From the NCBI GenBank assembly GCA_016931115.1, contig JAFGFM010000037.1, forward strand, positions 27 to 64,026: a stretch of DNA of 64,000 bases. Reading direction: 5' to 3'. Each line of letters begins with the position of its first letter. Within the stretch, counting starts at the first letter, position 1. A program made the position numbers and the translations under genes. This DNA is from Deltaproteobacteria bacterium (lineage in GTDB: Bacteria > Desulfobacterota > DSM-4660 > Desulfatiglandales > HGW-15). Of this stretch, positions 1-64,000 are shown in pieces. The notes under the pieces were generated by a model. That model did not search any database, had not been told where the DNA came from, and saw only the letters and a list, made by a program, of their open reading frames with translations.

Positions 1-713
1 CCGGCAAATTCTTTTGCCTGCTGTTTGTCAAGGTCACTCCTGCAACCTGTGCTCTCCTTATGGCAGACAAGAATATGACTCAAGGCTACCCTTTCCGGTC
101 CATTGAAATGATCATGGTTCCGATCATAGTACCTTTTTGCCTCATTATCAGGGATCTCAATGGTTCCAAACTTTGCAATACCCAGCTTGTATGCTGTTAC
201 ACTGTTTTCAAAATATCTGTCAGCATCCTCTGCTGTAAGCTTTGCGTTACCCAACCTCTTTAAAAATTCGGCCTCTGTGAGAAAATTTCTTTCCAGATAT
301 CTCTTTTTTTCCTGTTGAATCTCATCCTTTCCTGCGCTGATCTTTTGCTTTTTTGCCTCCTGAAGCAGGAGAAGTTCTACCATGTAGTTATCAAGATATG
401 AAATAACTGAGACCCGCTCACTGTAATCAGAAGGCGCCCCTGACATGAATAAGAAAAGATTATACCTCTTCCTGAGATCATGAGTAGAGATCTGGACACC
501 ATTTAATTCTGCTATAATACTCATTACGATAGCAGGTTTTTTGGCTGCTGCTTCAGTGCTTTTATCTTGTTTTGCGGCCTCATCCTGTTCGACCCCTGCT
601 GAATAAACCTTGCCAGTTAAAAAGGTCTGCATGAATAAAAAACAGAGGAATGATGTAATCAGGATAAGGCTCGCGCCCCTGAGATATTTTCTTTTTTCTT
701 TGACCATTTTCAT
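1..713 (-). CDS. SurA/PpiD-like peptidyl-prolyl isomerase, N-terminal part (gene runs off the left edge)
   Basis: Not in the ORF track because no stop lies in the window. My minus-strand translation from ATG 713 (AAGGAG at 730-735) is open to position 1. It reads MKMVKEKRKYLRGASLILITSFLCFLFMQ.. (signal/anchor), then a helical SurA_N-like region, then ..GPERVALSHILVCHKE.., typical of the start of a parvulin domain. Confidence 0.55.
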   Translation of the reverse strand, partial: MKMVKEKRKYLRGASLILITSFLCFLFMQTFLTGKVYSAGVEQDEAAKQDKSTEAAAKKPAIVMSIIAELNGVQISTHDLRKRYNLFLFMSGAPSDYSERVSVISYLDNYMVELLLLQEAKKQKISAGKDEIQQEKKRYLERNFLTEAEFLKRLGNAKLTAEDADRYFENSVTAYKLGIAKFGTIEIPDNEAKRYYDRNHDHFNGPERVALSHILVCHKESTGCRSDLDKQQAKEFA

Positions 714-968
714 TTTCAGTTAACATGAGCTCCTTACCTAGGCTTCAGGGCAGACGAACAGGCCTGCATGTCAATGACACTGGCACGGGAATATATTGAG
801 GCTCACGCTCTTTGTCAAGCCTGCAACCTTTGGCTGGCCAAACACAGCGGATCTACACAGGGTATTTATTTACATACATCCCTGACCAAAAACGGGTTTA
901 AACGTAATGAAAATGGTTGAATGATGAAAAGGGCACAATAAACAGTTGCACAATTATGATCCATACCT

Positions 969-1049
969 GTAGGGGCAGACCTGCGTGTCTGCCCGCAGAT
1001 GATGGTATAGGATAATCGTCGCCGGGCAACCACATGGGGTTGCCCCTAC
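969..1049. repeat. REP-like hairpin pair in inverted orientation (GTAGGGGCA family)
   Basis: 969-994 is gtaggggcagacctgcgtgtctgccc (stem GGGCAGAC/GTCTGCCC). 1024-1049 is gggcaaccacatggggttgcccctac. The same family recurs at 2931-3089, 11568-11634 and 58538-58632. Confidence 0.8.
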
Positions 1050-1173
1050 AAATATGTTGTCAGCATTAATTGATTAATTTTTATAATTCCTGTAAAAAAA
1101 ATGCTTGGCTTCAGTGAATTGGTTACAGAAGAAAAAAATGCAACAAGAGAAAAGTGTCATGGGGTAAATATTT

Positions 1174-1497
1174 ATGACAGATTTTATACAGATTTTTATA
1201 ACAGTGAATAGCAGGGAAAAGGCAAGGGAGATTGCCGAAGGGCTTATTGAAAAGAGGCTGGCCGGGTGTATCCAGATAAGCGGGCCTATTACCAGTCTGT
1301 ACAGATGGCAGGACCGAATAATGGAGGATCAGGAGTGGCTGCTTATAGCAAAGTCAGACAGGGCTCACTTTATTGAGCTGGAAAACGAGGTAAAAAAGAT
1401 ACACCCATATGAGGTGCCTGAAATCCTCGCCCTGCCTGTCGCAGAGGGTAACAGTGCATATCTCAATTGGCTTAAGGGTGAACTTATACCTGTTTAA
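1174..1497 (+). CDS. cutA: Divalent-cation tolerance protein CutA
   Basis: 107 aa. Full-length match to the CutA1 pattern (..RLAGCIQISGPITSLYRWQDRI..HPYEVPEILALPV..). Confidence 0.85.
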   Translation: MTDFIQIFITVNSREKAREIAEGLIEKRLAGCIQISGPITSLYRWQDRIMEDQEWLLIAKSDRAHFIELENEVKKIHPYEVPEILALPVAEGNSAYLNWLKGELIPV

Positions 1498-1535
1498 TCC
1501 CCCCTGCCTTTAAACAGGGTAATTAAAGGGCACCT

Positions 1536-2897
1536 TTAATCCATGCTCCCTTTTCTCCCCTTTCTTTTCATGTGCTGCTCTGCCTGATACATGAATGTCC
1601 TTATTGCTGACTCTCTTCCCGGTTGAAGGCTTGAGTCATAGGGGGTGTCTATGTATGGTATCCCCATCCTACCCATAACAGGGCTTATTACAGCAGATGT
1701 TATTGTGCTGGGCATACAGGTAAATGGGTATACATTCACAATACCATTAAAGCCCTGATGAGCATACTCCATGATCCCAGAGATGCTCAGGCATGCCTCT
1801 GTGCCGACCTCAAAGCTGAAGAGCTCCTCTTCAGAAAGCAGGCTCTCCAGATGGGTTACCCTGTGATCCGGGGCAATATCAATTATCTGTTTGACCCGGT
1901 CATATACCTGTTTCTGTCTCATCTCCTGGTAAAATAGCTCTGCCCTGAATTTTATGGCCTTTTTAATGGAGTCCATCAGGTTACTGAACCTTAGCTGCTT
2001 AAGGTCAAGCCTGAGCATTGAGCCTGCACCCTTAAAGTCATTGTAGCTGATAAAATTAACCCACTCAACTATTGATGCGTTTACCACCTCTGCACCGTGT
2101 CTTTCAAGGGTTCTTATAAGATCCTGGTTTGAGCGGATGTGTGTGCGGAGATATATCTCGCCCACTATTCCTATGAGGGGTTTCGGCGGGATTAATGGGT
2201 CAATGATTCTCCTTGCCTCTTTTACTATCCCCACGAGGGTCTCTGTTATTGCGCTGAAGTTTTTCTTTTCCCCATATCTTTCAAAGGTGGTCTCAAGCGT
2301 GATAAGTGCCTTATCCATATACTTATCAGTCATCCCCTTTTCTCTTTCATAGGGTCTTATCCGCCACAGTAGCCTGTCAAGGATATCCCCGATAACGAGC
2401 GCAAAAAAGCCTGATTTTCTAAGGTCAACCGTCTTTTTACTGTCAACAAGACCGTTAAAGGAGTATCCATCATCAGTGGTGAGCGAACTGATCTTAAGGC
2501 CTCTGTATTCAGGGTATGAATCGAGGACTATCCTCTGGTACTTGTTGTACATGCCGAACCGGCATGGCCCGCCCGCCTCTACAAGAAAATAGATATAGTC
2601 ATTTATGTTAAACCCCTTCCCTCTTTTTTCCTGTTCGCTCTTCATATGGTAGAGTATATCGCCAAGCGTTACCTGGCATGGGAAGCACTCCTTGCCTGAT
2701 GTGTGTTCAAGCCCGAGGCTTAACCCCTTGAATGTATCCATCACAATGGCATTGATGCCAAAGCTTCTGAATGTGGCCGCAAGGAGACGGCACCCGTACC
2801 TGTTCATTTCAGGGATGAGCACCTTTTTCCCGCTGAGATTGAACTGCCCGACATTTTCGGACATAGACTGAAATAACCTTATTTCTGTTGGTGACAT
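1536..2897 (-). CDS. CoA-activase-associated DUF2229 / 2-hydroxyacyl-CoA-dehydratase-like protein
   Basis: 453 aa, lying directly downstream of the double-ATPase activase gene. This is the usual partner architecture for that family. Function unknown. Confidence 0.6.
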   Translation of the reverse strand: MSPTEIRLFQSMSENVGQFNLSGKKVLIPEMNRYGCRLLAATFRSFGINAIVMDTFKGLSLGLEHTSGKECFPCQVTLGDILYHMKSEQEKRGKGFNINDYIYFLVEAGGPCRFGMYNKYQRIVLDSYPEYRGLKISSLTTDDGYSFNGLVDSKKTVDLRKSGFFALVIGDILDRLLWRIRPYEREKGMTDKYMDKALITLETTFERYGEKKNFSAITETLVGIVKEARRIIDPLIPPKPLIGIVGEIYLRTHIRSNQDLIRTLERHGAEVVNASIVEWVNFISYNDFKGAGSMLRLDLKQLRFSNLMDSIKKAIKFRAELFYQEMRQKQVYDRVKQIIDIAPDHRVTHLESLLSEEELFSFEVGTEACLSISGIMEYAHQGFNGIVNVYPFTCMPSTITSAVISPVMGRMGIPYIDTPYDSSLQPGRESAIRTFMYQAEQHMKRKGRKGSMD

Positions 2898-2930
2898 AGT
2901 TTAACCTGTTATTTAATGTTTCATATTACC

Positions 2931-3089
2931 GTAGGGGCACAGTGCACTGTGCCCTGTTTTTCACGAAGCATTGTGCCCTGTTTTTTCATCGCATACCGTG
3001 CCAGCCTCATGGGCACGCTGCAGCGTGCCCCTACGGGTAAAACAGGTGGTTCTTGCCATTTTCATGGGCACGGTGCGCCGTGCCCCTAC
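2931..3089. repeat. Cluster of three REP-like hairpins inside an operon spacer
   Basis: 2931-2954 is gtaggggcacagtgcactgtgccc, 3011-3034 is gggcacgctgcagcgtgcccctac, and 3066-3089 is gggcacggtgcgccgtgcccctac. The last copy overlaps the TAG stop (3086-3088) of the upstream gene. Confidence 0.8.
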
Positions 3090-6000
3090 AGTACTATTTT
3101 CAACCTCTTCTCAACCCTGCTGTTGAGTTTTGCTATCACATTTTCCACCACGTTTTTATACGCCTCAAGCCTTGTCATTACACCTGCCACTGCGCTGTGT
3201 TCATCAAGCTCAAGAATAAGAGATGGTTTTTCTCCCATCACATGTTTGTAAAAATGTTCTACAAATGAGTCTGCTCCACAGCTGAAGTTGGTAAGATGCA
3301 GGCCGAAAAGGTTTGGGGAGACCTTTATATATTTGGCTGTCCTTAATATCCTGCTCCCCTGTCCCCAGTACATGTTGGAAAAATCGGTAAGGTCAATCCC
3401 TGACACATCTATATAATCCATTGGCAGGGCCTTAATGCCTGTTTTAGAAAGGTTCTGCCCGATCCTCAGGTTTAACCTTTCATCATAGAGGTTATATGGC
3501 CTGCCTGTTACAATGATCACAGGTTCATTTGGATCATGCTCCTTTAATATCTCCTTCCCGACATTATGGATTTCATCCAGAAATGCATTCTGGTGTTTCA
3601 ATGCGTAAAAGAGGGCATCCCTTATCTCTGAATGAGATCTTCCGATCTGCTCTCCGATCTGTTCGCTAAGCTCAACTGCCAGTGTAGTAGGATCGTTCTT
3701 AAGATGTAAAACCGGGCCTATCACTGTCTTTTTATCTATATTAAGGGCCGCATTGACCATATATTTATTTGCCTGCACAAGCGGGCAGTAAAACCCCTTT
3801 TCATTGGCAGTCACGGTTTCCATATTTATGAGTACAGGCAGGAACAGGTATCTGGTCTTACCAATAAGGGCCTTCACATGGCCGTGTGAGACCTTTACAG
3901 GGAAGCATGTCTCAGCGGTCATGGCCTCAATGCCTGCGCCGGCAATATGATTGTCAGTCGGTGGTGTCAATACCGGCCTGAACCCTAATCGGTCAAAGAA
4001 ATGGACCCACATGATAGCGGTCTGCATAGTGTAAAGCGACCTCTGTATCCCTATGGTCGGCCTTGCATCAACCTCTGGCAAAGGCTCATCCTTTATTACA
4101 TCATAAAGCCCGGCCACATATTTTTCCCAGATATCATCCCTTTGCCTGAAAAAATTCACCTCTTTCTTACCGGTATTTTTTGCTATTTCATATCTGCCGC
4201 ACTCCCCGCCCCAGACACTTCTCCTGCCGTCAAAGTCATATATCTTGAGCTTGCACTGGTTATGGCATGAGGGGTCTGCTGTGCAGACCTTTTCAGTATA
4301 GTCCATCCGGTCGTTTATACAGTTATCAAGCCCCCTGAACCTGCTCTTACCTTTTTCACCGGACATCATTTGCTCTTTTATTTTAAGGGCAGCGCCATAT
4401 GCGCCCAAAACCTCCCTGTGCCTGGGGACAATAAGCCCCTGCCCCAAAATATTTTCAAAGGCGGCAACAACACCCTTGTTAAGGGAGGGGCCTCCAAGGA
4501 ACATTACTCTTTTACCGATCCTGCGTTTCCCTACCACCCTGTTCAGGTAATTATGGGCAATGGCATAACAGAGCCCCGCGATCAGGTCCTCCTTTGCAGC
4601 ACCCTTCTGGTGGTAGCTTACAAGGTCAGATTCCATAAATACTGTGCATCTCTCAGCGAGCTTTACAGGCCTTTTAGCGGAAAGGGCTATCTCCTGGAAT
4701 TCACCTGAGATATTGATCCCGTATTTATTGGCAAGCTCATGCAGAAAGCTACCTGTGCCGGCAGCGCAGACCTTGTTCATGTCAAAATCAAGGGGATGAC
4801 TCTTTGTTATGGATATGTATTTTGCATCCTGACCGCCTATCTCAAATATGGTGTCTATTTCAGGGTCTATCTCTACTGCCCCTTTTGCATGGGCGGTTAT
4901 CTCATCTATGATAAGATCGGAATTCAGAAAGTCACCCACAACATTACGGCCAGAGCCGGTGGTGGCAATTCCTTTAAGCATGATCCGCTTATCTGCCTCA
5001 TCCCTGATGGTTTGAAGGAGTGCCTGTGTAACCTCAATGGGTTTACCCCTGGTGTGTATATATGCCTTGTGTATGATATCTCCATTATTGTTAATAATGG
5101 CATACTTGGTTGTTGTTGAACCTATATCAAGGCCAAGATATGCAGGGATCTCCTTTCCTGTGAGCACCACCCTTACTGAGTTGTCTTCATCAAAATGGGT
5201 CTTTTTTAACTCAAGCCCGGGCGCGGTAATAAAACTGTCCTGGTTTCCCTCTTTATGAGACATGAGCTCTTCAGGCGTTATTCTGTTTGTTATGCCTTTA
5301 CTTATCGCCTGGAGCGCCACCCCTATGGCGCCTGTGGAGGTGTTGAATTTTGGAACTGTCAGCCCTGGAAAATACTGCCTGAAGGCCTTTACCTGCAGTG
5401 CATTCATGGAAAGGCCGCCAATAAAAACAATAGGTTCATTGAGCCTGCGGCTTGAGACTATTGTGCTTATATAGTTTCGGGCATTACCGAGATGCAGGCC
5501 ATATATGATATTTTCAAGCCGCTCGCCCCTGTTCTGGAGATGGATCATGTCAGATTTTGTAAATACAGTGCACCTGCATGCAACGTGTGAGGGCGTGTCA
5601 CTCTTAAAACCGAGCGCAATAAAATCAGCAAGCACCCTGTCTATATCATGATCATTCACACTCTTTTTATTATCATAAATTGATGTGGCTAACCTCTGGG
5701 CCTGCTGATCAATAAATGAGCCTGTTCCTGATGCACAGGGGCCGTTTGTACTGAAGTGTTCAAGGTTAAACCCGCCCCCTGATTCACCCCCGATCATAAA
5801 AAGGGCGGTATCCTGGCCACCCATGCTTATTATTGATCTGGCAGATGGCATAACATGGAGCACCCCCATCACCTGGCATATGGTCTCAAACTCATAAAAC
5901 CCATTCAGCCTGTTACTGATCTGTTCACCATGATTGCCTGTAAATGCGACTGTCCTTATGTTTTCATGCCCGAACTGCCTGAACAGATCCATAAGGATAT

Positions 6001-6160
6001 CAATCAGAGCCTCTTCCACCCTGCCGAAATGCCTTCGATATGCGGATTCATGGATGATATTTTTATCTCCATCCATGACAACCGAATTGATGCTGACTGA
6101 CCCTGCATCAACACCAATAAACAGCCCCTTTGAACCCTTTTTATCTGATAACCGATCCAT
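3086..6160 (-). CDS. Acyl-CoA dehydratase activase-like protein: two BcrAD/BadFG ATPase domains fused to DUF2229
   Basis: 1024 aa. It has two actin-fold ATPase repeats (GVDAGSVSIN.. and GLDIGSTTTKY..), each with activase-type cluster cysteines (CASGTGSF/RCTVFTKSD and CAAGTGSF/RCTVFMESD), followed by a C-terminal DUF2229-like region. Confidence 0.75.
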   Translation of the reverse strand: MDRLSDKKGSKGLFIGVDAGSVSINSVVMDGDKNIIHESAYRRHFGRVEEALIDILMDLFRQFGHENIRTVAFTGNHGEQISNRLNGFYEFETICQVMGVLHVMPSARSIISMGGQDTALFMIGGESGGGFNLEHFSTNGPCASGTGSFIDQQAQRLATSIYDNKKSVNDHDIDRVLADFIALGFKSDTPSHVACRCTVFTKSDMIHLQNRGERLENIIYGLHLGNARNYISTIVSSRRLNEPIVFIGGLSMNALQVKAFRQYFPGLTVPKFNTSTGAIGVALQAISKGITNRITPEELMSHKEGNQDSFITAPGLELKKTHFDEDNSVRVVLTGKEIPAYLGLDIGSTTTKYAIINNNGDIIHKAYIHTRGKPIEVTQALLQTIRDEADKRIMLKGIATTGSGRNVVGDFLNSDLIIDEITAHAKGAVEIDPEIDTIFEIGGQDAKYISITKSHPLDFDMNKVCAAGTGSFLHELANKYGINISGEFQEIALSAKRPVKLAERCTVFMESDLVSYHQKGAAKEDLIAGLCYAIAHNYLNRVVGKRRIGKRVMFLGGPSLNKGVVAAFENILGQGLIVPRHREVLGAYGAALKIKEQMMSGEKGKSRFRGLDNCINDRMDYTEKVCTADPSCHNQCKLKIYDFDGRRSVWGGECGRYEIAKNTGKKEVNFFRQRDDIWEKYVAGLYDVIKDEPLPEVDARPTIGIQRSLYTMQTAIMWVHFFDRLGFRPVLTPPTDNHIAGAGIEAMTAETCFPVKVSHGHVKALIGKTRYLFLPVLINMETVTANEKGFYCPLVQANKYMVNAALNIDKKTVIGPVLHLKNDPTTLAVELSEQIGEQIGRSHSEIRDALFYALKHQNAFLDEIHNVGKEILKEHDPNEPVIIVTGRPYNLYDERLNLRIGQNLSKTGIKALPMDYIDVSGIDLTDFSNMYWGQGSRILRTAKYIKVSPNLFGLHLTNFSCGADSFVEHFYKHVMGEKPSLILELDEHSAVAGVMTRLEAYKNVVENVIAKLNSRVEKRLKIVL

Positions 6161-6228
6161 TCATGCATCCCCTTTCAGGTGTAATAAAAACAAAAAATCA
6201 GTTGATAGAATGCAAACAATGAAAAAAT

Positions 6229-7146
6229 TTATTTTGAGGTGTAGAACAGATTATCTCCATGTCTCTGTTCCTGAATAATGCCCTTTATCTTAAGCCCTTT
6301 GACCATCTGTTCTGTTTCAACCCTGCTGAAATTAAGGGCATTCGAGATGTCATCAATGGTTACTGGGCGTCTTTTGACCATCTCAAAAATCCTTTCTGCC
6401 CCTGAATCTGATATATTTCCCCTGCCCTTTATGGGTGATGGTGCAACGATCTCTGTATTGCCACCAAAGTATGCCTTTATCTCTTCGAGCCTCTCCTGAG
6501 TCAGCGGAAGGGCGCTTGTTTCAGCAGGGGGCCTTACAACCGTGTTGAGCTGCACCCTGTCAGGGGCAATATCCCATATTACCTTTTTAAGCCCGGAAAG
6601 CTCCTCCTCGCTGTCATTTATCCCTTTAAGCAGCACCACCTCAAGATAGTATCCCCTTTTAAAAAGCTTTCTTGTCTCTTTCAGGCCCTGTATAATCCTG
6701 TCAAGATCAAGGCCGGGGTGGGGCCTGTGGATCATATCATGTGTCTTTTTAAAGACCGAAGAGAGCGTTGGTAGAATGATATCAACGCCCCGGCATCTCT
6801 CCCTTACCTCCTCTTTCCAGAGCAGCGAACCGTTTGTGAGCAGGGTTAAGGGTATTTTTGTAATCTTTTTTATCTCAGAAATCAAGGCCCCTATATCAAG
6901 GTTAAGTGTCGGTTCACCTGAACCCGCTAGGGTTATTACATCAGGCGGGCTCTTTGATATGACATCCTCAAGCTCTTTAATTGTTTCCGCTATATTGATA
7001 AAAGAGGATGGCTCTGTAATAAGGTTAGTTGTCCTGCCTACCTCGCAGTAGATACAGTTGTAGCTGCATGTCTTGCATGGAACAAGATCAATGCCTAATG
7101 AAAGCCCGAGTCTCCTTGACGGGACAGGGCCAAAAATACGTGCCAC
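6229..7146 (-). CDS. Radical SAM protein with a C-terminal winged-helix-like tail
   Basis: 305 aa. It carries a CX3CX2C motif (CSYNCIYC) after GPVPSRRLGLSLGIDL. The substrate is unknown. Confidence 0.75.
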   Translation of the reverse strand: MARIFGPVPSRRLGLSLGIDLVPCKTCSYNCIYCEVGRTTNLITEPSSFINIAETIKELEDVISKSPPDVITLAGSGEPTLNLDIGALISEIKKITKIPLTLLTNGSLLWKEEVRERCRGVDIILPTLSSVFKKTHDMIHRPHPGLDLDRIIQGLKETRKLFKRGYYLEVVLLKGINDSEEELSGLKKVIWDIAPDRVQLNTVVRPPAETSALPLTQERLEEIKAYFGGNTEIVAPSPIKGRGNISDSGAERIFEMVKRRPVTIDDISNALNFSRVETEQMVKGLKIKGIIQEQRHGDNLFYTSK

Positions 7147-7323
7147 GATTTTTCCTCCGGTGTAAAGAAGATCGAAGGATAATAAAAACGAAGGATTTTC
7201 ACAAGGAAAAACTGCTTTACCTTCCTTGACATAAAAGAGGGGCTATTATAGATTTTAGAGGTCTAACCAATTACAAGTCGAATTTTGAACTTACTTCTCC
7301 AGCAGGTTATCCGGGAGGCTATA

Positions 7324-8475
7324 ATGGGTCGTATCATACGTTGGCTGTTGGTTGTTATCATCCTTTCAGGAATCGGATATGCAATATACTATTATTCATT
7401 GCCTGAACCTATAAAGGTCATGCTCGTAAAGGTTGAGAAAGGGGCTGTTGAAAACAGCGTTGCAAACACAAGGGCCGGCACCATAAACGCATGCAGGCGA
7501 ACAAAACTATCTCCCAGCATTGGAGGTCAGATATCCATTCTTCCTGTAAAAGAGGGGCAGAGGGTTAAAAAGGATGATCTCCTTATTGAACTCTGGAACA
7601 AAGACCTTATTGCTGAGCTCAATCACACAAAAAATGAGGTTAATGCAGCAAAATCCAGGGCAACCGCTGCCTGTCTGCAGGCTGATGTATCTGAAAGGGA
7701 GGCAAACAGGATAAGGGAGCTTAAGAAGATAGGTGCTGCATCAGAAGAGCAGACAGACAGGGCAGTGACACAGGCAAAGGCATTGCAGGCAGACTGTGAT
7801 GCAGCAAAGGCATCCGCCCTTATGAGCGAATCAAGGATAAAGGTGGTGGAGGCCAACCTTGAGCGAACACGCCTTTATGCACCCTTTGATGGTGTAATAG
7901 CAGAGGTGACTGGTGAGTTGAACGAATATCTCACACCGTCTCCTCCGGGCATACCCACCCCACCTGCTGTTGATCTGATAGATGACACATGTTTTTATGT
8001 AACAGCGCCTATAGACGAGGTGGATGCCCCAAAGGTTCAGACAGGGCTAACAGCAAGGATAACACTTGATGCATTCAGGGGCAGGTCATTCCCCGGCGTG
8101 GTTTCCAGGATAGCCCCCTATGTTATGGACAGGGAGAAACAGGCAAGGACTGTGGATGTTGATGTAAGGTTCAGGGATGCTGAGGTTATTAACGAAATGC
8201 TTGCAGGCTACAGCGCTGATGTAGAGATAATCCTTGATTCAAGGGCTGACACACTCCGCATACCCACAGAGGCACTGCTGGATGGGAAAAGGGTTTTTGT
8301 TTATGAAGAATCAGACAGGGTTATAAGGGAGAAAATAATAGAAAAAGGGATTGCCAACTGGGCATATACAGAGGTTATTTCAGGGCTCACAGAGGGGGAC
8401 AATGTAGTTGTTAATGTTGATGTGGCGGGTGTCAAAGATGGTGCAGCAGCAGAGATAATTAAAGAGGAAGAATGA
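7324..8475 (+). CDS. HlyD/MacA-family periplasmic adaptor of an ABC exporter
   Basis: N-terminal membrane anchor, coiled-coil and barrel-sandwich pattern. I prefer the ATG at 7324 (GGGAGG 6 nt upstream) over the TTG at 7285 used by the track. Confidence 0.8.
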   Translation: MGRIIRWLLVVIILSGIGYAIYYYSLPEPIKVMLVKVEKGAVENSVANTRAGTINACRRTKLSPSIGGQISILPVKEGQRVKKDDLLIELWNKDLIAELNHTKNEVNAAKSRATAACLQADVSEREANRIRELKKIGAASEEQTDRAVTQAKALQADCDAAKASALMSESRIKVVEANLERTRLYAPFDGVIAEVTGELNEYLTPSPPGIPTPPAVDLIDDTCFYVTAPIDEVDAPKVQTGLTARITLDAFRGRSFPGVVSRIAPYVMDREKQARTVDVDVRFRDAEVINEMLAGYSADVEIILDSRADTLRIPTEALLDGKRVFVYEESDRVIREKIIEKGIANWAYTEVISGLTEGDNVVVNVDVAGVKDGAAAEIIKEEE

Positions 8476-9149
8476 TCCGGTTAAATGAAATAAGCAGGGT
8501 ATTTACAGTGGGCGAAGAGGATGTGCATGCCCTTGACAGGGTGACTATTGATATTGCACCGGGAGAATATCTCGCAATCATGGGGCCTTCAGGGTCAGGC
8601 AAATCAACCCTGCTCAATGTGATAGGGCTTTTAGACCGGCCTGATTATGGCGAATATTATCTTGATAATGTAAATACTACAGAACTGGATGATGACAGGC
8701 AGGCCTTTATAAGGCGGCACAGGATAGGTTTTGTGTTCCAGTTCTTTCACCTCGTGCCAAGGCTTACCGCGACGCAGAATGTAGAACTCCCGCTCATACT
8801 TGCAGGCGTTACACCAAAAGAGAGAAAAGAGCGTGTAAAAAAGGCCCTGGCCTCCATGGAGCTGACCAACAGGTCTGATCACAGGCCTGACCAGCTCTCA
8901 GGCGGGCAGCGCCAGCGTGTTGCCATTGCCCGCGCCATAATAATGGAACCGGGCGTTATACTGGCAGATGAGCCTACCGGCAACCTTGACCGCACATCAG
9001 GCATGGAGGTCATGAATATACTTGAGGGGCTTAACAGGAAGGGAATCACACTTATAATGGTTACCCATGACCCGGGGCTCTCGAAACGGGCAGGCAGAAG
9101 AATACAGATGACAGACGGCAGGGTGTCAGAGGATACAGGCTTAAGATAA
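8472..9149 (+). CDS. ABC transporter ATP-binding protein (MacB/LolD-like)
   Basis: Walker A GPSGSGKST and signature LSGGQRQRVAIARA. The ATGA overlaps the upstream stop. Confidence 0.9.
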   Translation: MIRLNEISRVFTVGEEDVHALDRVTIDIAPGEYLAIMGPSGSGKSTLLNVIGLLDRPDYGEYYLDNVNTTELDDDRQAFIRRHRIGFVFQFFHLVPRLTATQNVELPLILAGVTPKERKERVKKALASMELTNRSDHRPDQLSGGQRQRVAIARAIIMEPGVILADEPTGNLDRTSGMEVMNILEGLNRKGITLIMVTHDPGLSKRAGRRIQMTDGRVSEDTGLR

Positions 9150-9150
9150 G

Positions 9151-10356
9151 ATGAGAATACCGGATATCTTTTTATTCAGCTTCAAGGCCTCTTCAGGGCA
9201 TAAAACCAGGACAATCCTCATGCTGATTGCCATGTCCATAGGTGTGGCCTCGGTAATAATCTTTACCTCGTTAGGCGAGGGGGCAAAAAATTATGTCACA
9301 AGGGAGTTTTCATCACTTGGGACAAACCTCCTGATCATACTGCCGGGCAGGTCAGAGACAACCGGAGGTCCACCGCCCCTTCTGGGCCAGAACCCCAGGG
9401 ACCTTACCCTTGAGGATGCCATTGCCCTTACAAAGAGTTCTCATATCAGATATGTCGCACCCATAACAGTCGGTTCAGCGCCTGTATCTTATGGAGAAAA
9501 AGAGAGGGAGGTTATCATACTTGGCTCCACACCCAATATCTTTGAGGTAAGACAGCTTTCAACCGCGCAGGGAGAATTTCTGCCAGAGGGAGATCCCTCA
9601 AAAGGGGCCGCAATGTGTGTTATAGGCCATAAGCTTAAAAAGGAACTCTTCGGAAATATAACACCGCTGGGTGAGTGGGTGCGCATAGGTGACAGAAGGT
9701 TCAGGATTATTGGCGTTTTAGCAAAAAAGGGGCAGTCCCTGGGTATGGACATGAGTGATGTTGTAATCATACCTGTAGCATCTGCTCAGGCGCTTTTTAA
9801 TACATCGGCCCTTTTCAGGGTCATGGTTCAGGCAAGCGGGAATAAATCCATAGAAAAGGCAAAGGAGAGCATCATAAGGATCATCCGTGAAAGACATGAT
9901 AATGAGGATGATATCACAATCATAACGCAGGATGCCCTTCTTTCCACCTTTGACAGGATACTTACAACCCTTACCCTGAGTATAGCCGGTGTGGCCGCCA
10001 TAAGCCTTCTTGTTGCTGGGATACTTATCATGAACGTGATGCTGATAGCAGTTTCACAGAGGAGATCAGAGATCGGGCTGTTAAAATCCATAGGGGCAAC
10101 GAACAGCCAGGTGCTCGGGCTGTTTCTTGTGGAATCTGCCCTGTTATCATTTACCGGGGCCTTGCTTGGCATTATTGTCTCTTTCATTGTCATCTGGGTC
10201 TTTATGCGCATGGTGCCTGCATTTCCTGTAACTATTCCTGTATGGGGCGTTTCAGCCGCAGTCGGAATAGCGCTCTCTGCGGGGATAGTATTTGGTATAA
10301 TGCCGGCAAGACGTGCATCTATGCTTAATCCAGTTGATGCGTTATCAAGGAGGTAG
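9151..10356 (+). CDS. ABC transporter permease (FtsX/MacB periplasmic-domain type)
   Basis: 401 aa with an N-terminal TM helix, a large periplasmic domain and a C-terminal FtsX-like 3-TM bundle. Confidence 0.85.
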   Translation: MRIPDIFLFSFKASSGHKTRTILMLIAMSIGVASVIIFTSLGEGAKNYVTREFSSLGTNLLIILPGRSETTGGPPPLLGQNPRDLTLEDAIALTKSSHIRYVAPITVGSAPVSYGEKEREVIILGSTPNIFEVRQLSTAQGEFLPEGDPSKGAAMCVIGHKLKKELFGNITPLGEWVRIGDRRFRIIGVLAKKGQSLGMDMSDVVIIPVASAQALFNTSALFRVMVQASGNKSIEKAKESIIRIIRERHDNEDDITIITQDALLSTFDRILTTLTLSIAGVAAISLLVAGILIMNVMLIAVSQRRSEIGLLKSIGATNSQVLGLFLVESALLSFTGALLGIIVSFIVIWVFMRMVPAFPVTIPVWGVSAAVGIALSAGIVFGIMPARRASMLNPVDALSRR

Positions 10357-10360
10357 GCGG

Positions 10361-11560
10361 TTGTATATAAAGGATTCCATAATGCTTTCATTGGGGGCGC
10401 TTAAAGACCAGCGGATGAGGAGCTTCTTGACTGCTATGGGTATTGCAGTGGGTATTGCCTCAGTAGTGCTTCTTACATCCCTTGGGGAGGGGCTGCACAG
10501 GTTTGTCATGGCCGAATTTACACAATTCGGGACCAATATAATTGCAGTCAACCCCGGCAAGACAGAGACAATCGGTATGGCAGGTGCAATCATCAACAAT
10601 GTGCGTCCTCTTACTATGGAAGATGCCCTTTCACTTGAAACTGTTCCAAAGGTCGAAGGGGTGATCCCCTTTGTCCAGGGCAATGCCCCGGTTGAATATG
10701 AAGGCAGGATCAGGCATACAAATCTCTTTGGTGTTGGGCCAAAGGTGCCGGAGGTCTGGAGAATAGGGGTGGCTGTCGGGAGATTCCTGCCTGATGATGA
10801 TCCAAGGACGCCCAGGGCCTTTGTGGCCATTGGCAGCAAGGTAAGAACAGAGCTCTTCGGGGATATAAACCCTTTAGGTAAAAAGGTAAGAATCGGCGGC
10901 GAGCGTTATATTGTTTCAGGGGTAATGGAGCCCAAAGGGCAGATGCTTGGGTTTGATCTTGATGATGCCGTGTACATACCAACGCGCAGGGCGCTCGCCA
11001 TGTATAACCGTGACAGCCTTATGGAGATAGATCTTCTATATAAGGAGGGAAGTGATCCTGACAAAATAGTAAAGGATATAAAAAAGATGCTGATAGCAAG
11101 GCACGGGTCTGAGGATTTCACCCTGACAACGCAGGAGCAGATGATGAAGGTGCTCGGGTCAATACTGAATGTGCTGACAATAGCTGTAGGCGCCCTTGGA
11201 GGCATCTCCCTTGTTGTAGGTGGTGTGGGCATACTTACAATTATGACTATTGCAGTACATGAAAGGACAACAGAGATAGGGCTGTTAAGGGCAATCGGGG
11301 CCGGCAGGTGGCAGATACTTGCGGTTTTTCTTGGTGAGGCTGTTGCGCTTTCCGGCCTTGGGGGGCTTGCAGGCCTGATAATGGGCACTGCTGGTGCTGT
11401 GCTTATAAACCTGTTTGTGCCTGCCATGCATACCCATACCCCCTGGACATATGTGCTGCTCTCAGAGCTTACCGCAGTGCTCATAGGCCTTATGGCAGGT
11501 GTGTTGCCTGCAAGGCATGCGGCCATGCTTGACCCCATAGAGGCATTGCGGGCGGAATAA
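10361..11560 (+). CDS. ABC transporter permease (FtsX-like), second paralogue
   Basis: Same architecture as the previous gene. I place the start at TTG 10361, 7 nt after AGGAGG (10348-10353), which gives an N-terminus parallel to the paralogue. Confidence 0.8.
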   Translation: MYIKDSIMLSLGALKDQRMRSFLTAMGIAVGIASVVLLTSLGEGLHRFVMAEFTQFGTNIIAVNPGKTETIGMAGAIINNVRPLTMEDALSLETVPKVEGVIPFVQGNAPVEYEGRIRHTNLFGVGPKVPEVWRIGVAVGRFLPDDDPRTPRAFVAIGSKVRTELFGDINPLGKKVRIGGERYIVSGVMEPKGQMLGFDLDDAVYIPTRRALAMYNRDSLMEIDLLYKEGSDPDKIVKDIKKMLIARHGSEDFTLTTQEQMMKVLGSILNVLTIAVGALGGISLVVGGVGILTIMTIAVHERTTEIGLLRAIGAGRWQILAVFLGEAVALSGLGGLAGLIMGTAGAVLINLFVPAMHTHTPWTYVLLSELTAVLIGLMAGVLPARHAAMLDPIEALRAE

Positions 11561-11567
11561 GCATTGC

Positions 11568-11634
11568 GGGCGGACACGCAGGTCCGCCCCTACAGGGTAT
11601 AAATAAGTGTAGGGGCAGACCTGTGTGTCTGCCC
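11568..11634. repeat. REP-like hairpin pair
   Basis: 11568-11593 is gggcggacacgcaggtccgcccctac and 11609-11634 is gtaggggcagacctgtgtgtctgccc. Confidence 0.8.
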
Positions 11635-11656
11635 ATTCTTTACGCCTTGATCTTCC

Positions 11657-12364
11657 TTATTCAATCAACTCCCTGATGCTGCTAACAATCCTGTCCGGCT
11701 TTATTTCCGAATCTTCAGGTAACCCTCTTTTTCTGAAATCATTCCATATGCCGAATATTCCTATCTTCTGAGGTCCTGCCACATCCCATTCAAGGTTATC
11801 CCCTGCTGCCCAGCATTCAATAGGGCTTAGATCCAACCCCTCAAGGGCCTTGATAAACACCCTTTCATCAGGTTTACCAAAGCCCTGTTCACCTTCAATA
11901 AGGATTACTGAAAAATACTTTTCAAGGTTGAATCTCCTTATCTTCTCTCTCTGTTTTATGGTTTCACCATTTGTCATAAGCGCAAGCTTAACACTTTTTT
12001 TAACAAGGTAGTCCAGCGTTTCCACGGCCCCATCAAATAGATAAAGCCCCTCCTCCTTTCTCAGTTGAAAGGTCTCGCCGATCTTATGGGCAAGGGAGAT
12101 ATCATCCACTCCAAGCCTTTCAAAGACCATCTCCAGAATAACCCTTCTGGCCCTGTTCAGGTCACTGCGTCCTATCCTGTGTGTTTCAGGGTCATCCCAG
12201 TACCAGCCGCTTACCTCTTTTATTGTCATGTAAAGCGATTCAGGTTTAAGTTTATCATTTTCTCTTGCAAATTCCCCGCACACCTCTTTCCATATGGCCT
12301 TTGAATTTGCGCTGTAGGCAATAATGGTATCATCAAGATCAAATAAGATTCCTTTTGGCAGCAT
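11657..12364 (-). CDS. HAD-superfamily hydrolase
   Basis: DxDxT motif (FDLDDTII) near the N-terminus and GDN..D near the C-terminus. I prefer the ATG at 12364 (GGAG upstream) over the TTG at 12382. Confidence 0.8.
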   Translation of the reverse strand: MLPKGILFDLDDTIIAYSANSKAIWKEVCGEFARENDKLKPESLYMTIKEVSGWYWDDPETHRIGRSDLNRARRVILEMVFERLGVDDISLAHKIGETFQLRKEEGLYLFDGAVETLDYLVKKSVKLALMTNGETIKQREKIRRFNLEKYFSVILIEGEQGFGKPDERVFIKALEGLDLSPIECWAAGDNLEWDVAGPQKIGIFGIWNDFRKRGLPEDSEIKPDRIVSSIRELIE

Positions 12365-12425
12365 GTTTACTCCAGTATTCAATTGCTCAGTTAGTAATAT
12401 GATTGTTCTATTACAAATTTAGAAA

Positions 12426-12555
12426 GGGTTCAAGGGGTCGAGGGGTCAAAAATTTCCATTTTCAGAGAAAAATCAGGCTTTGACATTTTATATGAAACTG
12501 CTAGTATCCAGCAAGTTTTGATTTTCCTTGCGCCTTGAACCTTGAGCCTTGCGCC
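12426..12555. repeat. Inverted pair of purine-rich AAGG(C/T)GCAAGG-type repeats flanking a promoter-like core
   Basis: The left arm is 12426-12449 (gggttcaaggggtcgaggggtcaa). The right arm is 12526-12555 (ccttgcgccttgaaccttgagccttgcgcc), which is the complement type. Confidence 0.6.
12480..12507 (+). promoter_or_regulatory. Sigma-70-like promoter (TTGACA-16-TAGTAT)
   Basis: TTGACA at 12480-12485 and TAGTAT at 12502-12507, about 124 nt upstream of the ABC-2 ATPase start. Confidence 0.45.
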
Positions 12556-12630
12556 TGTTTGAATAATATGACAGATGCGCAAAGATTTTGAAGTCTTTAA
12601 CTATATATAATTTTACACAGGAAATCTCCC

Positions 12631-13554
12631 ATGCCAGCACTGGAAGTTAGAAAACTCACGAAAATGTTTGATCTCCTTAAGGCTGTGGATACTGCCTCAT
12701 TCGAGGTACCGGAAGGATCCATATTCGGTCTTATAGGACGTAATGGAGCAGGAAAAACCACAACCATCCGCATGCTCATGAATATTTACATGCCTACATC
12801 AGGGGAGATACTCTTCAGGGGCAGACCTGTTGACCATGAGTTTCGTGCAAGGGTGGGTTACCTCCCTGAAGAAAGAGGACTCTATAAAAAAATGAAGGTG
12901 CTTGAAACCATTCTCTTTTTTGCGGAACTCAAGGGTTTAAAGGGGAAGGATGCGACAAAAAAGGCAAAGGAATACCTTGAAAGATTCGAACTTACAGGCC
13001 GTATCAATTCAAAGCTGGAGACCCTTTCAAAGGGTAATCAGCAGAAGGTACAGTTTATCTCCACTATCATCCATGACCCTGATTTTATAGTGCTGGACGA
13101 ACCCTTTTCAGGGCTTGACCCTATTAATACAAACCTGCTCAAGGAGATCATCCTTGAAAAAAAAAGGGATGGTAAGGTAATAATCTTTTCCACCCACCTT
13201 ATGGATTTTGCTGAAAGGCTATGTGATAACATCGCCATGATCGATAAGGGAAAGATAATTTTAAACGGTGATCTCAACACTATAAAGGCCGATTTTTCAA
13301 AGAACAATGTGAAGCTTACATATGAAGGGGATATATTTTTCCTCGATAACCATCCAATTATTGATCATATATCGGATTTCGGGAATAGTGTCGGCATATC
13401 CCTTAATAACCCTGGTCAGACGCAGGAGCTGTTAAGGCTGCTCATTGAGCATAATGTAAAGATAATCAGTTTTGACAGCGCCAATATCTCCCTTAACGAA
13501 ATATTCATAAAACTTGCCGGAAGCCCTGCAAAGGAGGACCTGAACCTTGCCTAG
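12631..13554 (+). CDS. ABC-2-type transporter ATP-binding protein (NatA-like)
   Basis: Walker A GRNGAGKTT, signature LSKGNQQKV, Walker B FIVLDEP. Confidence 0.9.
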   Translation: MPALEVRKLTKMFDLLKAVDTASFEVPEGSIFGLIGRNGAGKTTTIRMLMNIYMPTSGEILFRGRPVDHEFRARVGYLPEERGLYKKMKVLETILFFAELKGLKGKDATKKAKEYLERFELTGRINSKLETLSKGNQQKVQFISTIIHDPDFIVLDEPFSGLDPINTNLLKEIILEKKRDGKVIIFSTHLMDFAERLCDNIAMIDKGKIILNGDLNTIKADFSKNNVKLTYEGDIFFLDNHPIIDHISDFGNSVGISLNNPGQTQELLRLLIEHNVKIISFDSANISLNEIFIKLAGSPAKEDLNLA

Positions 13555-14812
13555 CTACAGAATACTATCCGTTATAAAAAGGGAGTTGCGTGAAAAACTC
13601 ATGTCCAAGTCTTTTATATTCATGACCATACTGATGCCGGCGATAATGCTGATCATAATGGGTTTTCAGGCGCTCATGGTGCTTTATCAGGGGGACAAGG
13701 GCACAAAGATAGAGGTTGTTACAGAGTCCGCTATCCTGACTGAAGAATGCAGAAAGGTCTTTTCAGAGCTTGAATTTATTAAGGAAGGTTCGTGGACAAT
13801 CACCTATAACACTGTACCATTGAAGGAAATCAAGGGGTATGTGGACAGTAAAAAGAGTGAACTCCTAAAGGAACTTACCGGCATCATTTTTATTCCTGAT
13901 AAGGCTTTGATAGATAAGAATGTGGAGTATTATGCTAATATACCTAATAAACTCTCTGTATTTGAAAAGATGAACGGACCTGTAAACAATGTCCTGATTG
14001 ATCAATATTTTAAAGAAAAAACTCTTTCACCGGAAGAGCTCAACTTTGTCAGAAGATCTGTAAAATTCAACAATTTCAAGGTCTCAAAGGAGGATAAAAT
14101 AGAGGAACAGGGCATTGGCAATATGATTTTTTCGTTTGTGTTCGCATTCTTACTCTATCTAAGCCTGATTATGACAGGGACAATGACCATGTCATCTGTC
14201 ATGGAAGAAAAGACCAGCAAGGTTGTGGAGGTACTTCTTTCAAGCGTAAGCAGCAAGGAACTCATGGCGGGCAAGATAATCGGCAGCACTATCACAGCCC
14301 TTGTCCAGATGATAATATGGCTATCGCCCATGATCATACTTATTGCTACCTCCTGGATAACTTTACCGGTCAAGTTTAAATTTGATATTGGTCTGGGTTA
14401 TCTTGTCTACTTTCTGTTTAATTTTTCCATTGGCATGCTGATATTTCAGGGGTTGTTTGCAATGGTTGGGGCTATATTCAATGACCCCCAGGAGGCTCAG
14501 CAGGGTGTATTTCCGGTAATCTTTCTTATTATGATACCATTTTTTATTACATTCTCGATGCTGCGAAATCCGGATAACCAGTTGGCTGTTGTAGCATCAT
14601 ACTTTCCCTTTGCAACTATCATAGTAATGCCATGCAGGTATACCCTTGTTGATATGTCCTTTATATACCCCCTTATCTCATGCCTTATAAACATTGCCAC
14701 ACTGGCAATAATTATCCCGGTTGCAGGCAAGGTATACAGGGTGGGTATCCTTAGGACCGGAACAAAGCCGGGCTTAAAAGAGGTTATGAGGTGGGTTAAG
14801 GCAAAGGGTTAA
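13547..14812 (+). CDS. ABC-2-type transporter permease (NatB-like)
   Basis: 421 aa with an N-terminal TM helix, a large extracytoplasmic loop and a C-terminal multi-TM bundle. TTG start 9 nt after AAGGAGG. Confidence 0.8.
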   Translation: MPSYRILSVIKRELREKLMSKSFIFMTILMPAIMLIIMGFQALMVLYQGDKGTKIEVVTESAILTEECRKVFSELEFIKEGSWTITYNTVPLKEIKGYVDSKKSELLKELTGIIFIPDKALIDKNVEYYANIPNKLSVFEKMNGPVNNVLIDQYFKEKTLSPEELNFVRRSVKFNNFKVSKEDKIEEQGIGNMIFSFVFAFLLYLSLIMTGTMTMSSVMEEKTSKVVEVLLSSVSSKELMAGKIIGSTITALVQMIIWLSPMIILIATSWITLPVKFKFDIGLGYLVYFLFNFSIGMLIFQGLFAMVGAIFNDPQEAQQGVFPVIFLIMIPFFITFSMLRNPDNQLAVVASYFPFATIIVMPCRYTLVDMSFIYPLISCLINIATLAIIIPVAGKVYRVGILRTGTKPGLKEVMRWVKAKG

Positions 14813-14827
14813 ATTTTTAACATCTGT

Positions 14828-15649
14828 TCAGGGCCAGACATTACCCCGCCTTTTCTGTCTGGCCATTTCCCATAGTTTATCATTATTACCCTTTTCAAAT
14901 ATACATTCCGGCATGGGGCACATGACCATGTGTTCTTCATGGTTCCTGATTATCCGGTTTATCCTTTCTTGGGGCCATGCCCTGTCCCAGCCCAGGCCAA
15001 GGTCTTCATCAACCAGGATAACATAAATTTTTGTATGGGGCGGGCTGGATTCGATAATGCTTGTAACAGCACAAGCCCTTTGAGGGCCGATACAGTCATG
15101 ACAGTATCCTGTTTTTGTGCATGGGGAAGGAGCTCCTTTTCTTTTGAGATGTTCCGGGGCGATCACATTTTTCACCCTATCCATCCCTTCTTCAAGGTCT
15201 TTGACGATTTTATTTTGACCCATAACCAAGATAGTAATGGGGTGACCCCAGATCATACCGGCTACCCTGTTCCCATTGCCATCCACATTTATTATGCGGC
15301 CATCCTCTGTAATGGCGTTTGAGCCGGTAAGATAAGCATCACACACTGTGGCCTCGATCATTGGCCAGAACCCATTTTCAAAATGGGATTTTAGATCATG
15401 GATTTTTTTACCGGGATCAAACCCGTTTATTACCCTGTTCCCTCTTTCCTCAAGGGCGGAAAGTACCTGTATCTGCCGCACACTGGATGAGTCACCTATG
15501 CCAATTACAGCGCCCTCTGGCACAATATCCAATATCAGCTTCCTGGCATGCGCTGCATCTACTGCCGCAAGGCCTGTGATTTTGCGATTTTTTAATGCCT
15601 CGACCACCTTTCCTATAACAGGGTTTGTTGTTTGTATGATGTTACTCAT
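14828..15649 (-). CDS. LUD (DUF162, lactate-utilisation B/C-like) domain protein
   Basis: 273 aa. The N-terminal pattern (..IGIGDSSSVRQ..) and overall length fit the LUD family. Assigned from memory of that family. Confidence 0.55.
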   Translation of the reverse strand: MSNIIQTTNPVIGKVVEALKNRKITGLAAVDAAHARKLILDIVPEGAVIGIGDSSSVRQIQVLSALEERGNRVINGFDPGKKIHDLKSHFENGFWPMIEATVCDAYLTGSNAITEDGRIINVDGNGNRVAGMIWGHPITILVMGQNKIVKDLEEGMDRVKNVIAPEHLKRKGAPSPCTKTGYCHDCIGPQRACAVTSIIESSPPHTKIYVILVDEDLGLGWDRAWPQERINRIIRNHEEHMVMCPMPECIFEKGNNDKLWEMARQKRRGNVWP

Positions 15650-15660
15650 GGTATCCCCTT

Positions 15661-17823
15661 TTAATTATGTGATGGCACATTTTTAATCCATGGCATCATT
15701 GATTCTATACCGCCATAATATTTTTCAAAAGTCGGATAATAGGGGTTTGAATAGAATACCTTTTGCTGTTCAGAAGGCAATGGCGTACCAAAGAATACCA
15801 TATTTGAAAAATCTACAAGGTTCTGCATCTGAGTGTCGCTCTGCCAGTGTCCATCACCAAAGCCATACGGGTTTTTCTCACCGGTTGTTCTTATGTTCAA
15901 CCCGAGCATCTTTTCTGCATTCAAGAATTTATAGACAGGTTTAGCACCTTCAAGCCCTATTGCATCACCTTCCGCATTATTTGCGTAATCATCTGTTGCT
16001 GTGGTAATGAGTACAGCCCTCGGTGCAATGGCAGCTAATATCTCATGGTGATCATATGGAAGCATTTCACCATAACCATGGGTTGTGGTTTCATATATCC
16101 TGGGGTAATTAAGAAATCTCGCAAGCATCTCATTTGAGTTATGGCCCTGGTGCCTTATCTTGTCGGGAAGCACCTCATTCCCGGGTGAAACACCCCACAC
16201 ATATTCATTACCGGAGGAGATATAACGATATACTGCCGCACCCCCGCATCCTGATGCACCAGGGCTGACAACCTTAAAGCGGTTATCGAATAAACCCGCT
16301 GCAAGGGCAGCCTTTCCGCACCTTGAAAAACCTGTTACAACAAGTTTATTCAGGTCAATCTTACCTTTTATTTCAGGATTATTTTTATCAAGATATTCGA
16401 GTGCATCCACCCCGCGGCTTGCTGCCCACGCCCAGGCGAGCAAGGTGCCTGCATCATTCCCTGTTGTGACATCATAGGGATATAATGAATAGAATGCACC
16501 TTTATGCTCATAATCATCACTTGCAGCGCTTGAATAGGTAATGCTGAGCACTGCATACCCGGACTTGAGAAATATTTCATTGGGTTTCATGGGCCAGAAA
16601 TCAATGCTCACAATAACCGGGTATGGGCCTTCCTTACCGCACTGTTCCACTGTGGGCAGGGTAAGGAGCCCTGTAATGGTAACGGTCTTACCATTATCAG
16701 TTACAGTTATTTCTATACCTTTGTCAGTTAACCTTGCAGTCACACTGTCAGGTTTACCCGGCATAGAACCATATTCATAATACTGGGCAAGCTCCTTTAT
16801 CTCATCCCTGCGCATGTCCCACTCTTCTCTTGATTTAACTTTTGAACCATTAAAAAAGGTGAATGGGTCAGGCAGTGTTTTAATTTCAGGCAAATCCATA
16901 GGATCAGGAAATTTGCCCTTCCTTCGCAGGTTCTTTAAAGCAGCATCAAGAATATTGCTGCATCTGTCTATCTCGGACTGATCCGCTGACATGACCCCAT
17001 TTTTTGCAGATGCAAGTGCATCGTTCAGCTCTGTTTCGGTTTTCCAGATACCTTTTGGAAGGGCTTCAGCCTTTTTGATATTTTTATTCAGGATATATGT
17101 ATCAGGTGCGAGTGGTGATTTTTCATCATGACCTGCAAGGGTAACGACACCCCATCTCCTGTTGTCATCAAGCCCTCTGTTATTCCCATCACTCCAGAAT
17201 ATCCAGCTCATACATTTTTTTGTTGATGAAGACGCATCACTTATTGAAAACTCTATCCCAATTGGGGTGTTGTTTTTTATCGGGATGCCACCTATAAATA
17301 GAGCCAGTTCGACCTTATAACCAACCTGCTTATCGTTACTGTCATAAGAGGGTGCGACTGCAAACTCCTTCACTCTTTCCTGATATGCGCCTTTCCCGGA
17401 AATAGCCCCGTTTGCGGTAATACAAATCTGCCAGTCATCTTCAAGGTATTTATCGTTTTTATCATTATAAAGATCAAAATATATCTCAACACCATCATTA
17501 TCAGCAGGCATTCGGCCTTTTGTAAAGATATCCGGGTCTATCACTTCAATAAGCAGATAAAGAGCCACCCCGTCCCAGAGTGAGCTTGCCCTGCCTGATA
17601 CAGAACAATCTGTGGATGCTGCTTTAAGATCACAGGACATAGCAGTTTTGATTTCAGATTGTGCTGCATTGCGCCACACAGGGTCTATCTTGCCGTCAAT
17701 ATTTACAGCAGAAGGGGTGAACTGTGAAATAAGCGTTTTTCCTTTAAAGGTGTCAGCAGGTGTATTTGTAGACAAAAGAGTAACTATAGAGAAGAGCATA
17801 AACTTTAGATAAAATGGCTTCAT
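15661..17823 (-). CDS. Secreted CBM9-like domain plus CE15 glucuronoyl-esterase-like alpha/beta hydrolase
   Basis: Signal peptide, a DGKIDPVWRNA.. CBM9-like N-terminal domain, and a nucleophile motif TGFSRCGKAAL resembling the CE15 G-x-S-R-x-G motif. Confidence 0.5.
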   Translation of the reverse strand: MKPFYLKFMLFSIVTLLSTNTPADTFKGKTLISQFTPSAVNIDGKIDPVWRNAAQSEIKTAMSCDLKAASTDCSVSGRASSLWDGVALYLLIEVIDPDIFTKGRMPADNDGVEIYFDLYNDKNDKYLEDDWQICITANGAISGKGAYQERVKEFAVAPSYDSNDKQVGYKVELALFIGGIPIKNNTPIGIEFSISDASSSTKKCMSWIFWSDGNNRGLDDNRRWGVVTLAGHDEKSPLAPDTYILNKNIKKAEALPKGIWKTETELNDALASAKNGVMSADQSEIDRCSNILDAALKNLRRKGKFPDPMDLPEIKTLPDPFTFFNGSKVKSREEWDMRRDEIKELAQYYEYGSMPGKPDSVTARLTDKGIEITVTDNGKTVTITGLLTLPTVEQCGKEGPYPVIVSIDFWPMKPNEIFLKSGYAVLSITYSSAASDDYEHKGAFYSLYPYDVTTGNDAGTLLAWAWAASRGVDALEYLDKNNPEIKGKIDLNKLVVTGFSRCGKAALAAGLFDNRFKVVSPGASGCGGAAVYRYISSGNEYVWGVSPGNEVLPDKIRHQGHNSNEMLARFLNYPRIYETTTHGYGEMLPYDHHEILAAIAPRAVLITTATDDYANNAEGDAIGLEGAKPVYKFLNAEKMLGLNIRTTGEKNPYGFGDGHWQSDTQMQNLVDFSNMVFFGTPLPSEQQKVFYSNPYYPTFEKYYGGIESMMPWIKNVPSHN

Positions 17824-17946
17824 ATATCCACGCCTCCTTTTTGATATTATGAGTCTGAAAAGTTGTGAAAAATAAAAAATTCACTCTTGTTAAAAAACAT
17901 AATGGCATTATTTTTCTAAATAAATAATTGTGCATCCTTTAGTAGA

Positions 17947-17984
17947 GACAAGGCATGCCTTGTCTCTACTAAAGAAAACATCAA
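17947..17984. repeat. Perfect 38-nt palindrome
   Basis: ctttagtagagacaaggca|tgccttgtctctactaaag. The two 19-nt arms are exactly complementary. Confidence 0.9.
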
Positions 17985-18001
17985 TAAGATGAAAAAAACG
18001 C

Positions 18002-18040
18002 ACGGGAGACATCTAAAATCTGCCGTGCGTTCATGTGCCA
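18002..18040 (-). terminator. Rho-independent terminator of hflKC
   Basis: Stem ACGCACGG/CCGTGCGT (18008-18015 / 18033-18040), followed on the minus strand by a 7-T run (the A-run at 18002-18008). Confidence 0.75.
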
Positions 18041-18069
18041 TCTTACAGGCCGCTCACCTGAAAGGGTTA

Positions 18070-19008
18070 CTAATCTTTATAACCCTTAAAGTATTTCAAA
18101 AATTCAGAGTCCGTTGATAGTATGAGTGAACTCTCTTTATCAAGGCTCTGTTTGTAGATATCAAGGGTCTGCACAAAGGAATAAAACTCAGGGTCTTTGC
18201 CAAATGCCTGGGCATAGATCTGTGTTGCCTCGGCATCTGCCTTACCCTTGATCTCCTGTGAAGTCCTGTACGCCTCTGAAGTGATCTTCTTCATCTCCTT
18301 TTCCCTGTCGCCCTCAATCTTTCTCGCCTCACCCTGGCCTTCAGACCTGAATTTTTCCGCGATCTGTTTTCTTTCTGCGATCATCCTTCCAAAGACAGAA
18401 TCCTGGACACCCTCTTCATAATTTATTCTTTTAATCTTTACATCAACAAGCTCTATTCCAAACTCTGTAAGCTTTGGCTGCGCCTCATTGAGTATTCTTT
18501 TAGTTATCTCTTCCCTGCCTGTTTTAACGCTGCCGATAGCTGGATTGCCCTGCCCGCCGGTAAGGCTGGTGTCAATTTCATCCATCTCCAGTTTGCGGTC
18601 AGTGTTTCTGACTGCTTCAAGCAACGGATTGGAGGTTATTGCGTTCCGGATTGTAGAGTTGATTATATCATTTAACCTGGCGATTGCGGCATTTTCATTG
18701 TTGAGTGTCTGAAAAAATTTAAGCGGATCAACTATTTTCCAGCGTGCAAAGGAGTCTACCCAGATAAATGTCTTGTCAAGGGTAGGTATCTGGTTAGGAT
18801 CAGCGTCCCATTCAAGAAGGTTTTTAGGAAATACTGTTGCCGTATAATATGGTATCTTGAATTTCAGGCCAGGTTCCCTTATGGATTCACCTATGGGCTT
18901 TCCAAACTGTGTAATAACCACCTGTTCTGTTTCATCAACCACGTAAAAAGAGTTGTAACCGATTATGAATAAAACAACTAATACTATAATATAAGGTCCT
19001 GTTTTCAC
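18070..19008 (-). CDS. hflC: Protease modulator HflC (SPFH/band-7)
   Basis: 312 aa with an N-terminal anchor and SPFH domain. It overlaps hflK by 4 nt. Confidence 0.85.
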   Translation of the reverse strand: MKTGPYIIVLVVLFIIGYNSFYVVDETEQVVITQFGKPIGESIREPGLKFKIPYYTATVFPKNLLEWDADPNQIPTLDKTFIWVDSFARWKIVDPLKFFQTLNNENAAIARLNDIINSTIRNAITSNPLLEAVRNTDRKLEMDEIDTSLTGGQGNPAIGSVKTGREEITKRILNEAQPKLTEFGIELVDVKIKRINYEEGVQDSVFGRMIAERKQIAEKFRSEGQGEARKIEGDREKEMKKITSEAYRTSQEIKGKADAEATQIYAQAFGKDPEFYSFVQTLDIYKQSLDKESSLILSTDSEFLKYFKGYKD

Positions 19009-20051
19009 TTGCTACCTCCTGTGGGTGATGCTGCCTTTTCCAGATTAAGGAGCGGAAGCATATTTTTCTGCTGTGCATCCAGTATGTATTTATTACCCAG
19101 CTTGGGGAAAACATCCTTCAATGCCTCAAGATAGAGCCTTCTCTTGGTTACATCCTTTGCCTTTGAGTACTCTTCATAGAGTGCGATGAACCTCAGTGCA
19201 TCACCCTGTGCCCTGTTTACACGATCAAGGGCATAACCTTCTGCTTCACGAATTGTTTTTTCTGCCTGCCCTTTTGCCTGGGGGATAATCTTATTGCGTT
19301 GTTCATTTGCCTCATAGATCATCCTCTCCTTTTCCTGCTGGGATTGATTGACCTCGTTCCATGAGGGCTGGACAGGCTCCGGGACAGTTGTCTGCTGCAT
19401 TTCAATGGTGGTAACATTTATACCGGTTTCCGCATCATCAAGTTCAGCCTGAAGCACTAACTTGCCCTGATCAGCAATTTCACCCCTCTTGTTTATTACC
19501 TCGTTAATGCTCCTGTCTCCTACAACAAGCCTCATACTGGATTCTGAAAGGTCTCTCAGGGTGGATTTCACATTACGCACCTTGAATAGGTAGTTATATG
19601 GGTCTTTGATATTGAACTGAACAACCCAGGGCACGATCGCGACATTAAGGTCACCTGTCAGCATCAGAGATTCTTGTATTGATGAAGATACAGATGCATA
19701 TCTGGCCCTTGATCCGGCGGAGACGGGTGTCCCGAACTCCTCTGTCTGAACCTTAAGTACAGAGACCTTTGTAAGGGTCTCAATACCTGAAGGCCATTTA
19801 ATATGAGGACCGGGCATGGTTGTACGTGCATATTTTCCGAAACGCTGAATAACTCCAACCTCTTCAGGGTCAATCTTGTAGATTATATTGTAGGCAAGAA
19901 TTACAAAAATAAAAATTACTACGATTACCCATGCGCCGGGGAACCGGACATTCATATTTTTAAATTTTTCAATTACCTCATCCACCTGCGGTGGAGGCCC
20001 GCCCTGCCTGGCCTTTTTCTGCTGTTGCAGCTTTTCCCAATCCCATGCCAT
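19005..20051 (-). CDS. hflK: Protease modulator HflK (SPFH/band-7)
   Basis: 348 aa with a Pro/Gln-rich N-terminus, a TM helix and an SPFH domain, in the conserved hflK-hflC order. Confidence 0.85.
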   Translation of the reverse strand: MAWDWEKLQQQKKARQGGPPPQVDEVIEKFKNMNVRFPGAWVIVVIFIFVILAYNIIYKIDPEEVGVIQRFGKYARTTMPGPHIKWPSGIETLTKVSVLKVQTEEFGTPVSAGSRARYASVSSSIQESLMLTGDLNVAIVPWVVQFNIKDPYNYLFKVRNVKSTLRDLSESSMRLVVGDRSINEVINKRGEIADQGKLVLQAELDDAETGINVTTIEMQQTTVPEPVQPSWNEVNQSQQEKERMIYEANEQRNKIIPQAKGQAEKTIREAEGYALDRVNRAQGDALRFIALYEEYSKAKDVTKRRLYLEALKDVFPKLGNKYILDAQQKNMLPLLNLEKAASPTGGSK

Positions 20052-20344
20052 AATTTACCTCTGTATTTGATATGAAAGATATGTGGCATTCTAACGGCAG
20101 GCTTGGCTTTAGTCAAGGAGTAATGGGGGCAATGATCCTTCCATTGTACGAATATCATTAATTTCCTTGTTAAATTTTAGTGCAAATAAGAAATAGGCGC
20201 ATGGCTCAAGGTGCAAGGTGCAAAGAAAAAACGCCTTCGCTTGTAACTATGGCGGGACACGAGGCGCTGGATAAAAATAAAATACTTGATTTATCAAACC
20301 TCAGGGATAAGATCACCCAATATTTAATAGAAATGAGAAATTAT

Positions 20345-20656
20345 ATGGCTGAAGAAAAAAAAGAATCCATGGCCTCCTTAAAGGATATATTGCAGGGGGT
20401 ATTGTCCGGTGCAAACATGAGATTTAATCCCGTTGACTCAGAGATATGGGAGATATGGGATGAGGTTGTCGGCCCGGCCATTGCAGAGCATGCAAGCCCC
20501 TCAAAAATCACAAAAAACAGACTCATTGTTCATGTCCCGGAATCAGTATGGCTTCAGGAACTTGAATATGTATCTGAGACCATAAAAGAAAAATTAAACC
20601 AGAGGCTGGGCAGAAAGGCCATTGATAAAATTATCTTCAGGCCTGGCTCTCTATAG
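20345..20656 (+). CDS. DUF721 (DciA-like) protein
   Basis: ..IWEIWDEVVGPAIAEHASPSKITKNRLIVHVPESVWLQELEY.. matches the DUF721 pattern. I prefer the ATG at 20345, because the track's upstream extension is repeat-derived. Confidence 0.65.
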   Translation: MAEEKKESMASLKDILQGVLSGANMRFNPVDSEIWEIWDEVVGPAIAEHASPSKITKNRLIVHVPESVWLQELEYVSETIKEKLNQRLGRKAIDKIIFRPGSL

Positions 20657-21365
20657 AATATGCCCCCTGGCCAAAAAGGGGAGGTAAAATCGTTAGTCCG
20701 CTGTTGCCATTGAGCCATGCCTCCATAAGCACAAGCTTTGCATTTGCCTCCATATCAGGGTAAATGACCCTGATTTTTTTCGGCTCAAACCCCGCTGCCC
20801 TTACCTTTTCTATCAGGAATGTCATCCTTTCGGCAGGATAAATGATGGAGAGCCTGCCCTTTGTTGTGAGCAGGAACCTTGCGGCCTTAATAATATCATC
20901 AATGGAGGCATATATCTCATGCCTTGCAATGGCCCTTTGTTTATCAGGATTAATCCTGCCGCTCTCCTTACGCCTGTATGGCGGGTTACACACAACAACA
21001 TTAACTGAAGATGCGGGCAGAGGCGGGTTTTTGATATCCCCCATAATAACGCTCATCCTCTTTTCAAGGCTGTTTAACCTTGAATTACGCAAGGCCTGAA
21101 AGGCAAGCTCCTTCTGTATCTCTATGCAATAGATATGCTTTACAGGTTTTGCAGCAAGCATGGAAAGCGGTATCACACCGCACCCTGTGCCGAGATCAGC
21201 CACTATGTCATTTTTTTTAATGGTGACAAAATCCGCAAGCAGAAGCGCATCAATAGAAAACCTGTACCCCTTTTTTGACTGGATTATCCTGAGCCTCCCC
21301 TCCATGAAAGGATCAATGGTTTCACCGGGGAGAGGCACTATTTCATTGAATGCAGATTCTGTCAT
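20637..21365 (-). CDS. SAM-dependent methyltransferase, tRNA (adenine-N6) YfiC/TrmN6-like
   Basis: SAM motif DLGTGCGVI and catalytic motif NPPY (CNPPYRR). Confidence 0.65.
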   Translation of the reverse strand: MTESAFNEIVPLPGETIDPFMEGRLRIIQSKKGYRFSIDALLLADFVTIKKNDIVADLGTGCGVIPLSMLAAKPVKHIYCIEIQKELAFQALRNSRLNSLEKRMSVIMGDIKNPPLPASSVNVVVCNPPYRRKESGRINPDKQRAIARHEIYASIDDIIKAARFLLTTKGRLSIIYPAERMTFLIEKVRAAGFEPKKIRVIYPDMEANAKLVLMEAWLNGNSGLTILPPLFGQGAYSIESQA

Positions 21366-22695
21366 CAGGGTCTATCTTGTTTAGAACCATGCCTGTCAGC
21401 ACCTTTGGATAAAAATAGGTGGATTTTCTGGGCATTACCTGTGAGGCACTGGCTATCTCCTGTACCTGCCCTATCTTTGTAGGGTTGATCAGAAAGGCAA
21501 TATCGTATTCCCCTGAGTCAACAGAGGATATTGTGGATGCAATATTGCTGTCATAATGAAACAGGCTGTCATTATCCATATCGGCCTTCGTAAACTCCAT
21601 CACCTTCTCAAGGATCAGCCTTGAGAGGATGATTACATCAAGCTTTTTTAACGATGGGTGGAGGTCATTTAAAAGTTCATCTGCAACCCCATTTTTTAAA
21701 CCCATGAGATAGAAATTTTGCTCTTTTTTGGAGTAAAAGATAAATGAAGGGGTTTTGAGCCCATTTTGGGCCAGTGCATTTTTAAGCCCAATGGCAAATT
21801 CCAGTTCGTTTGATCTATCTGTTTTGAGCTTTTCAATGTTGAAACAGGGCTCGGCCTTTTCAAGAAAGAGGGCCGGGTCAAAAGATCTATCCATTTTTAT
21901 AAGACGGTGTGATGGAAGTATGGTCAGCCCATCCTCTCCCATATCTGTAAGATACATCATTACATACTCATATGATTTTTCAGGGCCGGCCCCATGTTTT
22001 CCCCTCATGTAGTTGCGGAAATTCCTGGAGGTTTCATACCTGTGATGTCCGTCTGCTATAAATATAGGCTTTTTAGCCATGAACCCTTTTACCTTTGATA
22101 TGGCTTCAGGGTCTGTGATGCACCACATTTTATGCCCTGTGCCATCCGTGAATGTAAATGAGACATCAGGGGTGGCCTTTGTAAATTTTCTCAAGGTGTC
22201 AAGTATTCCACTCCCTGCATCATCATAGAGCCCGAAGACCTGGCTCAACTGTGTGGAGCATGCCTTTAAGAGCTTCAGCCGGTCATCCTTGTGTGCAGAA
22301 AAGGTCTTTTCATGGGGGAGTATCACGCCTGAACCCTCTTCTTCAATCTTAATAAGAGACATAAACCCCCACCTGACCTTTGTGCCTGATCCATCGCCAG
22401 GGTCATATGAATGGGATGTGAGATAAAGGGTATCCTGTTTTGCCCTGGTTAGAATATCATCCGTCTCCCACTCTTTCAGGTAGTTAGCCGCCCTGGTATA
22501 CCTGTTATCACTATCATTATCGCCGGCCATTTTTTTCCCCAGCTCCAGCCTGATAATGTTATTCGGGTGGGTATTGTAATACGAATCCTGTTCTTTTTCG
22601 GAAATTATGTCATAGGGCGGGGTAATGATCTGCGACAGGTTTGTTATCTTTTTAAAATTATATGTCAAACCTCTGAAGGGTACTATTATTGCCAT
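21343..22695 (-). CDS. DUF1015 family protein
   Basis: The N-terminus MAIIVPFRGLTYN...ITPPYDIIS is the DUF1015 signature. I chose the start at ATG 22695 on that basis. Confidence 0.7.
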   Translation of the reverse strand: MAIIVPFRGLTYNFKKITNLSQIITPPYDIISEKEQDSYYNTHPNNIIRLELGKKMAGDNDSDNRYTRAANYLKEWETDDILTRAKQDTLYLTSHSYDPGDGSGTKVRWGFMSLIKIEEEGSGVILPHEKTFSAHKDDRLKLLKACSTQLSQVFGLYDDAGSGILDTLRKFTKATPDVSFTFTDGTGHKMWCITDPEAISKVKGFMAKKPIFIADGHHRYETSRNFRNYMRGKHGAGPEKSYEYVMMYLTDMGEDGLTILPSHRLIKMDRSFDPALFLEKAEPCFNIEKLKTDRSNELEFAIGLKNALAQNGLKTPSFIFYSKKEQNFYLMGLKNGVADELLNDLHPSLKKLDVIILSRLILEKVMEFTKADMDNDSLFHYDSNIASTISSVDSGEYDIAFLINPTKIGQVQEIASASQVMPRKSTYFYPKVLTGMVLNKIDPDDRICIQ

Positions 22696-23006
22696 TTGCT
22701 TATGAAGCCTCCGATTATCCTGAATTTTTGTGCTATTTCCTACCAGATAATGGGGTCTTGTCAATCAAAAACAATGCTCAGATAAATTTTGACACAGGCA
22801 GTAAATCATCTCCAGGGTCAAAATGGAACTGATTTGACATTTATTCTAAAATCTGCGATTAATGGCCCCCGATTGATAGATTAAAACAGTTATGAGGAAT
22901 ATTACCAATTAAATCTCTATTCAATTTCATTAGTTATCAACTGGTACTTACTGGTTTCCAGTCAAGTTGATTCAACAATAAACATAATTCATAATAAAAA
23001 GGCAAT

Positions 23007-24383
23007 ATGACCAGAAATAAAAAAATTGTATATTACCTGACCTTAATACCCCTTATATTGATTATCATTCTCTTTTCATGGCTCTTTACCGTGATATTTG
23101 AAGGGGAGCAACCCTCTGTTACAGTGAGCCCCCTTCCACAATACCTTTCCCAGAAACAGGTCTTTCAGTTGGATATAGAGGACACAAAAAGGGGTATCAG
23201 GGCGCTCAAGGTATCCTACAGCCAGGGCAGCAGCGAAGTTATACTGCTTGAGATGAGATTCCCTTTTGAAGGGCTCATGAATGAAAACGGCATCAGGAAG
23301 TTTAACAAGACCTTTGAACTTGATCCGGTTCAGCTCAGGCTTGCTCAGGGCAGGCTTGATCTTACCATACAGGTTTGGGATTACAGCCGTAGAAATGGCG
23401 GTGATGGCAACATGCATCTCATTAAACATTCCATGATAATAGATTCAATCCCGCCGGCAGTCAGGGCGCTCAGCAGAATGCACAATGTAAATATCGGCGG
23501 AACAGGTCTTGTAATATACAGTACCTCTTCTGACACAGTTGAGAGCGGTCTGTATGTTAATAATCTCTTTTTTAAGGGTTTTCCTGCTGGGGCAGAGGCT
23601 AAGGATGGCACAAGCCTTGTCTATTTCGCCCTCCCCTTTGACACTGGAACTGACCCTGAAATCTATTTATGGGCAAAAGACAGGGCAGGCAATACTGCAC
23701 GGGCCACATTCTATTATAAAATCCTGCCTAAAAAATTCCGGAATGATAAACTGAACCTTAGCGACAGTTTTTTTAAGCGTGTCCTGCCATATTTTGATTA
23801 CTTTGGTCTTGACCCTGCATTGAGCGACAAGGATAAGTATCTGAAGATAAACAGGGAGTTAAGGGTAAAAGACAATAACACCATATATGAGGCGGTAAAA
23901 AACACAAGCCCGGTTAAGCTATGGGATGATGTCTGGCTCAGGATGAAAAATGCAGGTGAGATGGCAAAATTTGCTGACCATAGAAGCTATTTTTATAATG
24001 GTGAAAAGATTGATGAACAGTTCCATATGGGTATTGACCTTGCATCATTAGCTAATTCCCCGATCGAGGCAGCAAACAGCGGGACAGTAATCCTTGCCGA
24101 AAGAAACGGCATTTACGGCCTTACAGTTATACTGGATCACGGACAGGGCATTGCCTCATTATACGGGCACCTTGACAGTATTGATGTAAAGGTGGGTGAC
24201 ACTGTAAAGAGGGGAGATGTTCTTGGTGTTTCTGGCCAGACAGGGCTCGCTGGAGGCGATCACCTCCATTTCAGTGTGCTTGTACATGGTATTTTTGTAA
24301 ACCCTGTTGAGTGGTGGGACCCCCACTGGATAAAGGATAATGTAACCCTGAAGCTTGACCTTATAAAAGAGGGGCAGCGATAA
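23007..24383 (+). CDS. M23-family metallopeptidase (membrane anchored)
   Basis: N-terminal TM helix. The C-terminal LytM domain has HMGIDLA (HxxxD) and GDHLHFSV (HxH). Confidence 0.85.
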   Translation: MTRNKKIVYYLTLIPLILIIILFSWLFTVIFEGEQPSVTVSPLPQYLSQKQVFQLDIEDTKRGIRALKVSYSQGSSEVILLEMRFPFEGLMNENGIRKFNKTFELDPVQLRLAQGRLDLTIQVWDYSRRNGGDGNMHLIKHSMIIDSIPPAVRALSRMHNVNIGGTGLVIYSTSSDTVESGLYVNNLFFKGFPAGAEAKDGTSLVYFALPFDTGTDPEIYLWAKDRAGNTARATFYYKILPKKFRNDKLNLSDSFFKRVLPYFDYFGLDPALSDKDKYLKINRELRVKDNNTIYEAVKNTSPVKLWDDVWLRMKNAGEMAKFADHRSYFYNGEKIDEQFHMGIDLASLANSPIEAANSGTVILAERNGIYGLTVILDHGQGIASLYGHLDSIDVKVGDTVKRGDVLGVSGQTGLAGGDHLHFSVLVHGIFVNPVEWWDPHWIKDNVTLKLDLIKEGQR

Positions 24384-24460
24384 CGGGTTAAAACCTTTAA
24401 TATTCAGGCTATCAGGTAGAATAGAATCATGATCCTAATGTATAGAGATTTACAGGTATC

Positions 24461-25660
24461 TTGAATACGGAATCCCCCCTTTCAAAGCGTATAAAGAGGC
24501 ATATCATAGGGCCAAGTCACCTGTTTTTTGCCTCCACACCCCCTGGTTTTGAGGCGCTGTGCAGAGATGAGCTGATGCGGCTCCCCATTGATAAAAACAG
24601 CATAAAGACCATTGAGGGAGGTGTGGAATTCAGGGGCAAGCTTATTGACTGCTACCTTGCCAACCTGCATCTCAGGACCTGTAACCGTGTGCTTTTCCGC
24701 ATGGCCGAATTTAATGCCCCGAATTTCAGAAGGCTTGAAAAAAATCTCATGGATATTCCGTGGGAGCTTTATATAAAGGCAGAAAGTAAACCCTCTGTAA
24801 CTGTTACGGCAAGACACTCCCGGATCTATCACAGTGATGCAATCGCGGAACGGGTAATAGAGAGTATCAACAGCCGGAAAAAGGCCGTACCATTTGTTAC
24901 AGATGGAGATGGGGCCCCTGCAGCTCAGGATATTTTCATACGCTCTGTAGATGATCACATGACCATCTCCCTGGATTCAAGCGGTGATATCCTTTATAAA
25001 CGCGGTGTCAAACAGCACACAGGCAAGGCACCTATGCGCGAGACCATTGCAGCCGCAGCGCTTATAAGGGCTGGCTACAACGGGGAAGATATCCTGTTTG
25101 ACCCGATGTGCGGCACAGGGACATTTTCCATTGAGGCTGCCATGATGAGTAGATGCATACCGCCAGGATGGTACAGGGAATTTTCTTTTATGTCATGGCC
25201 CGGATTCAGGCCCGCCCAGTGGGCACATATTAAGAAGCAGGCGGAAAAGGAGATCAGACCCGCATATGATATGCAGCGCATACTGGCAAATGATAAAGAC
25301 CCGGGAATGTGTGAGGCACTGTCTGAAACCCTTATAGAATATGGTCTTGAAACATCAATCAGGGCTATTAATATGGATTTTTTTGAGCTTACCCCTTCTG
25401 ATATCTATATTTATACAGGGATAAACCGGCCCGGGCTGATAATAATCAACCCCCCATATGGTATCCGCCTCGGGACAAGAAAGGGGGGCATAGAGATCGC
25501 TTCCCTCATCCTGAAACAACTTGAGCAGCATTATAAAGGGTGGCGATTTGCCCTGTTTTCGCCCGAAAAAAGGGGGTTTGAGCGCACAAAATTAAGGGGA
25601 AACAAGACAATTATCGATCACGGGGGGCTTAAACTGGTGCTTTTTACAGGTGTGGTTTAA
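24461..25660 (+). CDS. THUMP-domain class I SAM-dependent RNA methyltransferase (RlmL/COG0116-like)
   Basis: THUMP-like N-terminus, DPMCGTGTF SAM motif and NPPYG catalytic motif. TTG start as in the track. Confidence 0.75.
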   Translation: MNTESPLSKRIKRHIIGPSHLFFASTPPGFEALCRDELMRLPIDKNSIKTIEGGVEFRGKLIDCYLANLHLRTCNRVLFRMAEFNAPNFRRLEKNLMDIPWELYIKAESKPSVTVTARHSRIYHSDAIAERVIESINSRKKAVPFVTDGDGAPAAQDIFIRSVDDHMTISLDSSGDILYKRGVKQHTGKAPMRETIAAAALIRAGYNGEDILFDPMCGTGTFSIEAAMMSRCIPPGWYREFSFMSWPGFRPAQWAHIKKQAEKEIRPAYDMQRILANDKDPGMCEALSETLIEYGLETSIRAINMDFFELTPSDIYIYTGINRPGLIIINPPYGIRLGTRKGGIEIASLILKQLEQHYKGWRFALFSPEKRGFERTKLRGNKTIIDHGGLKLVLFTGVV

Positions 25661-25829
25661 GGTGAGACTGCAACATTTTGCATAAATTTTATGATCTACC
25701 TACAATATATGGTATTTTCTCTTGACATCCTATTTCCTGTTATAGTAAAAAGTTTATCATTATAGTGTAAGTATGCATAATTAATTATCCTAATCCAAAT
25801 TTGTTAAAATAATATTACAGGGGTAGAAA

Positions 25830-26012
25830 ATGTACGTTTATGTAGTTTGTTCATGGTGCAACAAAGTGCTTCGTACAAAATCTCTCGGCAGGCCTGGCGG
25901 CATAAAAACAGGGGTTACTCACACTATCTGTAACAGCTGCAAGGAAGAGGTAATGAGAGAGTATATAATGAGCCTTAAACAGATAAGGCCGGAGCAGAGA
26001 CAGAGCCTCTGA
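25830..26012 (+). CDS. Small zinc-ribbon protein (hypothetical)
   Basis: 60 aa with two Cys pairs (CSWC ... THTICNSC). It lies in AT-rich surroundings with no other support. Confidence 0.4.
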   Translation: MYVYVVCSWCNKVLRTKSLGRPGGIKTGVTHTICNSCKEEVMREYIMSLKQIRPEQRQSL

Positions 26013-26065
26013 TCTTTGGGTTTTTCTCCCTGCCGCATAAACAGTTCTTTATTTAAGAAGCTGTA

Positions 26066-26094
26066 TTGACCCTTTTTTCTTAAAATGTTAGTTA
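26066..26094 (+). promoter_or_regulatory. Candidate tRNA promoter (TTGACC-17-TAGTTA)
   Basis: The -35 box is at 26066-26071 and the -10 box at 26089-26094, 12 nt before the tRNA 5' end. Confidence 0.4.
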
Positions 26095-26105
26095 AAGAGC
26101 CTTTC

Positions 26106-26179
26106 GGGCGATTAGCTCAGATGGATAGAGCGCTGGCCTCCGGAGCCAAAGGCCGTGGGTTCGAATCCCGCATCGCCCA
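26106..26179 (+). tRNA. tRNA-Arg (anticodon CCG)
   Basis: I folded it by hand as a 74-nt cloverleaf. Acceptor GGGCGAT/ATCGCCC, D arm GCTC..GAGC, anticodon loop CTCCGGA (CCG), T arm GTGGG-TTCGAAT-CCCGC, discriminator A. No CCA is encoded. Confidence 0.9.
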
Positions 26180-26434
26180 TACCTTTTTAAAAATAACAGG
26201 CGTGGCCTCGGGGTCATCTGCGGCAAAGGGCCAGTAATTTTTAAACATATTATATGTTGTTTTTCCCAGCAACAGTGTATCTGAAGAGCGTAATCGTTCT
26301 GCATTATAATTATCAAAGCTTTCATCAGATGGATATGCAACCCTGCGGTAATCAAACAATGCCATAATATTTTTGTCAGCCCCTTCATAGAATCCATCCA
26401 GCGATATTATGTTACAGACAATTATTTTTCGCAT
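26180..26434 (-). pseudogene. 5' fragment of a RibD_C / dihydrofolate-reductase-family gene, truncated at the tRNA
   Basis: MRKIIVCNIISLDGFYEG...DTLLLGKTTYNMFKNYWP.. matches the first ~85 residues of ~180-aa RibD_C proteins. The rest of the track ORF (26117-26179) is antisense translation of the tRNA. Confidence 0.65.
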
Positions 26435-26453
26435 TGTTTTCTCCTTAAGAGAC

Positions 26454-26509
26454 TATAACCATTAACAGCCTTTATCTTACGGTGGCCATTAATTTAAAGC
26501 CACTTATAA
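26454..26509 (-). repeat. attC-like imperfect palindrome (candidate E1)
   Basis: Read on the minus strand it ends in GGTTATAG, 20 nt before ATG 26434. It has an inner stem GTGGC/GCCAC and overlaps the last codons of the upstream ORF. This is the weakest of the set. Confidence 0.2.
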
Positions 26510-26883
26510 CTTAAATCCAAATGATAGCTCCATTCCCCCTCACCAAGGGCTTCAATCACAATTCCTGGTTTTGACCAAGCACCATTTTCACTGACATAGC
26601 AAGATTGATATATAACTTTGCAGTTAATAAAACGACTTGAAACAATATTAACTGTGACATTACAGCTCTTTCCATTCTTTGATTTATATTGGTATACATG
26701 ATTCGAATGAAGCCAATCTCCACTACCATCATTGCGATAGTCTGTATCAGTAATAATTTTTCTACATTCTAAACCACTTGCACAGCTACAAGAATCTTCA
26801 CTTGTTAAAACTTTTGATAAAACATATGTAGAAAAACACAAGCCCATAAATATAAAGAATAGGATAAATTTAACTCGTTTCAT
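26494..26883 (-). CDS. Secreted Cys-rich protein (hypothetical)
   Basis: 129 aa with a clear signal peptide (MKRVKFILFFIFMGLCFSTYVLS) and 8 Cys in the mature part. SD AAGGAG upstream. Confidence 0.6.
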   Translation of the reverse strand: MKRVKFILFFIFMGLCFSTYVLSKVLTSEDSCSCASGLECRKIITDTDYRNDGSGDWLHSNHVYQYKSKNGKSCNVTVNIVSSRFINCKVIYQSCYVSENGAWSKPGIVIEALGEGEWSYHLDLSYKWL

Positions 26884-26958
26884 TGCTATCTCCTTTTTAA
26901 AATGGATTGTTCAGGAGTCTCCATATAAAAATAATATTGCGCTCAAAACCTTTCTAAT

Positions 26959-27044
26959 ATTAAACCACTTACTGCGCGGGTCGATCAGCATTACAGACCG
27001 ATCAGCTTTGTATCATCTTGTTCTTGTAGATGCAGAGGTTGTGC
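26959..27044 (-). repeat. attC-like imperfect palindrome (candidate E6)
   Basis: On the minus strand a GCACAACC box sits 13 nt after the TAA at 27058-27060. A direct repeat CGATCAGC x2 and a GGTC/GACC pair are internal, and the terminal box is GGTTTAAT. Confidence 0.25.
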
Positions 27045-27057
27045 AATATTCCTTACA

Positions 27058-27606
27058 TTAACGCTTATTTGGTAATACATAGTTCAACTCATTTTTTGGC
27101 AACCCTTTAACAATATGACGGAGAGGCATACCATAAAGATCTGCAAAAACCTGAAATGCCTCACCGGCTATTGAGCATTTTCTTGTTGACCAGCCAATCG
27201 CTACCCGTTCATATAGTTATGAAACATTAGGATTCATACCTTCACCCATAGCGTATGACCCACCGCTTTTTCTTATTTGAGAGCATAATTCCACCACAAT
27301 CGCCGCAGCTACACCACTGCCACGATATTCCGGCTTCACGTATAACCACTCAAGAACACCACCAAACTGGCCCCAAAACATATCATATTGACGCGTCCAT
27401 TGTCCCATCCCCAGAATAACGCTTTTTCTTTCAGCGATATATAGATGTGCTATAGGAGCCCCGTTAAAATAAGCCTGCTTGAGAGATGATTTATGCCGCT
27501 TCCAGTTTTCTGCAGGATGCCCCTTAACTAATTCATCAATCATACCAGCAATTTCATCAATATCAGATTCAACTGCAACCCTTACAACTAATTTATTTTC
27601 AGACAT
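27058..27606 (-). pseudogene. GNAT N-acetyltransferase interrupted by an in-frame TAA
   Basis: The track ORF (27217-27606, 129 aa) stops inside the C-terminal GNAT motif (..NPNVS*LYERVAIGW..). The same frame stays open for 52 more codons to the TAA at 27058-27060. Confidence 0.6.
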
Positions 27607-27719
27607 TTAATCTCCAATAATTTATGTATCTAATGGATATATTGTTATCCTAATACTGTTTTAATTTTATAAAGCCTTTCTAATATTTCTTCTGAAAGAT
27701 CATATGAAACAGCACTTGG

Positions 27720-27998
27720 TTACTTCCCACTATTGAAACCAATGTCAGCGATTCGTTTATCAGTTTGTAAATAAAGGTTTAGAAATTTTGGAGCAAGATT
27801 CTCGATTAATTCACAAAAATGTCTAATTGTATCTTCTGGCCTATCATAATGGCCTGGGCCGCTAAGTGAAACCCGGTATTTATTTTCAACCCATCGGTTG
27901 AGCTGAAGGACCATCTCCTTTTTCAATTCCTTTACCAGTTCAGTTAGGTCTTCGCTGGATTCAATTTCAAAATCTGTTGTTATGTATTCAATATCCAT
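27720..27998 (-). CDS. Hypothetical 92-aa acidic protein
   Basis: Intact ORF co-oriented with its neighbours. I recognise no family. Confidence 0.45.
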   Translation of the reverse strand: MDIEYITTDFEIESSEDLTELVKELKKEMVLQLNRWVENKYRVSLSGPGHYDRPEDTIRHFCELIENLAPKFLNLYLQTDKRIADIGFNSGK

Positions 27999-28028
27999 TT
28001 TAAAATTACCGATGCGGATCAGGCGCAG

Positions 28029-28514
28029 CTATTTAATATTGTCCGTATCCGGCCTGTTTTGTGATTGTTTGCTCTCCGGTTTCTTGATGGTTATCGACTC
28101 GCCGTTTATTCCAGCGTAGAACACGAGAATCTCTGCTGGCTCATCACCCTCGTTCTTTCCATAATGCTATGTATCCACAACCTCAACTATTGGATCATCT
28201 GCTTTCAGATGTAACACTTGACCACTCTCCGTAGTGACAGTTAGTTGGCCTTTGAGAAGAACACCTGCATTGATAACTGGATGCGTGTGCATCGGAAGAT
28301 TACACCCATGTGGAATCGTGATTTTCAGAATCGTGACCTCTGGCGTACCTGTCTTGTATGCCGGCAACGGATTACCATTCCAGCTTTCGGTCGACTTTAC
28401 CAACTGAACTGATCGCACATCATTAACATATTTCGATGATTCGCAACCCGCAACCAGGATGATAGACAATAAACAGCATGCTAATTTCTTCATTCTCGTT
28501 TCGTCTTTACACAT
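28029..28514 (-). pseudogene. Lipoprotein cupin interrupted by an in-frame TAG
   Basis: Lipobox LVAGC and cupin motif PMHTHPVINAGVLLKGQL. The TAG at 28167-28169 lies where I expect Trp (..[24 protein letters not shown]..), and the frame continues 45 codons to the TAG at 28029-28031. Confidence 0.65.
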
Positions 28515-28517
28515 GTG

Positions 28518-28573
28518 CTGATAACCGGTTTAACAAGCTTTTTGCGAAATCCGGCTGATTATAGGGTTAGCAG
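28518..28573 (-). repeat. attC-like imperfect palindrome (candidate E2) filling a whole intergenic spacer
   Basis: The terminal boxes 28518-28526 (CTGATAACC) and 28565-28573 (GGTTAGCAG) are complementary at 8 of 9 positions, with an inner CCGG..CCGG stem. The element spans the gap between stop 28575 and start 28514. Confidence 0.35.
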
Positions 28574-28574
28574 T

Positions 28575-29072
28575 TCATTTTATCTGAAATAAATTAAGCC
28601 TTTTAACTGTTTTTTGTAAAGTATACTCTACTTCCAATTCATAATGTTTTATTTCATAAAAATCTATTATTTCACTATCGTCAGTATCACTCTTTTTCGG
28701 CATACCCAGCAACTCATTAATTTCACTTTTAGCTGTTGTTTTTTTTACTTGAAGTGCTTTTGCATCAGGTGCGATAAGTTTTACTACTGTTGTATCAAAC
28801 GGTGTGTATTCATCTTTTTGTATTGCAATAGCAAAATACCCAATTACCCCATCATAAATTTCAATTAAACATCCCAGAGCATCATATTGAAATGAGTTGT
28901 CCCGAAATGGATTTTTATTATTTGGTTTACCGAAGCTCATAAGTGTTTCGAGTTTATCTCCAATTTTAATCTGATTAAGACGAAAATCCCTCAAATCAAG
29001 TGTCAGGGGCATTCTCTTCCATTGCGGCCAGGATTTACTAGGATCTTTATTAAAAATATTAAATATACCCAT
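28575..29072 (-). CDS. Hypothetical 165-aa protein (very AT-rich)
   Basis: Intact ORF with no recognisable family. Its composition is strongly atypical for the window. Confidence 0.5.
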   Translation of the reverse strand: MGIFNIFNKDPSKSWPQWKRMPLTLDLRDFRLNQIKIGDKLETLMSFGKPNNKNPFRDNSFQYDALGCLIEIYDGVIGYFAIAIQKDEYTPFDTTVVKLIAPDAKALQVKKTTAKSEINELLGMPKKSDTDDSEIIDFYEIKHYELEVEYTLQKTVKRLNLFQIK

Positions 29073-29083
29073 AATTTTCTACC

Positions 29084-29138
29084 CATAACCAACCTGGCGT
29101 GGTGTTTAGCCAGCTCTGCGTTTATTAGATTGTTGTGC
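29084..29138 (-). repeat. attC-like imperfect palindrome (candidate E3)
   Basis: On the minus strand a GCACAAC box sits 3 nt after the TAA at 29142-29144. The inner stem is CTGGC-N10-GCCAG (29094-29113), and the terminal GGTTATGG box lies 10 nt before ATG 29072. Confidence 0.3.
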
Positions 29139-29141
29139 GAT

Positions 29142-29276
29142 TTATATGAAGTATTCTTTATGTGCCTTGATGTATTCCATATTTAATGCATTTAAGTCTT
29201 CTTCATATTCATTAATATCCAGCTTTTTTTCAGGGACAATTTCTTTTTTCCCAAATATCTTTTTGAATATATTCAT
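29142..29276 (-). CDS. Possible 44-aa ORF (MNIFKKIFGKKEIVPEKK..)
   Basis: Found by my own translation; it is below the track's size cut-off. It is co-oriented with the islet genes but has no convincing SD. Confidence 0.2.
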   Translation of the reverse strand: MNIFKKIFGKKEIVPEKKLDINEYEEDLNALNMEYIKAHKEYFI

Positions 29277-29700
29277 AGTACGTTCCCTTTCATTACAAAA
29301 AATGAAAAACCAAAAACCGATATTTTTGGATAAGCACTAACTAATTATTATTTAAAGGAAATCTAATATTGAAGCAAAAGGATAATACTCAACTAAAAAA
29401 TAATTATCAAATTTAAAAGCAGTATCTTTGATAAAATCTCAGTGCACAGGATGAAAGGGGCACAGGTCCGCCTTCGCTGAATGCTACACCGGGACAAGCG
29501 GGGAATGGCAAAAACAATGAACATCGAACATCGAATGAAAAAACAGATCCCTGTGGCGGTCAATAAACAATTGGAACCGGCAAATTTCTTGCTATTTATG
29601 CCCCCTTTGATATAAAAATTGGATATTTTTAAAATGCGTACTGCAAAACCCATAAGGCTTATGTTAGACCAGCCTGTATAAGTTATTTGAGGGAAAAATT

Positions 29701-30792
29701 ATGAAAAGACTCACAACAGAAAAGATAGACAGACTTATCCCCTATCCGCCGGGAAAGCCCATAGAGGAGCTTGAAAGGGAACTTGGGATTACCGGTTCCA
29801 TCAAGCTTGCATCAAATGAAAACCCTATCGGGCCATCACCTATGGCTTTAAAGGCAATCATGGATAACCTTAACAGGCTTAACAGGTATCCTGATGGAAG
29901 TAGTTATTATCTTAAGGAAAAATTATCAAAGGTGTTTAACCTCCCCATGGAAAGGATACTGGTCGGAAACGGGTCAAACGAGCTGATTGAGCTTGCAATC
30001 AGGACATTCCTTACCCCCGGTGAAGAGGTTATACAGGCATTGCCTACCTTTCTTGTGTATGAGAAGGTGGTTAATGGCGCAGGTGGAGAGCTTGTCTCAG
30101 TTGACCTTAAGGATTTCCGGATTGACCTCGATGCAGTTAAAAGGGCCATAACCCCCAAAACAAAACTGATTTTTATAAATAACCCCAATAATCCCACAGG
30201 CACAGGGCTCTCAAAAGAGGAGTTAGAGGATTTTATAAAATCTGTTCCGAAGGATATTGTTATTGTTCTGGATGAGGCGTATATTGAGTTTTCTTCAGAC
30301 AGGGTCGCAAAAGGGACCGATTTTCTGGATAAACACAATAGGCTCATAATCTTAAGGACATTTTCAAAGCTTTACGGGCTTGCAGGCTTAAGGATAGGCT
30401 ACGGCTTCTCTTCACCGGAGATCGTGGATTACATAAACAGGGTGAGACAGCCCTTTAATTCAAACCTGCTCGCCCAGGCCGCTGCTGTAGCAGCCCTTGA
30501 TGACACGGAGTTTGTTAATAAAACACTCACCCTGGTTAATGAAGGGCTCAAATACCTGTATAAAAGACTGGATGAGATGGGGCTTTCATACATACCTACT
30601 GAGACCAACTTTTTTCTGATAAAGGTGCCTTCAGGCGCTAAAAATATCTACCAGCTGATGCTCAGAGAAGGGGTAATAATACGCTCCATGGAGAGCTACG
30701 GACTTAAGGATCATATAAGGGTCAATGTGGGGCTCCCCGAAGAAAATGAGAGATTTATAAATACCCTGAAAAAGGCCATTAGAAGCCTTTAA
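29701..30792 (+). CDS. hisC: Histidinol-phosphate aminotransferase
   Basis: 363 aa with LASNENP near the N-terminus and the PLP-lysine motif FSKLYGLAGLRIGY. Confidence 0.9.
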   Translation: MKRLTTEKIDRLIPYPPGKPIEELERELGITGSIKLASNENPIGPSPMALKAIMDNLNRLNRYPDGSSYYLKEKLSKVFNLPMERILVGNGSNELIELAIRTFLTPGEEVIQALPTFLVYEKVVNGAGGELVSVDLKDFRIDLDAVKRAITPKTKLIFINNPNNPTGTGLSKEELEDFIKSVPKDIVIVLDEAYIEFSSDRVAKGTDFLDKHNRLIILRTFSKLYGLAGLRIGYGFSSPEIVDYINRVRQPFNSNLLAQAAAVAALDDTEFVNKTLTLVNEGLKYLYKRLDEMGLSYIPTETNFFLIKVPSGAKNIYQLMLREGVIIRSMESYGLKDHIRVNVGLPEENERFINTLKKAIRSL

Positions 30793-30814
30793 GAACTTGA
30801 AACAGGATAATAAT

Positions 30815-31486
30815 ATGAAACAGCCTGTAATAACAATCGATGGCCCGGCAGGGGCGGGAAAAAGCACTGTAAGCCGAACCTTAGCAAAAAGATTGAACCT
30901 TGTGTACCTTGATACAGGGGCAATGTACAGGGCGGTTGCGCTCCAGGCAACAAGGGAGAACATACCATTTTCAGATGGTAATGCCCTTTATATGATGTGC
31001 GAAAACATAGATATCCACTTTAAGGCTAATGGCGATAAATCTGCTATTTTCATAGATAATGATGATGTTTCAGCACAAATAAGAATGGCTGAGATGGACA
31101 TGCTATCATCATCGGTCTCTGCGGTTCCAGAGGTAAGAAAGGCCATGACCGCTCTTCAGCGTAAAATCGGTGAAAAGGGCGGCATTGTTGCAGAGGGGAG
31201 GGATATGGGCACAGTGGTATTTCCTGATGCTGATTTTAAATTTTTTGTTACTGCCTCCCCGGAGGTGCGCGCTAAAAGACGCTATGATGAAAGAAAGGCC
31301 AGGAATGAAGATATCGACATTAATAACGTTGAGGCTGATATCAGAAAACGTGACGAGCAGGATCAGTCAAGGAAACTCGCCCCATTAAAACCGGCAGATG
31401 ACGCCATTTTGATAGATACCTCGGGGATGGAGATAGAGAGGGTTATAGAGGTAATACTTGGTCATATAAAAGGCGATCATTTGTGA
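30815..31486 (+). CDS. cmk: Cytidylate kinase
   Basis: ITIDGPAGAGKST P-loop and full-length Cmk pattern. I prefer ATG 30815 over TTG 30797. Confidence 0.9.
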   Translation: MKQPVITIDGPAGAGKSTVSRTLAKRLNLVYLDTGAMYRAVALQATRENIPFSDGNALYMMCENIDIHFKANGDKSAIFIDNDDVSAQIRMAEMDMLSSSVSAVPEVRKAMTALQRKIGEKGGIVAEGRDMGTVVFPDADFKFFVTASPEVRAKRRYDERKARNEDIDINNVEADIRKRDEQDQSRKLAPLKPADDAILIDTSGMEIERVIEVILGHIKGDHL

Positions 31487-31629
31487 TTCGGCAGAGAACA
31501 GATAACCCAAAGACTTTTAAGGTCAAATAATAAATTATACGGTTGATAATTTTAAAAAAATTTAGTAGAAAGGTAGGCTTACAAAAATCCTTTTTTAGAG
31601 GATACTATTTTCAGGGGGTACTTTGTTTC

Positions 31630-33474
31630 ATGAACAAACCAACAGACAAAATTTTAGATGGCAACCAGGAAGAAATTAACAATCAGACTAATTCGAATGA
31701 TAATTTCAAAGAAGAGAGCAATAGCTCCGACAACATCAGTGATGACAGCCTTTTTTCTTCTGATTCAGGCTACGAAGAGGACGATGACAGCTCTGATGAA
31801 AACAGCTTTATGGAGCTCTATGAGAAGAGCCTCAAGAGTATCCAGGAGGGCGAACTTGTTACCGGTGAGATTGTAATGATCGGCAAAGAATATGTCCTGG
31901 TTGATGTAGGATACAAGTCAGAAGGCCAGATACGTATCAATGAATTCATTGATGCTGACGGCAACCTAACCAACAAGGTGGGCGACAAGATAGATGTACT
32001 CCTTGAAAAACGCGAGGATGATGATGGCAGGATAATCCTCTCAAAAGAAAAGGCAGCAAAGATAAAGATATGGGATGAGATCAAGAATATCTATGAAGAA
32101 GACCGCACTGTTGAAGGTGAAATAGTCGCACGGCTCAAGGGCGGCATGGCCGTTGATATAGGCCTCCAGGCATTTCTGCCCGGCTCACAGATCGATCTCA
32201 AGCCTGTAAGAAATTTTGACTCCCTTATAGGCACAAAGCATGAGTTCAAGATCCTGAAATATAACAAGAGGAGGGCTAATATTGTTCTCTCCAGAAGGGC
32301 TCTGCTTGAGAAGGACCGCAAGGTTAAACGTGACCAGACCATGCATGACATCAAGGAAGGCGCTGTCCTTACGGGCACAGTAAAGAATATAACCGATTAC
32401 GGTTTCTTTATTGACCTTGGCGGAATAGACGGCCTTTTACATATAACCGATATCTCCTGGGGCAGAGTCGGCCACCCATCTGAACTGTATCAGGTTGGTG
32501 ATGAGATTACAGTAAAGATACTCAAATATGATGAAGAAAAAGAGAGGGTCTCTCTGGGCCTGAAACAGCTTAATCCTGACCCATGGATCAATGCCAATAC
32601 CGATTACCCGATCAACACAAAGGTAAAAGGAAAGGTAGTAAGCCTTGCCGATTACGGCGCATTTGTCGAGATAAAGGAGGGTATTGAGGGCCTTATCCAT
32701 GTATCTGAGATGTCATGGACACGAAAGATCAGGCATCCTTCACAGATACTGAAGGTGGGCGATGAGGTAGAGGCTGTTGTCCTTAACATTGACACTGAAA
32801 ACAAGAGGATCTCCCTTGGCCTGAAACAGGTAGAACCAAACCCCTGGAAGGTGATAGGCGAGAAATACCCCATAGGCACCACCATAGAGGGCAGGATCAA
32901 AAATATTACTGACTTCGGTATCTTCATAGGCATAGATGAAGGGATAGACGGCCTTGTTCATATCTCTGACATCTCATGGACAAAAAGGATCAAACACCCC
33001 TCTGAGGTATACAAGAAGGGAGAAGAGGTTCAGGCGGTTGTCCTTAATATCGACGAAGAAAACGAGAGATTTTCACTTGGCATCAAGCAGCTTGCCATTG
33101 ACCCGTGGGATGAAATACCTGAAAGGTACAAACCCGGCACAAGGGTTACAGGCACTGTTACCAACATAACCGATTTCGGCGTCTTTGTTGAGCTTGAAGA
33201 GGGTATCGAAGGCCTTATACATGTGTCAGAGCTGACAAAGGACAAGAGCGGAAACGCCTTAAGTCGATTCAAGGTAGATGATGTTATCCAGGCAAAGGTT
33301 ATCAACATAGCAAAAGATGACAAGAAGATAGGCCTTTCAATCCGCAAGCTTGAGGAGGCAGAAGAGAAGGATATGTACAGAAGCTACCTCACCAATGGAA
33401 AGGAAGCCACCTCAAACCTGGGTGAACTGCTCAAGGCAGGCATGCTTGACCTTGAAAATAAGAAAGAGGATTAA
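31630..33474 (+). CDS. rpsA: 30S ribosomal protein S1 with an acidic Ser/Asp-rich N-terminal extension
   Basis: Six S1 repeats (..G.V..I.D.G.F...). I prefer the start at ATG 31630. Confidence 0.9.
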   Translation: MNKPTDKILDGNQEEINNQTNSNDNFKEESNSSDNISDDSLFSSDSGYEEDDDSSDENSFMELYEKSLKSIQEGELVTGEIVMIGKEYVLVDVGYKSEGQIRINEFIDADGNLTNKVGDKIDVLLEKREDDDGRIILSKEKAAKIKIWDEIKNIYEEDRTVEGEIVARLKGGMAVDIGLQAFLPGSQIDLKPVRNFDSLIGTKHEFKILKYNKRRANIVLSRRALLEKDRKVKRDQTMHDIKEGAVLTGTVKNITDYGFFIDLGGIDGLLHITDISWGRVGHPSELYQVGDEITVKILKYDEEKERVSLGLKQLNPDPWINANTDYPINTKVKGKVVSLADYGAFVEIKEGIEGLIHVSEMSWTRKIRHPSQILKVGDEVEAVVLNIDTENKRISLGLKQVEPNPWKVIGEKYPIGTTIEGRIKNITDFGIFIGIDEGIDGLVHISDISWTKRIKHPSEVYKKGEEVQAVVLNIDEENERFSLGIKQLAIDPWDEIPERYKPGTRVTGTVTNITDFGVFVELEEGIEGLIHVSELTKDKSGNALSRFKVDDVIQAKVINIAKDDKKIGLSIRKLEEAEEKDMYRSYLTNGKEATSNLGELLKAGMLDLENKKED

Positions 33475-33545
33475 GAAATGGTTTAGTCATCCCTGGATGA
33501 CAGCATAGAGCATGAGGTAAAACAGGTTATACCTCAAAAATGAGC

Positions 33546-33577
33546 GCCTGCCCGTAAAAACGGGCAGGCATTTTATC
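33546..33577 (+). terminator. Rho-independent terminator after rpsA
   Basis: Stem GCCTGCCCG / CGGGCAGGC with loop TAAAAA, followed by ATTTTAT. Confidence 0.75.
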
Positions 33578-33605
33578 TTAATAATCCTTCCAGAAGATAT
33601 TTGTC

Positions 33606-34508
33606 ATGAAAAAACACCCTATTTTAACCACCATCTTGATACTGTTATGTTTAGTAATTGGCTTAGGCCTTATCATGAAGGCGATCAGCGGCTCCATAAG
33701 CAGTTCATCAGGTATAGCCTTTACCAACAAGGTTGGCGTCATCCCGATAATCGGCACCATCGAAGACTCAACAGAGCTCTTAAAGCAGATCACCATCTTT
33801 ACAAAGGATAAATCAATCAAGGCCATCATACTTCGTATAGATTCACCCGGAGGGGGAGTCGGCGCATCACAGGAGGTCTACCGTGAGGTCATACGGACAA
33901 GGGAGGTTAAAAAGGTAATAGTCTCAATGGGAGGCACTGCTGCATCAGGGGGTTATTATATAGCCGCTGCAGGTAACAGCATTGTAGCAAACCCTGGCAC
34001 CATCACAGGCAGTATCGGGGTTATTATGCAGTATTACCAGTACAGGGAGCTGGCTGAAAAGATCGGGCTTAAAATGGAGGTTATCAAAAGCGGGGAATTC
34101 AAGGATATAGGCAACCCCCACAGGGAGCTTACTGAAAAGGAGAGGGAAGTACTTGATGCTGTTATCTCTGACATACAGACACAGTTTGTAAATGATGTGG
34201 CAGAGGGCAGAAACCTTGCCCCTGAAAAAGTGAGAGAGATAGCTGACGGAAGGATATTTACAGGCGCAATGGCAAAGGAGCGGGGACTTGTGGATCAGCT
34301 TGGCAACTTTGAAGATGCTGTGACCCTGGCAAAGGAATATGCTGGCATAGACGGCGAGGTCAACCTTGTTTACCCTGAGAAGAGGAGATTATCCATCATT
34401 GACCTGCTCAGGGGTGAGGCAGCAGAATCTATATCAAAGGCGCTCAGGAACATCTCCGGCGCAACCATAGAATACAGATGGGATGGGTTTTCTAGAGGAA
34501 TGAACTGA
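33606..34508 (+). CDS. sppA: Signal peptide peptidase SppA (36K type)
   Basis: N-terminal TM helix, then RIDSPGGGV and GGTAASGGYYIA motifs. Confidence 0.85.
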   Translation: MKKHPILTTILILLCLVIGLGLIMKAISGSISSSSGIAFTNKVGVIPIIGTIEDSTELLKQITIFTKDKSIKAIILRIDSPGGGVGASQEVYREVIRTREVKKVIVSMGGTAASGGYYIAAAGNSIVANPGTITGSIGVIMQYYQYRELAEKIGLKMEVIKSGEFKDIGNPHRELTEKEREVLDAVISDIQTQFVNDVAEGRNLAPEKVREIADGRIFTGAMAKERGLVDQLGNFEDAVTLAKEYAGIDGEVNLVYPEKRRLSIIDLLRGEAAESISKALRNISGATIEYRWDGFSRGMN

Positions 34509-35082
34509 CATCCCCCTTCCCTTCGCGTATCACCTCGGGGAAGTCATCAATAAGTGATATCACGCTTGAGGGCTCTGGCTTAAGCACACCCCCGTCTATA
34601 ATCATCTCAAGTGAAGATTCATAAGCCTCTTTTATTGTGTATGGGTCTTCATGGATAGCGCTTGTGGTAATAATAGGCCGCCCAAGGGTCTCTACAATCG
34701 CAAGGCATATGTTGTTGGCCGGCACCCTGATCCCCACGGTCTTCCTTTTTGTGAGCATTATCTGGGGCACAAGCTTGGTGCCTTCAAGTATGAATGTGTA
34801 TGGCCCTGGTAAAAGCCTCCTCATTGTTTTATATGCAAAATCGGAGACCTTTGCATACTGGCTTATGCCCTTAAGGCTGTCGCAGATGATGGAAAAGGGT
34901 TGTTTCAGGGGCCGGTTCTTGAGCTGGTATATCCTCTGAATACCCTTTTTGTTGTAGAGGTCACAGCCCATGCCGTAAAAGGTATCTGTAGGGTAGGCTA
35001 TTAGCCCTCCCTTATCAAGGGCCTCGCATACCATGTTGATGAGCCGCTGCTGCGGGTTGTCAGGATTAATTGAGATGATCAT
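34492..35082 (-). CDS. tsaC: L-threonylcarbamoyladenylate synthase (YrdC/TsaC family)
   Basis: 196 aa Sua5/YciO/YrdC domain (..IAYPTDTFYGMGCD..). Confidence 0.75.
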   Translation of the reverse strand: MIISINPDNPQQRLINMVCEALDKGGLIAYPTDTFYGMGCDLYNKKGIQRIYQLKNRPLKQPFSIICDSLKGISQYAKVSDFAYKTMRRLLPGPYTFILEGTKLVPQIMLTKRKTVGIRVPANNICLAIVETLGRPIITTSAIHEDPYTIKEAYESSLEMIIDGGVLKPEPSSVISLIDDFPEVIREGKGDVSSFL

Positions 35083-35206
35083 AGAGGGGCTTTTTATAAA
35101 AAAAGGAATTTTATGTCAAATTAATAAGTGCACTCTCATTATTGACAAATCTTAAAGGAAATGGTCTTCTCTGATTTTTATTAAACAATTTAACAGATAA
35201 TAATCT

Positions 35207-36004
35207 ATGCTACCGTTTAATATACAACTTATATTCGCATTTGTCTTTGGTCTGACCATAGGCAGTTTCCTTAACGTGTGTATCTACAGGCTGCCCTTAA
35301 AAAAATCCATTGTGACCCCGCCATCAGCCTGCCCATCCTGCGGATACAGGATAAGATTTTATGACAATATACCTGTGCTGAGCTACCTGATGCTATGGGG
35401 AAGGTGCAGGAAATGCGGGACACACATATCCCTCATATACCCTGCGGTTGAACTTGCAACAGGCCTCATAAGCATGGCACTTCTTGTAAAATACAACATT
35501 TTAAATGCCAATTTCCCTCAATTTTTCATTTACCTCATCTTTATATCGGCATTGATATGTATAGGGTTTATAGACCTTGAACACCAGATAATACCTGATG
35601 TCATCTCCATCCCCGGGATAATTTTAGGCCTGTTCTTTTCACTGGTTATTAATCACATCCCCTGGATGGAATCAGTGATAGGCATCCTTGCAGGAGGCGG
35701 GATACTTTATCTCGTGGCCATTCTTTTTGAGCTCATCATGAAAAAGGAGGGTATGGGAGGCGGTGACATCAAGCTCTTAGCCATGATAGGGGCATTCTTA
35801 GGCTGGAAGTCCTTACCGTTTGTGATCCTGGTATCATCCCTGGCCGGAAGTATTATAGGCGGGGCAGCCCTTATGATGTCCAAAAAAGGCATCAGGGCAA
35901 GAATACCCTTTGGTCCTTTTCTGGCCCTGGGTGCAATACTCTATGTTTTTTTCGGAAAAGAGATAATAAACTGGTATATAAATATTCTGTCCCCCGGTTT
36001 ATGA
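35207..36004 (+). CDS. pilD: Prepilin peptidase / N-methyltransferase (A24 family)
   Basis: Zn-finger CPSCG..CRKCG, polytopic membrane protein, GMGGGDIKL active-site motif. Confidence 0.9.
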   Translation: MLPFNIQLIFAFVFGLTIGSFLNVCIYRLPLKKSIVTPPSACPSCGYRIRFYDNIPVLSYLMLWGRCRKCGTHISLIYPAVELATGLISMALLVKYNILNANFPQFFIYLIFISALICIGFIDLEHQIIPDVISIPGIILGLFFSLVINHIPWMESVIGILAGGGILYLVAILFELIMKKEGMGGGDIKLLAMIGAFLGWKSLPFVILVSSLAGSIIGGAALMMSKKGIRARIPFGPFLALGAILYVFFGKEIINWYINILSPGL

Positions 36005-36035
36005 TTTATAATTTTAACTCTTTCAGGGCATATAA

Positions 36036-37601
36036 TTGAAAACTCCCATATTCGGGCTCAGAGCCGGCATACTGACACAACTTATATTTCTAATCGTTGC
36101 AGCCATGCTGCTTATAAATGTAGTTATACTGAACCTGTACGAAAAAGACCTGATCACAGAAAAGGTGAAAATCGGGGAACTGCTTGTATCAGGCATAGAA
36201 TACATTACCGGCGATGCCTTATCGGATAACGAACAGGGGCTTAAAAATATCCATTTTGGTGCGGACTATGTTTCCCTTATTCAGGAGATGCTGAACACAG
36301 GCGAATACAGGGGGATGACAATTGTAAATGCCTCTGGCGAATCTGTATTCAGCACCGGCCTTGATAATGAGGCAAGGCAGTATGGCCTGACCCTGGCTAT
36401 GACCGCCATGAATACCATTGCCCAGTCTGTCAATTATAAAGGCGTGACATGGGGCGTGCTCTGGCCAAGAAAAAAGGAGCTCTATCTGTCAGCCCCTTTA
36501 AAATACAGGGAACGCGTAATCGGCGGCATATCGGTAATCTCGTCACTTGTGCCTGTATATGAGACATTAAGAAGGTCGGAAAGGCTGGTAATCTTATACA
36601 TAGCCATTGACACCATTATACTTGCGCTTGTGGGGATATATCTTCTTTCAAGGATTGTTGTAAACCCGATCCACAAATTACTCAGGATGACAACTGAATA
36701 TGAAGGAAGCGAGTCTTTGATATCAACCGGTGAAACGCCCGCAAACGAGATAGGGAACCTCACAAGGGCGCTTGCCAATATGCTGAAAAGGCTGGATGAA
36801 AATAAAAAAGAGCTCAAGTCCCATATTGTTTCACTTGAAAAGGCAAATAAAGAGCTGAAGGCTGCCCAGAATGAGATAGTACAATCTGAAAAACTGGCCT
36901 CCGTTGGAAGGCTTGCAGCAGGCATTGCCCATGAGATAGGAAACCCTATAGGAATAATCCTGGGGTACATTGACATGATCATGAGGGGAGGTCTTACCCC
37001 TGAAGAAGAGGGGGATTTTCTAAAGAGGGTGGAAGGTGAGATATCAAGGGTTAACATTATTATCAGGCAGCTCCTGGATTTTTCAAGAACCTCCAAAGAG
37101 GAGAGGATAAACCTGAACATCCATTCCCTCATAACAGATACTGTTGAGATGCTCAAACCCCAGTCAGAGATAAATAAAATAACAATTTCACTGGCGCTTA
37201 CCGCAGAAAATGATAATGTAATTGCAGATAAAAACCAGATGCAGCAGGTCTTTCTTAATATCCTGATAAATTCCATAGACGCCCTTTCCGAAGAGGGAGA
37301 GCCCATGGAAGATGCGCAGATACATATTATCAGTAAAGAGAGGAACGGCCTGCTTGAACTTGAATTTATTGATAATGGCCCGGGTATATCGGTTGACAAG
37401 CTTGATCATATTTTTGATCCATTTTTTACTACAAAAGACCCTGGAAAGGGCACAGGGCTGGGGCTTTCTGTCTGCTACAGGATAATTGAAGCCACAGGCG
37501 GCACAATAAGGGCAGAAAGCCATCAGGGAAAGGGCATGATTATTCGCATTGTCCTTCCTCTGAATAGCGACCCGGATACATCTTCAGGAGAACCAGGATG
37601 A
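36036..37601 (+). CDS. Sensor histidine kinase (membrane, HAMP, HisKA, HATPase)
   Basis: H-box AAGIAHEIGNPIG and G-boxes DNGPGI / GTGLGLSV. TTG start as in the track. Confidence 0.85.
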   Translation: MKTPIFGLRAGILTQLIFLIVAAMLLINVVILNLYEKDLITEKVKIGELLVSGIEYITGDALSDNEQGLKNIHFGADYVSLIQEMLNTGEYRGMTIVNASGESVFSTGLDNEARQYGLTLAMTAMNTIAQSVNYKGVTWGVLWPRKKELYLSAPLKYRERVIGGISVISSLVPVYETLRRSERLVILYIAIDTIILALVGIYLLSRIVVNPIHKLLRMTTEYEGSESLISTGETPANEIGNLTRALANMLKRLDENKKELKSHIVSLEKANKELKAAQNEIVQSEKLASVGRLAAGIAHEIGNPIGIILGYIDMIMRGGLTPEEEGDFLKRVEGEISRVNIIIRQLLDFSRTSKEERINLNIHSLITDTVEMLKPQSEINKITISLALTAENDNVIADKNQMQQVFLNILINSIDALSEEGEPMEDAQIHIISKERNGLLELEFIDNGPGISVDKLDHIFDPFFTTKDPGKGTGLGLSVCYRIIEATGGTIRAESHQGKGMIIRIVLPLNSDPDTSSGEPG

Positions 37602-38977
37602 CCATATCAGGAAATCGCGTACTGATAGTTGATGACGAAGCAAATATGCGGCACATGCTTACCACCATGCTTGGTAAGGGTGGATACATAACTGAGGCGG
37701 CAGGAAACGGAGCAGAGGCATTAACAATAATGGATCAGAATGATTTTGATTTTGTCCTCTGCGATATCAGGATGCCAAAGATGGACGGCATGAGTTTTCT
37801 TGCAGCGGCAAGAGAAAAATATCCTGAAATGACAATAATCATGATGTCTGCATACGGGACCATTGAAACAGCTCTGGAGGCCATGAAAAAGGGGGCATAT
37901 GATTATATTTCAAAACCATTCAAGACAGATGAGGTGCTTCTTGCGCTTAAAAAGGCAAAGGAGCGGGATCAGCTCAAGGAAGAGAACCTCATGCTCCAGG
38001 GCAGGCTTAAAAAACTCGAACAAAAGTATTCCTTCGGCAGTATTGTTGCGGGAAGCGAGTCTATGGCAGGGGTATTTGACCTTGTTGACCGGGTTGCCGA
38101 TTTCAAAACAACAGTCCTTATAACTGGAGAAAGCGGTACAGGCAAGGAGCTCATTGCAAAGGAGATACATTCAAGGGGGAGAAGATCCTCTTTCAATATG
38201 GTGGCAATAAACTGTGCGGGCATACCTGAAACCCTCCTTGAGAGCGAGCTGTTCGGTTACAAAAAAGGGGCCTTTACAGATGCGTCAAGGGATAAACCTG
38301 GCCTTTTTATGAAGGCAAACAAGGGGACAATATTCCTTGATGAGATAGGCGAGATGCCCTTTTCTCTGCAGGCCAAGCTCTTGCGTATCTTACAGGAGGA
38401 GGAGGTTACGCCTTTAGGAGGTACAACGCCTGAAAAGACAGACGCCAGGGTGATTGCCGCCACATCAAAGGATCTTGAGTATGAGGTGAAGGAGGGAAGA
38501 TTCAGGGAAGATTTGTTTTACAGGATAAATGTTATGTCCATTCACCTTCCGCCTTTAAGGGAACGAAGGAGTGATATACCGCTTCTTGTGACTCACTTTG
38601 TTGATATATTTAATAACAAGCTTGGGAAAAAAGTTGAAGGTCTTTCGCAGGAGGCCATGGCACTCCTTATGGGGCACAGCTGGTCAGGGAATATCAGGGA
38701 GCTGGAAAATGTTATAGAAAGGGCAATTATACTTTCAAAGGGTAAACTCTTAACCCCTGCTGAACTTCCGCCTTCCATAACCGCTGGGGGAAATATTCTC
38801 TCTGTAATTGAGCCGGGGGACACCCTGTCTATTAAAAAGGCAACAAGGACACTTGAACAGGATCTTATAGAGAAGGCCCTCAAGCTTACCGGCGGCAACA
38901 AATCAAAGGCCTCCCAGATACTTGAGATAAGCAGACCGATACTGATCGCAAAGATCAAGGAATATGAGATAACCTAG
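37598..38977 (+). CDS. Sigma-54-dependent response regulator (NtrC family)
   Basis: Receiver domain (DIRMPKMDG), AAA+ domain GESGTGKE, GAFTDA (a variant of GAFTGA) and a C-terminal Fis-type HTH. It overlaps the kinase gene by 4 nt. Confidence 0.9.
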   Translation: MTISGNRVLIVDDEANMRHMLTTMLGKGGYITEAAGNGAEALTIMDQNDFDFVLCDIRMPKMDGMSFLAAAREKYPEMTIIMMSAYGTIETALEAMKKGAYDYISKPFKTDEVLLALKKAKERDQLKEENLMLQGRLKKLEQKYSFGSIVAGSESMAGVFDLVDRVADFKTTVLITGESGTGKELIAKEIHSRGRRSSFNMVAINCAGIPETLLESELFGYKKGAFTDASRDKPGLFMKANKGTIFLDEIGEMPFSLQAKLLRILQEEEVTPLGGTTPEKTDARVIAATSKDLEYEVKEGRFREDLFYRINVMSIHLPPLRERRSDIPLLVTHFVDIFNNKLGKKVEGLSQEAMALLMGHSWSGNIRELENVIERAIILSKGKLLTPAELPPSITAGGNILSVIEPGDTLSIKKATRTLEQDLIEKALKLTGGNKSKASQILEISRPILIAKIKEYEIT

Positions 38978-39009
38978 TAGATTATACAATTATTGGGATC
39001 ATACATTTT

Positions 39010-39783
39010 ATGGGTATTAAAAAGATTATTTCGGGCGGTCAGACAGGGGCTGATCAGGCTGCACTTGACGCGGCAATAGAGATGGGAGTCCCGCACGGTG
39101 GCTGGGTCCCGTTAGGCAGGATGACAGAAAACGGCAGGTTATCACCGCGCTATAACATGCAGGAGATAGATGCCATTAATTATGACTTAAGGACAGAGAA
39201 GAATGTTACAGACTCTGACGGCACACTCCTTTTCAGTTCAGGTACGCTTAAGGGTGGCTCTCTCCTTACAAAGAAACTTGCAAGAAAATATCTTAAACCA
39301 TGCCTCCACATAGATATTGAAAAAAAGGATAAGAAAGAGGCGGTTGAGATCATCAGGTCATGGCTCGAGGTGAGAAAGATTGAGGTACTTAATGTGGCAG
39401 GGCCAAGGGCCAGTGAAAGTCCGGTTATCTATGATGCTGTAGCAGGTATCATGAAATCGGTTCTTCACCTCTCTGCTGAAAAGGCAGGGAGATACCCTGT
39501 ATCTGTTATAGAGGCAGTGGATACGCTCATCTCCATGATGACAAAGAAAGAGATGTTTAACATATCAAGGTTTTCTGAAGCAGATATAACTCATCCCTCA
39601 AAAGACCTGATACAGTTTATAACAAAACGATTCGGCCTTGATACAGATAATGAACCCCTCATACAGTCCTGCATGTTTGTAGGAAATGCTGATAAACTTA
39701 ACCCTGAAGGAGCCTCAGCAGTAATAGTAAGGGAATTGTGGCTCAAGCTACATGAAACCCACAGATTAAGGAGGGTGAAATAG
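39010..39783 (+). CDS. SLOG-superfamily 'putative molybdenum carrier' (YpsA-like) protein with an extra C-terminal domain
   Basis: The N-terminus IISGGQTGADQAALDAAIEMGVPHGGWVP is the family signature. An unassigned domain of about 100 aa follows. Confidence 0.6.
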   Translation: MGIKKIISGGQTGADQAALDAAIEMGVPHGGWVPLGRMTENGRLSPRYNMQEIDAINYDLRTEKNVTDSDGTLLFSSGTLKGGSLLTKKLARKYLKPCLHIDIEKKDKKEAVEIIRSWLEVRKIEVLNVAGPRASESPVIYDAVAGIMKSVLHLSAEKAGRYPVSVIEAVDTLISMMTKKEMFNISRFSEADITHPSKDLIQFITKRFGLDTDNEPLIQSCMFVGNADKLNPEGASAVIVRELWLKLHETHRLRRVK

Positions 39784-39843
39784 GCTTTGCATTGATCCGG
39801 CGGGATCGGGCATAGGGATCATCTATCCATCATAAACTATTGC

Positions 39844-39872
39844 TTGACTTTAATACCTTGAGAGAGATAATA
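39844..39872 (+). promoter_or_regulatory. Sigma-70-like promoter (TTGACT-17-ATAATA) with a ~150-nt leader
   Basis: TTGACT at 39844-39849 and ATAATA at 39867-39872, upstream of the 40025 ORF. Confidence 0.4.
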
Positions 39873-40024
39873 CCTCAAATCTTTTCGTTCCTCACAAGTT
39901 TTATCAAAATAGCAAAGTGTTTCAGAACCCGACCCTTTTCAGATTGAAGGTATCAGGGCCGGATTCAAAGGTATATGATGTTTGATTTCAGGATAAACCA
40001 TTTATTAAAAGAGGAAGGATTATT

Positions 40025-40381
40025 ATGAAAAAATTATTATGTGCAATTATGGTGTTTGGTTTTATCTGCTTTTGCGCCTTTGCTTCATACGCTGCGGATT
40101 ATAGCTGCGAAGAGGCTGCAAAACACATTGGTGAAACAGCAACAGTATGTGGCAAGATTGTTGATACCATGCCCTACGAGGGACAGACCCTTCTGGGAAT
40201 GGGCAAGGCTGTTATGGAACCAGGGGCAGTAGGCATTGAAGTTGCTGATGCACTGAAGGAAAAGCTGGATAAAGACCTTTATGTTGGAAAAGAGATCTGT
40301 GTTACAGGCGAAATCCACAAGAACCCCTCAGAGGGAGCCTCAATCACTGTAACAGACGCCGCACAGATCAAGGTGAAGTAG
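40025..40381 (+). CDS. Small secreted protein (OB-fold-like, hypothetical)
   Basis: 118 aa with a signal peptide (..FCAFASYA) and a good SD (GAGGAAGG). Confidence 0.6.
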   Translation: MKKLLCAIMVFGFICFCAFASYAADYSCEEAAKHIGETATVCGKIVDTMPYEGQTLLGMGKAVMEPGAVGIEVADALKEKLDKDLYVGKEICVTGEIHKNPSEGASITVTDAAQIKVK

Positions 40382-40418
40382 ATCACAATTAGCCAAATAG
40401 CTGAAAAAGAGTAATTTT

Positions 40419-40456
40419 GAGTCCATCCGGAAATTTTTTCTGGATGGACTCTTTTC
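40419..40456 (+). terminator. Rho-independent terminator
   Basis: Stem GAGTCCATCC / GGATGGACTC followed by TTTTC. Confidence 0.8.
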
Positions 40457-40553
40457 TAAAGAACATGAGATGAATGAATATTTCAGGTACGATCCCTATT
40501 CCATAAGCTGTTACCTGTAAAACTCCCCAGCTACTCTATGTGTGGTGTGTAAC

Positions 40554-41048
40554 ATGGAAATTCGATCAGCAAATATTGAAGACCTTGAATCGTTGATGGG
40601 TATTACTCAGCGGTGCATTAAAAATCTTGATGGGCAGGGTGTATTTCAATGGGATGAAATATACCCGTCAAAAAAAGATTTTGAGAGTGATATTGCGGTG
40701 AAGTGCCTGTATGTGGTCTATTCAAACCCGGGGAAAAATATTTCAGGGTGCATATGCATTAATGAAACAGAGTATCCAGGTTATGAGAAGACAAACTGGG
40801 CGGGTTCAAAATTTTTTGTCATACATAAAATAATGGTTGATCCGGTATTTGAGAATCAGGGCATTGGAAAAGCCGCAATGTATTTTGCAGAAGAATTTGC
40901 CCGTTCAAAAAGAAAGGACTCTATACGGTTAGATTGCTTTCAGAAGAATCCAAGGGCAAACCGGTTTTATCGGCGTCTTGGATATATGGTAAAGGGTGAA
41001 ACCCTTTTCAGAAAAGGTGTGTTCAATTTGTATGAAAAAATAATTTAA
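40554..41048 (+). CDS. GNAT N-acetyltransferase
   Basis: Motif A QGIGKAAMYFAEEFAR and C-terminal NPRANRFYRRLGY. I prefer ATG 40554 over GTG 40542. Confidence 0.8.
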   Translation: MEIRSANIEDLESLMGITQRCIKNLDGQGVFQWDEIYPSKKDFESDIAVKCLYVVYSNPGKNISGCICINETEYPGYEKTNWAGSKFFVIHKIMVDPVFENQGIGKAAMYFAEEFARSKRKDSIRLDCFQKNPRANRFYRRLGYMVKGETLFRKGVFNLYEKII

Positions 41049-41129
41049 CCACCTCATCTGTTGCGGCCTATACCAGTTAAAAACATTTTTGGGTGATGTT
41101 TAATTGGTGGAGCCTGATCTAATAAATTA

Positions 41130-41642
41130 TTATTCGTCTACTCGCTTTAATGCTTCATCAAGTATCTGCCTGGATAAATAAAGCCCGGCATTTAGAAGTT
41201 CCTCTATAACTGGTCTTGCTTTTGGTATTAAACCCCTTTTTTTGGCAACCAATATCATGCCCAGTGTGCCACGCACTGGAATATTTAAAAGGGCAGCACA
41301 TCTACGCCCGTTTAGATCATCAATAATTGCTTCTATCCCAGGGTTCATGTAAGAATATGCAAGAACAGACGATTCGCCAGAGCCAAGTGCCCACTCTGTA
41401 ATGATCTCTGGAGTTGGGGGTGGAGTTATGATTTCAATCCATGAGGTGTCTTTAAGGGTTTTCGCGGTAATATCTTTAGCCCCTCGCATCCTGATCTCAT
41501 TAGCTACAGGTTCAGGAACGAGGATATGACCTGTTAATTGATGCAGCAACTCCATTTTTTGCCCACGGCTGAAAAATATAAGTGGAGAGGCATTTATGAT
41601 ATATGAATTATCCAAGAGATAGCTCTTTGTCCAGATCATCAA
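41130..41642 (-). CDS. PIN-like nuclease toxin (DUF3368 family)
   Basis: ..IINASPLIFFSRGQKMELLHQL..ILVPEPVANEI.. fits DUF3368. The start could instead be TTG 41615, which gives an 8-nt overlap with the antitoxin stop. Confidence 0.7.
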   Translation of the reverse strand: MMIWTKSYLLDNSYIINASPLIFFSRGQKMELLHQLTGHILVPEPVANEIRMRGAKDITAKTLKDTSWIEIITPPPTPEIITEWALGSGESSVLAYSYMNPGIEAIIDDLNGRRCAALLNIPVRGTLGMILVAKKRGLIPKARPVIEELLNAGLYLSRQILDEALKRVDE

Positions 41643-41859
41643 AATCTATTTGAAAAGAATTTTTGCCCATTTTTGCCAGTGACAGCAGAAAATCGGTACG
41701 TGACAAACCGGCTATTCGCGCTCCTACCTCCTGGCTTACCTTCCCCTGTTCATACCATGAAGCAGCAGCGGCAAGTCTCATTTCTTTTTTAAACTCATCT
41801 GGACTTATCCTCAAAGCGGAAAATACTTTTTCTGGGACATCCATGTTCAATGTCGGCAT
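41608..41859 (-). CDS. UPF0175-family antitoxin
   Basis: 83 aa. ..AASWYEQGKVSQEVGARIAGLSRTDFLLSLAKMG.. is the UPF0175 HTH pattern. It lies upstream of the PIN gene and overlaps it. Confidence 0.7.
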   Translation of the reverse strand: MPTLNMDVPEKVFSALRISPDEFKKEMRLAAAASWYEQGKVSQEVGARIAGLSRTDFLLSLAKMGKNSFQIDFDDLDKELSLG

Positions 41860-41884
41860 AAATATACTCCTTTATTATTTGGCT

Positions 41885-41914
41885 ATATTAGCAGAAATGG
41901 TAATAAATGGACAA
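41885..41914 (-). promoter_or_regulatory. Candidate promoter of the UPF0175/PIN module (TTGTCC-18-TAATAT)
   Basis: The -35 box is at 41909-41914 and the -10 box at 41885-41890 on the minus strand, 25 nt before the SD and ATG. Confidence 0.4.
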
Positions 41915-42180
41915 GAATTTATCAAAAATAATTACTTGGAGCATTCTCTCATCTTGTTTCTAGACAAGGTATAAAACTTTTAGCATATCAAATTTCCGTA
42001 TTGATAGAGTCTTTGCTAAAAAGCATTTCCAGAATAATACCTGAAAATAAGTATAGTAAAGATTTTCTTTGGAAAAGTGTTAAAGGAGCATACACTCTTA
42101 AATCAGATGAAGAAGCGAAAAAAATGGCTGCTGAGATATACCCAGAAACATATAAAGCAATGAAAGCCAGACAAAAATAA
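41897..42180 (+). pseudogene. Possible frameshifted small gene remnant
   Basis: The ATG at 41897 opens a 25-codon frame that ends at 41974. A different reading frame is open from 41932 to the TAA at 42178-42180 (..GIKLLAYQISVLIESLLKSISRIIPENKYSKDFLWKSVKG..) but has no start codon. Confidence 0.25.
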
Positions 42181-42200
42181 ACTCTTAATCAAATACATCA

Positions 42201-42269
42201 CATAACAAATAGCTACACCAGATCCAAGAGGGTTCCTTGCTTGATATGAAAATCATGGCGGGGCTTATG
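42201..42269 (+). repeat. attC-like element (candidate E4), VCR-like left half
   Basis: CATAACAAATAGCTACACCAGATCCAAGAGGG...GGCGGGGCTTATG, starting 20 nt after the remnant ORF stop. L''/L'-like segments GCTACACCAGAT and ATCATGGCGGGGC pair partially. Confidence 0.35.
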
Positions 42270-42398
42270 AGCAAACGGAGTACCGGGGTCGCGTCTTGAC
42301 ATTGGACATTTCTCGAAAATCTTCCTCCACCTAAAAAAAAACAGAGTATGAACCATATAAAAAATAATAGATACCATTGAAAAGGATAATTAGATTAT

Positions 42399-44273
42399 CT
42401 ATCGCTCCTTCAGATAATCATGAATCTCATCATACCTTAAATCATTTTTATCTTTAATAAACGGTATGAGCATAGCCCTGTGGCCGCTACCCATGATCAA
42501 TAACGCACGTTCGCCCGGTTCAACAGTCTTCATTATATTGGCCAGTATATAAAGGTTTCTTTTATACCATGTCTCTGTAAATTCCACGCCGGGGTTTGAT
42601 TCTTCATCCCCCATTTCAAGTATGGTTCCCAGGTACATGCTCCTGTTCCACCTATCACTCTCATCAGTGTTCATCTTAGTCAGGCAATCAAGTATAGTGA
42701 GGGTTTCCAGACCTTTACTTTCCTTTGCTGCAAACGCCTGAACATCCGCGATATATTTATCCAGTTTTTCTTTTTGTCCATGAGTCTCAGCAAATGCCTG
42801 CAATCTTTCAAATGGGAGGTCAAGCCTGTGATCAACCCCATATATCTTTTTATACCCCAGACGTTCTGCAAGCCTGAACCCGAGCTGATGGATTTCATTT
42901 GCAGCCAGTTCGAAATCACCATCCAGGAATTTCCGGTAATCTTTGTTCAACTGCTCATTTTCGTTGTAAGGATATTCAACTAAAATCTTATCGGGTTTGT
43001 ATTTTTCAAGACGAACCAGCACCTCTTCTATCTCTTTTTGTCTTCTTTCTCCTAACATCCCATCAACCTTCATGGATGCAGCATCACCTGGAGAACCTGC
43101 AAAATGAAAAACACCAAGAATAGCAATACTGGCAGGGTTGCGGTTATCAGCCTTACTTTGAACGGAGAGAGCAGCTTGTTCAAATATACTGACCAGTTCC
43201 GGGAATATTGCAGGGAATGCAGGGTATTTCTCCCTTGATGATTCATACTCCTTTAGTTTCAGATACAGTTTTTCTACATATGGGTAGCCCGATTTTATCT
43301 CTCTTTCGAGTGTGTCATTGCCTACCTTTTCACCTAAGACTGTATAAGCAAAGTAGGCGGTGACAGCACGTACAATATGTTCACTCACCCACTCATGAGC
43401 ATAGACATCAAATGTGGCTTTACCTGAGGAGAGAATCTTTTCCTTCATGCCGGGGTTAAGCGCATCTACCACAGGAGATAACCTGTCCATATACTGTTCC
43501 GTAAGGTGATTAATATATGAATGGCTGAATTCATGCCACACTAACCTTCTGAAATTATTTTCATCACCAAATGTAAATTTACCGTTTGAGTATCCCCACG
43601 GCCCGCACAGGTTATAAATGTCATACTTATCATCTTCATAAGCGATCCTTGGGCCGAAACCTCCGGGATGAAAGAATGGGGCAACAATAATCGTATAACT
43701 GTTCTGCGGATAACCATAGAACTCTTCCAGATCATGGATATAATCATGGCTACCCATGACTGCACGGTAATCAGCAAGTATCTCATTGTACTGGGCCTCA
43801 TGCGCCCTGAAAAAGGTCATAAAATCGGTATCACGCGCAAAATCCCTGAGTGAATCGATAAACATCTCCAGTTGCGCCATTCCTCCTGCCCTCTCAATAA
43901 TAAATTCAGAGACAGGGCGTATCTGTTTCAGCTCCGGAGGTTCAGAATAAGACAGGATTGCCTCAGGCGGCTGGCCGTACCAGAATCCCTCTGCACTCAT
44001 TTTATCAAACATCTTTACAGCAGGATGATTCCTGTATTGTGAGAATTGTTGTATTACCTCCTGCTTATAAGGGAAATCAAACCTGGTAAGAACCGGTTGT
44101 CCATTGAACCCGGTATAATCACTCAGATACATAACAACCGAAAGTAGTTCTATGCGGGGATCAACCTTAACTGTCATTCGACCGGTTGAGTTATTTTCAA
44201 GGGCGGAAGCATTTAAACCAACCTGAAAAATAAACAACAGTAAAACAAATAGTAAAAATCTGTATCTTACCAT
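42399..44273 (-). CDS. Secreted DUF4932-like (HEFSH zincin motif) and DUF5694/TraB-ChaN-like fusion protein
   Basis: 624 aa with a signal peptide, HExxH (WHEFSHSYINH) in the N-terminal half, and a C-terminal half (ILGVFHFAG..KPDKILVEY..MGSGH) resembling the TraB/Tiki/ChaN superfamily. Family names are from memory. Confidence 0.5.
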   Translation of the reverse strand: MVRYRFLLFVLLLFIFQVGLNASALENNSTGRMTVKVDPRIELLSVVMYLSDYTGFNGQPVLTRFDFPYKQEVIQQFSQYRNHPAVKMFDKMSAEGFWYGQPPEAILSYSEPPELKQIRPVSEFIIERAGGMAQLEMFIDSLRDFARDTDFMTFFRAHEAQYNEILADYRAVMGSHDYIHDLEEFYGYPQNSYTIIVAPFFHPGGFGPRIAYEDDKYDIYNLCGPWGYSNGKFTFGDENNFRRLVWHEFSHSYINHLTEQYMDRLSPVVDALNPGMKEKILSSGKATFDVYAHEWVSEHIVRAVTAYFAYTVLGEKVGNDTLEREIKSGYPYVEKLYLKLKEYESSREKYPAFPAIFPELVSIFEQAALSVQSKADNRNPASIAILGVFHFAGSPGDAASMKVDGMLGERRQKEIEEVLVRLEKYKPDKILVEYPYNENEQLNKDYRKFLDGDFELAANEIHQLGFRLAERLGYKKIYGVDHRLDLPFERLQAFAETHGQKEKLDKYIADVQAFAAKESKGLETLTILDCLTKMNTDESDRWNRSMYLGTILEMGDEESNPGVEFTETWYKRNLYILANIMKTVEPGERALLIMGSGHRAMLIPFIKDKNDLRYDEIHDYLKER

Positions 44274-44380
44274 TTAAGAGCTCCATTTAAATAATATCTG
44301 GTCTGCATATTTTAAAAGCTTTTATCCTGTGAAAGACCTGATATAACCTTTCTTAATGACCTAAAATATAAACCTGTGGA

Positions 44381-44432
44381 CATAACTTCTGCCTGTATCA
44401 GCATTATCTGTGCCAGAATAAAATATGTTATC
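44381..44432. repeat. attC-like imperfect palindrome (candidate E5)
   Basis: ATAAC (44382-44386) pairs with GTTAT (44427-44431), and TTCTG (44387-44391) pairs with CAGAA (44414-44418). It sits about 105 nt upstream of the 42399-44273 gene. Confidence 0.3.
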
Positions 44433-44676
44433 AAATACAATGAGTTGATTAATTTAAAGGAAAATATAGAAAGAGGTATCTGGAATTTTGAACCAATAAC
44501 TGGTTTTTAAAACCATTTCATAAACAAATAGAAGTAGCATGTCTTAAATATGCCAGCAGAACAAGACGCTTTTACATGTTCATCCTCGTCATATATGCTA
44601 TGGCGGGACAAAAAAACACACCGAATACATGAAAAAGGATATGAAAAAAATTTCGTGTATTTCGTGTGTTTCGTGG

Positions 44677-44958
44677 TTATGACTGAGTTCTTTCTTCTTC
44701 CACCCTCTCATGAAGCCACATGGACATCAACTGGGTAGGAGGAAGCCCTTTTTTTCGGGCAAATCTTTTTATCATTGAAATATCATAGGGATCAATGCGT
44801 AATGATACTGGCTCGCGAGGTGGTCTTACCGCCTTAAACAGTTTAGCTTCACTAAGAAGTTGTTCAGTCTTTTGAGGGTCTTCAAGGCTTATCTCTTTAT
44901 CCAGTTTTTCAGCCTCTTTTTTAAGTTCCTTTAATAGTTTGACAGGCAATTTGCTCAT
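44677..44958 (-). CDS. brnA: BrnA-like antitoxin (CopG/RHH-type C-terminus)
   Basis: 93 aa, downstream of the DUF497 gene with a 4-nt overlap. The C-terminus ..ISMIKRFARKKGLPPTQLMSMWLHERV.. is typical of BrnA. Confidence 0.65.
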   Translation of the reverse strand: MSKLPVKLLKELKKEAEKLDKEISLEDPQKTEQLLSEAKLFKAVRPPREPVSLRIDPYDISMIKRFARKKGLPPTQLMSMWLHERVEEERTQS

Positions 44959-45275
44959 TTTTTAATCCTTTTCAGATATGCTTTTTGTGTCCCTGAAGAC
45001 ATTGGAAAAGCTGTTACACAACGCCATACCCCATAATCAGGATAAGGAGCGATAATTGATTCAATAAATAAACCCGATGCATCTGTTCCCCAAAGTCTGA
45101 ACCTGTATTCTTGAGATTTATTCCCCTTTTTCTTATTTTTTACAGCAAGAGTTGGAAGAGGGCCTTCATTATAATAAACTTCCTCAACCTGTTCGGGAGT
45201 TAACCCATGCAATGCAATATGATCAATATTATTTTCATCCCAGTCGGGTATAAGATTTTTATCAGGTTTCAACAT
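44955..45275 (-). CDS. brnT: BrnT-like (DUF497) ribonuclease toxin
   Basis: 106 aa. ..WDENNIDHIALHGLTPEQVEEV.. fits the DUF497 N-terminal motif, and the toxin-first gene order matches brnTA. Confidence 0.6.
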   Translation of the reverse strand: MLKPDKNLIPDWDENNIDHIALHGLTPEQVEEVYYNEGPLPTLAVKNKKKGNKSQEYRFRLWGTDASGLFIESIIAPYPDYGVWRCVTAFPMSSGTQKAYLKRIKK

Positions 45276-45281
45276 GGCAAA

Positions 45282-45310
45282 ATAGTAGCGTAATTTATTA
45301 ATTACGTCAA
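45282..45310 (-). promoter_or_regulatory. brnTA promoter (TTGACG-17-TACTAT) with an embedded inverted repeat; apparently leaderless
   Basis: The -35 box is at 45305-45310 and the -10 box at 45282-45287. The inverted repeat CGTAAT-N6-ATTACG (45289-45306) lies in the spacer. Only 6 nt separate the -10 box from ATG 45275, and there is no SD. Confidence 0.5.
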
Positions 45311-45517
45311 GATACGGATATTAACACTATTTATCTTTTTACAAATGCTCTTTGAGTTGTTTGATTTATGAGAAATAGCTTTTTATAATATGGTAACTCA
45401 TCTATAACTCCCGGTTTTTATTAATATTGAATTAATATGTTTTTGATTTTTTTTTGATGATAGGGTAGTTTATACGCTCTATTATAAGCTGTCACATTTG
45501 CACAAGGAGATGAGCTG

Positions 45518-45682
45518 ATGTTCGAATTTACGCGGATGATGAGACTTCCGCCATATGTTTTTGCCGAGGTAAACACCCTCAAGATGCAACTCAGGCACAA
45601 GGGTGAAGATATTATTGATCTTGGCATTGGGAACACCCAGAGGACAAAACAGGCTATCAGGGGCATAAAACAGGTTTTATAA
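45518..45682 (+). pseudogene. N-terminal remnant of a class I/II aminotransferase (AlaA/AspC-like)
   Basis: [39 protein letters not shown] matches aminotransferase N-termini. After about 38 residues the similarity is lost, and a TAA stop follows at 45680-45682. SD AAGGAGA at 45504-45510. Confidence 0.6.
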
Positions 45683-45713
45683 ACCCTGTTCAATATTAAA
45701 CGGAGATAAAAAA

Positions 45714-47015
45714 ATGAAACAGGTAAATGTTGGCATTATAGGGTTCGGGACTGTAGGTGCCGGGACCGCGGAGATCCTCCTTGAAAACAGGGAGATCATC
45801 AGAAAACGGGTCGGGCTTGATATAGTATTAAAGAGGGTTGCAGACCTTGATCTTGTATCAGACCGCGGCATATCCCTTCCAAAGGGTGTGCTTTCAAATG
45901 ATTCAAACGGGTTATTGAATGACCCTGAGATAGATATTGTGGTTGAACTGATAGGTGGCATGACAACCGCAAAAAGTTTTATCTCCACCGCCCTTAAAAA
46001 CGGAAAGCATGTTGTAACAGCCAATAAGGCGCTTCTTGCGGAACATGGGAGCGAACTGTATGAAATCGCCAAAAAGGCAGGCGTTAATCTTGCCTATGAG
46101 GCGGCTGTTGGCGGCGGCATGCCGGTTATTGGTGCATTAAGGGATGGGCTTGCAGCCAACAATACCCTTAAGATAATCGGCATATTGAACGGCACAAGCA
46201 ATTATATCCTTACCCGTATGTCAAAGGAGGGTCTACCCTATGAGGATGCAGTAAACGGGGCAATAAAACTCGGATACGCAGAGGACCCGCCCACACTTGA
46301 TGTGAACGGTACTGATGCGGCCCACAAGCTTGCCATACTCATCTCACTAGCCTATGGTGTGCCTGCACCCTTCGGGAGCATATACAAAGAAGGCATAGAC
46401 AGGCTCACACCAGAGGATATCCTGTTTGCCGATCAGTTCGGTTACTGCATAAAGCTCCTCACCATTGCACAAAACCTCGGCGATGAGATAGAGGCAAGGG
46501 TTCACCCTGCCATGCTTCCAAAGAACCATATGCTTGCCAACGTCAATGAGGCATTTAATGCGGTCTTTATAGAGGGTGACTATGTAGGCCCCACACTCTA
46601 TTATGGTCAGGGCGCAGGCAGAATGCCCACCGGAAGCGCTGTTGTATCTGACATAATGGCTATTGCAAGAAAGATAAAAAGCAATGCGGATAAAACCTCT
46701 TCTCCTCTTGGGTTTGCCGATTCAGAGGGGCAGACCATAAAGATACAGTCTATAAAGAACCTAAAAACCGCCTACTATTTTAGGTTCATGGCTGTTGATA
46801 AGCCAGGTGTGCTCTCAAAAATATCGGGCATCCTTGGTGAAAGGAATATAAGCATATCATCTGTTATCCAGAAGGGAAGAGATGCTGATGGTGCTGTCCC
46901 GATCGTTATGCTTACCCATGAGGCATATGAACAGGATGTAACAGAGGCCCTGGCAATGCTTGATAAGCTGGATATACTTAAAGACAGGACAATGATGATA
47001 AGGGTGATGGGGTAA
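45714..47015 (+). CDS. hom: Homoserine dehydrogenase
   Basis: 433 aa with a GFGTVGAG NAD-binding motif, a catalytic domain and a C-terminal ACT domain. Confidence 0.9.
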   Translation: MKQVNVGIIGFGTVGAGTAEILLENREIIRKRVGLDIVLKRVADLDLVSDRGISLPKGVLSNDSNGLLNDPEIDIVVELIGGMTTAKSFISTALKNGKHVVTANKALLAEHGSELYEIAKKAGVNLAYEAAVGGGMPVIGALRDGLAANNTLKIIGILNGTSNYILTRMSKEGLPYEDAVNGAIKLGYAEDPPTLDVNGTDAAHKLAILISLAYGVPAPFGSIYKEGIDRLTPEDILFADQFGYCIKLLTIAQNLGDEIEARVHPAMLPKNHMLANVNEAFNAVFIEGDYVGPTLYYGQGAGRMPTGSAVVSDIMAIARKIKSNADKTSSPLGFADSEGQTIKIQSIKNLKTAYYFRFMAVDKPGVLSKISGILGERNISISSVIQKGRDADGAVPIVMLTHEAYEQDVTEALAMLDKLDILKDRTMMIRVMG

Positions 47016-47018
47016 AAA

Positions 47019-47123
47019 ACGGTTTACGGTTTTAGGTGTGCGGTTTACGGAATACGGTTTACGGTTAAAACCCAAAACCTTTTTGCCTTATACCTAAAAC
47101 CGTAGACCGCAGACCGTAAACCC
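47019..47123. repeat. GGTTTACGG-type repeat cluster forming a long imperfect hairpin
   Basis: Three copies of cggtttacgg lie on the left, and the complementary aaaccgtagaccgcagaccgtaaaccc on the right. A related element is at 62746-62803. Confidence 0.7.
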
Positions 47124-47166
47124 TTCTCAAAAATTATTAAATGAATGAAAGTAATAGAAGATAAAA

Positions 47167-48378
47167 ATGGCTTACAATAAAACAAAGTATCTAGTTTTGG
47201 TCGGCGATGGTATGGCTGACTACCCCATTGACGCACTTGGTGGAAAGACCCCCCTTGAGGTGGCCCATACCCCGAACATGGACCTTATTGCCTCATGCCG
47301 CACAGGCTGCGTAAGGACAATCCCTGAAGGTATGGAACCAGGAAGTGATGTAGCAAATCTTGCCCTTATGGGTTATGACCCGTCACTATATCACACAGGT
47401 AGGTCTCCCCTTGAGGCGGCTAGCATGGGTGTTGAGCTTAATAAAGATGATGTAGCATTCAGGATGAATCTTGTCACGCTCAATAAACATTCAGATGATG
47501 AGATAATCATGGTGAGTCACAGTTCAGGGGATATCACTACAGCGGAGTCCACTCAAATAGTAAATGACCTCAAGAGCTGCATGGAATCCAAAGAGATAAG
47601 TATCTACCCCGGGGTTGCATACAGGCACCTGCTTGTCTGGGATAACGGCCCTGAAAAGACCCATACAATACCTCCCCATGATGTGCTTGACCAGAACATG
47701 GCAGAGTATCTAAAAAGCAATGACCCTGTCGTTAAACTTATCAAAAATTCATGGGCATCACTAGAATCACACCCTGTTAATATTCAAAGGAAAAAGTCGG
47801 GATTAAAAGAGGCTAACTCCATCTGGCTCTGGGGACAGGGTAAGGCGCCCGCTATCCCGACATTTAAGGAGCTGTATGGACTTTCAGGTGGGGTTATTTC
47901 CGCAGTAGACCTTATCAAGGGTATAGGAAGATACGCAGGGTTTACACCCATTCAAGTTGAAGGTGCAACAGGTTACCTGAACACCAACTACAGGGGCAAG
48001 GCACAGGGGGCATTGGACGGCCTAAATACAATGGATTTTGTATTTGTCCATGTAGAGGCACCTGATGAGGCGGGCCACAACGGGAATTATAAAGAAAAGA
48101 TAGAGGCCATCGAACGCTTTGATAAAGATGTGGTGGGAGTTGCCATTGAGGGCCTTAAAAAATTTAACGACTACAGGATCATGGTTGTGAGTGACCATTA
48201 CACGCCTGTTATCAAAAAGACCCATACATCTGAACCAGCCCCATTTGCCTGGGCCACCCGAAAGGAGCTTGAGTCACCAAAAGAGGTTAAAGGCTTTTCT
48301 GAAAAAACAGCTGTAAAATCCGGCCTGTTGATAGAACCTGGACACAGGCTCATGGCGCATTTTCTGGGTGCAAAATGA
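47167..48378 (+). CDS. Cofactor-independent phosphoglycerate mutase-like (ApgM/COG3635) protein; candidate homoserine kinase
   Basis: 403 aa with [10 protein letters not shown].. and ..[11 protein letters not shown].. metalloenzyme motifs. It lies immediately after hom. Confidence 0.8.
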
Positions 48379-49175
48379 AAAAGGCCCTGACAATCGCCGG
48401 CTCTGACAGTGGCGGCGGGGCAGGTATACAGGCAGACATTAAAACCTTTACCGCCTTCGGTGTCTTTGGCACATCAGCCATAACTGCACTCACCGCACAG
48501 AATACCATTGGTGTACAGGGCATATCAGAGGTTGAGCCAGGGTTCGTAATGCAGCAGATAAAAAGCGTGCTGGATGATATTGGAGCTGACGCTGTAAAGA
48601 CAGGCATGCTTGCAAACCCCGCAATAGTAAAGGCTGTTTCAGATACATTAAGGGAATACAGTATAAAAAATATTGTGGTTGATCCCGTTATGATAGCAAA
48701 AAGCGGTGATGCCCTGCTCTCAAAGGCGGCATGCAACACGGTCATAAAAAAGCTTCTTCCCATAGCCACTGTGGTAACACCCAATATCCACGAGGCAGAG
48801 GCAATGGTTGGTATCAGGATAGAGAGTATTGATGATATGAAAAAAGCAGGCGTAATGATAAAAGAAATGGGGTGCGGTTTTGTAGTTATAAAGGGCGGGC
48901 ACATGGAAGGAAAAGATCCGATGGCAACAGATGTGGTCTTTAATGGCAAAGAGCATCTTCTGCTTTCAGAAAAACGCTATGAGACCATGAGCTGTCACGG
49001 TACAGGTTGCACATTTTCAGCGGCTATAGCCGCAGGGCTTGCAAAGGGATATCCTGTTATCAAGGCCATAGAGCAGGCAAAGGCATTTATAACAGCGGCT
49101 ATCAGAGACAGTTTCAAAATCGGTAATGGCCACGGCCCAACCAACCATTTTACAGGCATGAAGACGGGGTGGTAA
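48375..49175 (+). CDS. thiD: Hydroxymethylpyrimidine/phosphomethylpyrimidine kinase
   Basis: [17 protein letters not shown] and full-length ThiD pattern. Confidence 0.9.
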
Positions 49176-49177
49176 AA

Positions 49178-49648
49178 ATGATCATTTCGCTTATGGCCGC
49201 AAGGTCAGCAAATAATGTAATAGGAAACAATGCGGATATACCCTGGAAGGCAGAGGGGGAGCAGCTCCTCTTTAAGGCCATGACATACAACCACTGGATA
49301 CTTGTGGGGAGAAAGACGTATGAGGCAATGGGGAGGCTCCCAAACAGAAAATATGCCGTCATTTCCGGCTCATGTGAAGAAAAAACAGGCGAAGATCTAT
49401 GTTTCTTTAAAACAATAGATAACGCGCTGAAATACCTTTCAAATGTTACAGACCTTGTAGTTGTCTCAGGTGGTGGACAGATCTATGCTGGCATGATATC
49501 AAAGGTGGATGTTATACACCTCTCTGTTATCCACTGTGAGGTAAAGGGTAATGTATTCTTCCCTGATATTCCAAAAGGATTCAAGATGGTATTCTCGCAG
49601 GATTTCAAATCAAATATTGATTATACATATCAGATATGGACAAAGTAA
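49178..49648 (+). CDS. folA: Dihydrofolate reductase, DfrA-like
   Basis: IPWKAEGEQLLFKAMTYNHWILVGRKTYEAMGRLPNRKYAV ... SQDFKSNIDYTYQIW. I prefer the start at ATG 49178. Confidence 0.85.
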   Translation: MIISLMAARSANNVIGNNADIPWKAEGEQLLFKAMTYNHWILVGRKTYEAMGRLPNRKYAVISGSCEEKTGEDLCFFKTIDNALKYLSNVTDLVVVSGGGQIYAGMISKVDVIHLSVIHCEVKGNVFFPDIPKGFKMVFSQDFKSNIDYTYQIWTK

Positions 49649-49670
49649 TTAAAGCGGCTCAGAGGCTTAA

Positions 49671-50111
49671 ATGAGTGAAACTCAACGAATGGATATACCG
49701 ATAGAAAAGGCAGCATCAAAAAATCTCAAGCGTGCCTATAACATCATGCATGTAGGCACAAACAGGCTTTTTAAAAATACCGATATAACCGTGGCACAGT
49801 TTGACCTTATGGAGACCATTATGCTCTCTAAAGACCAGGCGCTCTCCATACAGGATCTTACAGAAAAAACAGTATGCCTTCAGCCCAATATAACAAGGAT
49901 GGTTGCCGAGCTTGAAGGCGCAGGTCTGGTGATGCGCAAAAGCGGAACAGACCGCAGGATAGTAATGGTCCAGCTTACCCCAAAAGGGGCGGAGGCGGTT
50001 GCGGCGATACAAAAACCCCTGTTTGAATTCCATCTCTCTCAATATAAGAATTTAACAACAGAAGAACTTCATCTTTTAAATGATCTGCTTGAAAAATTAG
50101 TACAGCCCTGA
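49671..50111 (+). CDS. MarR-family transcriptional regulator
   Basis: 146 aa with a winged HTH (..ALSIQDLTEKTVCLQPNITRMVAELEGAGLVMRK..DRR..). Confidence 0.85.
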   Translation: MSETQRMDIPIEKAASKNLKRAYNIMHVGTNRLFKNTDITVAQFDLMETIMLSKDQALSIQDLTEKTVCLQPNITRMVAELEGAGLVMRKSGTDRRIVMVQLTPKGAEAVAAIQKPLFEFHLSQYKNLTTEELHLLNDLLEKLVQP

Positions 50112-50264
50112 CTGTGTAACAATATCAATACGTTATATCTTTTTAACACAATTAAATTGACACCACTAGTGCCTCTCAATTAAGATTTACCAATTCCGAA
50201 CTTCGATAATGTCCGGGCATAATAAATTCTTTTAAAATCAACAAGATATAGACGGAGGGCATCA

Positions 50265-50747
50265 ATGAAAGAACAATCTAATACATCCTTTACCCTATCA
50301 CCGGCAGTGCTGGAATATATCGATAAATGGAAGGATAAACCCGGCAATCTCATTATGACGCTTCACAAGGTACAGGAAGAATACGGGTATGTCCCCAGAA
50401 GCGCCGCACTTCAGCTCACTGAACTTCTTGATATACCTCTGGCAAAGATATACGGGGTGCTGACCTTTTATCACCTGTTCAAACTTAAAAAACCGGGGAA
50501 ATATCTAATACAGGTCTGCATCGGCACTGCATGCTATCTTAATGGAGGGGAGGATATCCTGCAGGAGCTGGAACATATCCTGGGCATAGGCGTTAATCAG
50601 ACAACACCCGATGAACTCTTTTCAATAGAGGCAGTACGCTGTATAGGCTGCTGCGGTCTTTCACCTGTCATGAATATAAATGGTGAAATATTCGGTAAAT
50701 TGAAAAAGGAAGATCTTGCAAAGATCATTGCACAATATACAAAATAA
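50265..50747 (+). CDS. hndA: [FeFe]-hydrogenase diaphorase subunit, NuoE-like [2Fe-2S] (HndA)
   Basis: 160 aa with Cys ligands in CIGTAC ... CIGCCGLSP. Confidence 0.85.
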   Translation: MKEQSNTSFTLSPAVLEYIDKWKDKPGNLIMTLHKVQEEYGYVPRSAALQLTELLDIPLAKIYGVLTFYHLFKLKKPGKYLIQVCIGTACYLNGGEDILQELEHILGIGVNQTTPDELFSIEAVRCIGCCGLSPVMNINGEIFGKLKKEDLAKIIAQYTK

Positions 50748-50764
50748 CTCTCCCGGAGGGAATC

Positions 50765-51145
50765 ATGTCAAAACTGAACAGAGAACAATTCAGAAGCCTG
50801 AGAGAAAAACTGAAGGCAGTAAATGAACAGCAAACCGAAATCATAGTGGGCCTGGGGTCATGCGGTATAGCTGCCGGTGCAGCCAGGACTTTTGATGCCT
50901 TTCAGAAGGAGATAAAGGCAAAAAGCCTTACAGGGGTGGTACTTCGCAGGACCGGGTGCATGGGGCTTTGTGCATCCGAACCTACAGTAGAGATAAAGGT
51001 CCCCGGTATGGCAGATATTATCTATGGATGGGTAACCCCCGAAGTAGCCCGTGATATCGTACAGAAACATGTAATGAGACAGATACTTGTCAGCAACTGT
51101 ATACAGGACAAGACCTTTAAGGATATTTTAAAGGAAGGAGAATAG
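50765..51145 (+). CDS. hndB: Thioredoxin-like [2Fe-2S] ferredoxin subunit (HndB)
   Basis: 126 aa with GLGSCGIAAG ... GCMGLCASEP. Confidence 0.75.
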   Translation: MSKLNREQFRSLREKLKAVNEQQTEIIVGLGSCGIAAGAARTFDAFQKEIKAKSLTGVVLRRTGCMGLCASEPTVEIKVPGMADIIYGWVTPEVARDIVQKHVMRQILVSNCIQDKTFKDILKEGE

Positions 51146-51151
51146 CGTAAA

Positions 51152-52900
51152 ATGTCATTCAATAGATATATTCTAATATACCGTGAGTCGGATGCAGGCG
51201 TTGACAAGAATGAAAATCTGTTTGATGCCTTTATGAAGGAGCTGGGTGAAAAAGATCCTTCCAACTCCGTTCAGGTGGTTGACGCAGTCATGAACGGCAA
51301 GGCTGATCCGGACAGCACCCTTGTAAAGATCATACCGGATAACATCTATTTTAAATGTAAAGATCCAGTTGATGCTATAAAAATAGTTGATGATTTCATA
51401 ATCAAAAACAACCCGGTTAAAAAGCTTGAGGCCGCAGCAAATAATATTCAGTACAGGATAGTACTGAGGAATTGCGGGGTGATCGACCCGGAAAACATAA
51501 ATGAGTATATTGCCAGAGAAGGGTATTCTGCCCTTGAAAAGGTGTTATTTGATATGACACCCGATGAAGTAATAGCCGAGATAAAAAAATCAGGTCTCAG
51601 GGGCCGCGGCGGGGCAGGTTTTCCAACTGGCAATAAATGGGCCTTTACCCAGCAGGCGGTTGGAGATGTCAAATATGTTGTCTGCAATGCTGATGAAGGC
51701 GACCCAGGGGCATATATGGACAGGAGCACACTTGAAGGAGACCCCAATTCCATAATTGAGGCAATGGCGATCGCAGGCTATGCGGTAGGGGCCAGCAAAG
51801 GTTATATATATATACGCGCCGAGTACCCCCTTGCCATAAAACGGCTTGAGATAGCCATCAGCCAGGCAACCGAAATGGGGCTTATGGGCAAAAATATCAT
51901 GGGAAGCGATTTCAGCTTTGAAATAGAGATCCGCTACGGGGCAGGCGCCTTTGTGTGCGGCGAAGAAACGGCCCTTCTCGCTTCTCTTCAGGGAGAGAGG
52001 GGCATGCCAAAACCAAGGCCGCCTTTCCCGGCAGTAAAAGGACTGTGGGGTAAACCGACAGTAATTAACAATGTTGAAACCCTTGCAAATATTCCGGTTA
52101 TCATTATAAAAGGCAGTGACTGGTTCAACAGAATAGGAACCGAGAAATCAAAGGGCACAAAGGTCTTTGCTGTAACCGGAAAGGTGAAAAATTCAGGACT
52201 GGTTGAAGTGCCTATGGGTACGACCTTAAGGGATATCATCTTTACAGTAAGCGGCGGCATAGGAAATAACAGAAAATTCAAGGCGGTGCAGACCGGGGGG
52301 CCATCCGGAGGGGTTATCCCTGAAAAATTCCTTGATACGCCTATAGATTATGAAAATCTTGTAGCGCTTGGCTCCATGATGGGGTCTGGCGGTATGATCG
52401 TCATGGATGAGGATGACTGCATGGTGGATGTCAACAAGTTCTACCTCCAGTTTTCAGTGGATGAGTCATGCGGGAAATGCGCACCGTGCAGGCTCGGAGG
52501 CAGACAGCTCCTCACCTACTTACAGGACATTGCAAAGGGAAATGGCGATCTTAAGGATATTGACAAGATGAAACGCATAGGCAATGCCATGCAGAAGGCA
52601 TCCCTGTGCGGTCTTGGCCAGACCACAAGCAATCCCATACAATCCGCATTGAAATATTTTTATGATGAGTATGAAGAACATATTGTACATAAAAAATGCA
52701 GGGCAGGTAAATGCCTTGAATTGCTGACCTATACCATCAACCCTGAAAAATGCTCCAGATGCGGCATATGCAAAAGGGTCTGCCCGGCATCGGCTATAAG
52801 CGGAGACAGGGAATCAGGGTTTGCTATTGACAACGCCGTCTGTATCAAATGCGGCGAATGTTACAACAGATGTAAATTTGACGCAATAGACAGGGGATAA
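51152..52900 (+). CDS. hndC: NuoF-like FMN/NAD(P)H-binding subunit with C-terminal 2x[4Fe-4S] (HndC)
   Basis: [20 protein letters not shown] and a C-terminal [12 protein letters not shown] / [11 protein letters not shown]. Confidence 0.9.
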
Positions 52901-52903
52901 GTT

Positions 52904-54661
52904 ATGACCGAGACAAAAATGATCAAGGCAAAAATCAATGATATACCGGTAGAGGTGCCCGCAGGAACAACAATCCTTGATGCAGCACGGAAGATTCATG
53001 TAAATATACCGACACTGTGCAAGCATCCTGACCTTAATGCTACTGCCGGCTGCGGCATATGCATAGTCAAGGTAAAGGGCTCTAACAAGCTTTTAAGGTC
53101 ATGCTGTACTGACATCAGTGAGGGCATGGAGGTCACCACCCATGATTCGGAGATAATACAGGTCAGGAAGACCGTACTTGAACTGATCCTCTCAAACCAT
53201 CCGGATGACTGCCTCCATTGTGGAAGAAACACAAATTGTGAACTGCAAAACCTTGCCGCTCATTTTGTAATCAGGGGGGTACCATTTCACACCTATAAGA
53301 ATTCACTGCCAAAGGATTTTTCAACGGGTAATATTGTTCTTGTTCCCAATAAATGTATCCTCTGCGGCCGGTGTGTGGATGTGTGCCAGAATATACAGAA
53401 TGTCTGGGCACTCAACTTTGTCGGGCGCGGCATCTCCACCAGGATAGCCCCGGCAGGAGATATATTACTTGCAGATTCTCCATGTGTGAGATGCGGACAG
53501 TGTGCTGCACACTGCCCAACCGGCGCTATAGTTGAGTATGATAACACCTATGATGTATGGCATGCCCTGCATGACAAGGATAAATACTGTATTGTACAGA
53601 TCGCACCGGCTGTCAGGGTGGCAATAGGTGAGGCATTCGGATATGAACCTGGCGAACTTCTTACCAACAAGCTCTATGCTGTATTGAAAAAGCTGGGTTT
53701 TAAGACCGTGTTTGATACCAACTTCAGCGCAGATGTAACAATAATCGAAGAGGCCACCGAATTTGTAAGCAGATTTACAACAGGCGGCACACTGCCCCTT
53801 ATCACCTCCTGCTGCCCTTCATGGGTAGACTTTATGGAAAAGTATCAGATTGATATGATAGACCATTTCTCTACATGCAAGTCACCCCAGCAGATGATGG
53901 GCGCACTCACAAAGACATATTTTGCAGAAAAGGAGGGCATTGATCCCAAAAAGATCTTCATGGTCTCAATCATGCCCTGTACCGCAAAAAAATATGAGAT
54001 ATCAAGAACAAAGGATATGTCAGCATCAGGCATCCAGGATACCGATGCAGTGCTCACGACCAGGGAGCTTTCAAGGATGATTAAACAGTCCGGTATAGAT
54101 TTCAAGAACCTGCCCGGAGATGACCCGGATCATATCATGGGAGACTATTCCGGCGCAGGAACAATCTTTGCGGCCACTGGCGGCGTTATGGAGGCGGCCA
54201 TAAGAACCGCATACCATTATGTTACAGGCGAAAACCTCAAGGATGTAAATGTTGAGGCTGTCCGTGGTCTCAAGGGGGTAAAGGAGGGTGTCATTGATAT
54301 CAAGGGCACAAAGGTAAAGGTGGCTGTTGCCCACGGACTTGGCAATGTGGAATATGTGTTAAACAAGGTTAAAGAGGCAAAATTAAAAGGCGAAGAACCA
54401 CCATATCATTTTATAGAGGTCATGGCCTGCCCGGGAGGATGCGTTGGCGGAGGGGGGCAGCCCTATGGTGTTACAGACTATTTAAGGACCGAGAGGGCAG
54501 CGGGTATCTATAAGGATGATGTAGACCAGGAGATAAGGTGTTCACATGATAACCCCATGATCAAGAAGCTGTATCAGGAGTACCTGGGTGAACCGGGCAG
54601 TAAAAAGGCGCACCATCTGCTGCACACCCATTATGAGCCAAAGCCTGTTTATATAAAGTAG
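52904..54661 (+). CDS. hndD: [FeFe] hydrogenase catalytic subunit (HndD/HydA)
   Basis: All three H-cluster motifs are present: TSCCPSW, MPCTAKKYE and EVMACPGGCVGGGGQP. There are also N-terminal 2Fe-2S and 4Fe-4S domains. Confidence 0.92.
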   Translation: MTETKMIKAKINDIPVEVPAGTTILDAARKIHVNIPTLCKHPDLNATAGCGICIVKVKGSNKLLRSCCTDISEGMEVTTHDSEIIQVRKTVLELILSNHPDDCLHCGRNTNCELQNLAAHFVIRGVPFHTYKNSLPKDFSTGNIVLVPNKCILCGRCVDVCQNIQNVWALNFVGRGISTRIAPAGDILLADSPCVRCGQCAAHCPTGAIVEYDNTYDVWHALHDKDKYCIVQIAPAVRVAIGEAFGYEPGELLTNKLYAVLKKLGFKTVFDTNFSADVTIIEEATEFVSRFTTGGTLPLITSCCPSWVDFMEKYQIDMIDHFSTCKSPQQMMGALTKTYFAEKEGIDPKKIFMVSIMPCTAKKYEISRTKDMSASGIQDTDAVLTTRELSRMIKQSGIDFKNLPGDDPDHIMGDYSGAGTIFAATGGVMEAAIRTAYHYVTGENLKDVNVEAVRGLKGVKEGVIDIKGTKVKVAVAHGLGNVEYVLNKVKEAKLKGEEPPYHFIEVMACPGGCVGGGGQPYGVTDYLRTERAAGIYKDDVDQEIRCSHDNPMIKKLYQEYLGEPGSKKAHHLLHTHYEPKPVYIK

Positions 54662-54681
54662 TATTAGATTCATATTCAGAT

Positions 54682-54726
54682 AAAAAAAGTGGGGCTGCTT
54701 TTAAAAAAAGCAGCCCCACTTTTTTA
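54682..54726. terminator. Bidirectional rho-independent terminator
   Basis: An A-run, then stem AGTGGGGCTGC / GCAGCCCCACT, then a T-run, placed between convergent hndD and the cyclase gene. Confidence 0.85.
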
Positions 54727-54737
54727 TTTGCTTAAAT

Positions 54738-55520
54738 CTATTTACCTGTCTCAAAGCGGAACTTTTGATCAGGGTCAACAATGGCGAGCACCCTTACAAC
54801 AGAACCGTCGCCACCGGGCCAGCGCCAGGGTAATGCCATAAAGAAGCATCTCTTACCTGTTACCTTATCAAGGTCGCCGCCTATATTTTCTATACCCGGT
54901 ATACCGCCCTTGACCATAAGTGTCTTGTGACCGGCCTCCCAGTCAGGGAAATCAACTTTCGGGTCCCTGCCATATTCCTTTTTCCACTCCTCTATAAGGT
55001 GAGGTTGCGTTGGGCCAAGACCGTGATCCACAAGCTTTGTAGCAATTGGGTGGTCGTTTGCCTGGTGGCCGTAACCTACCAGTTTGATCTTTTTATCAAC
55101 AAGCCACTGGGCACCTTCACGATATATGCCGCAGCCATATGCAAAGTATTCGTCAGTATCGGCCCATTTGTGATGAAAACCGGTATTGATCATTACAATA
55201 TCACCCTCCTGTATCTTCGGGCGTGCATTTTCAAGATCCTCTGGTGTGATAACACCCCACTTGCCTTTGGGTATAGAGACTGCCACACCTGTGCCGCAGA
55301 GCCGCCACAGAGGGTAATCGTTGATGCTGGGTGTATTTTCGGTTACATGAATAGGCGCATCCATATGGGTGCAGCGATGCATGATACCCTCCCATCTTAC
55401 TTCATACAGACCGTCCTTGGCATGGAATTTATTTACCGACACATTAACACTTGGGGTCGATGGCCATTCAGGCATGAATTGATGGAACGGATGACTCAAA
55501 TTATATATTTCAAGGCTCAT
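54738..55520 (-). CDS. Cyclase-family (kynurenine formamidase/isatin hydrolase-like) protein
   Basis: 260 aa with HRCTHMDAPIH (HxGTHxDxPxH-type motif). Confidence 0.8.
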   Translation of the reverse strand: MSLEIYNLSHPFHQFMPEWPSTPSVNVSVNKFHAKDGLYEVRWEGIMHRCTHMDAPIHVTENTPSINDYPLWRLCGTGVAVSIPKGKWGVITPEDLENARPKIQEGDIVMINTGFHHKWADTDEYFAYGCGIYREGAQWLVDKKIKLVGYGHQANDHPIATKLVDHGLGPTQPHLIEEWKKEYGRDPKVDFPDWEAGHKTLMVKGGIPGIENIGGDLDKVTGKRCFFMALPWRWPGGDGSVVRVLAIVDPDQKFRFETGK

Positions 55521-55543
55521 TATATCCTTCCTTTCCTTTAAGA

Positions 55544-56350
55544 TTATTCTTTACCAGATGGAATCTGGAAACAGCCGCTTGGATCGCACATGGCCACTAC
55601 CCTTACAGGGCATGCGTCACCATATTTGAATTTCCAGGGCATGGCAGTGAGTGTTACCCTCTTACCAAGTAACTCATCCACATCCCCGCCGATCTGCTCA
55701 ACAGTCGGAATATTGGCGCCAAGGAGTATCTTGTGTGCCACATTCCATTCACCATGCTCTTTTTTGGGGTCCTTTCCTGTTACCTTCTGATATTCACCTG
55801 CCAGCCGTCTCATGGCAGGTCCGCCGCGATGTGGCCCCAGTGAAGTGGCAAGGGGGTGATCTATCTGCTGGGTATCAACCATAACCATCTTTACGCCCTT
55901 ATCAACAAGAAACTCAGCGGCATCCCTGGTAAGGCCCGGGGATTCGCCATAGTATTCCAGTGCATCTGAGTATCTGTGATGCCATCCGGTTACAATAACG
56001 ACTATGTCATCCTTTTTAACCTCAGGCTTTGCAGCCTTAAGATCAGCGGCTGTAATGGTATCATAACTGCCTTTGGGAATACTCAGGACAACGCCGTTAC
56101 CGAAAAGCCGATCTTCCGGGATCTCTGAGAGATCCGCGCCGCGCTGTATCATATGGATAGGGGCGTTCATGTGAGTACCGGTATGCATTACAGTATTTAT
56201 TCTCCATGCCAGTACGCCATGCTGGGCATGTTTGACAGCACGTACCATCTTTACATCTTCCTGCCCTGGGTATGAAGGCACGCCGTGTCCCCATACATGA
56301 CTCAATTCATACAATTGGAACCCTGAATAGGGGTCAGTAACAAAAGACAT
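55544..56350 (-). CDS. Cyclase-family protein, paralogue
   Basis: HTGTHMNAPIH motif. I prefer the start at ATG 56350 (GAGAGG upstream). Confidence 0.8.
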   Translation of the reverse strand: MSFVTDPYSGFQLYELSHVWGHGVPSYPGQEDVKMVRAVKHAQHGVLAWRINTVMHTGTHMNAPIHMIQRGADLSEIPEDRLFGNGVVLSIPKGSYDTITAADLKAAKPEVKKDDIVVIVTGWHHRYSDALEYYGESPGLTRDAAEFLVDKGVKMVMVDTQQIDHPLATSLGPHRGGPAMRRLAGEYQKVTGKDPKKEHGEWNVAHKILLGANIPTVEQIGGDVDELLGKRVTLTAMPWKFKYGDACPVRVVAMCDPSGCFQIPSGKE

Positions 56351-56392
56351 ATTTACCTCTCTTAAAATAAAGTTTATGTTTAACGACACCTG

Positions 56393-57163
56393 TTAAGAGG
56401 CTGTCGCGCCACCATCTATAAAAATTGTCTGCCCTGTGACAAACCCTGACGCATCTGAAGCAAGAAAGACCACCGGCCCTACCATGTCTTCGACTTGTGC
56501 AAGCCTTCCAAGTGGAATCAGCGCCTTGTATTTCTCTGCAAGCTCAGGGTCCTTCTGTATATGAATGGTGCCAGGTGTAATAACCAGAGAAGGACCAATG
56601 GCATTAACACGAACATTAAATGGGGCCAGTTCAATAGCAAGGGTCTTTGTAATCAGCTCAACAGCCCCTTTTGTACCGCAGTAGGCTGAATTTCCGCCTG
56701 TGTAACCGCGGATGCCGCGTACAGATGATAGGTTGATGATGCTTCCCTTTTTATTCTCCTTCATAAGGCCGCCTACATGTTTACAGCAGATCATTGTTCC
56801 CTTTACATTTACATTAAACATCTTGTCCCAGTCTTCCATGGGGAATTCAAGGGCCGGCCTTTTAAGATTAATGCCCATTGAATTAATGCATATATCAATG
56901 GTGCCAAACTTTTCCACAACTGCATTGACCATCTTTGCCACGCTTTCTTCGTCAGTGACATTGACATACTGGCCTATTGCATCATTACCAGTCTCTGCCT
57001 TTAATGCGGCAGCCTTTTCCTGCAGAATCTTCTCATCTAGCATATCAGCAATAACAACTTTTGCGCCTGCCTTGCTCAAACCGAGACACAGACCGCTGCC
57101 AATACCGCCTGCCCCTCCGTTTACCAGTGCGACCCTTCCATCAAGTCTGAAATGATCTAACAT
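56393..57163 (-). CDS. Short-chain dehydrogenase/reductase (SDR)
   Basis: GGAGGIGSG cofactor motif and YCGTK (YxxxK) catalytic motif. Confidence 0.85.
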   Translation of the reverse strand: MLDHFRLDGRVALVNGGAGGIGSGLCLGLSKAGAKVVIADMLDEKILQEKAAALKAETGNDAIGQYVNVTDEESVAKMVNAVVEKFGTIDICINSMGINLKRPALEFPMEDWDKMFNVNVKGTMICCKHVGGLMKENKKGSIINLSSVRGIRGYTGGNSAYCGTKGAVELITKTLAIELAPFNVRVNAIGPSLVITPGTIHIQKDPELAEKYKALIPLGRLAQVEDMVGPVVFLASDASGFVTGQTIFIDGGATAS

Positions 57164-57190
57164 CTACATCTCCTCCTAAAAAAATAGATT

Positions 57191-57223
57191 TAACTGCCAT
57201 ATAATCCGCATATGGCAGTTTTT
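57191..57223. other. Strong hairpin in the divergent spacer between the SDR gene and mnmA
   Basis: AACTGCCATAT-aatccgc-ATATGGCAGTT, followed by TTTTC on the plus strand. On the minus strand it lies in the SDR leader, ahead of a T7 run and AGGAGG. Confidence 0.5.
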
Positions 57224-57358
57224 CTTAATTAAAATTTCATACAGTTATTTCAAACGACTGTTTAAATGTCAAGAGTCTTTTTTTATTTTTAGTTATATCT
57301 TAAATATGGTATCCACAAAATCAGGTAATATTTTAGAAAAAATGGAAGGCATAATCAG

Positions 57359-58438
57359 ATGAGCAACAAAAAATGGAGAGTGGCAATCGGCTTAAGCGGT
57401 GGTGTGGATTCCTCTGTGACAGCAGCCCTTCTTAAAAGGGAAGGTTTTGAATTATACGGCCTTTCCATGCAGATATATGATGAGGATATAAAGATAGATA
57501 CGTCCGGTAAAAATGCATGTTACGGCCCTAATAAAGCGAATGATCTCGCCTCTGCAAGTGTAACATGCCAGGCACTGGGAATGCCGTTTCATGTTATTGA
57601 CCTGAGGCAGGAATTTACTGAAAATGTGATAGAGTATTTCCGATGTGAGTATCTTGCGGGCAGGACACCTAACCCCTGCATAGTATGCAACAGTAAACTC
57701 AAATTCGGTCTTATGCTGGATAAAGCAATAGCATCAGGTATTGGTTTTGATAAATTTGCTACAGGCCATTATGCAAGAATAGTTGAAGAAGATGGACGGT
57801 ACCTTCTAAAAAAGCCGCTGGATATATCAAAGGATCAGACCTATTTCCTTTACTCCTTGTCTCAACATCAGTTGAGCCGCACAATTTTCCCGCTTGGGGA
57901 GTACACAAAAAATGAGGTACGCGAGATCGCACGCTATATGGGGCTCCATACATCTAACAGGCCTGAAAGCCAGGACTTTATTTCAGGGGGTGACTATACC
58001 CCCTTTTTCAATGAAAATGATATAAGAGGCGGTGATATTGCAGATAAAGAGGGAAAGGTGCTGGGAAGACACAGGGGCATCATCTACTATACCATTGGGC
58101 AGCGCAAGGGATTAGGCATAGCTGCGCCTAAACCTCTTTATGTGTCACAAATTGATGTAAAGAATAACCGCATCATTGTGAGTGACCAGTCGGATATCAT
58201 GTCAAAGGAGATGACAGTTAGGGATATAAATCTGATACCTATGGATACACTTGATAGCCCTGTAAAGGCGGATGTAAAGATCAGGGTGCAGCACAGGGCT
58301 TCACCTGCTGTAGTTACAGGTATTGGCGATGGCAGAGCGAAAGTTGTCTTTGACGAGCCACAGCTTGCCATAACGCCTGGTCAGTCTGCTGTGTTTTATG
58401 TGGATGACATTGTGCTGGGCGGGGGAGTGATAGAATAA
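57359..58438 (+). CDS. mnmA: tRNA 2-thiouridine(34) synthase MnmA
   Basis: PP-loop GLSGGVDSSV and full-length MnmA pattern. Confidence 0.9.
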   Translation: MSNKKWRVAIGLSGGVDSSVTAALLKREGFELYGLSMQIYDEDIKIDTSGKNACYGPNKANDLASASVTCQALGMPFHVIDLRQEFTENVIEYFRCEYLAGRTPNPCIVCNSKLKFGLMLDKAIASGIGFDKFATGHYARIVEEDGRYLLKKPLDISKDQTYFLYSLSQHQLSRTIFPLGEYTKNEVREIARYMGLHTSNRPESQDFISGGDYTPFFNENDIRGGDIADKEGKVLGRHRGIIYYTIGQRKGLGIAAPKPLYVSQIDVKNNRIIVSDQSDIMSKEMTVRDINLIPMDTLDSPVKADVKIRVQHRASPAVVTGIGDGRAKVVFDEPQLAITPGQSAVFYVDDIVLGGGVIE

Positions 58439-58441
58439 AAG

Positions 58442-58530
58442 AAAGGCGCAAGGTTCAGGATGCAAGGCACAAGGTTAAAACCTCTTTATAAAACCTTGAA
58501 CCCTGCGCCCTGTGCCTTGCGCCTTTTACC
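58442..58530. repeat. Purine-rich AAGGCGCAAGG-type inverted repeat (long imperfect hairpin after mnmA)
   Basis: The arms are 58442-58476 and 58492-58527. The outer segment (AAGGCGCAAGG) and inner segment (CAAGGTT) are complementary, and TTTT follows. Confidence 0.6.
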
Positions 58531-58537
58531 TATATCT

Positions 58538-58632
58538 GTAGGGGCACGCCGCAGCGTGCCCTTGTTTGCGTGGGCACAATGTGCGCTGTGCCCTTGTATA
58601 ACCCGTTTGGGCACGGTGCACCGTGCCCCTAC
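58538..58632. repeat. Cluster of three REP-like hairpins
   Basis: 58538-58561 is gtaggggcacgccgcagcgtgccc, 58572-58593 is gggcacaatgtgcgctgtgccc, and 58609-58632 is gggcacggtgcaccgtgcccctac. Confidence 0.8.
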
Positions 58633-58646
58633 AATCGTTTTAACTC

Positions 58647-60173
58647 CTAATAACTTTTCGCAAACAGCACCCTCTGTGCGCTCTTTTTACCTGTGAAGAT
58701 GCATTTGCCCTCTTCACCTGAGACATCAAAGGGTATGTTTCTGATAGAAACGCCATAATCCTTTGCCAGCTCTTCTTCAAGTACCTTTTCGCCGCACCAG
58801 TGCGCATAGGCAAACCCGCCATGGATCTCAGGCTGATCAGGGTTTTTTGGGGTAAAGAAGGATAAGAAATCATCTTTGCTATCTATCTTTACTGTATTTT
58901 CATCCCTGAATGATGTGGCCTTTGCAAGCATGCCTTTCTGTATATCAGTCAGGATCTCATCTATCCTGTTCAGGAATTCTTCCCTGGCCATGCCCCTTCT
59001 CTCTTTTCTATCCTGGTCCCTTCTCCCAACATAGGCACTACCGCTTTCAACCTCTTTGGGGCCTATTTCAACTGTAACCGGCACCCCCTTTTTTACCCAT
59101 GACCATGCCTTTTCTCCACCCTGCATATCCCTTGTATCAAGCTCCGCACGGATCGGTTCACCGTCATAGGTTTTCGCCTTAATGGCCTTTAACAGGGTTT
59201 CACAGTATTCCATGACCTTTTCTCTGTTTTCATCCTTGTGGAGTACTGGCAAAATCACCACATGAAGGGGCGCAAGCCTTGGTGGTACAATCAGGCCGTT
59301 ATCATCGCTGTGGGTCATGATAAGCCCGCCTATCAGCCTTGTTGATACGCCCCATGAGGTTGTCCATGCATACTCTTCCTTGCCCTGCTCAGATAAAAAT
59401 TTAATCTGGGATGCCCTTGCAAAGTTCTGTCCCAGAAAGTGGGATGTGCCGGCCTGGAGGGCCTTTCTGTCCTGCATCATTGCCTCTATGCTGTAGGTGG
59501 CAACCGCCCCTGGAAACCGCTCAGCCTCGCTCTTTTCTCCCTTTACAGCAGGAATGGCCATGTAATTATGAGCAAAGTCGGTGTATAGATCTAGCATCTT
59601 CATGGTCTCAATCTTTGCCTCTTCTTCTGTTGCATGGGCAGTATGCCCCTCCTGCCATAAAAATTCAGCCGTGCGCAGGAATATCCTGGGTCTCATCTCC
59701 CATCTTACAACGTTTGCCCACTGGTTTATGAGTATGGGCAGGTCACGGTATGACTGCACCCATTTTGCATACATCTCGCCTATGATAGTTTCTGATGTGG
59801 GTCTTATTATGAGGGGCTCTTCAAGCTCACCTGCCGGTCTGAGCTTTCCGTCCGGCCCTGCCTCAAGCCTGTGGTGGGTAACCACCGCACACTCCTTTGC
59901 AAAACCCTCAACATGGTCTGCCTCCTTCTGGAGATAGCTCAGGGGGATAAACAGGGGGAAATAGGCATTAACATGCCCTGTCTCCTTGAACATGCGGTCA
60001 AGATGTTTCTGTATATTCTCCCATATGGCCCATCCCCAGGGCTTTATTACCATGCACCCTCTAACAGGGGAATTCTGGGCCATGTCTGCTGCCTTGATTA
60101 CCTGCTGATACCATTCAGGATAGTTCTCCTCCCTGGTAGGTGTTATTGCTGTCTTCTGTTTGTTACCCATCAT
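58647..60173 (-). CDS. proS: Proline--tRNA ligase (archaeal/eukaryote-like type)
   Basis: 508 aa. N-terminus ..ENYPEWYQQVIKAADMA..SPVRGCMVIKPWG.. and class II motifs, with no bacterial-type insertion domain. Confidence 0.9.
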   Translation of the reverse strand: MMGNKQKTAITPTREENYPEWYQQVIKAADMAQNSPVRGCMVIKPWGWAIWENIQKHLDRMFKETGHVNAYFPLFIPLSYLQKEADHVEGFAKECAVVTHHRLEAGPDGKLRPAGELEEPLIIRPTSETIIGEMYAKWVQSYRDLPILINQWANVVRWEMRPRIFLRTAEFLWQEGHTAHATEEEAKIETMKMLDLYTDFAHNYMAIPAVKGEKSEAERFPGAVATYSIEAMMQDRKALQAGTSHFLGQNFARASQIKFLSEQGKEEYAWTTSWGVSTRLIGGLIMTHSDDNGLIVPPRLAPLHVVILPVLHKDENREKVMEYCETLLKAIKAKTYDGEPIRAELDTRDMQGGEKAWSWVKKGVPVTVEIGPKEVESGSAYVGRRDQDRKERRGMAREEFLNRIDEILTDIQKGMLAKATSFRDENTVKIDSKDDFLSFFTPKNPDQPEIHGGFAYAHWCGEKVLEEELAKDYGVSIRNIPFDVSGEEGKCIFTGKKSAQRVLFAKSY

Positions 60174-60186
60174 AAGCTCCCAAAAA

Positions 60187-61938
60187 TTAGTTTTTTACTA
60201 TAGCTGTTCTTAACCTGGTTGACCCGTTTGCCGGCTCAAGATCCATAAACCTTAGCTGAACCCTTTCAGTACCGTTCCACCTGTTTATTTCAGGGATATA
60301 GACCATGTTAATCAGACTCCCCTGCAGGGCACCTGACGTGCCTGCAAGGTTGAAGCCTATGGCATCATGCACGGCATCCCCCTGCCTTACCCTGAGCTTA
60401 AGGTGATTATCACCTACAACCCTTGAATCCATTACCTCAAGGTTACCCGAATAGAACACCGGTTCAGGGTTGCCGGAACCAAAGGGCTCAAGGGTATGAA
60501 TGTCATTTACACTCTCCATTGTCAGCTGACTTAGCCTGAGGCGGTCATCAACAATAATAGCAGGTACAAGATCTTCATCTTTGAGTGTTACTGTGGCCAG
60601 CGCTTCAAGTTCGTTAGCAAGGAGCTCTATATTCCTGCTTTCAAGTGTACAGCCCGCAGCATGGTAATGGCCCCCGAATTTTTTAAACAGGTGCTTTAGC
60701 CTGGTTAATGACTCATGAAGATTAAAACCATCTATGCTCCTGCCTGAGCCTGATGCTATGCCGTTTTTTACAGTCAAAACGATGGTTGGCCTGTGGTATT
60801 TTTCAAGGATCTTTGATGCCACGATCCCCAGTACCCCCTTGTGCCAGCCCTGCTTTGAAAAGAGGAGTGTCCTTTTACCCTCTATCCCCATTGAAGGTAT
60901 AATATTTGTCTCGATATCCTCTACAATCGCCCCTTCAATCTTCTGCCGCTCGCTGTTCATGCTGTCCAGCTTCATCGCGGTATTCAAGGCGCTAGAGTAG
61001 TTATCTGTAACAAGAGAGAGAATGGCTGCCCTGTTATCGCCTATGCGTCCGGGCGCGTTAAACCTTGGGGCAAGTTTGAATGCAATATCTGCTGCCGAAA
61101 GAGGCTGGTTCTCAAGACCGCATATCTTCTTCATTGCCTCGATACCGAGCCATCTTGATGACCTGATGGCCTCTATCCCGGCTGTGACTATAATCCTGTT
61201 CTGGCCGGTAAGCGGCACCATATCCGCTATTGTGCCAAGTGCAACCAGATCAAGGTAGTGCCTCAGATCAGGCTCTGGCACCTTTTTGAACCACCCCCTG
61301 TTCCTTATGCATTGCCTGATGCCTGCCGCCAGAAAAAAGGCAACGCCTACACCAGCCAGAGACCTGAATGAAAATGCTGAATCGGCCCGGTTCGGGTTGA
61401 TCACAGGACATACAGGCGCAAAATCTTCGGGTATCTGATGGTGGTCTGTCACCACCACCTCCATGCCCAGGGATTTCGCATACTCTATCTCCCTTTTATT
61501 GGATACACCGCAATCCACAGTGATAACAATCCCTACGTTCTCTTTGTGAAGCATCTCTATGGCCTGAGTATTCAGGCTGTAACCCTCATCGATCCTGTCC
61601 GGGATATAATAGAGCACAGGGATGCCAAGCTCCGCAAAAAAGTTAAACAGCAGCGCAGTGGCAGTAAGTCCGTCAGCATCATAATCTCCGAATATGGCAA
61701 TTTTAACCTGCCTTTCTATTGCAGAGATGATGAGGGCTGTCCCCTCCTCCATATCCTTTAAGAGCATCGGGTCAATAAGCCCTGACAATTTTGGAAAAAG
61801 AAATGTCTCTATATCCTTTGGGTTCAATATGCCGCGGTTTATTAAAAGCCTTGCCTTTACTGCTGAGATGCCTGTTTCACAGGCGAGTTTCTGGCTGTTT
61901 TCGGAAGATGGCAGCAATCTCCATATCTTTTCTGTCAT
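60187..61938 (-). CDS. recJ: Single-stranded-DNA-specific exonuclease RecJ
   Basis: DHH motifs (IFGDYDADG, VVVTDHH) and a DHHA1 domain; 583 aa. Confidence 0.9.
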   Translation of the reverse strand: MTEKIWRLLPSSENSQKLACETGISAVKARLLINRGILNPKDIETFLFPKLSGLIDPMLLKDMEEGTALIISAIERQVKIAIFGDYDADGLTATALLFNFFAELGIPVLYYIPDRIDEGYSLNTQAIEMLHKENVGIVITVDCGVSNKREIEYAKSLGMEVVVTDHHQIPEDFAPVCPVINPNRADSAFSFRSLAGVGVAFFLAAGIRQCIRNRGWFKKVPEPDLRHYLDLVALGTIADMVPLTGQNRIIVTAGIEAIRSSRWLGIEAMKKICGLENQPLSAADIAFKLAPRFNAPGRIGDNRAAILSLVTDNYSSALNTAMKLDSMNSERQKIEGAIVEDIETNIIPSMGIEGKRTLLFSKQGWHKGVLGIVASKILEKYHRPTIVLTVKNGIASGSGRSIDGFNLHESLTRLKHLFKKFGGHYHAAGCTLESRNIELLANELEALATVTLKDEDLVPAIIVDDRLRLSQLTMESVNDIHTLEPFGSGNPEPVFYSGNLEVMDSRVVGDNHLKLRVRQGDAVHDAIGFNLAGTSGALQGSLINMVYIPEINRWNGTERVQLRFMDLEPANGSTRLRTAIVKN

Positions 61939-61939
61939 G

Positions 61940-62683
61940 TTAAACTTTTAAACTTTCAAGAAGTTTTTCCACCTTTTTAATATCTACAGGTGCATCGACC
62001 TCAATGGAGTCATAATCCGTTTCAACCACCTTTATCCTGAAACCGTTTTCAATGGCCCTGAGCGGTTCAAGTTTTTCTGTATTTTCGAGCCTTGCTACCG
62101 GAAGCCTCTTAAACTCCAGAATAAACCTCTTTCTGTAGGCATAAAAGCCAAGGTGCTTATAATAATCCTGTACCGGAGGCATATCACGGTAAAATGGGAT
62201 TGCGCAGCGTGAAAAATAGAGGGCAAACCCATTATTATCGGTTACCACCTTTACAATATTGCTGTTATTGATCTCGGATGGATCGCTTATCCTGTACTTT
62301 ACAGTACTCATGGGGATGGTTTTATCATCAACAAGGGGCTTTACCATCTGTGAGATAATGGAAGAGCTGAACAGAGGCTGGTCACCCTGGATGTTGACTA
62401 CAATATCATCATCATTAAGCCCAAGTATTTCTACTGCCTCGGCGATCCTGTCAGTGCCGGATGGGTGATTTTTGGATGTCATGACTGCCTTACCCCCAAA
62501 ACCCTTTACGCTCTCCATTATTCTTTCATCGTCTGTCACCACATAAACATCCGAGATGTCAGGGCATTTAAGGGCACAGCTGCATGCGCGCTGAATCATA
62601 GATTTGCCTGCTATCATGGCAAGGGGCTTACCCGGAAACCGGGTTGAACTGTATCGTGATGGGATAAAAGCTGTTATAGACAT
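61940..62683 (-). CDS. kdsB: 3-deoxy-manno-octulosonate cytidylyltransferase
   Basis: IPSRYSSTRFPGKPL N-terminus and full-length KdsB pattern. Confidence 0.9.
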   Translation of the reverse strand: MSITAFIPSRYSSTRFPGKPLAMIAGKSMIQRACSCALKCPDISDVYVVTDDERIMESVKGFGGKAVMTSKNHPSGTDRIAEAVEILGLNDDDIVVNIQGDQPLFSSSIISQMVKPLVDDKTIPMSTVKYRISDPSEINNSNIVKVVTDNNGFALYFSRCAIPFYRDMPPVQDYYKHLGFYAYRKRFILEFKRLPVARLENTEKLEPLRAIENGFRIKVVETDYDSIEVDAPVDIKKVEKLLESLKV

Positions 62684-62745
62684 AATTATTTTATTTAAGT
62701 AAAATAAGATTAATAATAATTTTTACAATTTAAAGATTGGTATAA

Positions 62746-62803
62746 GGTTTTCGGTCTTTAAAAACCGTACACCTCAAACCTTAAACCGTAGACCCGTAAA
62801 TAC
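62746..62803. repeat. GGTTTACGG-family repeat
   Basis: ggttttcggtctttaaaaaccgtacacctcaaaccttaaaccgtagacccgtaaatac. Related to 47019-47123. Confidence 0.6.
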
Positions 62804-62854
62804 AACAACATATTTCTAACACTGAAGAAAAAATCATTATTCGACAAACCCCGT

Positions 62855-63226
62855 TTAACCAACCGTATATGTCGCACATGCATTGTCAGATTCCCAGGCT
62901 GTTACCCTGCTTACCCTGATCCTATTATCGTTAATTCCCTTTGATATCTCATCAAAGATAAATTTTGCGATATTCTCTGACGAAGGGTTTATTTCTGTAA
63001 AACACTCGATCTCATTCAAAAACTTATGGTCAAGCCTCTCAATGATTTCGTTTGTATGATCTTTCAGGATCTTGAAATCGACAAGCATACCACATTCATC
63101 CAGCTTTTCACCCTTTACAAACACCTCTATCTTCCAGTTGTGTCCGTGAAGGAATTCACATTTTCCATGATAGTTCCTCAACTGGTGGGCCGCACCGAAT
63201 TGGGTTATTATCTTTAATTCATACAT
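62855..63226 (-). CDS. queD: 6-carboxytetrahydropterin synthase QueD
   Basis: 123 aa with C..HGHNW zinc/catalytic motifs. Confidence 0.85.
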   Translation of the reverse strand: MYELKIITQFGAAHQLRNYHGKCEFLHGHNWKIEVFVKGEKLDECGMLVDFKILKDHTNEIIERLDHKFLNEIECFTEINPSSENIAKFIFDEISKGINDNRIRVSRVTAWESDNACATYTVG

Positions 63227-63296
63227 GGGTAAACCTCTATTTTTTTGTTACATACTATTACATACTAATACCATGCCTGACAGGTTCATGACCAGG

Positions 63297-63339
63297 CGTA
63301 AGGCACAAGGCGCAGGGCACAGGATGCAGGGCGCAAGGA
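63297..63339. repeat. Purine-rich AAGGCGCAGGG-type repeat
   Basis: gcgtaaggcacaaggcgcagggcacaggatgcagggcgcaagga. Same family as 12426-12555, 20205-20226 and 58442-58530. Confidence 0.6.
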
Positions 63340-63341
63340 TA

Positions 63342-63602
63342 TCAAGCCTCGGGATCTGCGGGTTTGCCGCATTCGCAGCATTTTCCGTCTATAATAATCC
63401 CGGTACAGGCGCCATCAGGGCAGAGTATTCTGTCATCCAAATCCAGGCCGTCAACATCTTCTTCTGACATCCCGGTGACTTCATCCTTGAGTTTATATCC
63501 GCAATTGATACAGAAGTTGCCTTCCTCTGGAGTCGATTCACCACATCCGGGGCAATCGACACCCTCTATCTCATGGTTGCATTCACGACATTTTATAATC
63601 AT
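63342..63602 (-). CDS. Double zinc-ribbon protein (hypothetical)
   Basis: 86 aa with four CxxC-type pairs (CRECN, CPGCG, CINCG, CCECG) and an acidic linker. Confidence 0.55.
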   Translation of the reverse strand: MIIKCRECNHEIEGVDCPGCGESTPEEGNFCINCGYKLKDEVTGMSEEDVDGLDLDDRILCPDGACTGIIIDGKCCECGKPADPEA

Positions 63603-64000
63603 ATCAGACCCTTTATTAAGGTTAATTTTTATGCAAAAAGTATTGAATTAATAATATATTACAGCGCAATATGTCAATCCCTGATATGTCACCTTTGAAA
63701 ATTAAACATATTGCTCTTTTTCATAGGGAGAAGCTTCTGGCGGTATACCGGGTAATTATTCCGGTAATACCGCCTTTTCTTTTGACAATAGTATGGTAAT
63801 AATTTTGATTAAGAACACTTATCCCATTTCTTCTCCAAATTACCCTTTTAATTTGGAAAAACCCTAAAAATGCCCCAATTCTTATGACCAATATTTCGGC
63901 AAAAAGTATGATAGTATTTTGGCAAATCACACGTAAGCTAGCCCAACTTCCGCAGTTAGAGAGGTATAGAACAGCTAACTAATTGAAATTACTAGCTGCG

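Follow-up and report, generated by a model that had tools for sequence, protein, structure and literature searches.

A tRNA-Arg(CCG) gene and hisC are separated, in the 64,000-nt stretch of DNA analysed here (the window), by an AT-rich islet of seven short ORFs, all of them on the minus strand as listed in the original prediction. How did these genes come to lie at this position, and is the locus still at work? The host is an uncultured Desulfatiglans represented by a 240-contig MAG. We propose that the segment from 26195 to 29579 is, with high probability, an eroded integron gene-cassette array without an integrase of its own, a relic of the CALIN type upstream of hisC. The proposal builds on direct observations, namely the homology and position of attC-type sites, the recurrence of the genes as cassettes, their lesions and the junctions.

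Comparison with relatives places the variable segment at 26195 to approximately 29579, where homology to their loci ends and resumes, and not at 26180-29400 as originally drawn. The GC content of this segment is 36.8% against a genome mean of about 42.9% (sd 2.75, windows of equal size; 2.1st percentile), and by tetranucleotide distance it ranks in the top 2.1% of genome windows. The AT-rich composition claimed downstream of the tRNA is thus atypical for the genome by both statistics, although 28600-28700, described as almost free of G/C, has a measured GC content of 25.7%; the lowest-GC 100-nt stretch (18% GC) starts at 29338. Genuine arrays of the genus are similarly AT-rich, for example 34-36% GC against 43% in the flank in the related genome G010. 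Additionally, the genes lack positional conservation and the islet differs from its flanks in composition, which is the opposite of what had been named as speaking against an acquired islet.

Table 1. Coordinates in the window of the islet, its sites and its borders
Feature	Position	Strand	Remarks
tRNA-Arg(CCG)	26106-26179	+	ARAGORN; Rfam tRNA 66 bits
Deletion or rearrangement junction	26194-26195		conserved tRNA 3' flank meets interior of RibD_C cassette
RibD_C-family reductase cassette, 5' fragment	26195-26434	-	about 80 of 207 codons
Cys129, small protein, apparently intact	26494-26883	-	N-terminal hydrophobic helix and all-beta body
attC relic after GNAT	26982-27044	-	R2 16.4 bits, E 0.07, third in window
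GNAT acetyltransferase cassette, pseudogene	27058-27606	-	in-frame TAA 27217-27219
orf92, nonsense-shortened 133-aa ORFan	27645-27998	-	TAA 27720-27722
Lipoprotein cupin cassette, pseudogene	28029-28514	-	in-frame TAG 28167-28169; Pfam Cupin_2
attC-type site after orf165	28508-28572	-	R1 22.4 bits, E 0.002 (match 28507-28572); R2 20.6 bits, E 4.4e-3
orf165, intact ORFan cassette	28575-29072	-	relatives in other arrays
attC-type site after orf44	29069-29138	-	R2 24.1 bits, E 4.5e-4 (window best); R1 15.1 bits
orf44, in-frame internal-deletion remnant of DMP19-family gene	29142-29276	-	homology to both gene ends
AT-rich repeated element at array head, promoter-like site facing cassettes	29338-29426	-	repeats in genus
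Right border, hisC promoter region	29579-29635	+	homology to G003 and G006 resumes

attC-type sites behind the ORFs

The attC sites were judged with two genus-specific covariance models in place of those of IntegronFinder. Model R1, built from nine attC sites of G010 (21 pairs, 11 of them covarying), recovers 65 strand-consistent sites in the arrays of relatives, and its two best matches in the window are the sites after orf165 and orf44. Model R2, built from 37 sites of other genomes with the window and its orthologues left out, has its top three matches of the 64-kb window within the islet, each on the minus strand and directly 3' of an ORF (Table 1), whereas its best match outside the islet (13.8 bits) falls within a coding gene and 794 kb of control hisC loci yield zero R2 matches. 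Falling within plus-strand coding genes, the weak model matches at 48.1-49.5 kb were discarded as noise. A scanner of our own, combining AAC...GTT pairing with folding energy, proved neither sensitive nor specific in AT-rich DNA, and the covariance models were used instead.

Aligned to R1 and R2, the islet sites display the parts of an attC hairpin, with an R'' box reading GCACAAC or TGCTAAC, paired L''/L' arms and extrahelical bases bulging from them, yet the R' core GTTRRRY is absent from all three. Specifically, R' reads G-TAG or ATT in the site after orf44 (G-TAGAA versus GTTAGAA in an attC of G008:C174), GTG replaces GTT after orf165, and the site after GNAT keeps its R'' GCACAAC with a degraded 3' part. 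The GTT triplet is the cut point of integron integrases. Given the loss of the R' GTT and the missing 3' part, we read the three sites as relics that are probably not recombinogenic.

Their kinship with attC sites of other arrays is nevertheless visible. Positions 28518-28570 of the site after orf165 share 87% identity over 53 nt (E 5e-9) with one attC of the G010 integron, blastn giving no other significant match in the window, and attC of this type is dispersed through the genus. The GNAT relic, in turn, is homologous to the attC behind an intact GNAT gene in the related genome G004 (contig C136; 27 bits). The three sites lie within 2.2 kb on one strand, where the CALIN rule asks for at least two sites less than 4 kb apart. 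Their 16-24 bits are far under the strongest intact sites, although the low end of the intact range (25-79 bits) nearly touches them, and they fall below the whole-genome E-value threshold, a scan of the host's own genome having returned 12 other sites and not these. Four junctions (hisC/orf44, cupin/orf92, orf92/GNAT and Cys129/RibD_C) are without a recognisable attC.

Lesions and turnover of the cassettes

Degradation affects at least five of the seven ORFs, through truncation in one, nonsense codons in three and an internal deletion in one, with the in-frame stops read from the assembly; only three had been counted as inactivated, and orf92 and orf44 are the additional broken genes. For each nonsense codon, a relative has an amino acid at the stop position: Lys in the 182-aa intact GNAT of G004:C136 (90% identical), Glu in the 133-aa orf92 homologue at locus L077 (91% identical) and Trp in the 172-aa intact cupin of G004:C70 (VVDTWHYG). 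Residues 1-22 and 23-44 of orf44 correspond to the two ends of a 171-aa DMP19 gene that occupies the same place at locus L050, and likewise match the ends of a 182-aa gene in G008. The GNAT and cupin identities are backed by Pfam; for the RibD_C fragment the Pfam evidence is weak, and the identity is settled by the 207-aa full-length G004 gene, to residues 3-87 of which it is 92% identical. None of the seven ORFs exceeds the NCBIfam cut-offs.

Among the orphans of 129, 92 and 165 aa, all originally taken as intact, orf165 is so and Cys129 apparently so, whereas orf92 is shortened. The searches returned no close homologue of Cys129; its remote relatives (n = 34) are mostly 120-135 aa long, and its C-terminal part also matches repeats in large proteins with Pfam Ig-like (Big_13/Big_6) domains. 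Its AF2 model has a pLDDT of 65 and a PDB fold search gave no match (best E 0.18). A weak assignment of Cys129 to HORMA (E 0.004), the sole PADLOC match, is not credible. The AF2 model of orf165 is unusable (pLDDT 37).

Elsewhere in the genus, the RibD_C, GNAT, cupin, orf165 and DMP19-like genes turn up in other arrays as single cassettes. In G004 and G008, the homologues of GNAT, cupin and RibD_C lie on contigs bearing same-strand attC sites, and some homologues of islet ORFs in such arrays are directly bounded by attC. In particular, orf165 recurs independently across attC arrays: it has only six relatives, 78-92% identical and spread over at least four different arrays, and its DNA homology is confined to 29080-28566, covering the ORF and some 10 nt to either side. 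In line with cassette-wise exchange, the orthologous loci L050, L077 and L078 part from the window at cassette boundaries or no more than a few nt away from them (27623 and ~28002), the 5' boundary of the GNAT cassette (27622/27623) being the point where L077 and L078 diverge; L050 and L077, about 92% identical to the window, differ from it by whole cassettes. The L050 array carries a PIN-domain gene that may form a toxin-antitoxin pair with its 76-aa partner. The attC-type sites, this turnover between orthologous loci and the five broken genes bear out the part of the original prediction that saw a cassette array decaying in place.

Where, then, is the integrase? The host encodes a single IntI (369.6 bits against TIGR02249, cut-off 265), on contig C146 and not on the window contig, and C146 (6.6 kb) holds no cassette-like array. 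IntI exceeds the same cut-off in 13 of 21 relatives, and G010 contains a classical integron (locus L064), in which more than 25 same-strand cassettes with attC stand behind intI. In the window, tblastn with the host's own IntI reveals no intI remnant, the best match (E 0.076) lying 16 kb off, and Pfam finds no integrase among the genes flanking the islet. The islet is thus not a complete integron, as its head abuts the hisC promoter with intI elsewhere; with no intI within 4 kb and no intI pseudogene within 10 kb, it fits the CALIN rule.

A full-length IntI above the family cut-off raises the alternative that the array is alive, a working reservoir from which the C146 IntI, acting in trans, excises cassettes and reshuffles them, and the whole-cassette differences of L050 and L077, with breakpoints at boundaries, do indicate turnover until recently. 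We consider this unlikely, however, because none of the three recognisable attC sites has kept its GTT triplet, and because the damage to five of seven genes speaks against selection on the content. For the eroded array that we favour, integron mechanics suggest that promoterless single ORFs, each with an attC hairpin behind it, would have been stacked head to tail. Since the genome encodes IntI on another contig, we propose that an integron integrase acted in trans in this stacking; the array may alternatively have split off an integron through rearrangement. A deletion or rearrangement has taken away the distal end and joined the middle of RibD_C to the 3' flank of tRNA-Arg. Taken together, we infer that IntI built the array and that it is now recombinationally inert.

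Three unrelated attC cores accompany the orf165 cassette, whose ORFs are 84-94% identical (93% between loci L044 and L045), and the identity begins at G|TT of the upstream R' and ends 3-4 nt past the R'' AAC. To our knowledge, the canonical integrase crossover is unable to part an ORF from its own attC core, and we therefore considered attC-core replacement. Only tentatively, the pattern could record such a replacement, by hairpin-templated gene conversion between attC sites, by rare top-strand recombination at R'' or through repeated cassette genesis; if true, this would bear on how cassettes gain attC sites and on within-array homogeneity.

Array head and tRNA border

The repeated element at the array head is 78% identical to a counterpart in the same position beside hisC in G004:C211, and recurs in G005, G007 and G010 as well as 0.8 kb from an attC on another contig of the host (C176). 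It contains a promoter-like TTGATA-17-TATTAT at 29410-29382 that may drive whatever expression is left of the cassettes, all of which read away from hisC; a second promoter-like site, on the hisC side, spans 29607-29635.

At the opposite border, homology to the tRNA flanks of G006 and G007 stops at 26194, and from there the DNA is homologous to RibD_C, which G004:C211 and G008:C168 carry as full-length genes. The RibD_C cassette is cut 15 nt past tRNA-Arg, and its 3' part is missing from the rest of the genome as well. To judge from these homologies, the junction is a scar within the RibD_C cassette, produced by deletion or rearrangement. Inversion was also considered, but a search of the whole genome located neither the missing 3' half of RibD_C nor a reciprocal junction.

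An islet that abuts a tRNA, is AT-rich and strain-specific, and faces a much shorter tRNA-hisC spacer in two relatives could be taken for the remnant of an island integrated site-specifically at the 3' end of tRNA-Arg(CCG), with its integrase and far repeat since lost. Several findings make this highly improbable. As the original prediction held, Pfam, NCBIfam, PADLOC and tblastn with IntI reveal no integrase, transposase or phage gene, nor an integrase fragment, and the tRNA 3' end is not repeated anywhere in the 64-kb window at up to 3 mismatches; the tRNA is the sole Rfam match. The border truncates a gene that other arrays carry at full length, and the G004 array adjoins hisC on a contig that stops short of tRNA-Arg. 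What comes after tRNA-Arg in most of the genus is a block of core genes (ykoF-like, ahb, hemB, purL and purQ). The spacer of G003, only about 125 bp, still carries a cassette 3' end, which belongs to the cassette next after RibD_C in the arrays of G004 and G008, and on this ground the seemingly empty site reads as a deletion scar itself and not as an empty att site. The tRNA-proximal acquisition once suggested is thus not upheld, and tRNA-Arg(CCG) is the neighbour of the islet, not its integration target. Equally improbable is a hypervariable intergenic dump, filled by illegitimate recombination and holding terminators or REP-like hairpins that resemble attC by chance: the weak attC scores, the siteless junctions and the terminator-like hairpin and dispersed repeats of the region would suit it, but the hairpins are homologous to attC of an integrase-linked integron of the same genus and rank first to third among the model matches over 128 kb of searched strand, each with the orientation and placement expected of an attC, and the same ORFs sit in attC arrays elsewhere, some of them directly attC-bounded.

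Erosion series and known systems

For annotation, the islet should be labelled integron debris, an ordinary sort of accessory DNA, rather than a defence locus or an island brought in at a tRNA, with pseudogenes making up most of its "genes". Desulfatiglans commonly carries canonical integrons, which the searched literature naming both, judged from titles and term counts, appears not to describe. Five related genomes or contigs together form a stepwise erosion series of an integrase-less array, comprising whole-cassette turnover, point nonsense mutations, internal deletions, loss of GTT and collapse to a 125-bp scar. This series agrees with a published view of CALINs as a stage on the way from gene capture toward loss or domestication.

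CALINs consist of same-strand attC sites less than 4 kb apart without intI or an intI pseudogene nearby, and are proposed to arise from degraded or split integrons or from insertion at secondary sites (PMC4889954; PMC9024848). Like them, the islet has several same-strand attC-type sites, mostly ORFan cassettes and an IntI elsewhere in the genome. It differs in that its sites are degraded (no R' GTT, low scores), its genes are mostly pseudogenes and one end is deleted, and a default IntegronFinder run might overlook it. Cassette insertion at secondary genomic sites, known as attG or SALIN (bioRxiv 10.1101/2022.09.11.507474), offers a route by which a distant integrase could seed an array upstream of hisC without attI; the array head here, however, is a conserved AT-rich element and not a demonstrated attG, with no trace of the original insertion. 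With tRNA-linked genomic islands the islet shares its place next to a tRNA 3' end, its AT-richness and its strain variability, but it has neither an integrase nor a tRNA-derived repeat, and its junction is a secondary deletion scar. Its single-ORF, co-oriented cassettes and AT-rich composition are those of sedentary chromosomal integrons such as the Vibrio superintegron and that of G010, with which it shares an attC family (the 87% identity of one site). Unlike these, the islet has no adjacent intI or Pc and apparently no attI, and its seven remaining cassettes are decaying rather than maintained.

Cassette behaviour of the genes in the islet

The original prediction of a cassette array decaying in place agrees with the attC sites, the cassette-wise gene turnover and the broken genes of the AT-rich islet between tRNA-Arg(CCG) and hisC. 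Sliding GC and tetranucleotide statistics set 26195-29579 apart from the genome, as expected for AT-rich DNA following the tRNA, with 36.8% GC versus a genome mean of 42.9% (sd 2.75, same-size windows; 2.1st percentile) and a tetranucleotide distance in the top 2.1%; same-genus cassette arrays match this AT-richness. Calling 28600-28700 almost free of G/C was an overstatement, since it measures 25.7% GC. All seven short minus-strand ORFs are confirmed, of which Pfam supports GNAT and cupin, and RibD_C weakly. Consistent with the mobility genes and tRNA repeat said to be missing, Pfam and family libraries including PADLOC give no credible integrase, transposase, phage or defence family among these ORFs, no intI fragment is found in the 64-kb window, and a second copy of the tRNA 3' end is absent from the whole window.

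The lineage carries canonical integrons. In the same-genus genome G010, a textbook integron consists of intI and, after it, more than 25 small ORFs in a single orientation, each with an attC site (R'' ..TAAC, R' CGTTA..) at its end. The window's own MAG, G000 (5.18 Mb, 240 contigs; window on C61), encodes on contig C146 an IntI scoring 369.6 bits against TIGR02249 (cut-off 265), a cut-off also passed in 13 of 21 relatives. Covariance models were trained on attC sites outside the window and then searched against it. Nine G010 sites align cleanly into a consensus hairpin of 21 pairs, 11 with compensatory changes, and the resulting model, R1, detects 65 strand-consistent sites in relatives' arrays; its top two window matches are on the minus strand, at 28507-28572 and 29069-29138. 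A second model, R2, draws on 37 sites elsewhere and leaves out the window and its orthologues. Its top three matches in the entire 64-kb window all fall in the islet on the coding strand (Table), albeit with weak scores, with the R' GTT triplet missing from all three and with four cassette junctions lacking a recognisable site; the fourth match (13.8 bits) lies inside a plus-strand gene, and R2 has no match in hisC loci of other genomes, 794 kb in total. Independently of the models, blastn between G010 spacers and the window gives one significant match, an 87% identity of 28518-28570 with a G010 attC; sites of this type are scattered through the genus. Twelve attC sites on ten G000 contigs other than C146 exceed a genome-wide threshold.

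Rather than being kept in place in related genomes, the islet genes turn over cassette by cassette between orthologous loci. The same locus in close relatives (L050, L077/L078) is ~92% identical to the window, with whole genes differing: L077 parts from the window exactly where the GNAT cassette has its 5' boundary, at 27623, and L050 at about 28002, just ahead of orf92. L050 also holds an intact DMP19-family gene and, between the hisC promoter and this cassette (L050 6266-6854), an extra PIN-domain gene with a 76-aa neighbour, possibly a toxin-antitoxin pair. Other contigs of relatives G004 and G008 have their own copies of GNAT (91%), cupin (75%) and RibD_C (93%), and these contigs also bear same-strand attC sites (R1); in G004, the hisC-adjacent region C211 has an array of 5 kb or more with a full-length RibD_C. 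Only six relatives of orf165 exist among 5.8 billion proteins, spread over different same-strand small-ORF arrays, and the DNA identity of orf165 spans only 29080-28566, beginning 8 nt ahead of the ATG and ending ~10 nt past the stop.

Five ORFs are damaged, namely RibD_C, GNAT, cupin, orf92 and orf44, so that inactivation was correctly foreseen but three of seven was too few. RibD_C retains ~80 of 207 codons, and orf44 fuses 22 codons from each end of L050's 171-aa DMP19-family gene. As read from the MAG assembly alone, TAA at 27217-27219 in GNAT and TAG at 28167-28169 in cupin replace the Lys and Trp codons of G004, and TAA at 27720-27722 in orf92 replaces a Glu codon of the 133-aa L077 version. 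Of the orphans thought intact, those of 129 and 165 aa (Cys129 and orf165) appear so, and are the only such ORFs, but the 92-aa ORF is nonsense-shortened. Cys129 has 34 remote relatives, mostly of 120-135 aa, with further matches between its C-terminal part and stretches repeated in large proteins that have Pfam Ig-like domains. Its AF2 model (pLDDT 65) matches nothing in the PDB, and a HORMA match (E 0.004), the sole PADLOC match, was judged not credible. Our best guess for this small protein is secretion or an envelope location.

The tRNA-Arg junction and its surroundings

The prediction of an old tRNA-proximal acquisition finds no support. Relatives of hisC place the group in uncultured Desulfatiglans, where the window shares the order methyltransferase, zinc-ribbon ORF, tRNA-Arg, hisC, cmk with G003 and G006, in which the tRNA lies ~125 and ~530 bp from the hisC promoter; window homology to both ends at 26184-26194 and resumes at 29579. 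At base 26194 tRNA-flank homology stops and RibD_C homology starts. The DNA adjoining the tRNA in G003 consists of the final 16 codons of a 154-aa gene, the one next after RibD_C in the arrays of G004 and G008. Hence the ancestor shared by G000, G003 and probably G006 already had an array extending to the tRNA, from which different deletions later removed different portions. The "empty sites" of relatives are scars, and tRNA-Arg was not an integration target, a possibility contradicted by the G003 remnant and the mid-RibD_C junction.

A tRNA scan of 38 hisC loci from other genomes finds the tRNA-hisC adjacency in G003 and G006 only. Because tRNA-Arg precedes a core block in five other same-genus genomes (G001, G002, G004, G007, G010), and this block sits on contig C21 (about 22850) in G000, the adjacency is derived and restricted to one subclade. 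The genus-level rearrangement has its breakpoint directly 3' of tRNA-Arg (26180-26194).

Several dispersed repeats also occur in the window and in the G006 scar. A 38-nt perfect palindrome at 17964-17999 is REP-like; by blastn, G004:C211 6490-6527 matches it and dozens of other G000 contigs (94-100% identity). The segment 29501-29541, with an AACATCG tandem, is a further small dispersed repeat, given 90% identity to G000:C29 4616-4654. Another family is represented by a 50-nt element in the G006 scar (L035, reverse strand, spacer positions ~412-461 between tRNA and hisC), with copies 86-100% identical on a dozen G000 contigs.

Coordinates of features in the window and in compared loci
Feature	Position	Strand	Remarks
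tRNA-Arg(CCG)	26106-26179		ARAGORN and Rfam
attC, best R2 match of window	29069-29138	minus	24.1 bits, E 4.5e-4; immediately 3' of orf44
attC, second R2 match	28508-28572	minus	20.6 bits, E 4.4e-3; immediately 3' of orf165
attC, third R2 match	26982-27044	minus	16.4 bits, E 0.07; immediately 3' of GNAT
orf165 cassettes compared	window 28508-29080; L044 333-899; L045 2236-2814; L046 7993-8600
Smaller sites listed with 29338-29426 element	27671-27687; 26945-26961
Core block 3' of tRNA-Arg	loci L036, L038, L040-L042		ykoF-like, ahb, hemB, ClpX-like gene, purL, purQ

Proposed assembly and possible expression of the array

An AT-rich element at 29338-29426, upstream of orf44, is conserved, contains a promoter-like site directed toward the cassettes and also heads the G004 array; it may perhaps drive residual cassette expression. 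Copies lie beside hisC in G004:C211, in G005, G007 and G010, and on G000:C176, 0.8 kb from an attC. AATATTAGAAAGGCTTT at 27671-27687 was rejected as a regulatory site, as the intact 133-aa homologue of orf92 has it as coding sequence (EEILERLYK).

The IntI gene of G000 (C146 5186-6625) has an open N-terminal extension of ~165 residues and stops at most 3 bases from the contig end, its stop codon being the final one of that contig. Same-strand genes occupying the 5 kb upstream do not resemble cassettes, so in the assembly its cassette array is not joined to it.

In characterised integrons, attC recombination by IntI stacks cassettes (PMC4889954). By analogy, the islet cassettes would have been stacked in this way, with the integrase possibly working in trans, perhaps from a secondary genomic site (bioRxiv 10.1101/2022.09.11.507474); alternatively, it may have belonged to an integron afterwards split by rearrangement. 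Across arrays, three unrelated attC cores accompany the orf165 cassette, whose ORFs are 84-94% identical. Its identity starts at G|TT of the upstream R' and ends 3-4 nt beyond AAC of R''; between L044 and L045, 93% identity over the ORF is lost just past R''. This pattern is not what canonical integrase crossover at R' would give. The islet belongs, as a degraded example, with the known integron cassette arrays that lack an integron integrase (CALIN).

Follow-up and report, generated by a model that had tools for sequence, protein, structure and literature searches.

A 3.4-kb islet of low GC content with seven short, co-oriented ORFs lies directly beside a tRNA gene, and the question that it raises is whether these ORFs were once collected as gene cassettes by an integron or are simply the content of an ordinary tRNA-linked island. 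The earlier note on this DNA favored the first possibility, a cluster of attC sites lacking an integrase (CALIN). We propose that the islet is probably what erosion has left of a gene-cassette array of an integron, in other words a fossil CALIN.

The Islet and Its Genomic Site

In the window, by which we mean the whole 64-kb stretch of DNA analysed, the tRNA-Arg(CCG) gene (26106–26179, plus strand; predicted by ARAGORN and scoring 66 bits with the Rfam tRNA model) is followed within a few bases of its 3′ end by islet 1 (26184–29578, minus strand), a lineage-specific insertion with a GC content of 37–38% against ∼45% in the flanks, the drop being sharp. Its seven ORFs, of 44–182 codons, are all on the minus strand and are separated by spacers of 30–174 nt, an arrangement of short co-oriented ORFs with short 5′ leaders. 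The islet is missing from sister species with the same flanks: in two of these (L001 and L003) only ∼125 and ∼530 bp, respectively, lie between the tRNA and the conserved block that begins at window position 29579, and their synteny with the window stops on the tRNA side at 26183–26194. A close relative (L089) does have it, with other content; there the same array adjoins the same aminotransferase gene and the array DNA is 90–92% identical to that of the window. This gene, whose upstream region the array abuts, encodes a class I/II aminotransferase (Pfam Aminotran_1_2) that we take to be hisC-like; an exact-protein look-up returned no record for it. The islet occupies a hypervariable spot between tRNA-Arg(CCG) and the aminotransferase gene in an uncultured Desulfatiglans-like genome.

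The absence of intI from the window, which the earlier note had reported, was borne out by a tblastn search with IntI1 that found nothing in the 64 kb at E ≤ 1e-3. The islet has no adjacent integrase and the window does not hold a complete integron (intI, attI, and Pc), with the proviso that we know of no sequence definition of attI and Pc for unknown integron classes. A search with Rfam 15 matched the tRNA only and no integron-related family. The position beside a tRNA gene counts against the array reading, since integrase-borne genomic islands adjoin such genes more typically than integrons do. The marks of a tRNA-targeting island were also looked for: except for A/T runs, no repeat of the tRNA 3′ half of at least 9 nt occurs in 26216–31000, and neither a tyrosine nor a serine integrase was found in the window.

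Genes of the Islet and Their Decay

Of the seven islet ORFs only orf165 and orf129 are intact; the other five, now pseudogenes or fragments, have suffered nonsense mutations, internal deletions, or truncation. Beginning at the aminotransferase side, orf44 (29142–29276, minus strand, as are all that follow) is what remains of a cassette gene of the DMP19 family after the loss of ∼370 nt from its interior; its N- and C-terminal parts match L089 7363–7503 and 7810–7875, respectively, and the intact L089 gene hits Pfam DMP19. It is followed by orf165 (28575–29072), an intact cassette ORF of unknown function, and by a Cupin_2 lipoprotein pseudogene (28029–28514) that has an in-frame TAG at 28167–28169. 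The Pfam Cupin_2 match (9.7e-12) spans this stop in a scan where the TAG was replaced by Trp, a TGG to TAG change being assumed, and the same gene occurs in L089, there with a 220-nt deletion. The next ORF, orf92 (27645–27998), is of unknown nature and without a hit in a Pfam search; it contains an in-frame TAA (27720–27722) beyond which the frame stays open for 24 codons. The GNAT acetyltransferase pseudogene (27058–27606), assigned by Pfam, has a TAA at 27217–27219 in place of a conserved Lys, this residue being present at that position in all of the intact 182-residue homologues (84–90% identity). Intact orf129 (26494–26883) encodes a Cys-rich protein with a hydrophobic N-terminus that, judged by eye, is probably a signal peptide; it is an orphan that retrieved only itself among 5.8 billion proteins and has no Pfam hit. 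The last ORF is a fragment (∼80 of 204 residues) of a RibD_C-like reductase (26180–26434), which is cut at the tRNA end of the islet and extends as an ORF into the tRNA gene. A full-length relative of 204 residues (L098) is 73% identical to it, and the relatives that were compared share no flanking DNA.

Reassignment of the stop codons was considered for the in-frame stops and was rejected, because both TAA and TAG are involved and the same codons end neighboring ORFs. The array in L089 has also decayed, by different deletions.

Junction Elements in the Window Alone

Four of the spacers had been described in the earlier note as sharing one layout, namely an inverse core just after the stop codon, an internal palindrome, and a terminal GGTTAT or GGTTTA box, and the sequence elements themselves are where they were said to be: GCACAAC at 29132–29138 and 27038–27044, CTGGC-N10-GCCAG at 29094–29113, CCGG..CCGG at 28525–28554, and GGTTAT at 29085–29090, 28521–28526, and 26455–26460, together with complementarity at eight of nine positions between 28518–28526 and 28565–28573. 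TGCTAAC, placed at 28567–28573, lies 1 nt away at 28566–28572. Judged from the window alone, these junction motifs are no more than expected by chance. A single 6-mer (GGTTAT) is present in at least three of the six spacers, where dinucleotide shuffles average 0.73 and 48% of them contain at least one, and six 7-mers are present in at least two spacers, compared with 5.2 in shuffles (41% reach that number); no repeat family was found that links the islet junctions. When four spacers were folded on both strands none was better than its shuffles (MFE −3.5 to −8.6 kcal/mol, z −1.5 to +0.9). The bottom strands, whose folding had been suggested as a check, form no attC hairpin, and the internal palindromes drawn in the earlier note are not attC stems.

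The covariance models used here are surrogates for that of IntegronFinder and were built from real attC sites: nine short class-1 attCs for R1, 19 sites for R2, and 27 for R3. Real attCs mostly score 15–66 bits with these models, the lowest counted being 13.6 bits, and the models overlook some genuine sites, among them the VEB attC and that of the GNAT cassette in contig L094. Model R1 is too narrow, since it gives the Vibrio VCRs only 7–17 bits, and its negative outcome for the window was given no weight. Nor was the negative result with R2 decisive, as it missed several real attCs in Desulfatiglans-type arrays, and R3 was built for this reason. With the whole window searched, no islet junction was found at E ≤ 1: the best score with R2 was 9.7 bits (E 6.9), R3 gave none at E ≤ 10, and equal scores were obtained at unrelated places in the window (7261–7312 and 50114–50138). 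When the search was confined to the 3.4 kb of the islet, the top two sub-threshold hits were junctions 2 and 1 (E 0.79 and 1.1), in which the terminal boxes alone match; both hits are on the coding strand and fill the post-stop spacers, as would ∼2% of placements. Operationally, a CALIN requires two or more attC sites at E ≤ 1 (Cury et al., 2016; PMC4889954), and with the surrogate models the islet does not contain two such sites within 4 kb.

Folding gives a similar picture. Thirteen class-1 and VCR attCs fold at −13 to −33 kcal/mol (z −1.4 to −5.6) and most of the Desulfatiglans-type attCs at −9.5 to −20 kcal/mol (z −2.2 to −4.2), with two sites that were used as real folding more weakly (−7.7 and −4.2 kcal/mol, z −1.0 and −0.4). 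In the islet an L″/L′ pair is present only at junction 5, and junctions 1 and 2 keep R boxes alone.

Orf165 and GNAT Units in Other Arrays

Comparison with other contigs puts the junction motifs, at least in part, apparently beyond chance. The orf165 unit recurs on six of these (L087, L088, and L090–L093, representing four other contexts) with 84–91% DNA identity that always covers the same interval, from window 29080 to 28564–28566, and the homologues sit in runs of small co-oriented ORFs. Three of the contigs (L088, L090, and L091) have units that start with G|TTAGCAG and end with AC-TGCTAAC, the R″ box being the exact complement CTGCTAAC. The box 2 nt after the orf165 stop reads TGCTAAC in L087 and L088, TCCTAAC in L090 and L091, and TGCCAAC in L089. 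Moreover, orf165 lies in L088 between two attCs detected with R3 (2188–2236, 26.2 bits, and 2744–2814, 19.9 bits) and in L091 is followed by another (2394–2466, 31.8 bits); further sites are at L090 1544–1621 (37.9 bits) and L094 591–659 (31.1 bits). In total, 12 R3 hits of at least 15 bits are found in 68 kb of related contigs compared with two in 1.09 Mb of ordinary loci of relatives, an enrichment of about 100-fold. An integron-integrase fragment is encoded in L088 (TIGR02249, 152 bits over 141 residues, vs. 59 bits for XerC). The sequences of L090 and L091 part exactly behind ...AATCG|, at which point L091 carries an additional CBAH cassette, so that a cassette insertion is caught in the act. 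An intact homologue of the GNAT gene is part of an 11-ORF array (L094), and in the GNAT units of L094 and L095 GCACAAC is located 13 nt past the stop, with R″ and the L-box pairing conserved.

Both orf165 and the GNAT gene are parts of recurring units bounded at G|TT, and the comparison shows that at least these two are integron-type cassettes, with unit boundaries at the R′ and R″ boxes. An earlier reading of the locus, in which the motifs were chance features of a tRNA-linked islet and attC sites were refuted, was dropped because orf165 homologues were found inside attC-bearing arrays. The CALIN interpretation of the earlier note stands insofar as two islet ORFs have close homologues in attC arrays, and it fails in that no junction passes an attC model. 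What counts against a cassette origin is that direct evidence for it covers only two of the seven ORFs, orf129 being an orphan and the cupin gene, orf92, and the RibD_C fragment being untraced in other arrays.

Probable Eroded attC Sites

The same comparison identifies the post-stop boxes resembling RYYYAAC as real relics of the inverse core (R″), since homologous cassettes have conserved boxes in the corresponding position. Different outcomes apply to the proposed cores. Neither GGTTAT (29085 and 26455) nor GGTTTA (26961) has support as a core, and homology places R′ elsewhere at junctions 1 and 5, while GTTATCA at 28519–28525 is supported as R′ by its identity to the R′ of L094 591–659.

Junction 1 (29083–29138, minus strand) is probably an eroded attC with R″ GCACAAC at 29132–29138 and an interior that lacks L-box pairing. 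By homology its R′ has decayed to GGTAGAAAATT, where other arrays have GTTAGCAGAAAATT. It scores 7.3, 9.7, and 7.7 bits with R1, R2, and R3, respectively, only the terminal 7-mers matching, and its bottom strand folds at −4.1 kcal/mol (z 0.07). It is 65% identical to the attC that follows an ORF in L087 for a RelE/YafQ-like toxin (named by eye), a value reached by eight of 300 shuffles. In L089 a 7-nt deletion has taken out the corresponding R″.

Junction 2 (28519–28572, minus strand) is an atypical or eroded attC with R″ TGCTAAC (28566–28572), the exact complement of the cassette start GTTAGCA in other arrays, and R′ GTTATCA (28519–28525), shared with the canonical L094 site noted above. The 3′ L box and spacer are absent, R3 gives 8.3 bits (E 0.79 in the islet-only search) with the interior skipped, and the MFE is −5.1 kcal/mol (z −0.6). 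The layout is kept in L087 and L089 at 75–80% identity. A point against the cassette reading is that the similarity between the window and L087 runs ∼15 nt beyond the supposed G|TT crossover, yet the downstream genes differ. An alternative parse, with CTGCTAACC/GGTTATCAG as the L box and R″ within the end of the ORF, suits L087–L089 except L088, and does not suit the window.

Junction 5 (26976–27044, minus strand) is the eroded attC of the GNAT cassette and has R″ GCACAAC (27038–27044), the spacer CTCTG, L″ CAT-C-TAC (27026–27032), and L′ GTA-ATG (26989–26994). It is without a GTT core, the expected place of R′ (26976–26982) reading GACCCGC. Neither the whole-window nor the islet-only search with attC models gave a hit here, and the MFE is −4.3 kcal/mol (z +0.6). 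It is 67% identical to the L094 GNAT attC (five of 300 shuffles), and the L-box pairing is preserved by a double change from TAT/ATA to TAC/GTA. Junction 6 (26435–26493, minus strand), after the orf129 stop, is a short imperfect hairpin that includes the GGTTAT at 26455–26460 (MFE −5.5 kcal/mol, z −1.5) and has only an overlapping model match of 7.3 bits. Two of the six junctions, of just 30 and 38 nt, hold no attC because they are too short. The attC sites of the islet have lost L boxes or the R′ core and no longer fold.

Origin of the Islet

The substrate of an integron integrase is the bottom strand of attC in its folded form, and recombination takes place there at the G|TT of the R′ core. 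In the history that we propose for islet 1, promoterless cassettes, each an ORF with its attC, would have been inserted successively and in one orientation by such an enzyme, and the array would now be immobile and largely non-functional.

The alternative that the islet is left over from an integrative element with tRNA-Arg as its target, its boxes arising by chance and its shared genes reflecting generic horizontal transfer, accounts for the position directly 3′ of tRNA-Arg(CCG), the low GC content, and the variability between relatives, and it agrees with motif statistics at chance level and the lack of significant attC model hits. We consider it unlikely, as the tRNA 3′ end is not repeated in 26216–31000 and mobility genes were not found in the window, the array begins next to the aminotransferase gene and its tRNA end is no more than a truncation, and the R′/R″-bounded orf165 and GNAT units occur elsewhere in arrays with the strong attC enrichment described above.

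It is very unlikely that the islet is a still-functional CALIN with atypical but working attCs recombined by an integrase encoded elsewhere in the genome. Such activity would be in keeping with the correctly oriented and spaced R″/R′ pairs of junctions 1 and 2, which are also the top sub-threshold hits of the islet, with the identity of both R boxes of junction 2 to those of the canonical L094 attC, and with the preservation of the junction-2 layout in three lineages; integrases also accept highly diverse attC sequences (Cury et al., 2016; PMC4889954). On the other hand, the L boxes and the extrahelical-base geometry are absent, bottom strands fold at −4 to −5 kcal/mol compared with −9.5 to −33 kcal/mol for most real sites, the R′ core is gone at junctions 1 and 5, two junctions are too short, and L089 has deleted R″ of junction 1, while the predominance of pseudogenes among the cassette genes argues against recent turnover. 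A chimeric join that placed unrelated low-GC DNA beside the tRNA, as might be suspected of a MAG contig with a sharp drop in GC, is hardly credible, since the same aminotransferase-array junction, with array DNA 90–92% identical, was assembled independently from a different sample (L089, Logan SRR8925804) and the junction on the tRNA side is a clean truncation within an ORF.

Relation to Known Systems

The proposed fossil array shares with CALINs (Cury et al., 2016; PMC4889954; Neron et al., 2022; PMC9024848) its short co-oriented ORFs of cassette origin, the lack of a nearby integrase, and cassettes unrelated to clinical resistance, and an origin by integrase loss, rearrangement, or secondary-site insertion is plausibly common to both. 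It differs in lacking the two or more model-detectable attCs, its sites being eroded and its genes mostly pseudogenes, as befits a relic. Sedentary chromosomal integrons such as the Vibrio superintegron with its VCRs (L086) resemble the islet in their small accessory ORFs (GNAT, cupin, and toxin-antitoxin, among others), and the attCs in the related arrays L088, L090, and L094 form families specific to the array or lineage, as VCRs do. In the L086 control, each cassette is followed by an attC of 126–129 nt that scores 26–40 bits with R2, one scoring 13.6 bits, whereas the islet has none above noise and no junction family. Integrase-mediated insertion of cassettes at secondary genomic sites (Loot et al., bioRxiv 10.1101/2022.09.11.507474) is a possible route by which cassettes could come to lie beside housekeeping genes without attI or intI, and no signature of it was identified at the islet ends. 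Genomic islands linked to tRNA genes are alike in their tRNA 3′ position, low GC content, and strain- or species-specific presence; the islet, in contrast, has neither an integrase nor an att repeat, is cassette-like inside, and is truncated at its tRNA-proximal end.

If our reading is correct, the islet displays the end state of a cassette array, in which there is no integrase, the attC sites erode as either the L box or the R′ core disappears, and nonsense mutations and deletions build up in the genes, with the copy in a sister lineage decaying along a different path. Tools based on attC models are blind to such relics, which are recovered only by comparison with living arrays, and surveys may therefore miss part of the DNA that stems from cassettes in uncultured anaerobes, Desulfatiglans among them.

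Variation of attC Interiors

The same orf165 unit, with conserved ends R′ GTTAGCAG and R″ CTGCTAAC, bears three mutually unalignable attC interiors across the arrays, and one of these belongs to a family that is 70–72% identical to the attCs of the unrelated orf179 and the GNAT gene in L094. A tentative and rather doubtful suggestion is that attC interiors are replaced or homogenized in the host array after a cassette arrives. Were this true, attC interiors would be exchanged with the R boxes as limits, by a process other than the known G|TT crossover, and this would be relevant to the open question of where the attC of a cassette comes from. Together, the several attC types on a single ORF unit and the single attC family on unrelated ORFs form a small data set on attC genesis and homogenization.

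Gene Content and Decay of the Islet

The islet at 26184–29578 reaches from just past a tRNA-Arg(CCG) gene (26106–26179) to a conserved block lying upstream of an aminotransferase gene of class I/II (29701–30792), which we take to be hisC-like, and its GC content is 37–38% vs. ∼45% in the flanks. The nearest genomes to the window are uncultured Desulfatiglans MAGs. Because two sister species share these flanks but have only ∼125 bp (L001) and ∼530 bp (L003) between the tRNA gene and the conserved block, the islet represents a lineage-specific insertion at a variable spot.

Seven ORFs, all co-oriented, lie on the minus strand: orf44 (29142–29276), orf165, a Cupin_2 lipoprotein gene, orf92, a GNAT acetyltransferase gene, orf129, and a RibD_C-like fragment extending into the tRNA gene. 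L089, which covers this locus in a close relative, has an intact DMP19-family gene (7363–7878); orf44 consists of fused N- and C-terminal pieces of such a gene and is therefore a DMP19 remnant that has lost ∼370 nt internally. The three consecutive cupin, orf92, and GNAT genes have one in-frame stop each, namely a TAG at 28167–28169, where Trp is assumed to have been replaced (TGG>TAG), a TAA at 27720–27722, and a TAA at 27217–27219, the last an AAA>TAA change at a Lys conserved in all homologues. Compared with the window, L089 (aminotransferase gene 94% identical) has an additional ORF and a PIN gene, a 220-nt internal deletion in the cupin gene, and a 7-nt deletion that takes out the GCACAAC of junction 1 (the spacer after the orf44 stop), and the genes further along differ.

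Surrogate attC Models and the Islet Junctions

Rfam gave no match in the window to any integron-related family. Real sites were sought with what we take to be the sequences of the aadA1 attC, which was found at 100% identity in >1900 plasmids and led to class-1 arrays (L081–L085), and of the VCR, whose match, at 98% identity, pointed to a Vibrio superintegron-type array (L086). Three surrogate covariance models were built on the scheme of Cury et al., in which the R-UCS-L blocks are consensus and the variable middle is a gap (PMC4889954). R1, trained on 9 short class-1 sites, gave 19–38 bits for held-out class-1 sites and only 7–17 bits for VCRs, while R2 (13 class-1 sites and 6 VCRs) mostly scored real sites, untrained VCRs included, at 26–66 bits, with one newly found site at 13.6 bits and the VEB attC as the sole miss. 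R3 comprises the R2 set and 8 Desulfatiglans-type sites. For R2 and R3, long sites were trimmed to 28+28 nt and one N was added in 5-nt 3′ spacers (arr-3, VCRs, and four Desulfatiglans-type sites), keeping the alignment register. R3 found 12 sites of at least 15 bits in 68 kb of related arrays, 4 of them held out of training, and it is specific, since ordinary loci of 80 relatives (1.09 Mb in all) gave only two matches (21.9 and 15 bits).

The earlier note, which proposed a CALIN (a cluster of attC sites without an integrase) in the islet, placed its motifs correctly, except that the TGCTAAC box, although present, lies at 28566–28572, 1 nt off. On their own, these motifs are not more than chance. 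One 6-mer is common to at least three of the six spacers (0.73 expected, reached by 48% of dinucleotide shuffles) and six 7-mers to at least two (5.2 expected, 41%), and no repeat family linking the junctions was found. Neither strand of the spacers, the bottom strand included, folds better than shuffles (−3.5 to −8.6 kcal/mol, z −1.5 to +0.9). Two islet junctions, 3 and 4, are just 30 and 38 nt long and have too little room for an attC.

Some genuine sites (the VEB attC and the L094 GNAT attC) escape the models, whose E-values are rough; on this scale R2, with filters off, gave three matches in the whole window at E ≤ 10 (50114–50138, 7261–7312, and junction 1). Junction 1 (29083–29138, minus strand; 9.7 bits, E 6.9) matches by its terminal 7-mers alone. 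R3 had no islet match at E ≤ 10 in the whole window, and when only the islet was searched its best matches, by the terminal boxes alone, were junction 2, after orf165 (28519–28572, minus strand; 8.3 bits, E 0.79), and then junction 1 (7.7 bits, E 1.1). Both occupy post-stop spacers on the coding strand, an outcome expected for ∼2% of random placements. Bottom strands of class-1 and VCR attCs form end-to-end hairpins (−13 to −33 kcal/mol, z −1.4 to −5.6) and most real Desulfatiglans-type sites reach −9.5 to −20 kcal/mol (z −2.2 to −4.2), with two weaker sites used as real at −7.7 (L091 orf165 attC, z −1.0) and −4.2 (L088 2188, z −0.4); the values for junctions 1, 2, and 5 are −4.1 (z 0.07), −5.1 (z −0.6), and −4.3 kcal/mol (z +0.6). 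By themselves the R2 matches and the folding would seem to refute the attC reading; the orf165 homologues in attC-bearing arrays change this picture.

A second low-GC islet (41130–45693, minus strand), which the earlier note had singled out for the same search, encodes a DUF3368 protein, a 624-aa DUF4932+DUF5694 protein, and a CopG-antitoxin pair, and it has no attC match at E ≤ 10 with R2 or R3.

Orf165 and GNAT Cassettes in Other Arrays

Proteins 78–92% identical to orf165 are encoded on a handful of other contigs, every one within a run of small co-oriented ORFs. Identity between contexts always begins 8 nt before the ATG, preceded in L088, L090, and L091 by GTTAGCAG (crossover after the first G), and stops 2 nt past the stop codon at TGCTAAC, the exact complement of GTTAGCA. 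These are the boundaries that a circularisable cassette should have. L090 and L091 split exactly after ...AATCG, where L091 goes on TTATGCAG... into an additional CBAH cassette that has an attC of its own. With R2, a textbook attC in L090 (1544–1621) scores 37 bits and an attC in L088 (3361–3420, R″ GCACAAC) 20 bits. R3 attCs flank orf165 in L088 (2188–2236, 26.2 bits; 2744–2814, 19.9 bits), follow it in L091 (2394–2466, 31.8 bits), and occur in L094 (591–659, 31.1 bits), the last with TGCTAAC as R″ and GTTATCA as R′. L088 also encodes an integron-integrase fragment (10312–10740; TIGR02249 152 bits over 141 aa vs. XerC 59 bits), whose conserved STQNQA motif is interrupted by an in-frame stop. 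The fragment shares the strand of the cassette run, 6.5 kb away, and is cut off by the end of the examined locus.

In several otherwise canonical attCs the R′ core triplet is GTA in place of GTT (GTACGGC, GTACAGC, GTAATTT; L090 2973–3037, 3901–3965, and 4619–4684, and L094 3877–3945). L090 also contains two copies (∼680–855 and ∼3966–4140) of a GC-rich, palindrome-rich ∼185-nt element, each between an attC ending GTACGGC and the next cassette start (CGCCGTTAGCAG / CGCCGTTGGGCAG). This element may be either a cassette without an ORF or a second long attC.

The GNAT homologues are intact (182 aa, 84–90% identity), with Lys at the position of the TAA in the window, and one of them belongs to an array of 11 co-oriented ORFs from a Desulfatiglans MAG (L094). 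The two loci are alignable for ∼70–80 nt downstream of the stop, reading GCACAAC-CGATA-CAT-C-TAT...ATA-ATG-CAGCAC-GTAATTT in L094 and GCACAAC-CTCTG-CAT-C-TAC...GTA-ATG-CTGATC-GACCCGC in the window (junction 5), such that R″ is conserved and L-box pairing is preserved via compensatory change. Junction 5 has no GT(T/A) core.

One attC family (…GACCNGGCGATAAAACGCC…) stands behind three unrelated ORFs (L088 2744–2814 after orf165, L094 591–659 at J1, and L094 3877–3945 after GNAT), with interiors 70–72% identical (0/300 shuffles), and the orf165 unit has three unalignable attC types across different arrays. Both observations hint that attC interiors could be replaced or homogenised between the R boxes, a reading of rather low probability. 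Interiors are 67% identical between junction 5 and L094-GNAT (5/300 shuffles) and 75–80% among junction 2, L087, and L089 (0/300), and the L091 type has a non-significant 44–59% identity with the others (35–243/300). Junction 1 is 65% identical (8/300) to the L087 attC after a RelE/YafQ-like toxin ORF (named by eye). At junction 2 the similarity between the window and L087 persists ∼15 nt past the presumed crossover, despite different next genes.

A Probable Fossil Cassette Array

The islet is of integron-cassette origin, as shown directly for orf165 and GNAT, and this origin is likely for the remaining ORFs because of their layout and the DMP19 and cupin cassettes common to L089. The earlier note identified the kind of element and the post-stop inverse-core boxes correctly, as TGCTAAC and GCACAAC recur in homologous cassettes; its GGTTAT/GGTTTA "cores" are wrong for most junctions, and its internal palindromes do not stand. 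The junctions are eroded: junction 1 retains R″ but no longer a proper R′ or L′, junction 2 has R″ and R′ without the 3′ L box and spacer, and junction 5 has R″ and the L boxes without the core.

Because five of the seven ORFs are broken and the 64-kb window contains no intI, as the earlier note had stated, fossil CALIN is the most fitting description of the array. It is not a CALIN by the operational definition, with no islet match at E ≤ 1 in the whole-window R2 and R3 searches. CALINs and decayed arrays are already well known (PMC4889954, PMC9024848), and the islet adds one more case. Possible routes to the place between the aminotransferase and tRNA genes are secondary-site insertion (compare the preprint by Loot et al., bioRxiv 10.1101/2022.09.11.507474), rearrangement, or transport as part of an island. 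The ∼530 bp that L003 has at this tRNA-Arg spot (9345–9876) hold small-ORF fragments on the cassette strand, one resembling an addiction-module antitoxin, and the pair CTGATAAC...GTTCTTA, and may be another cassette relic.
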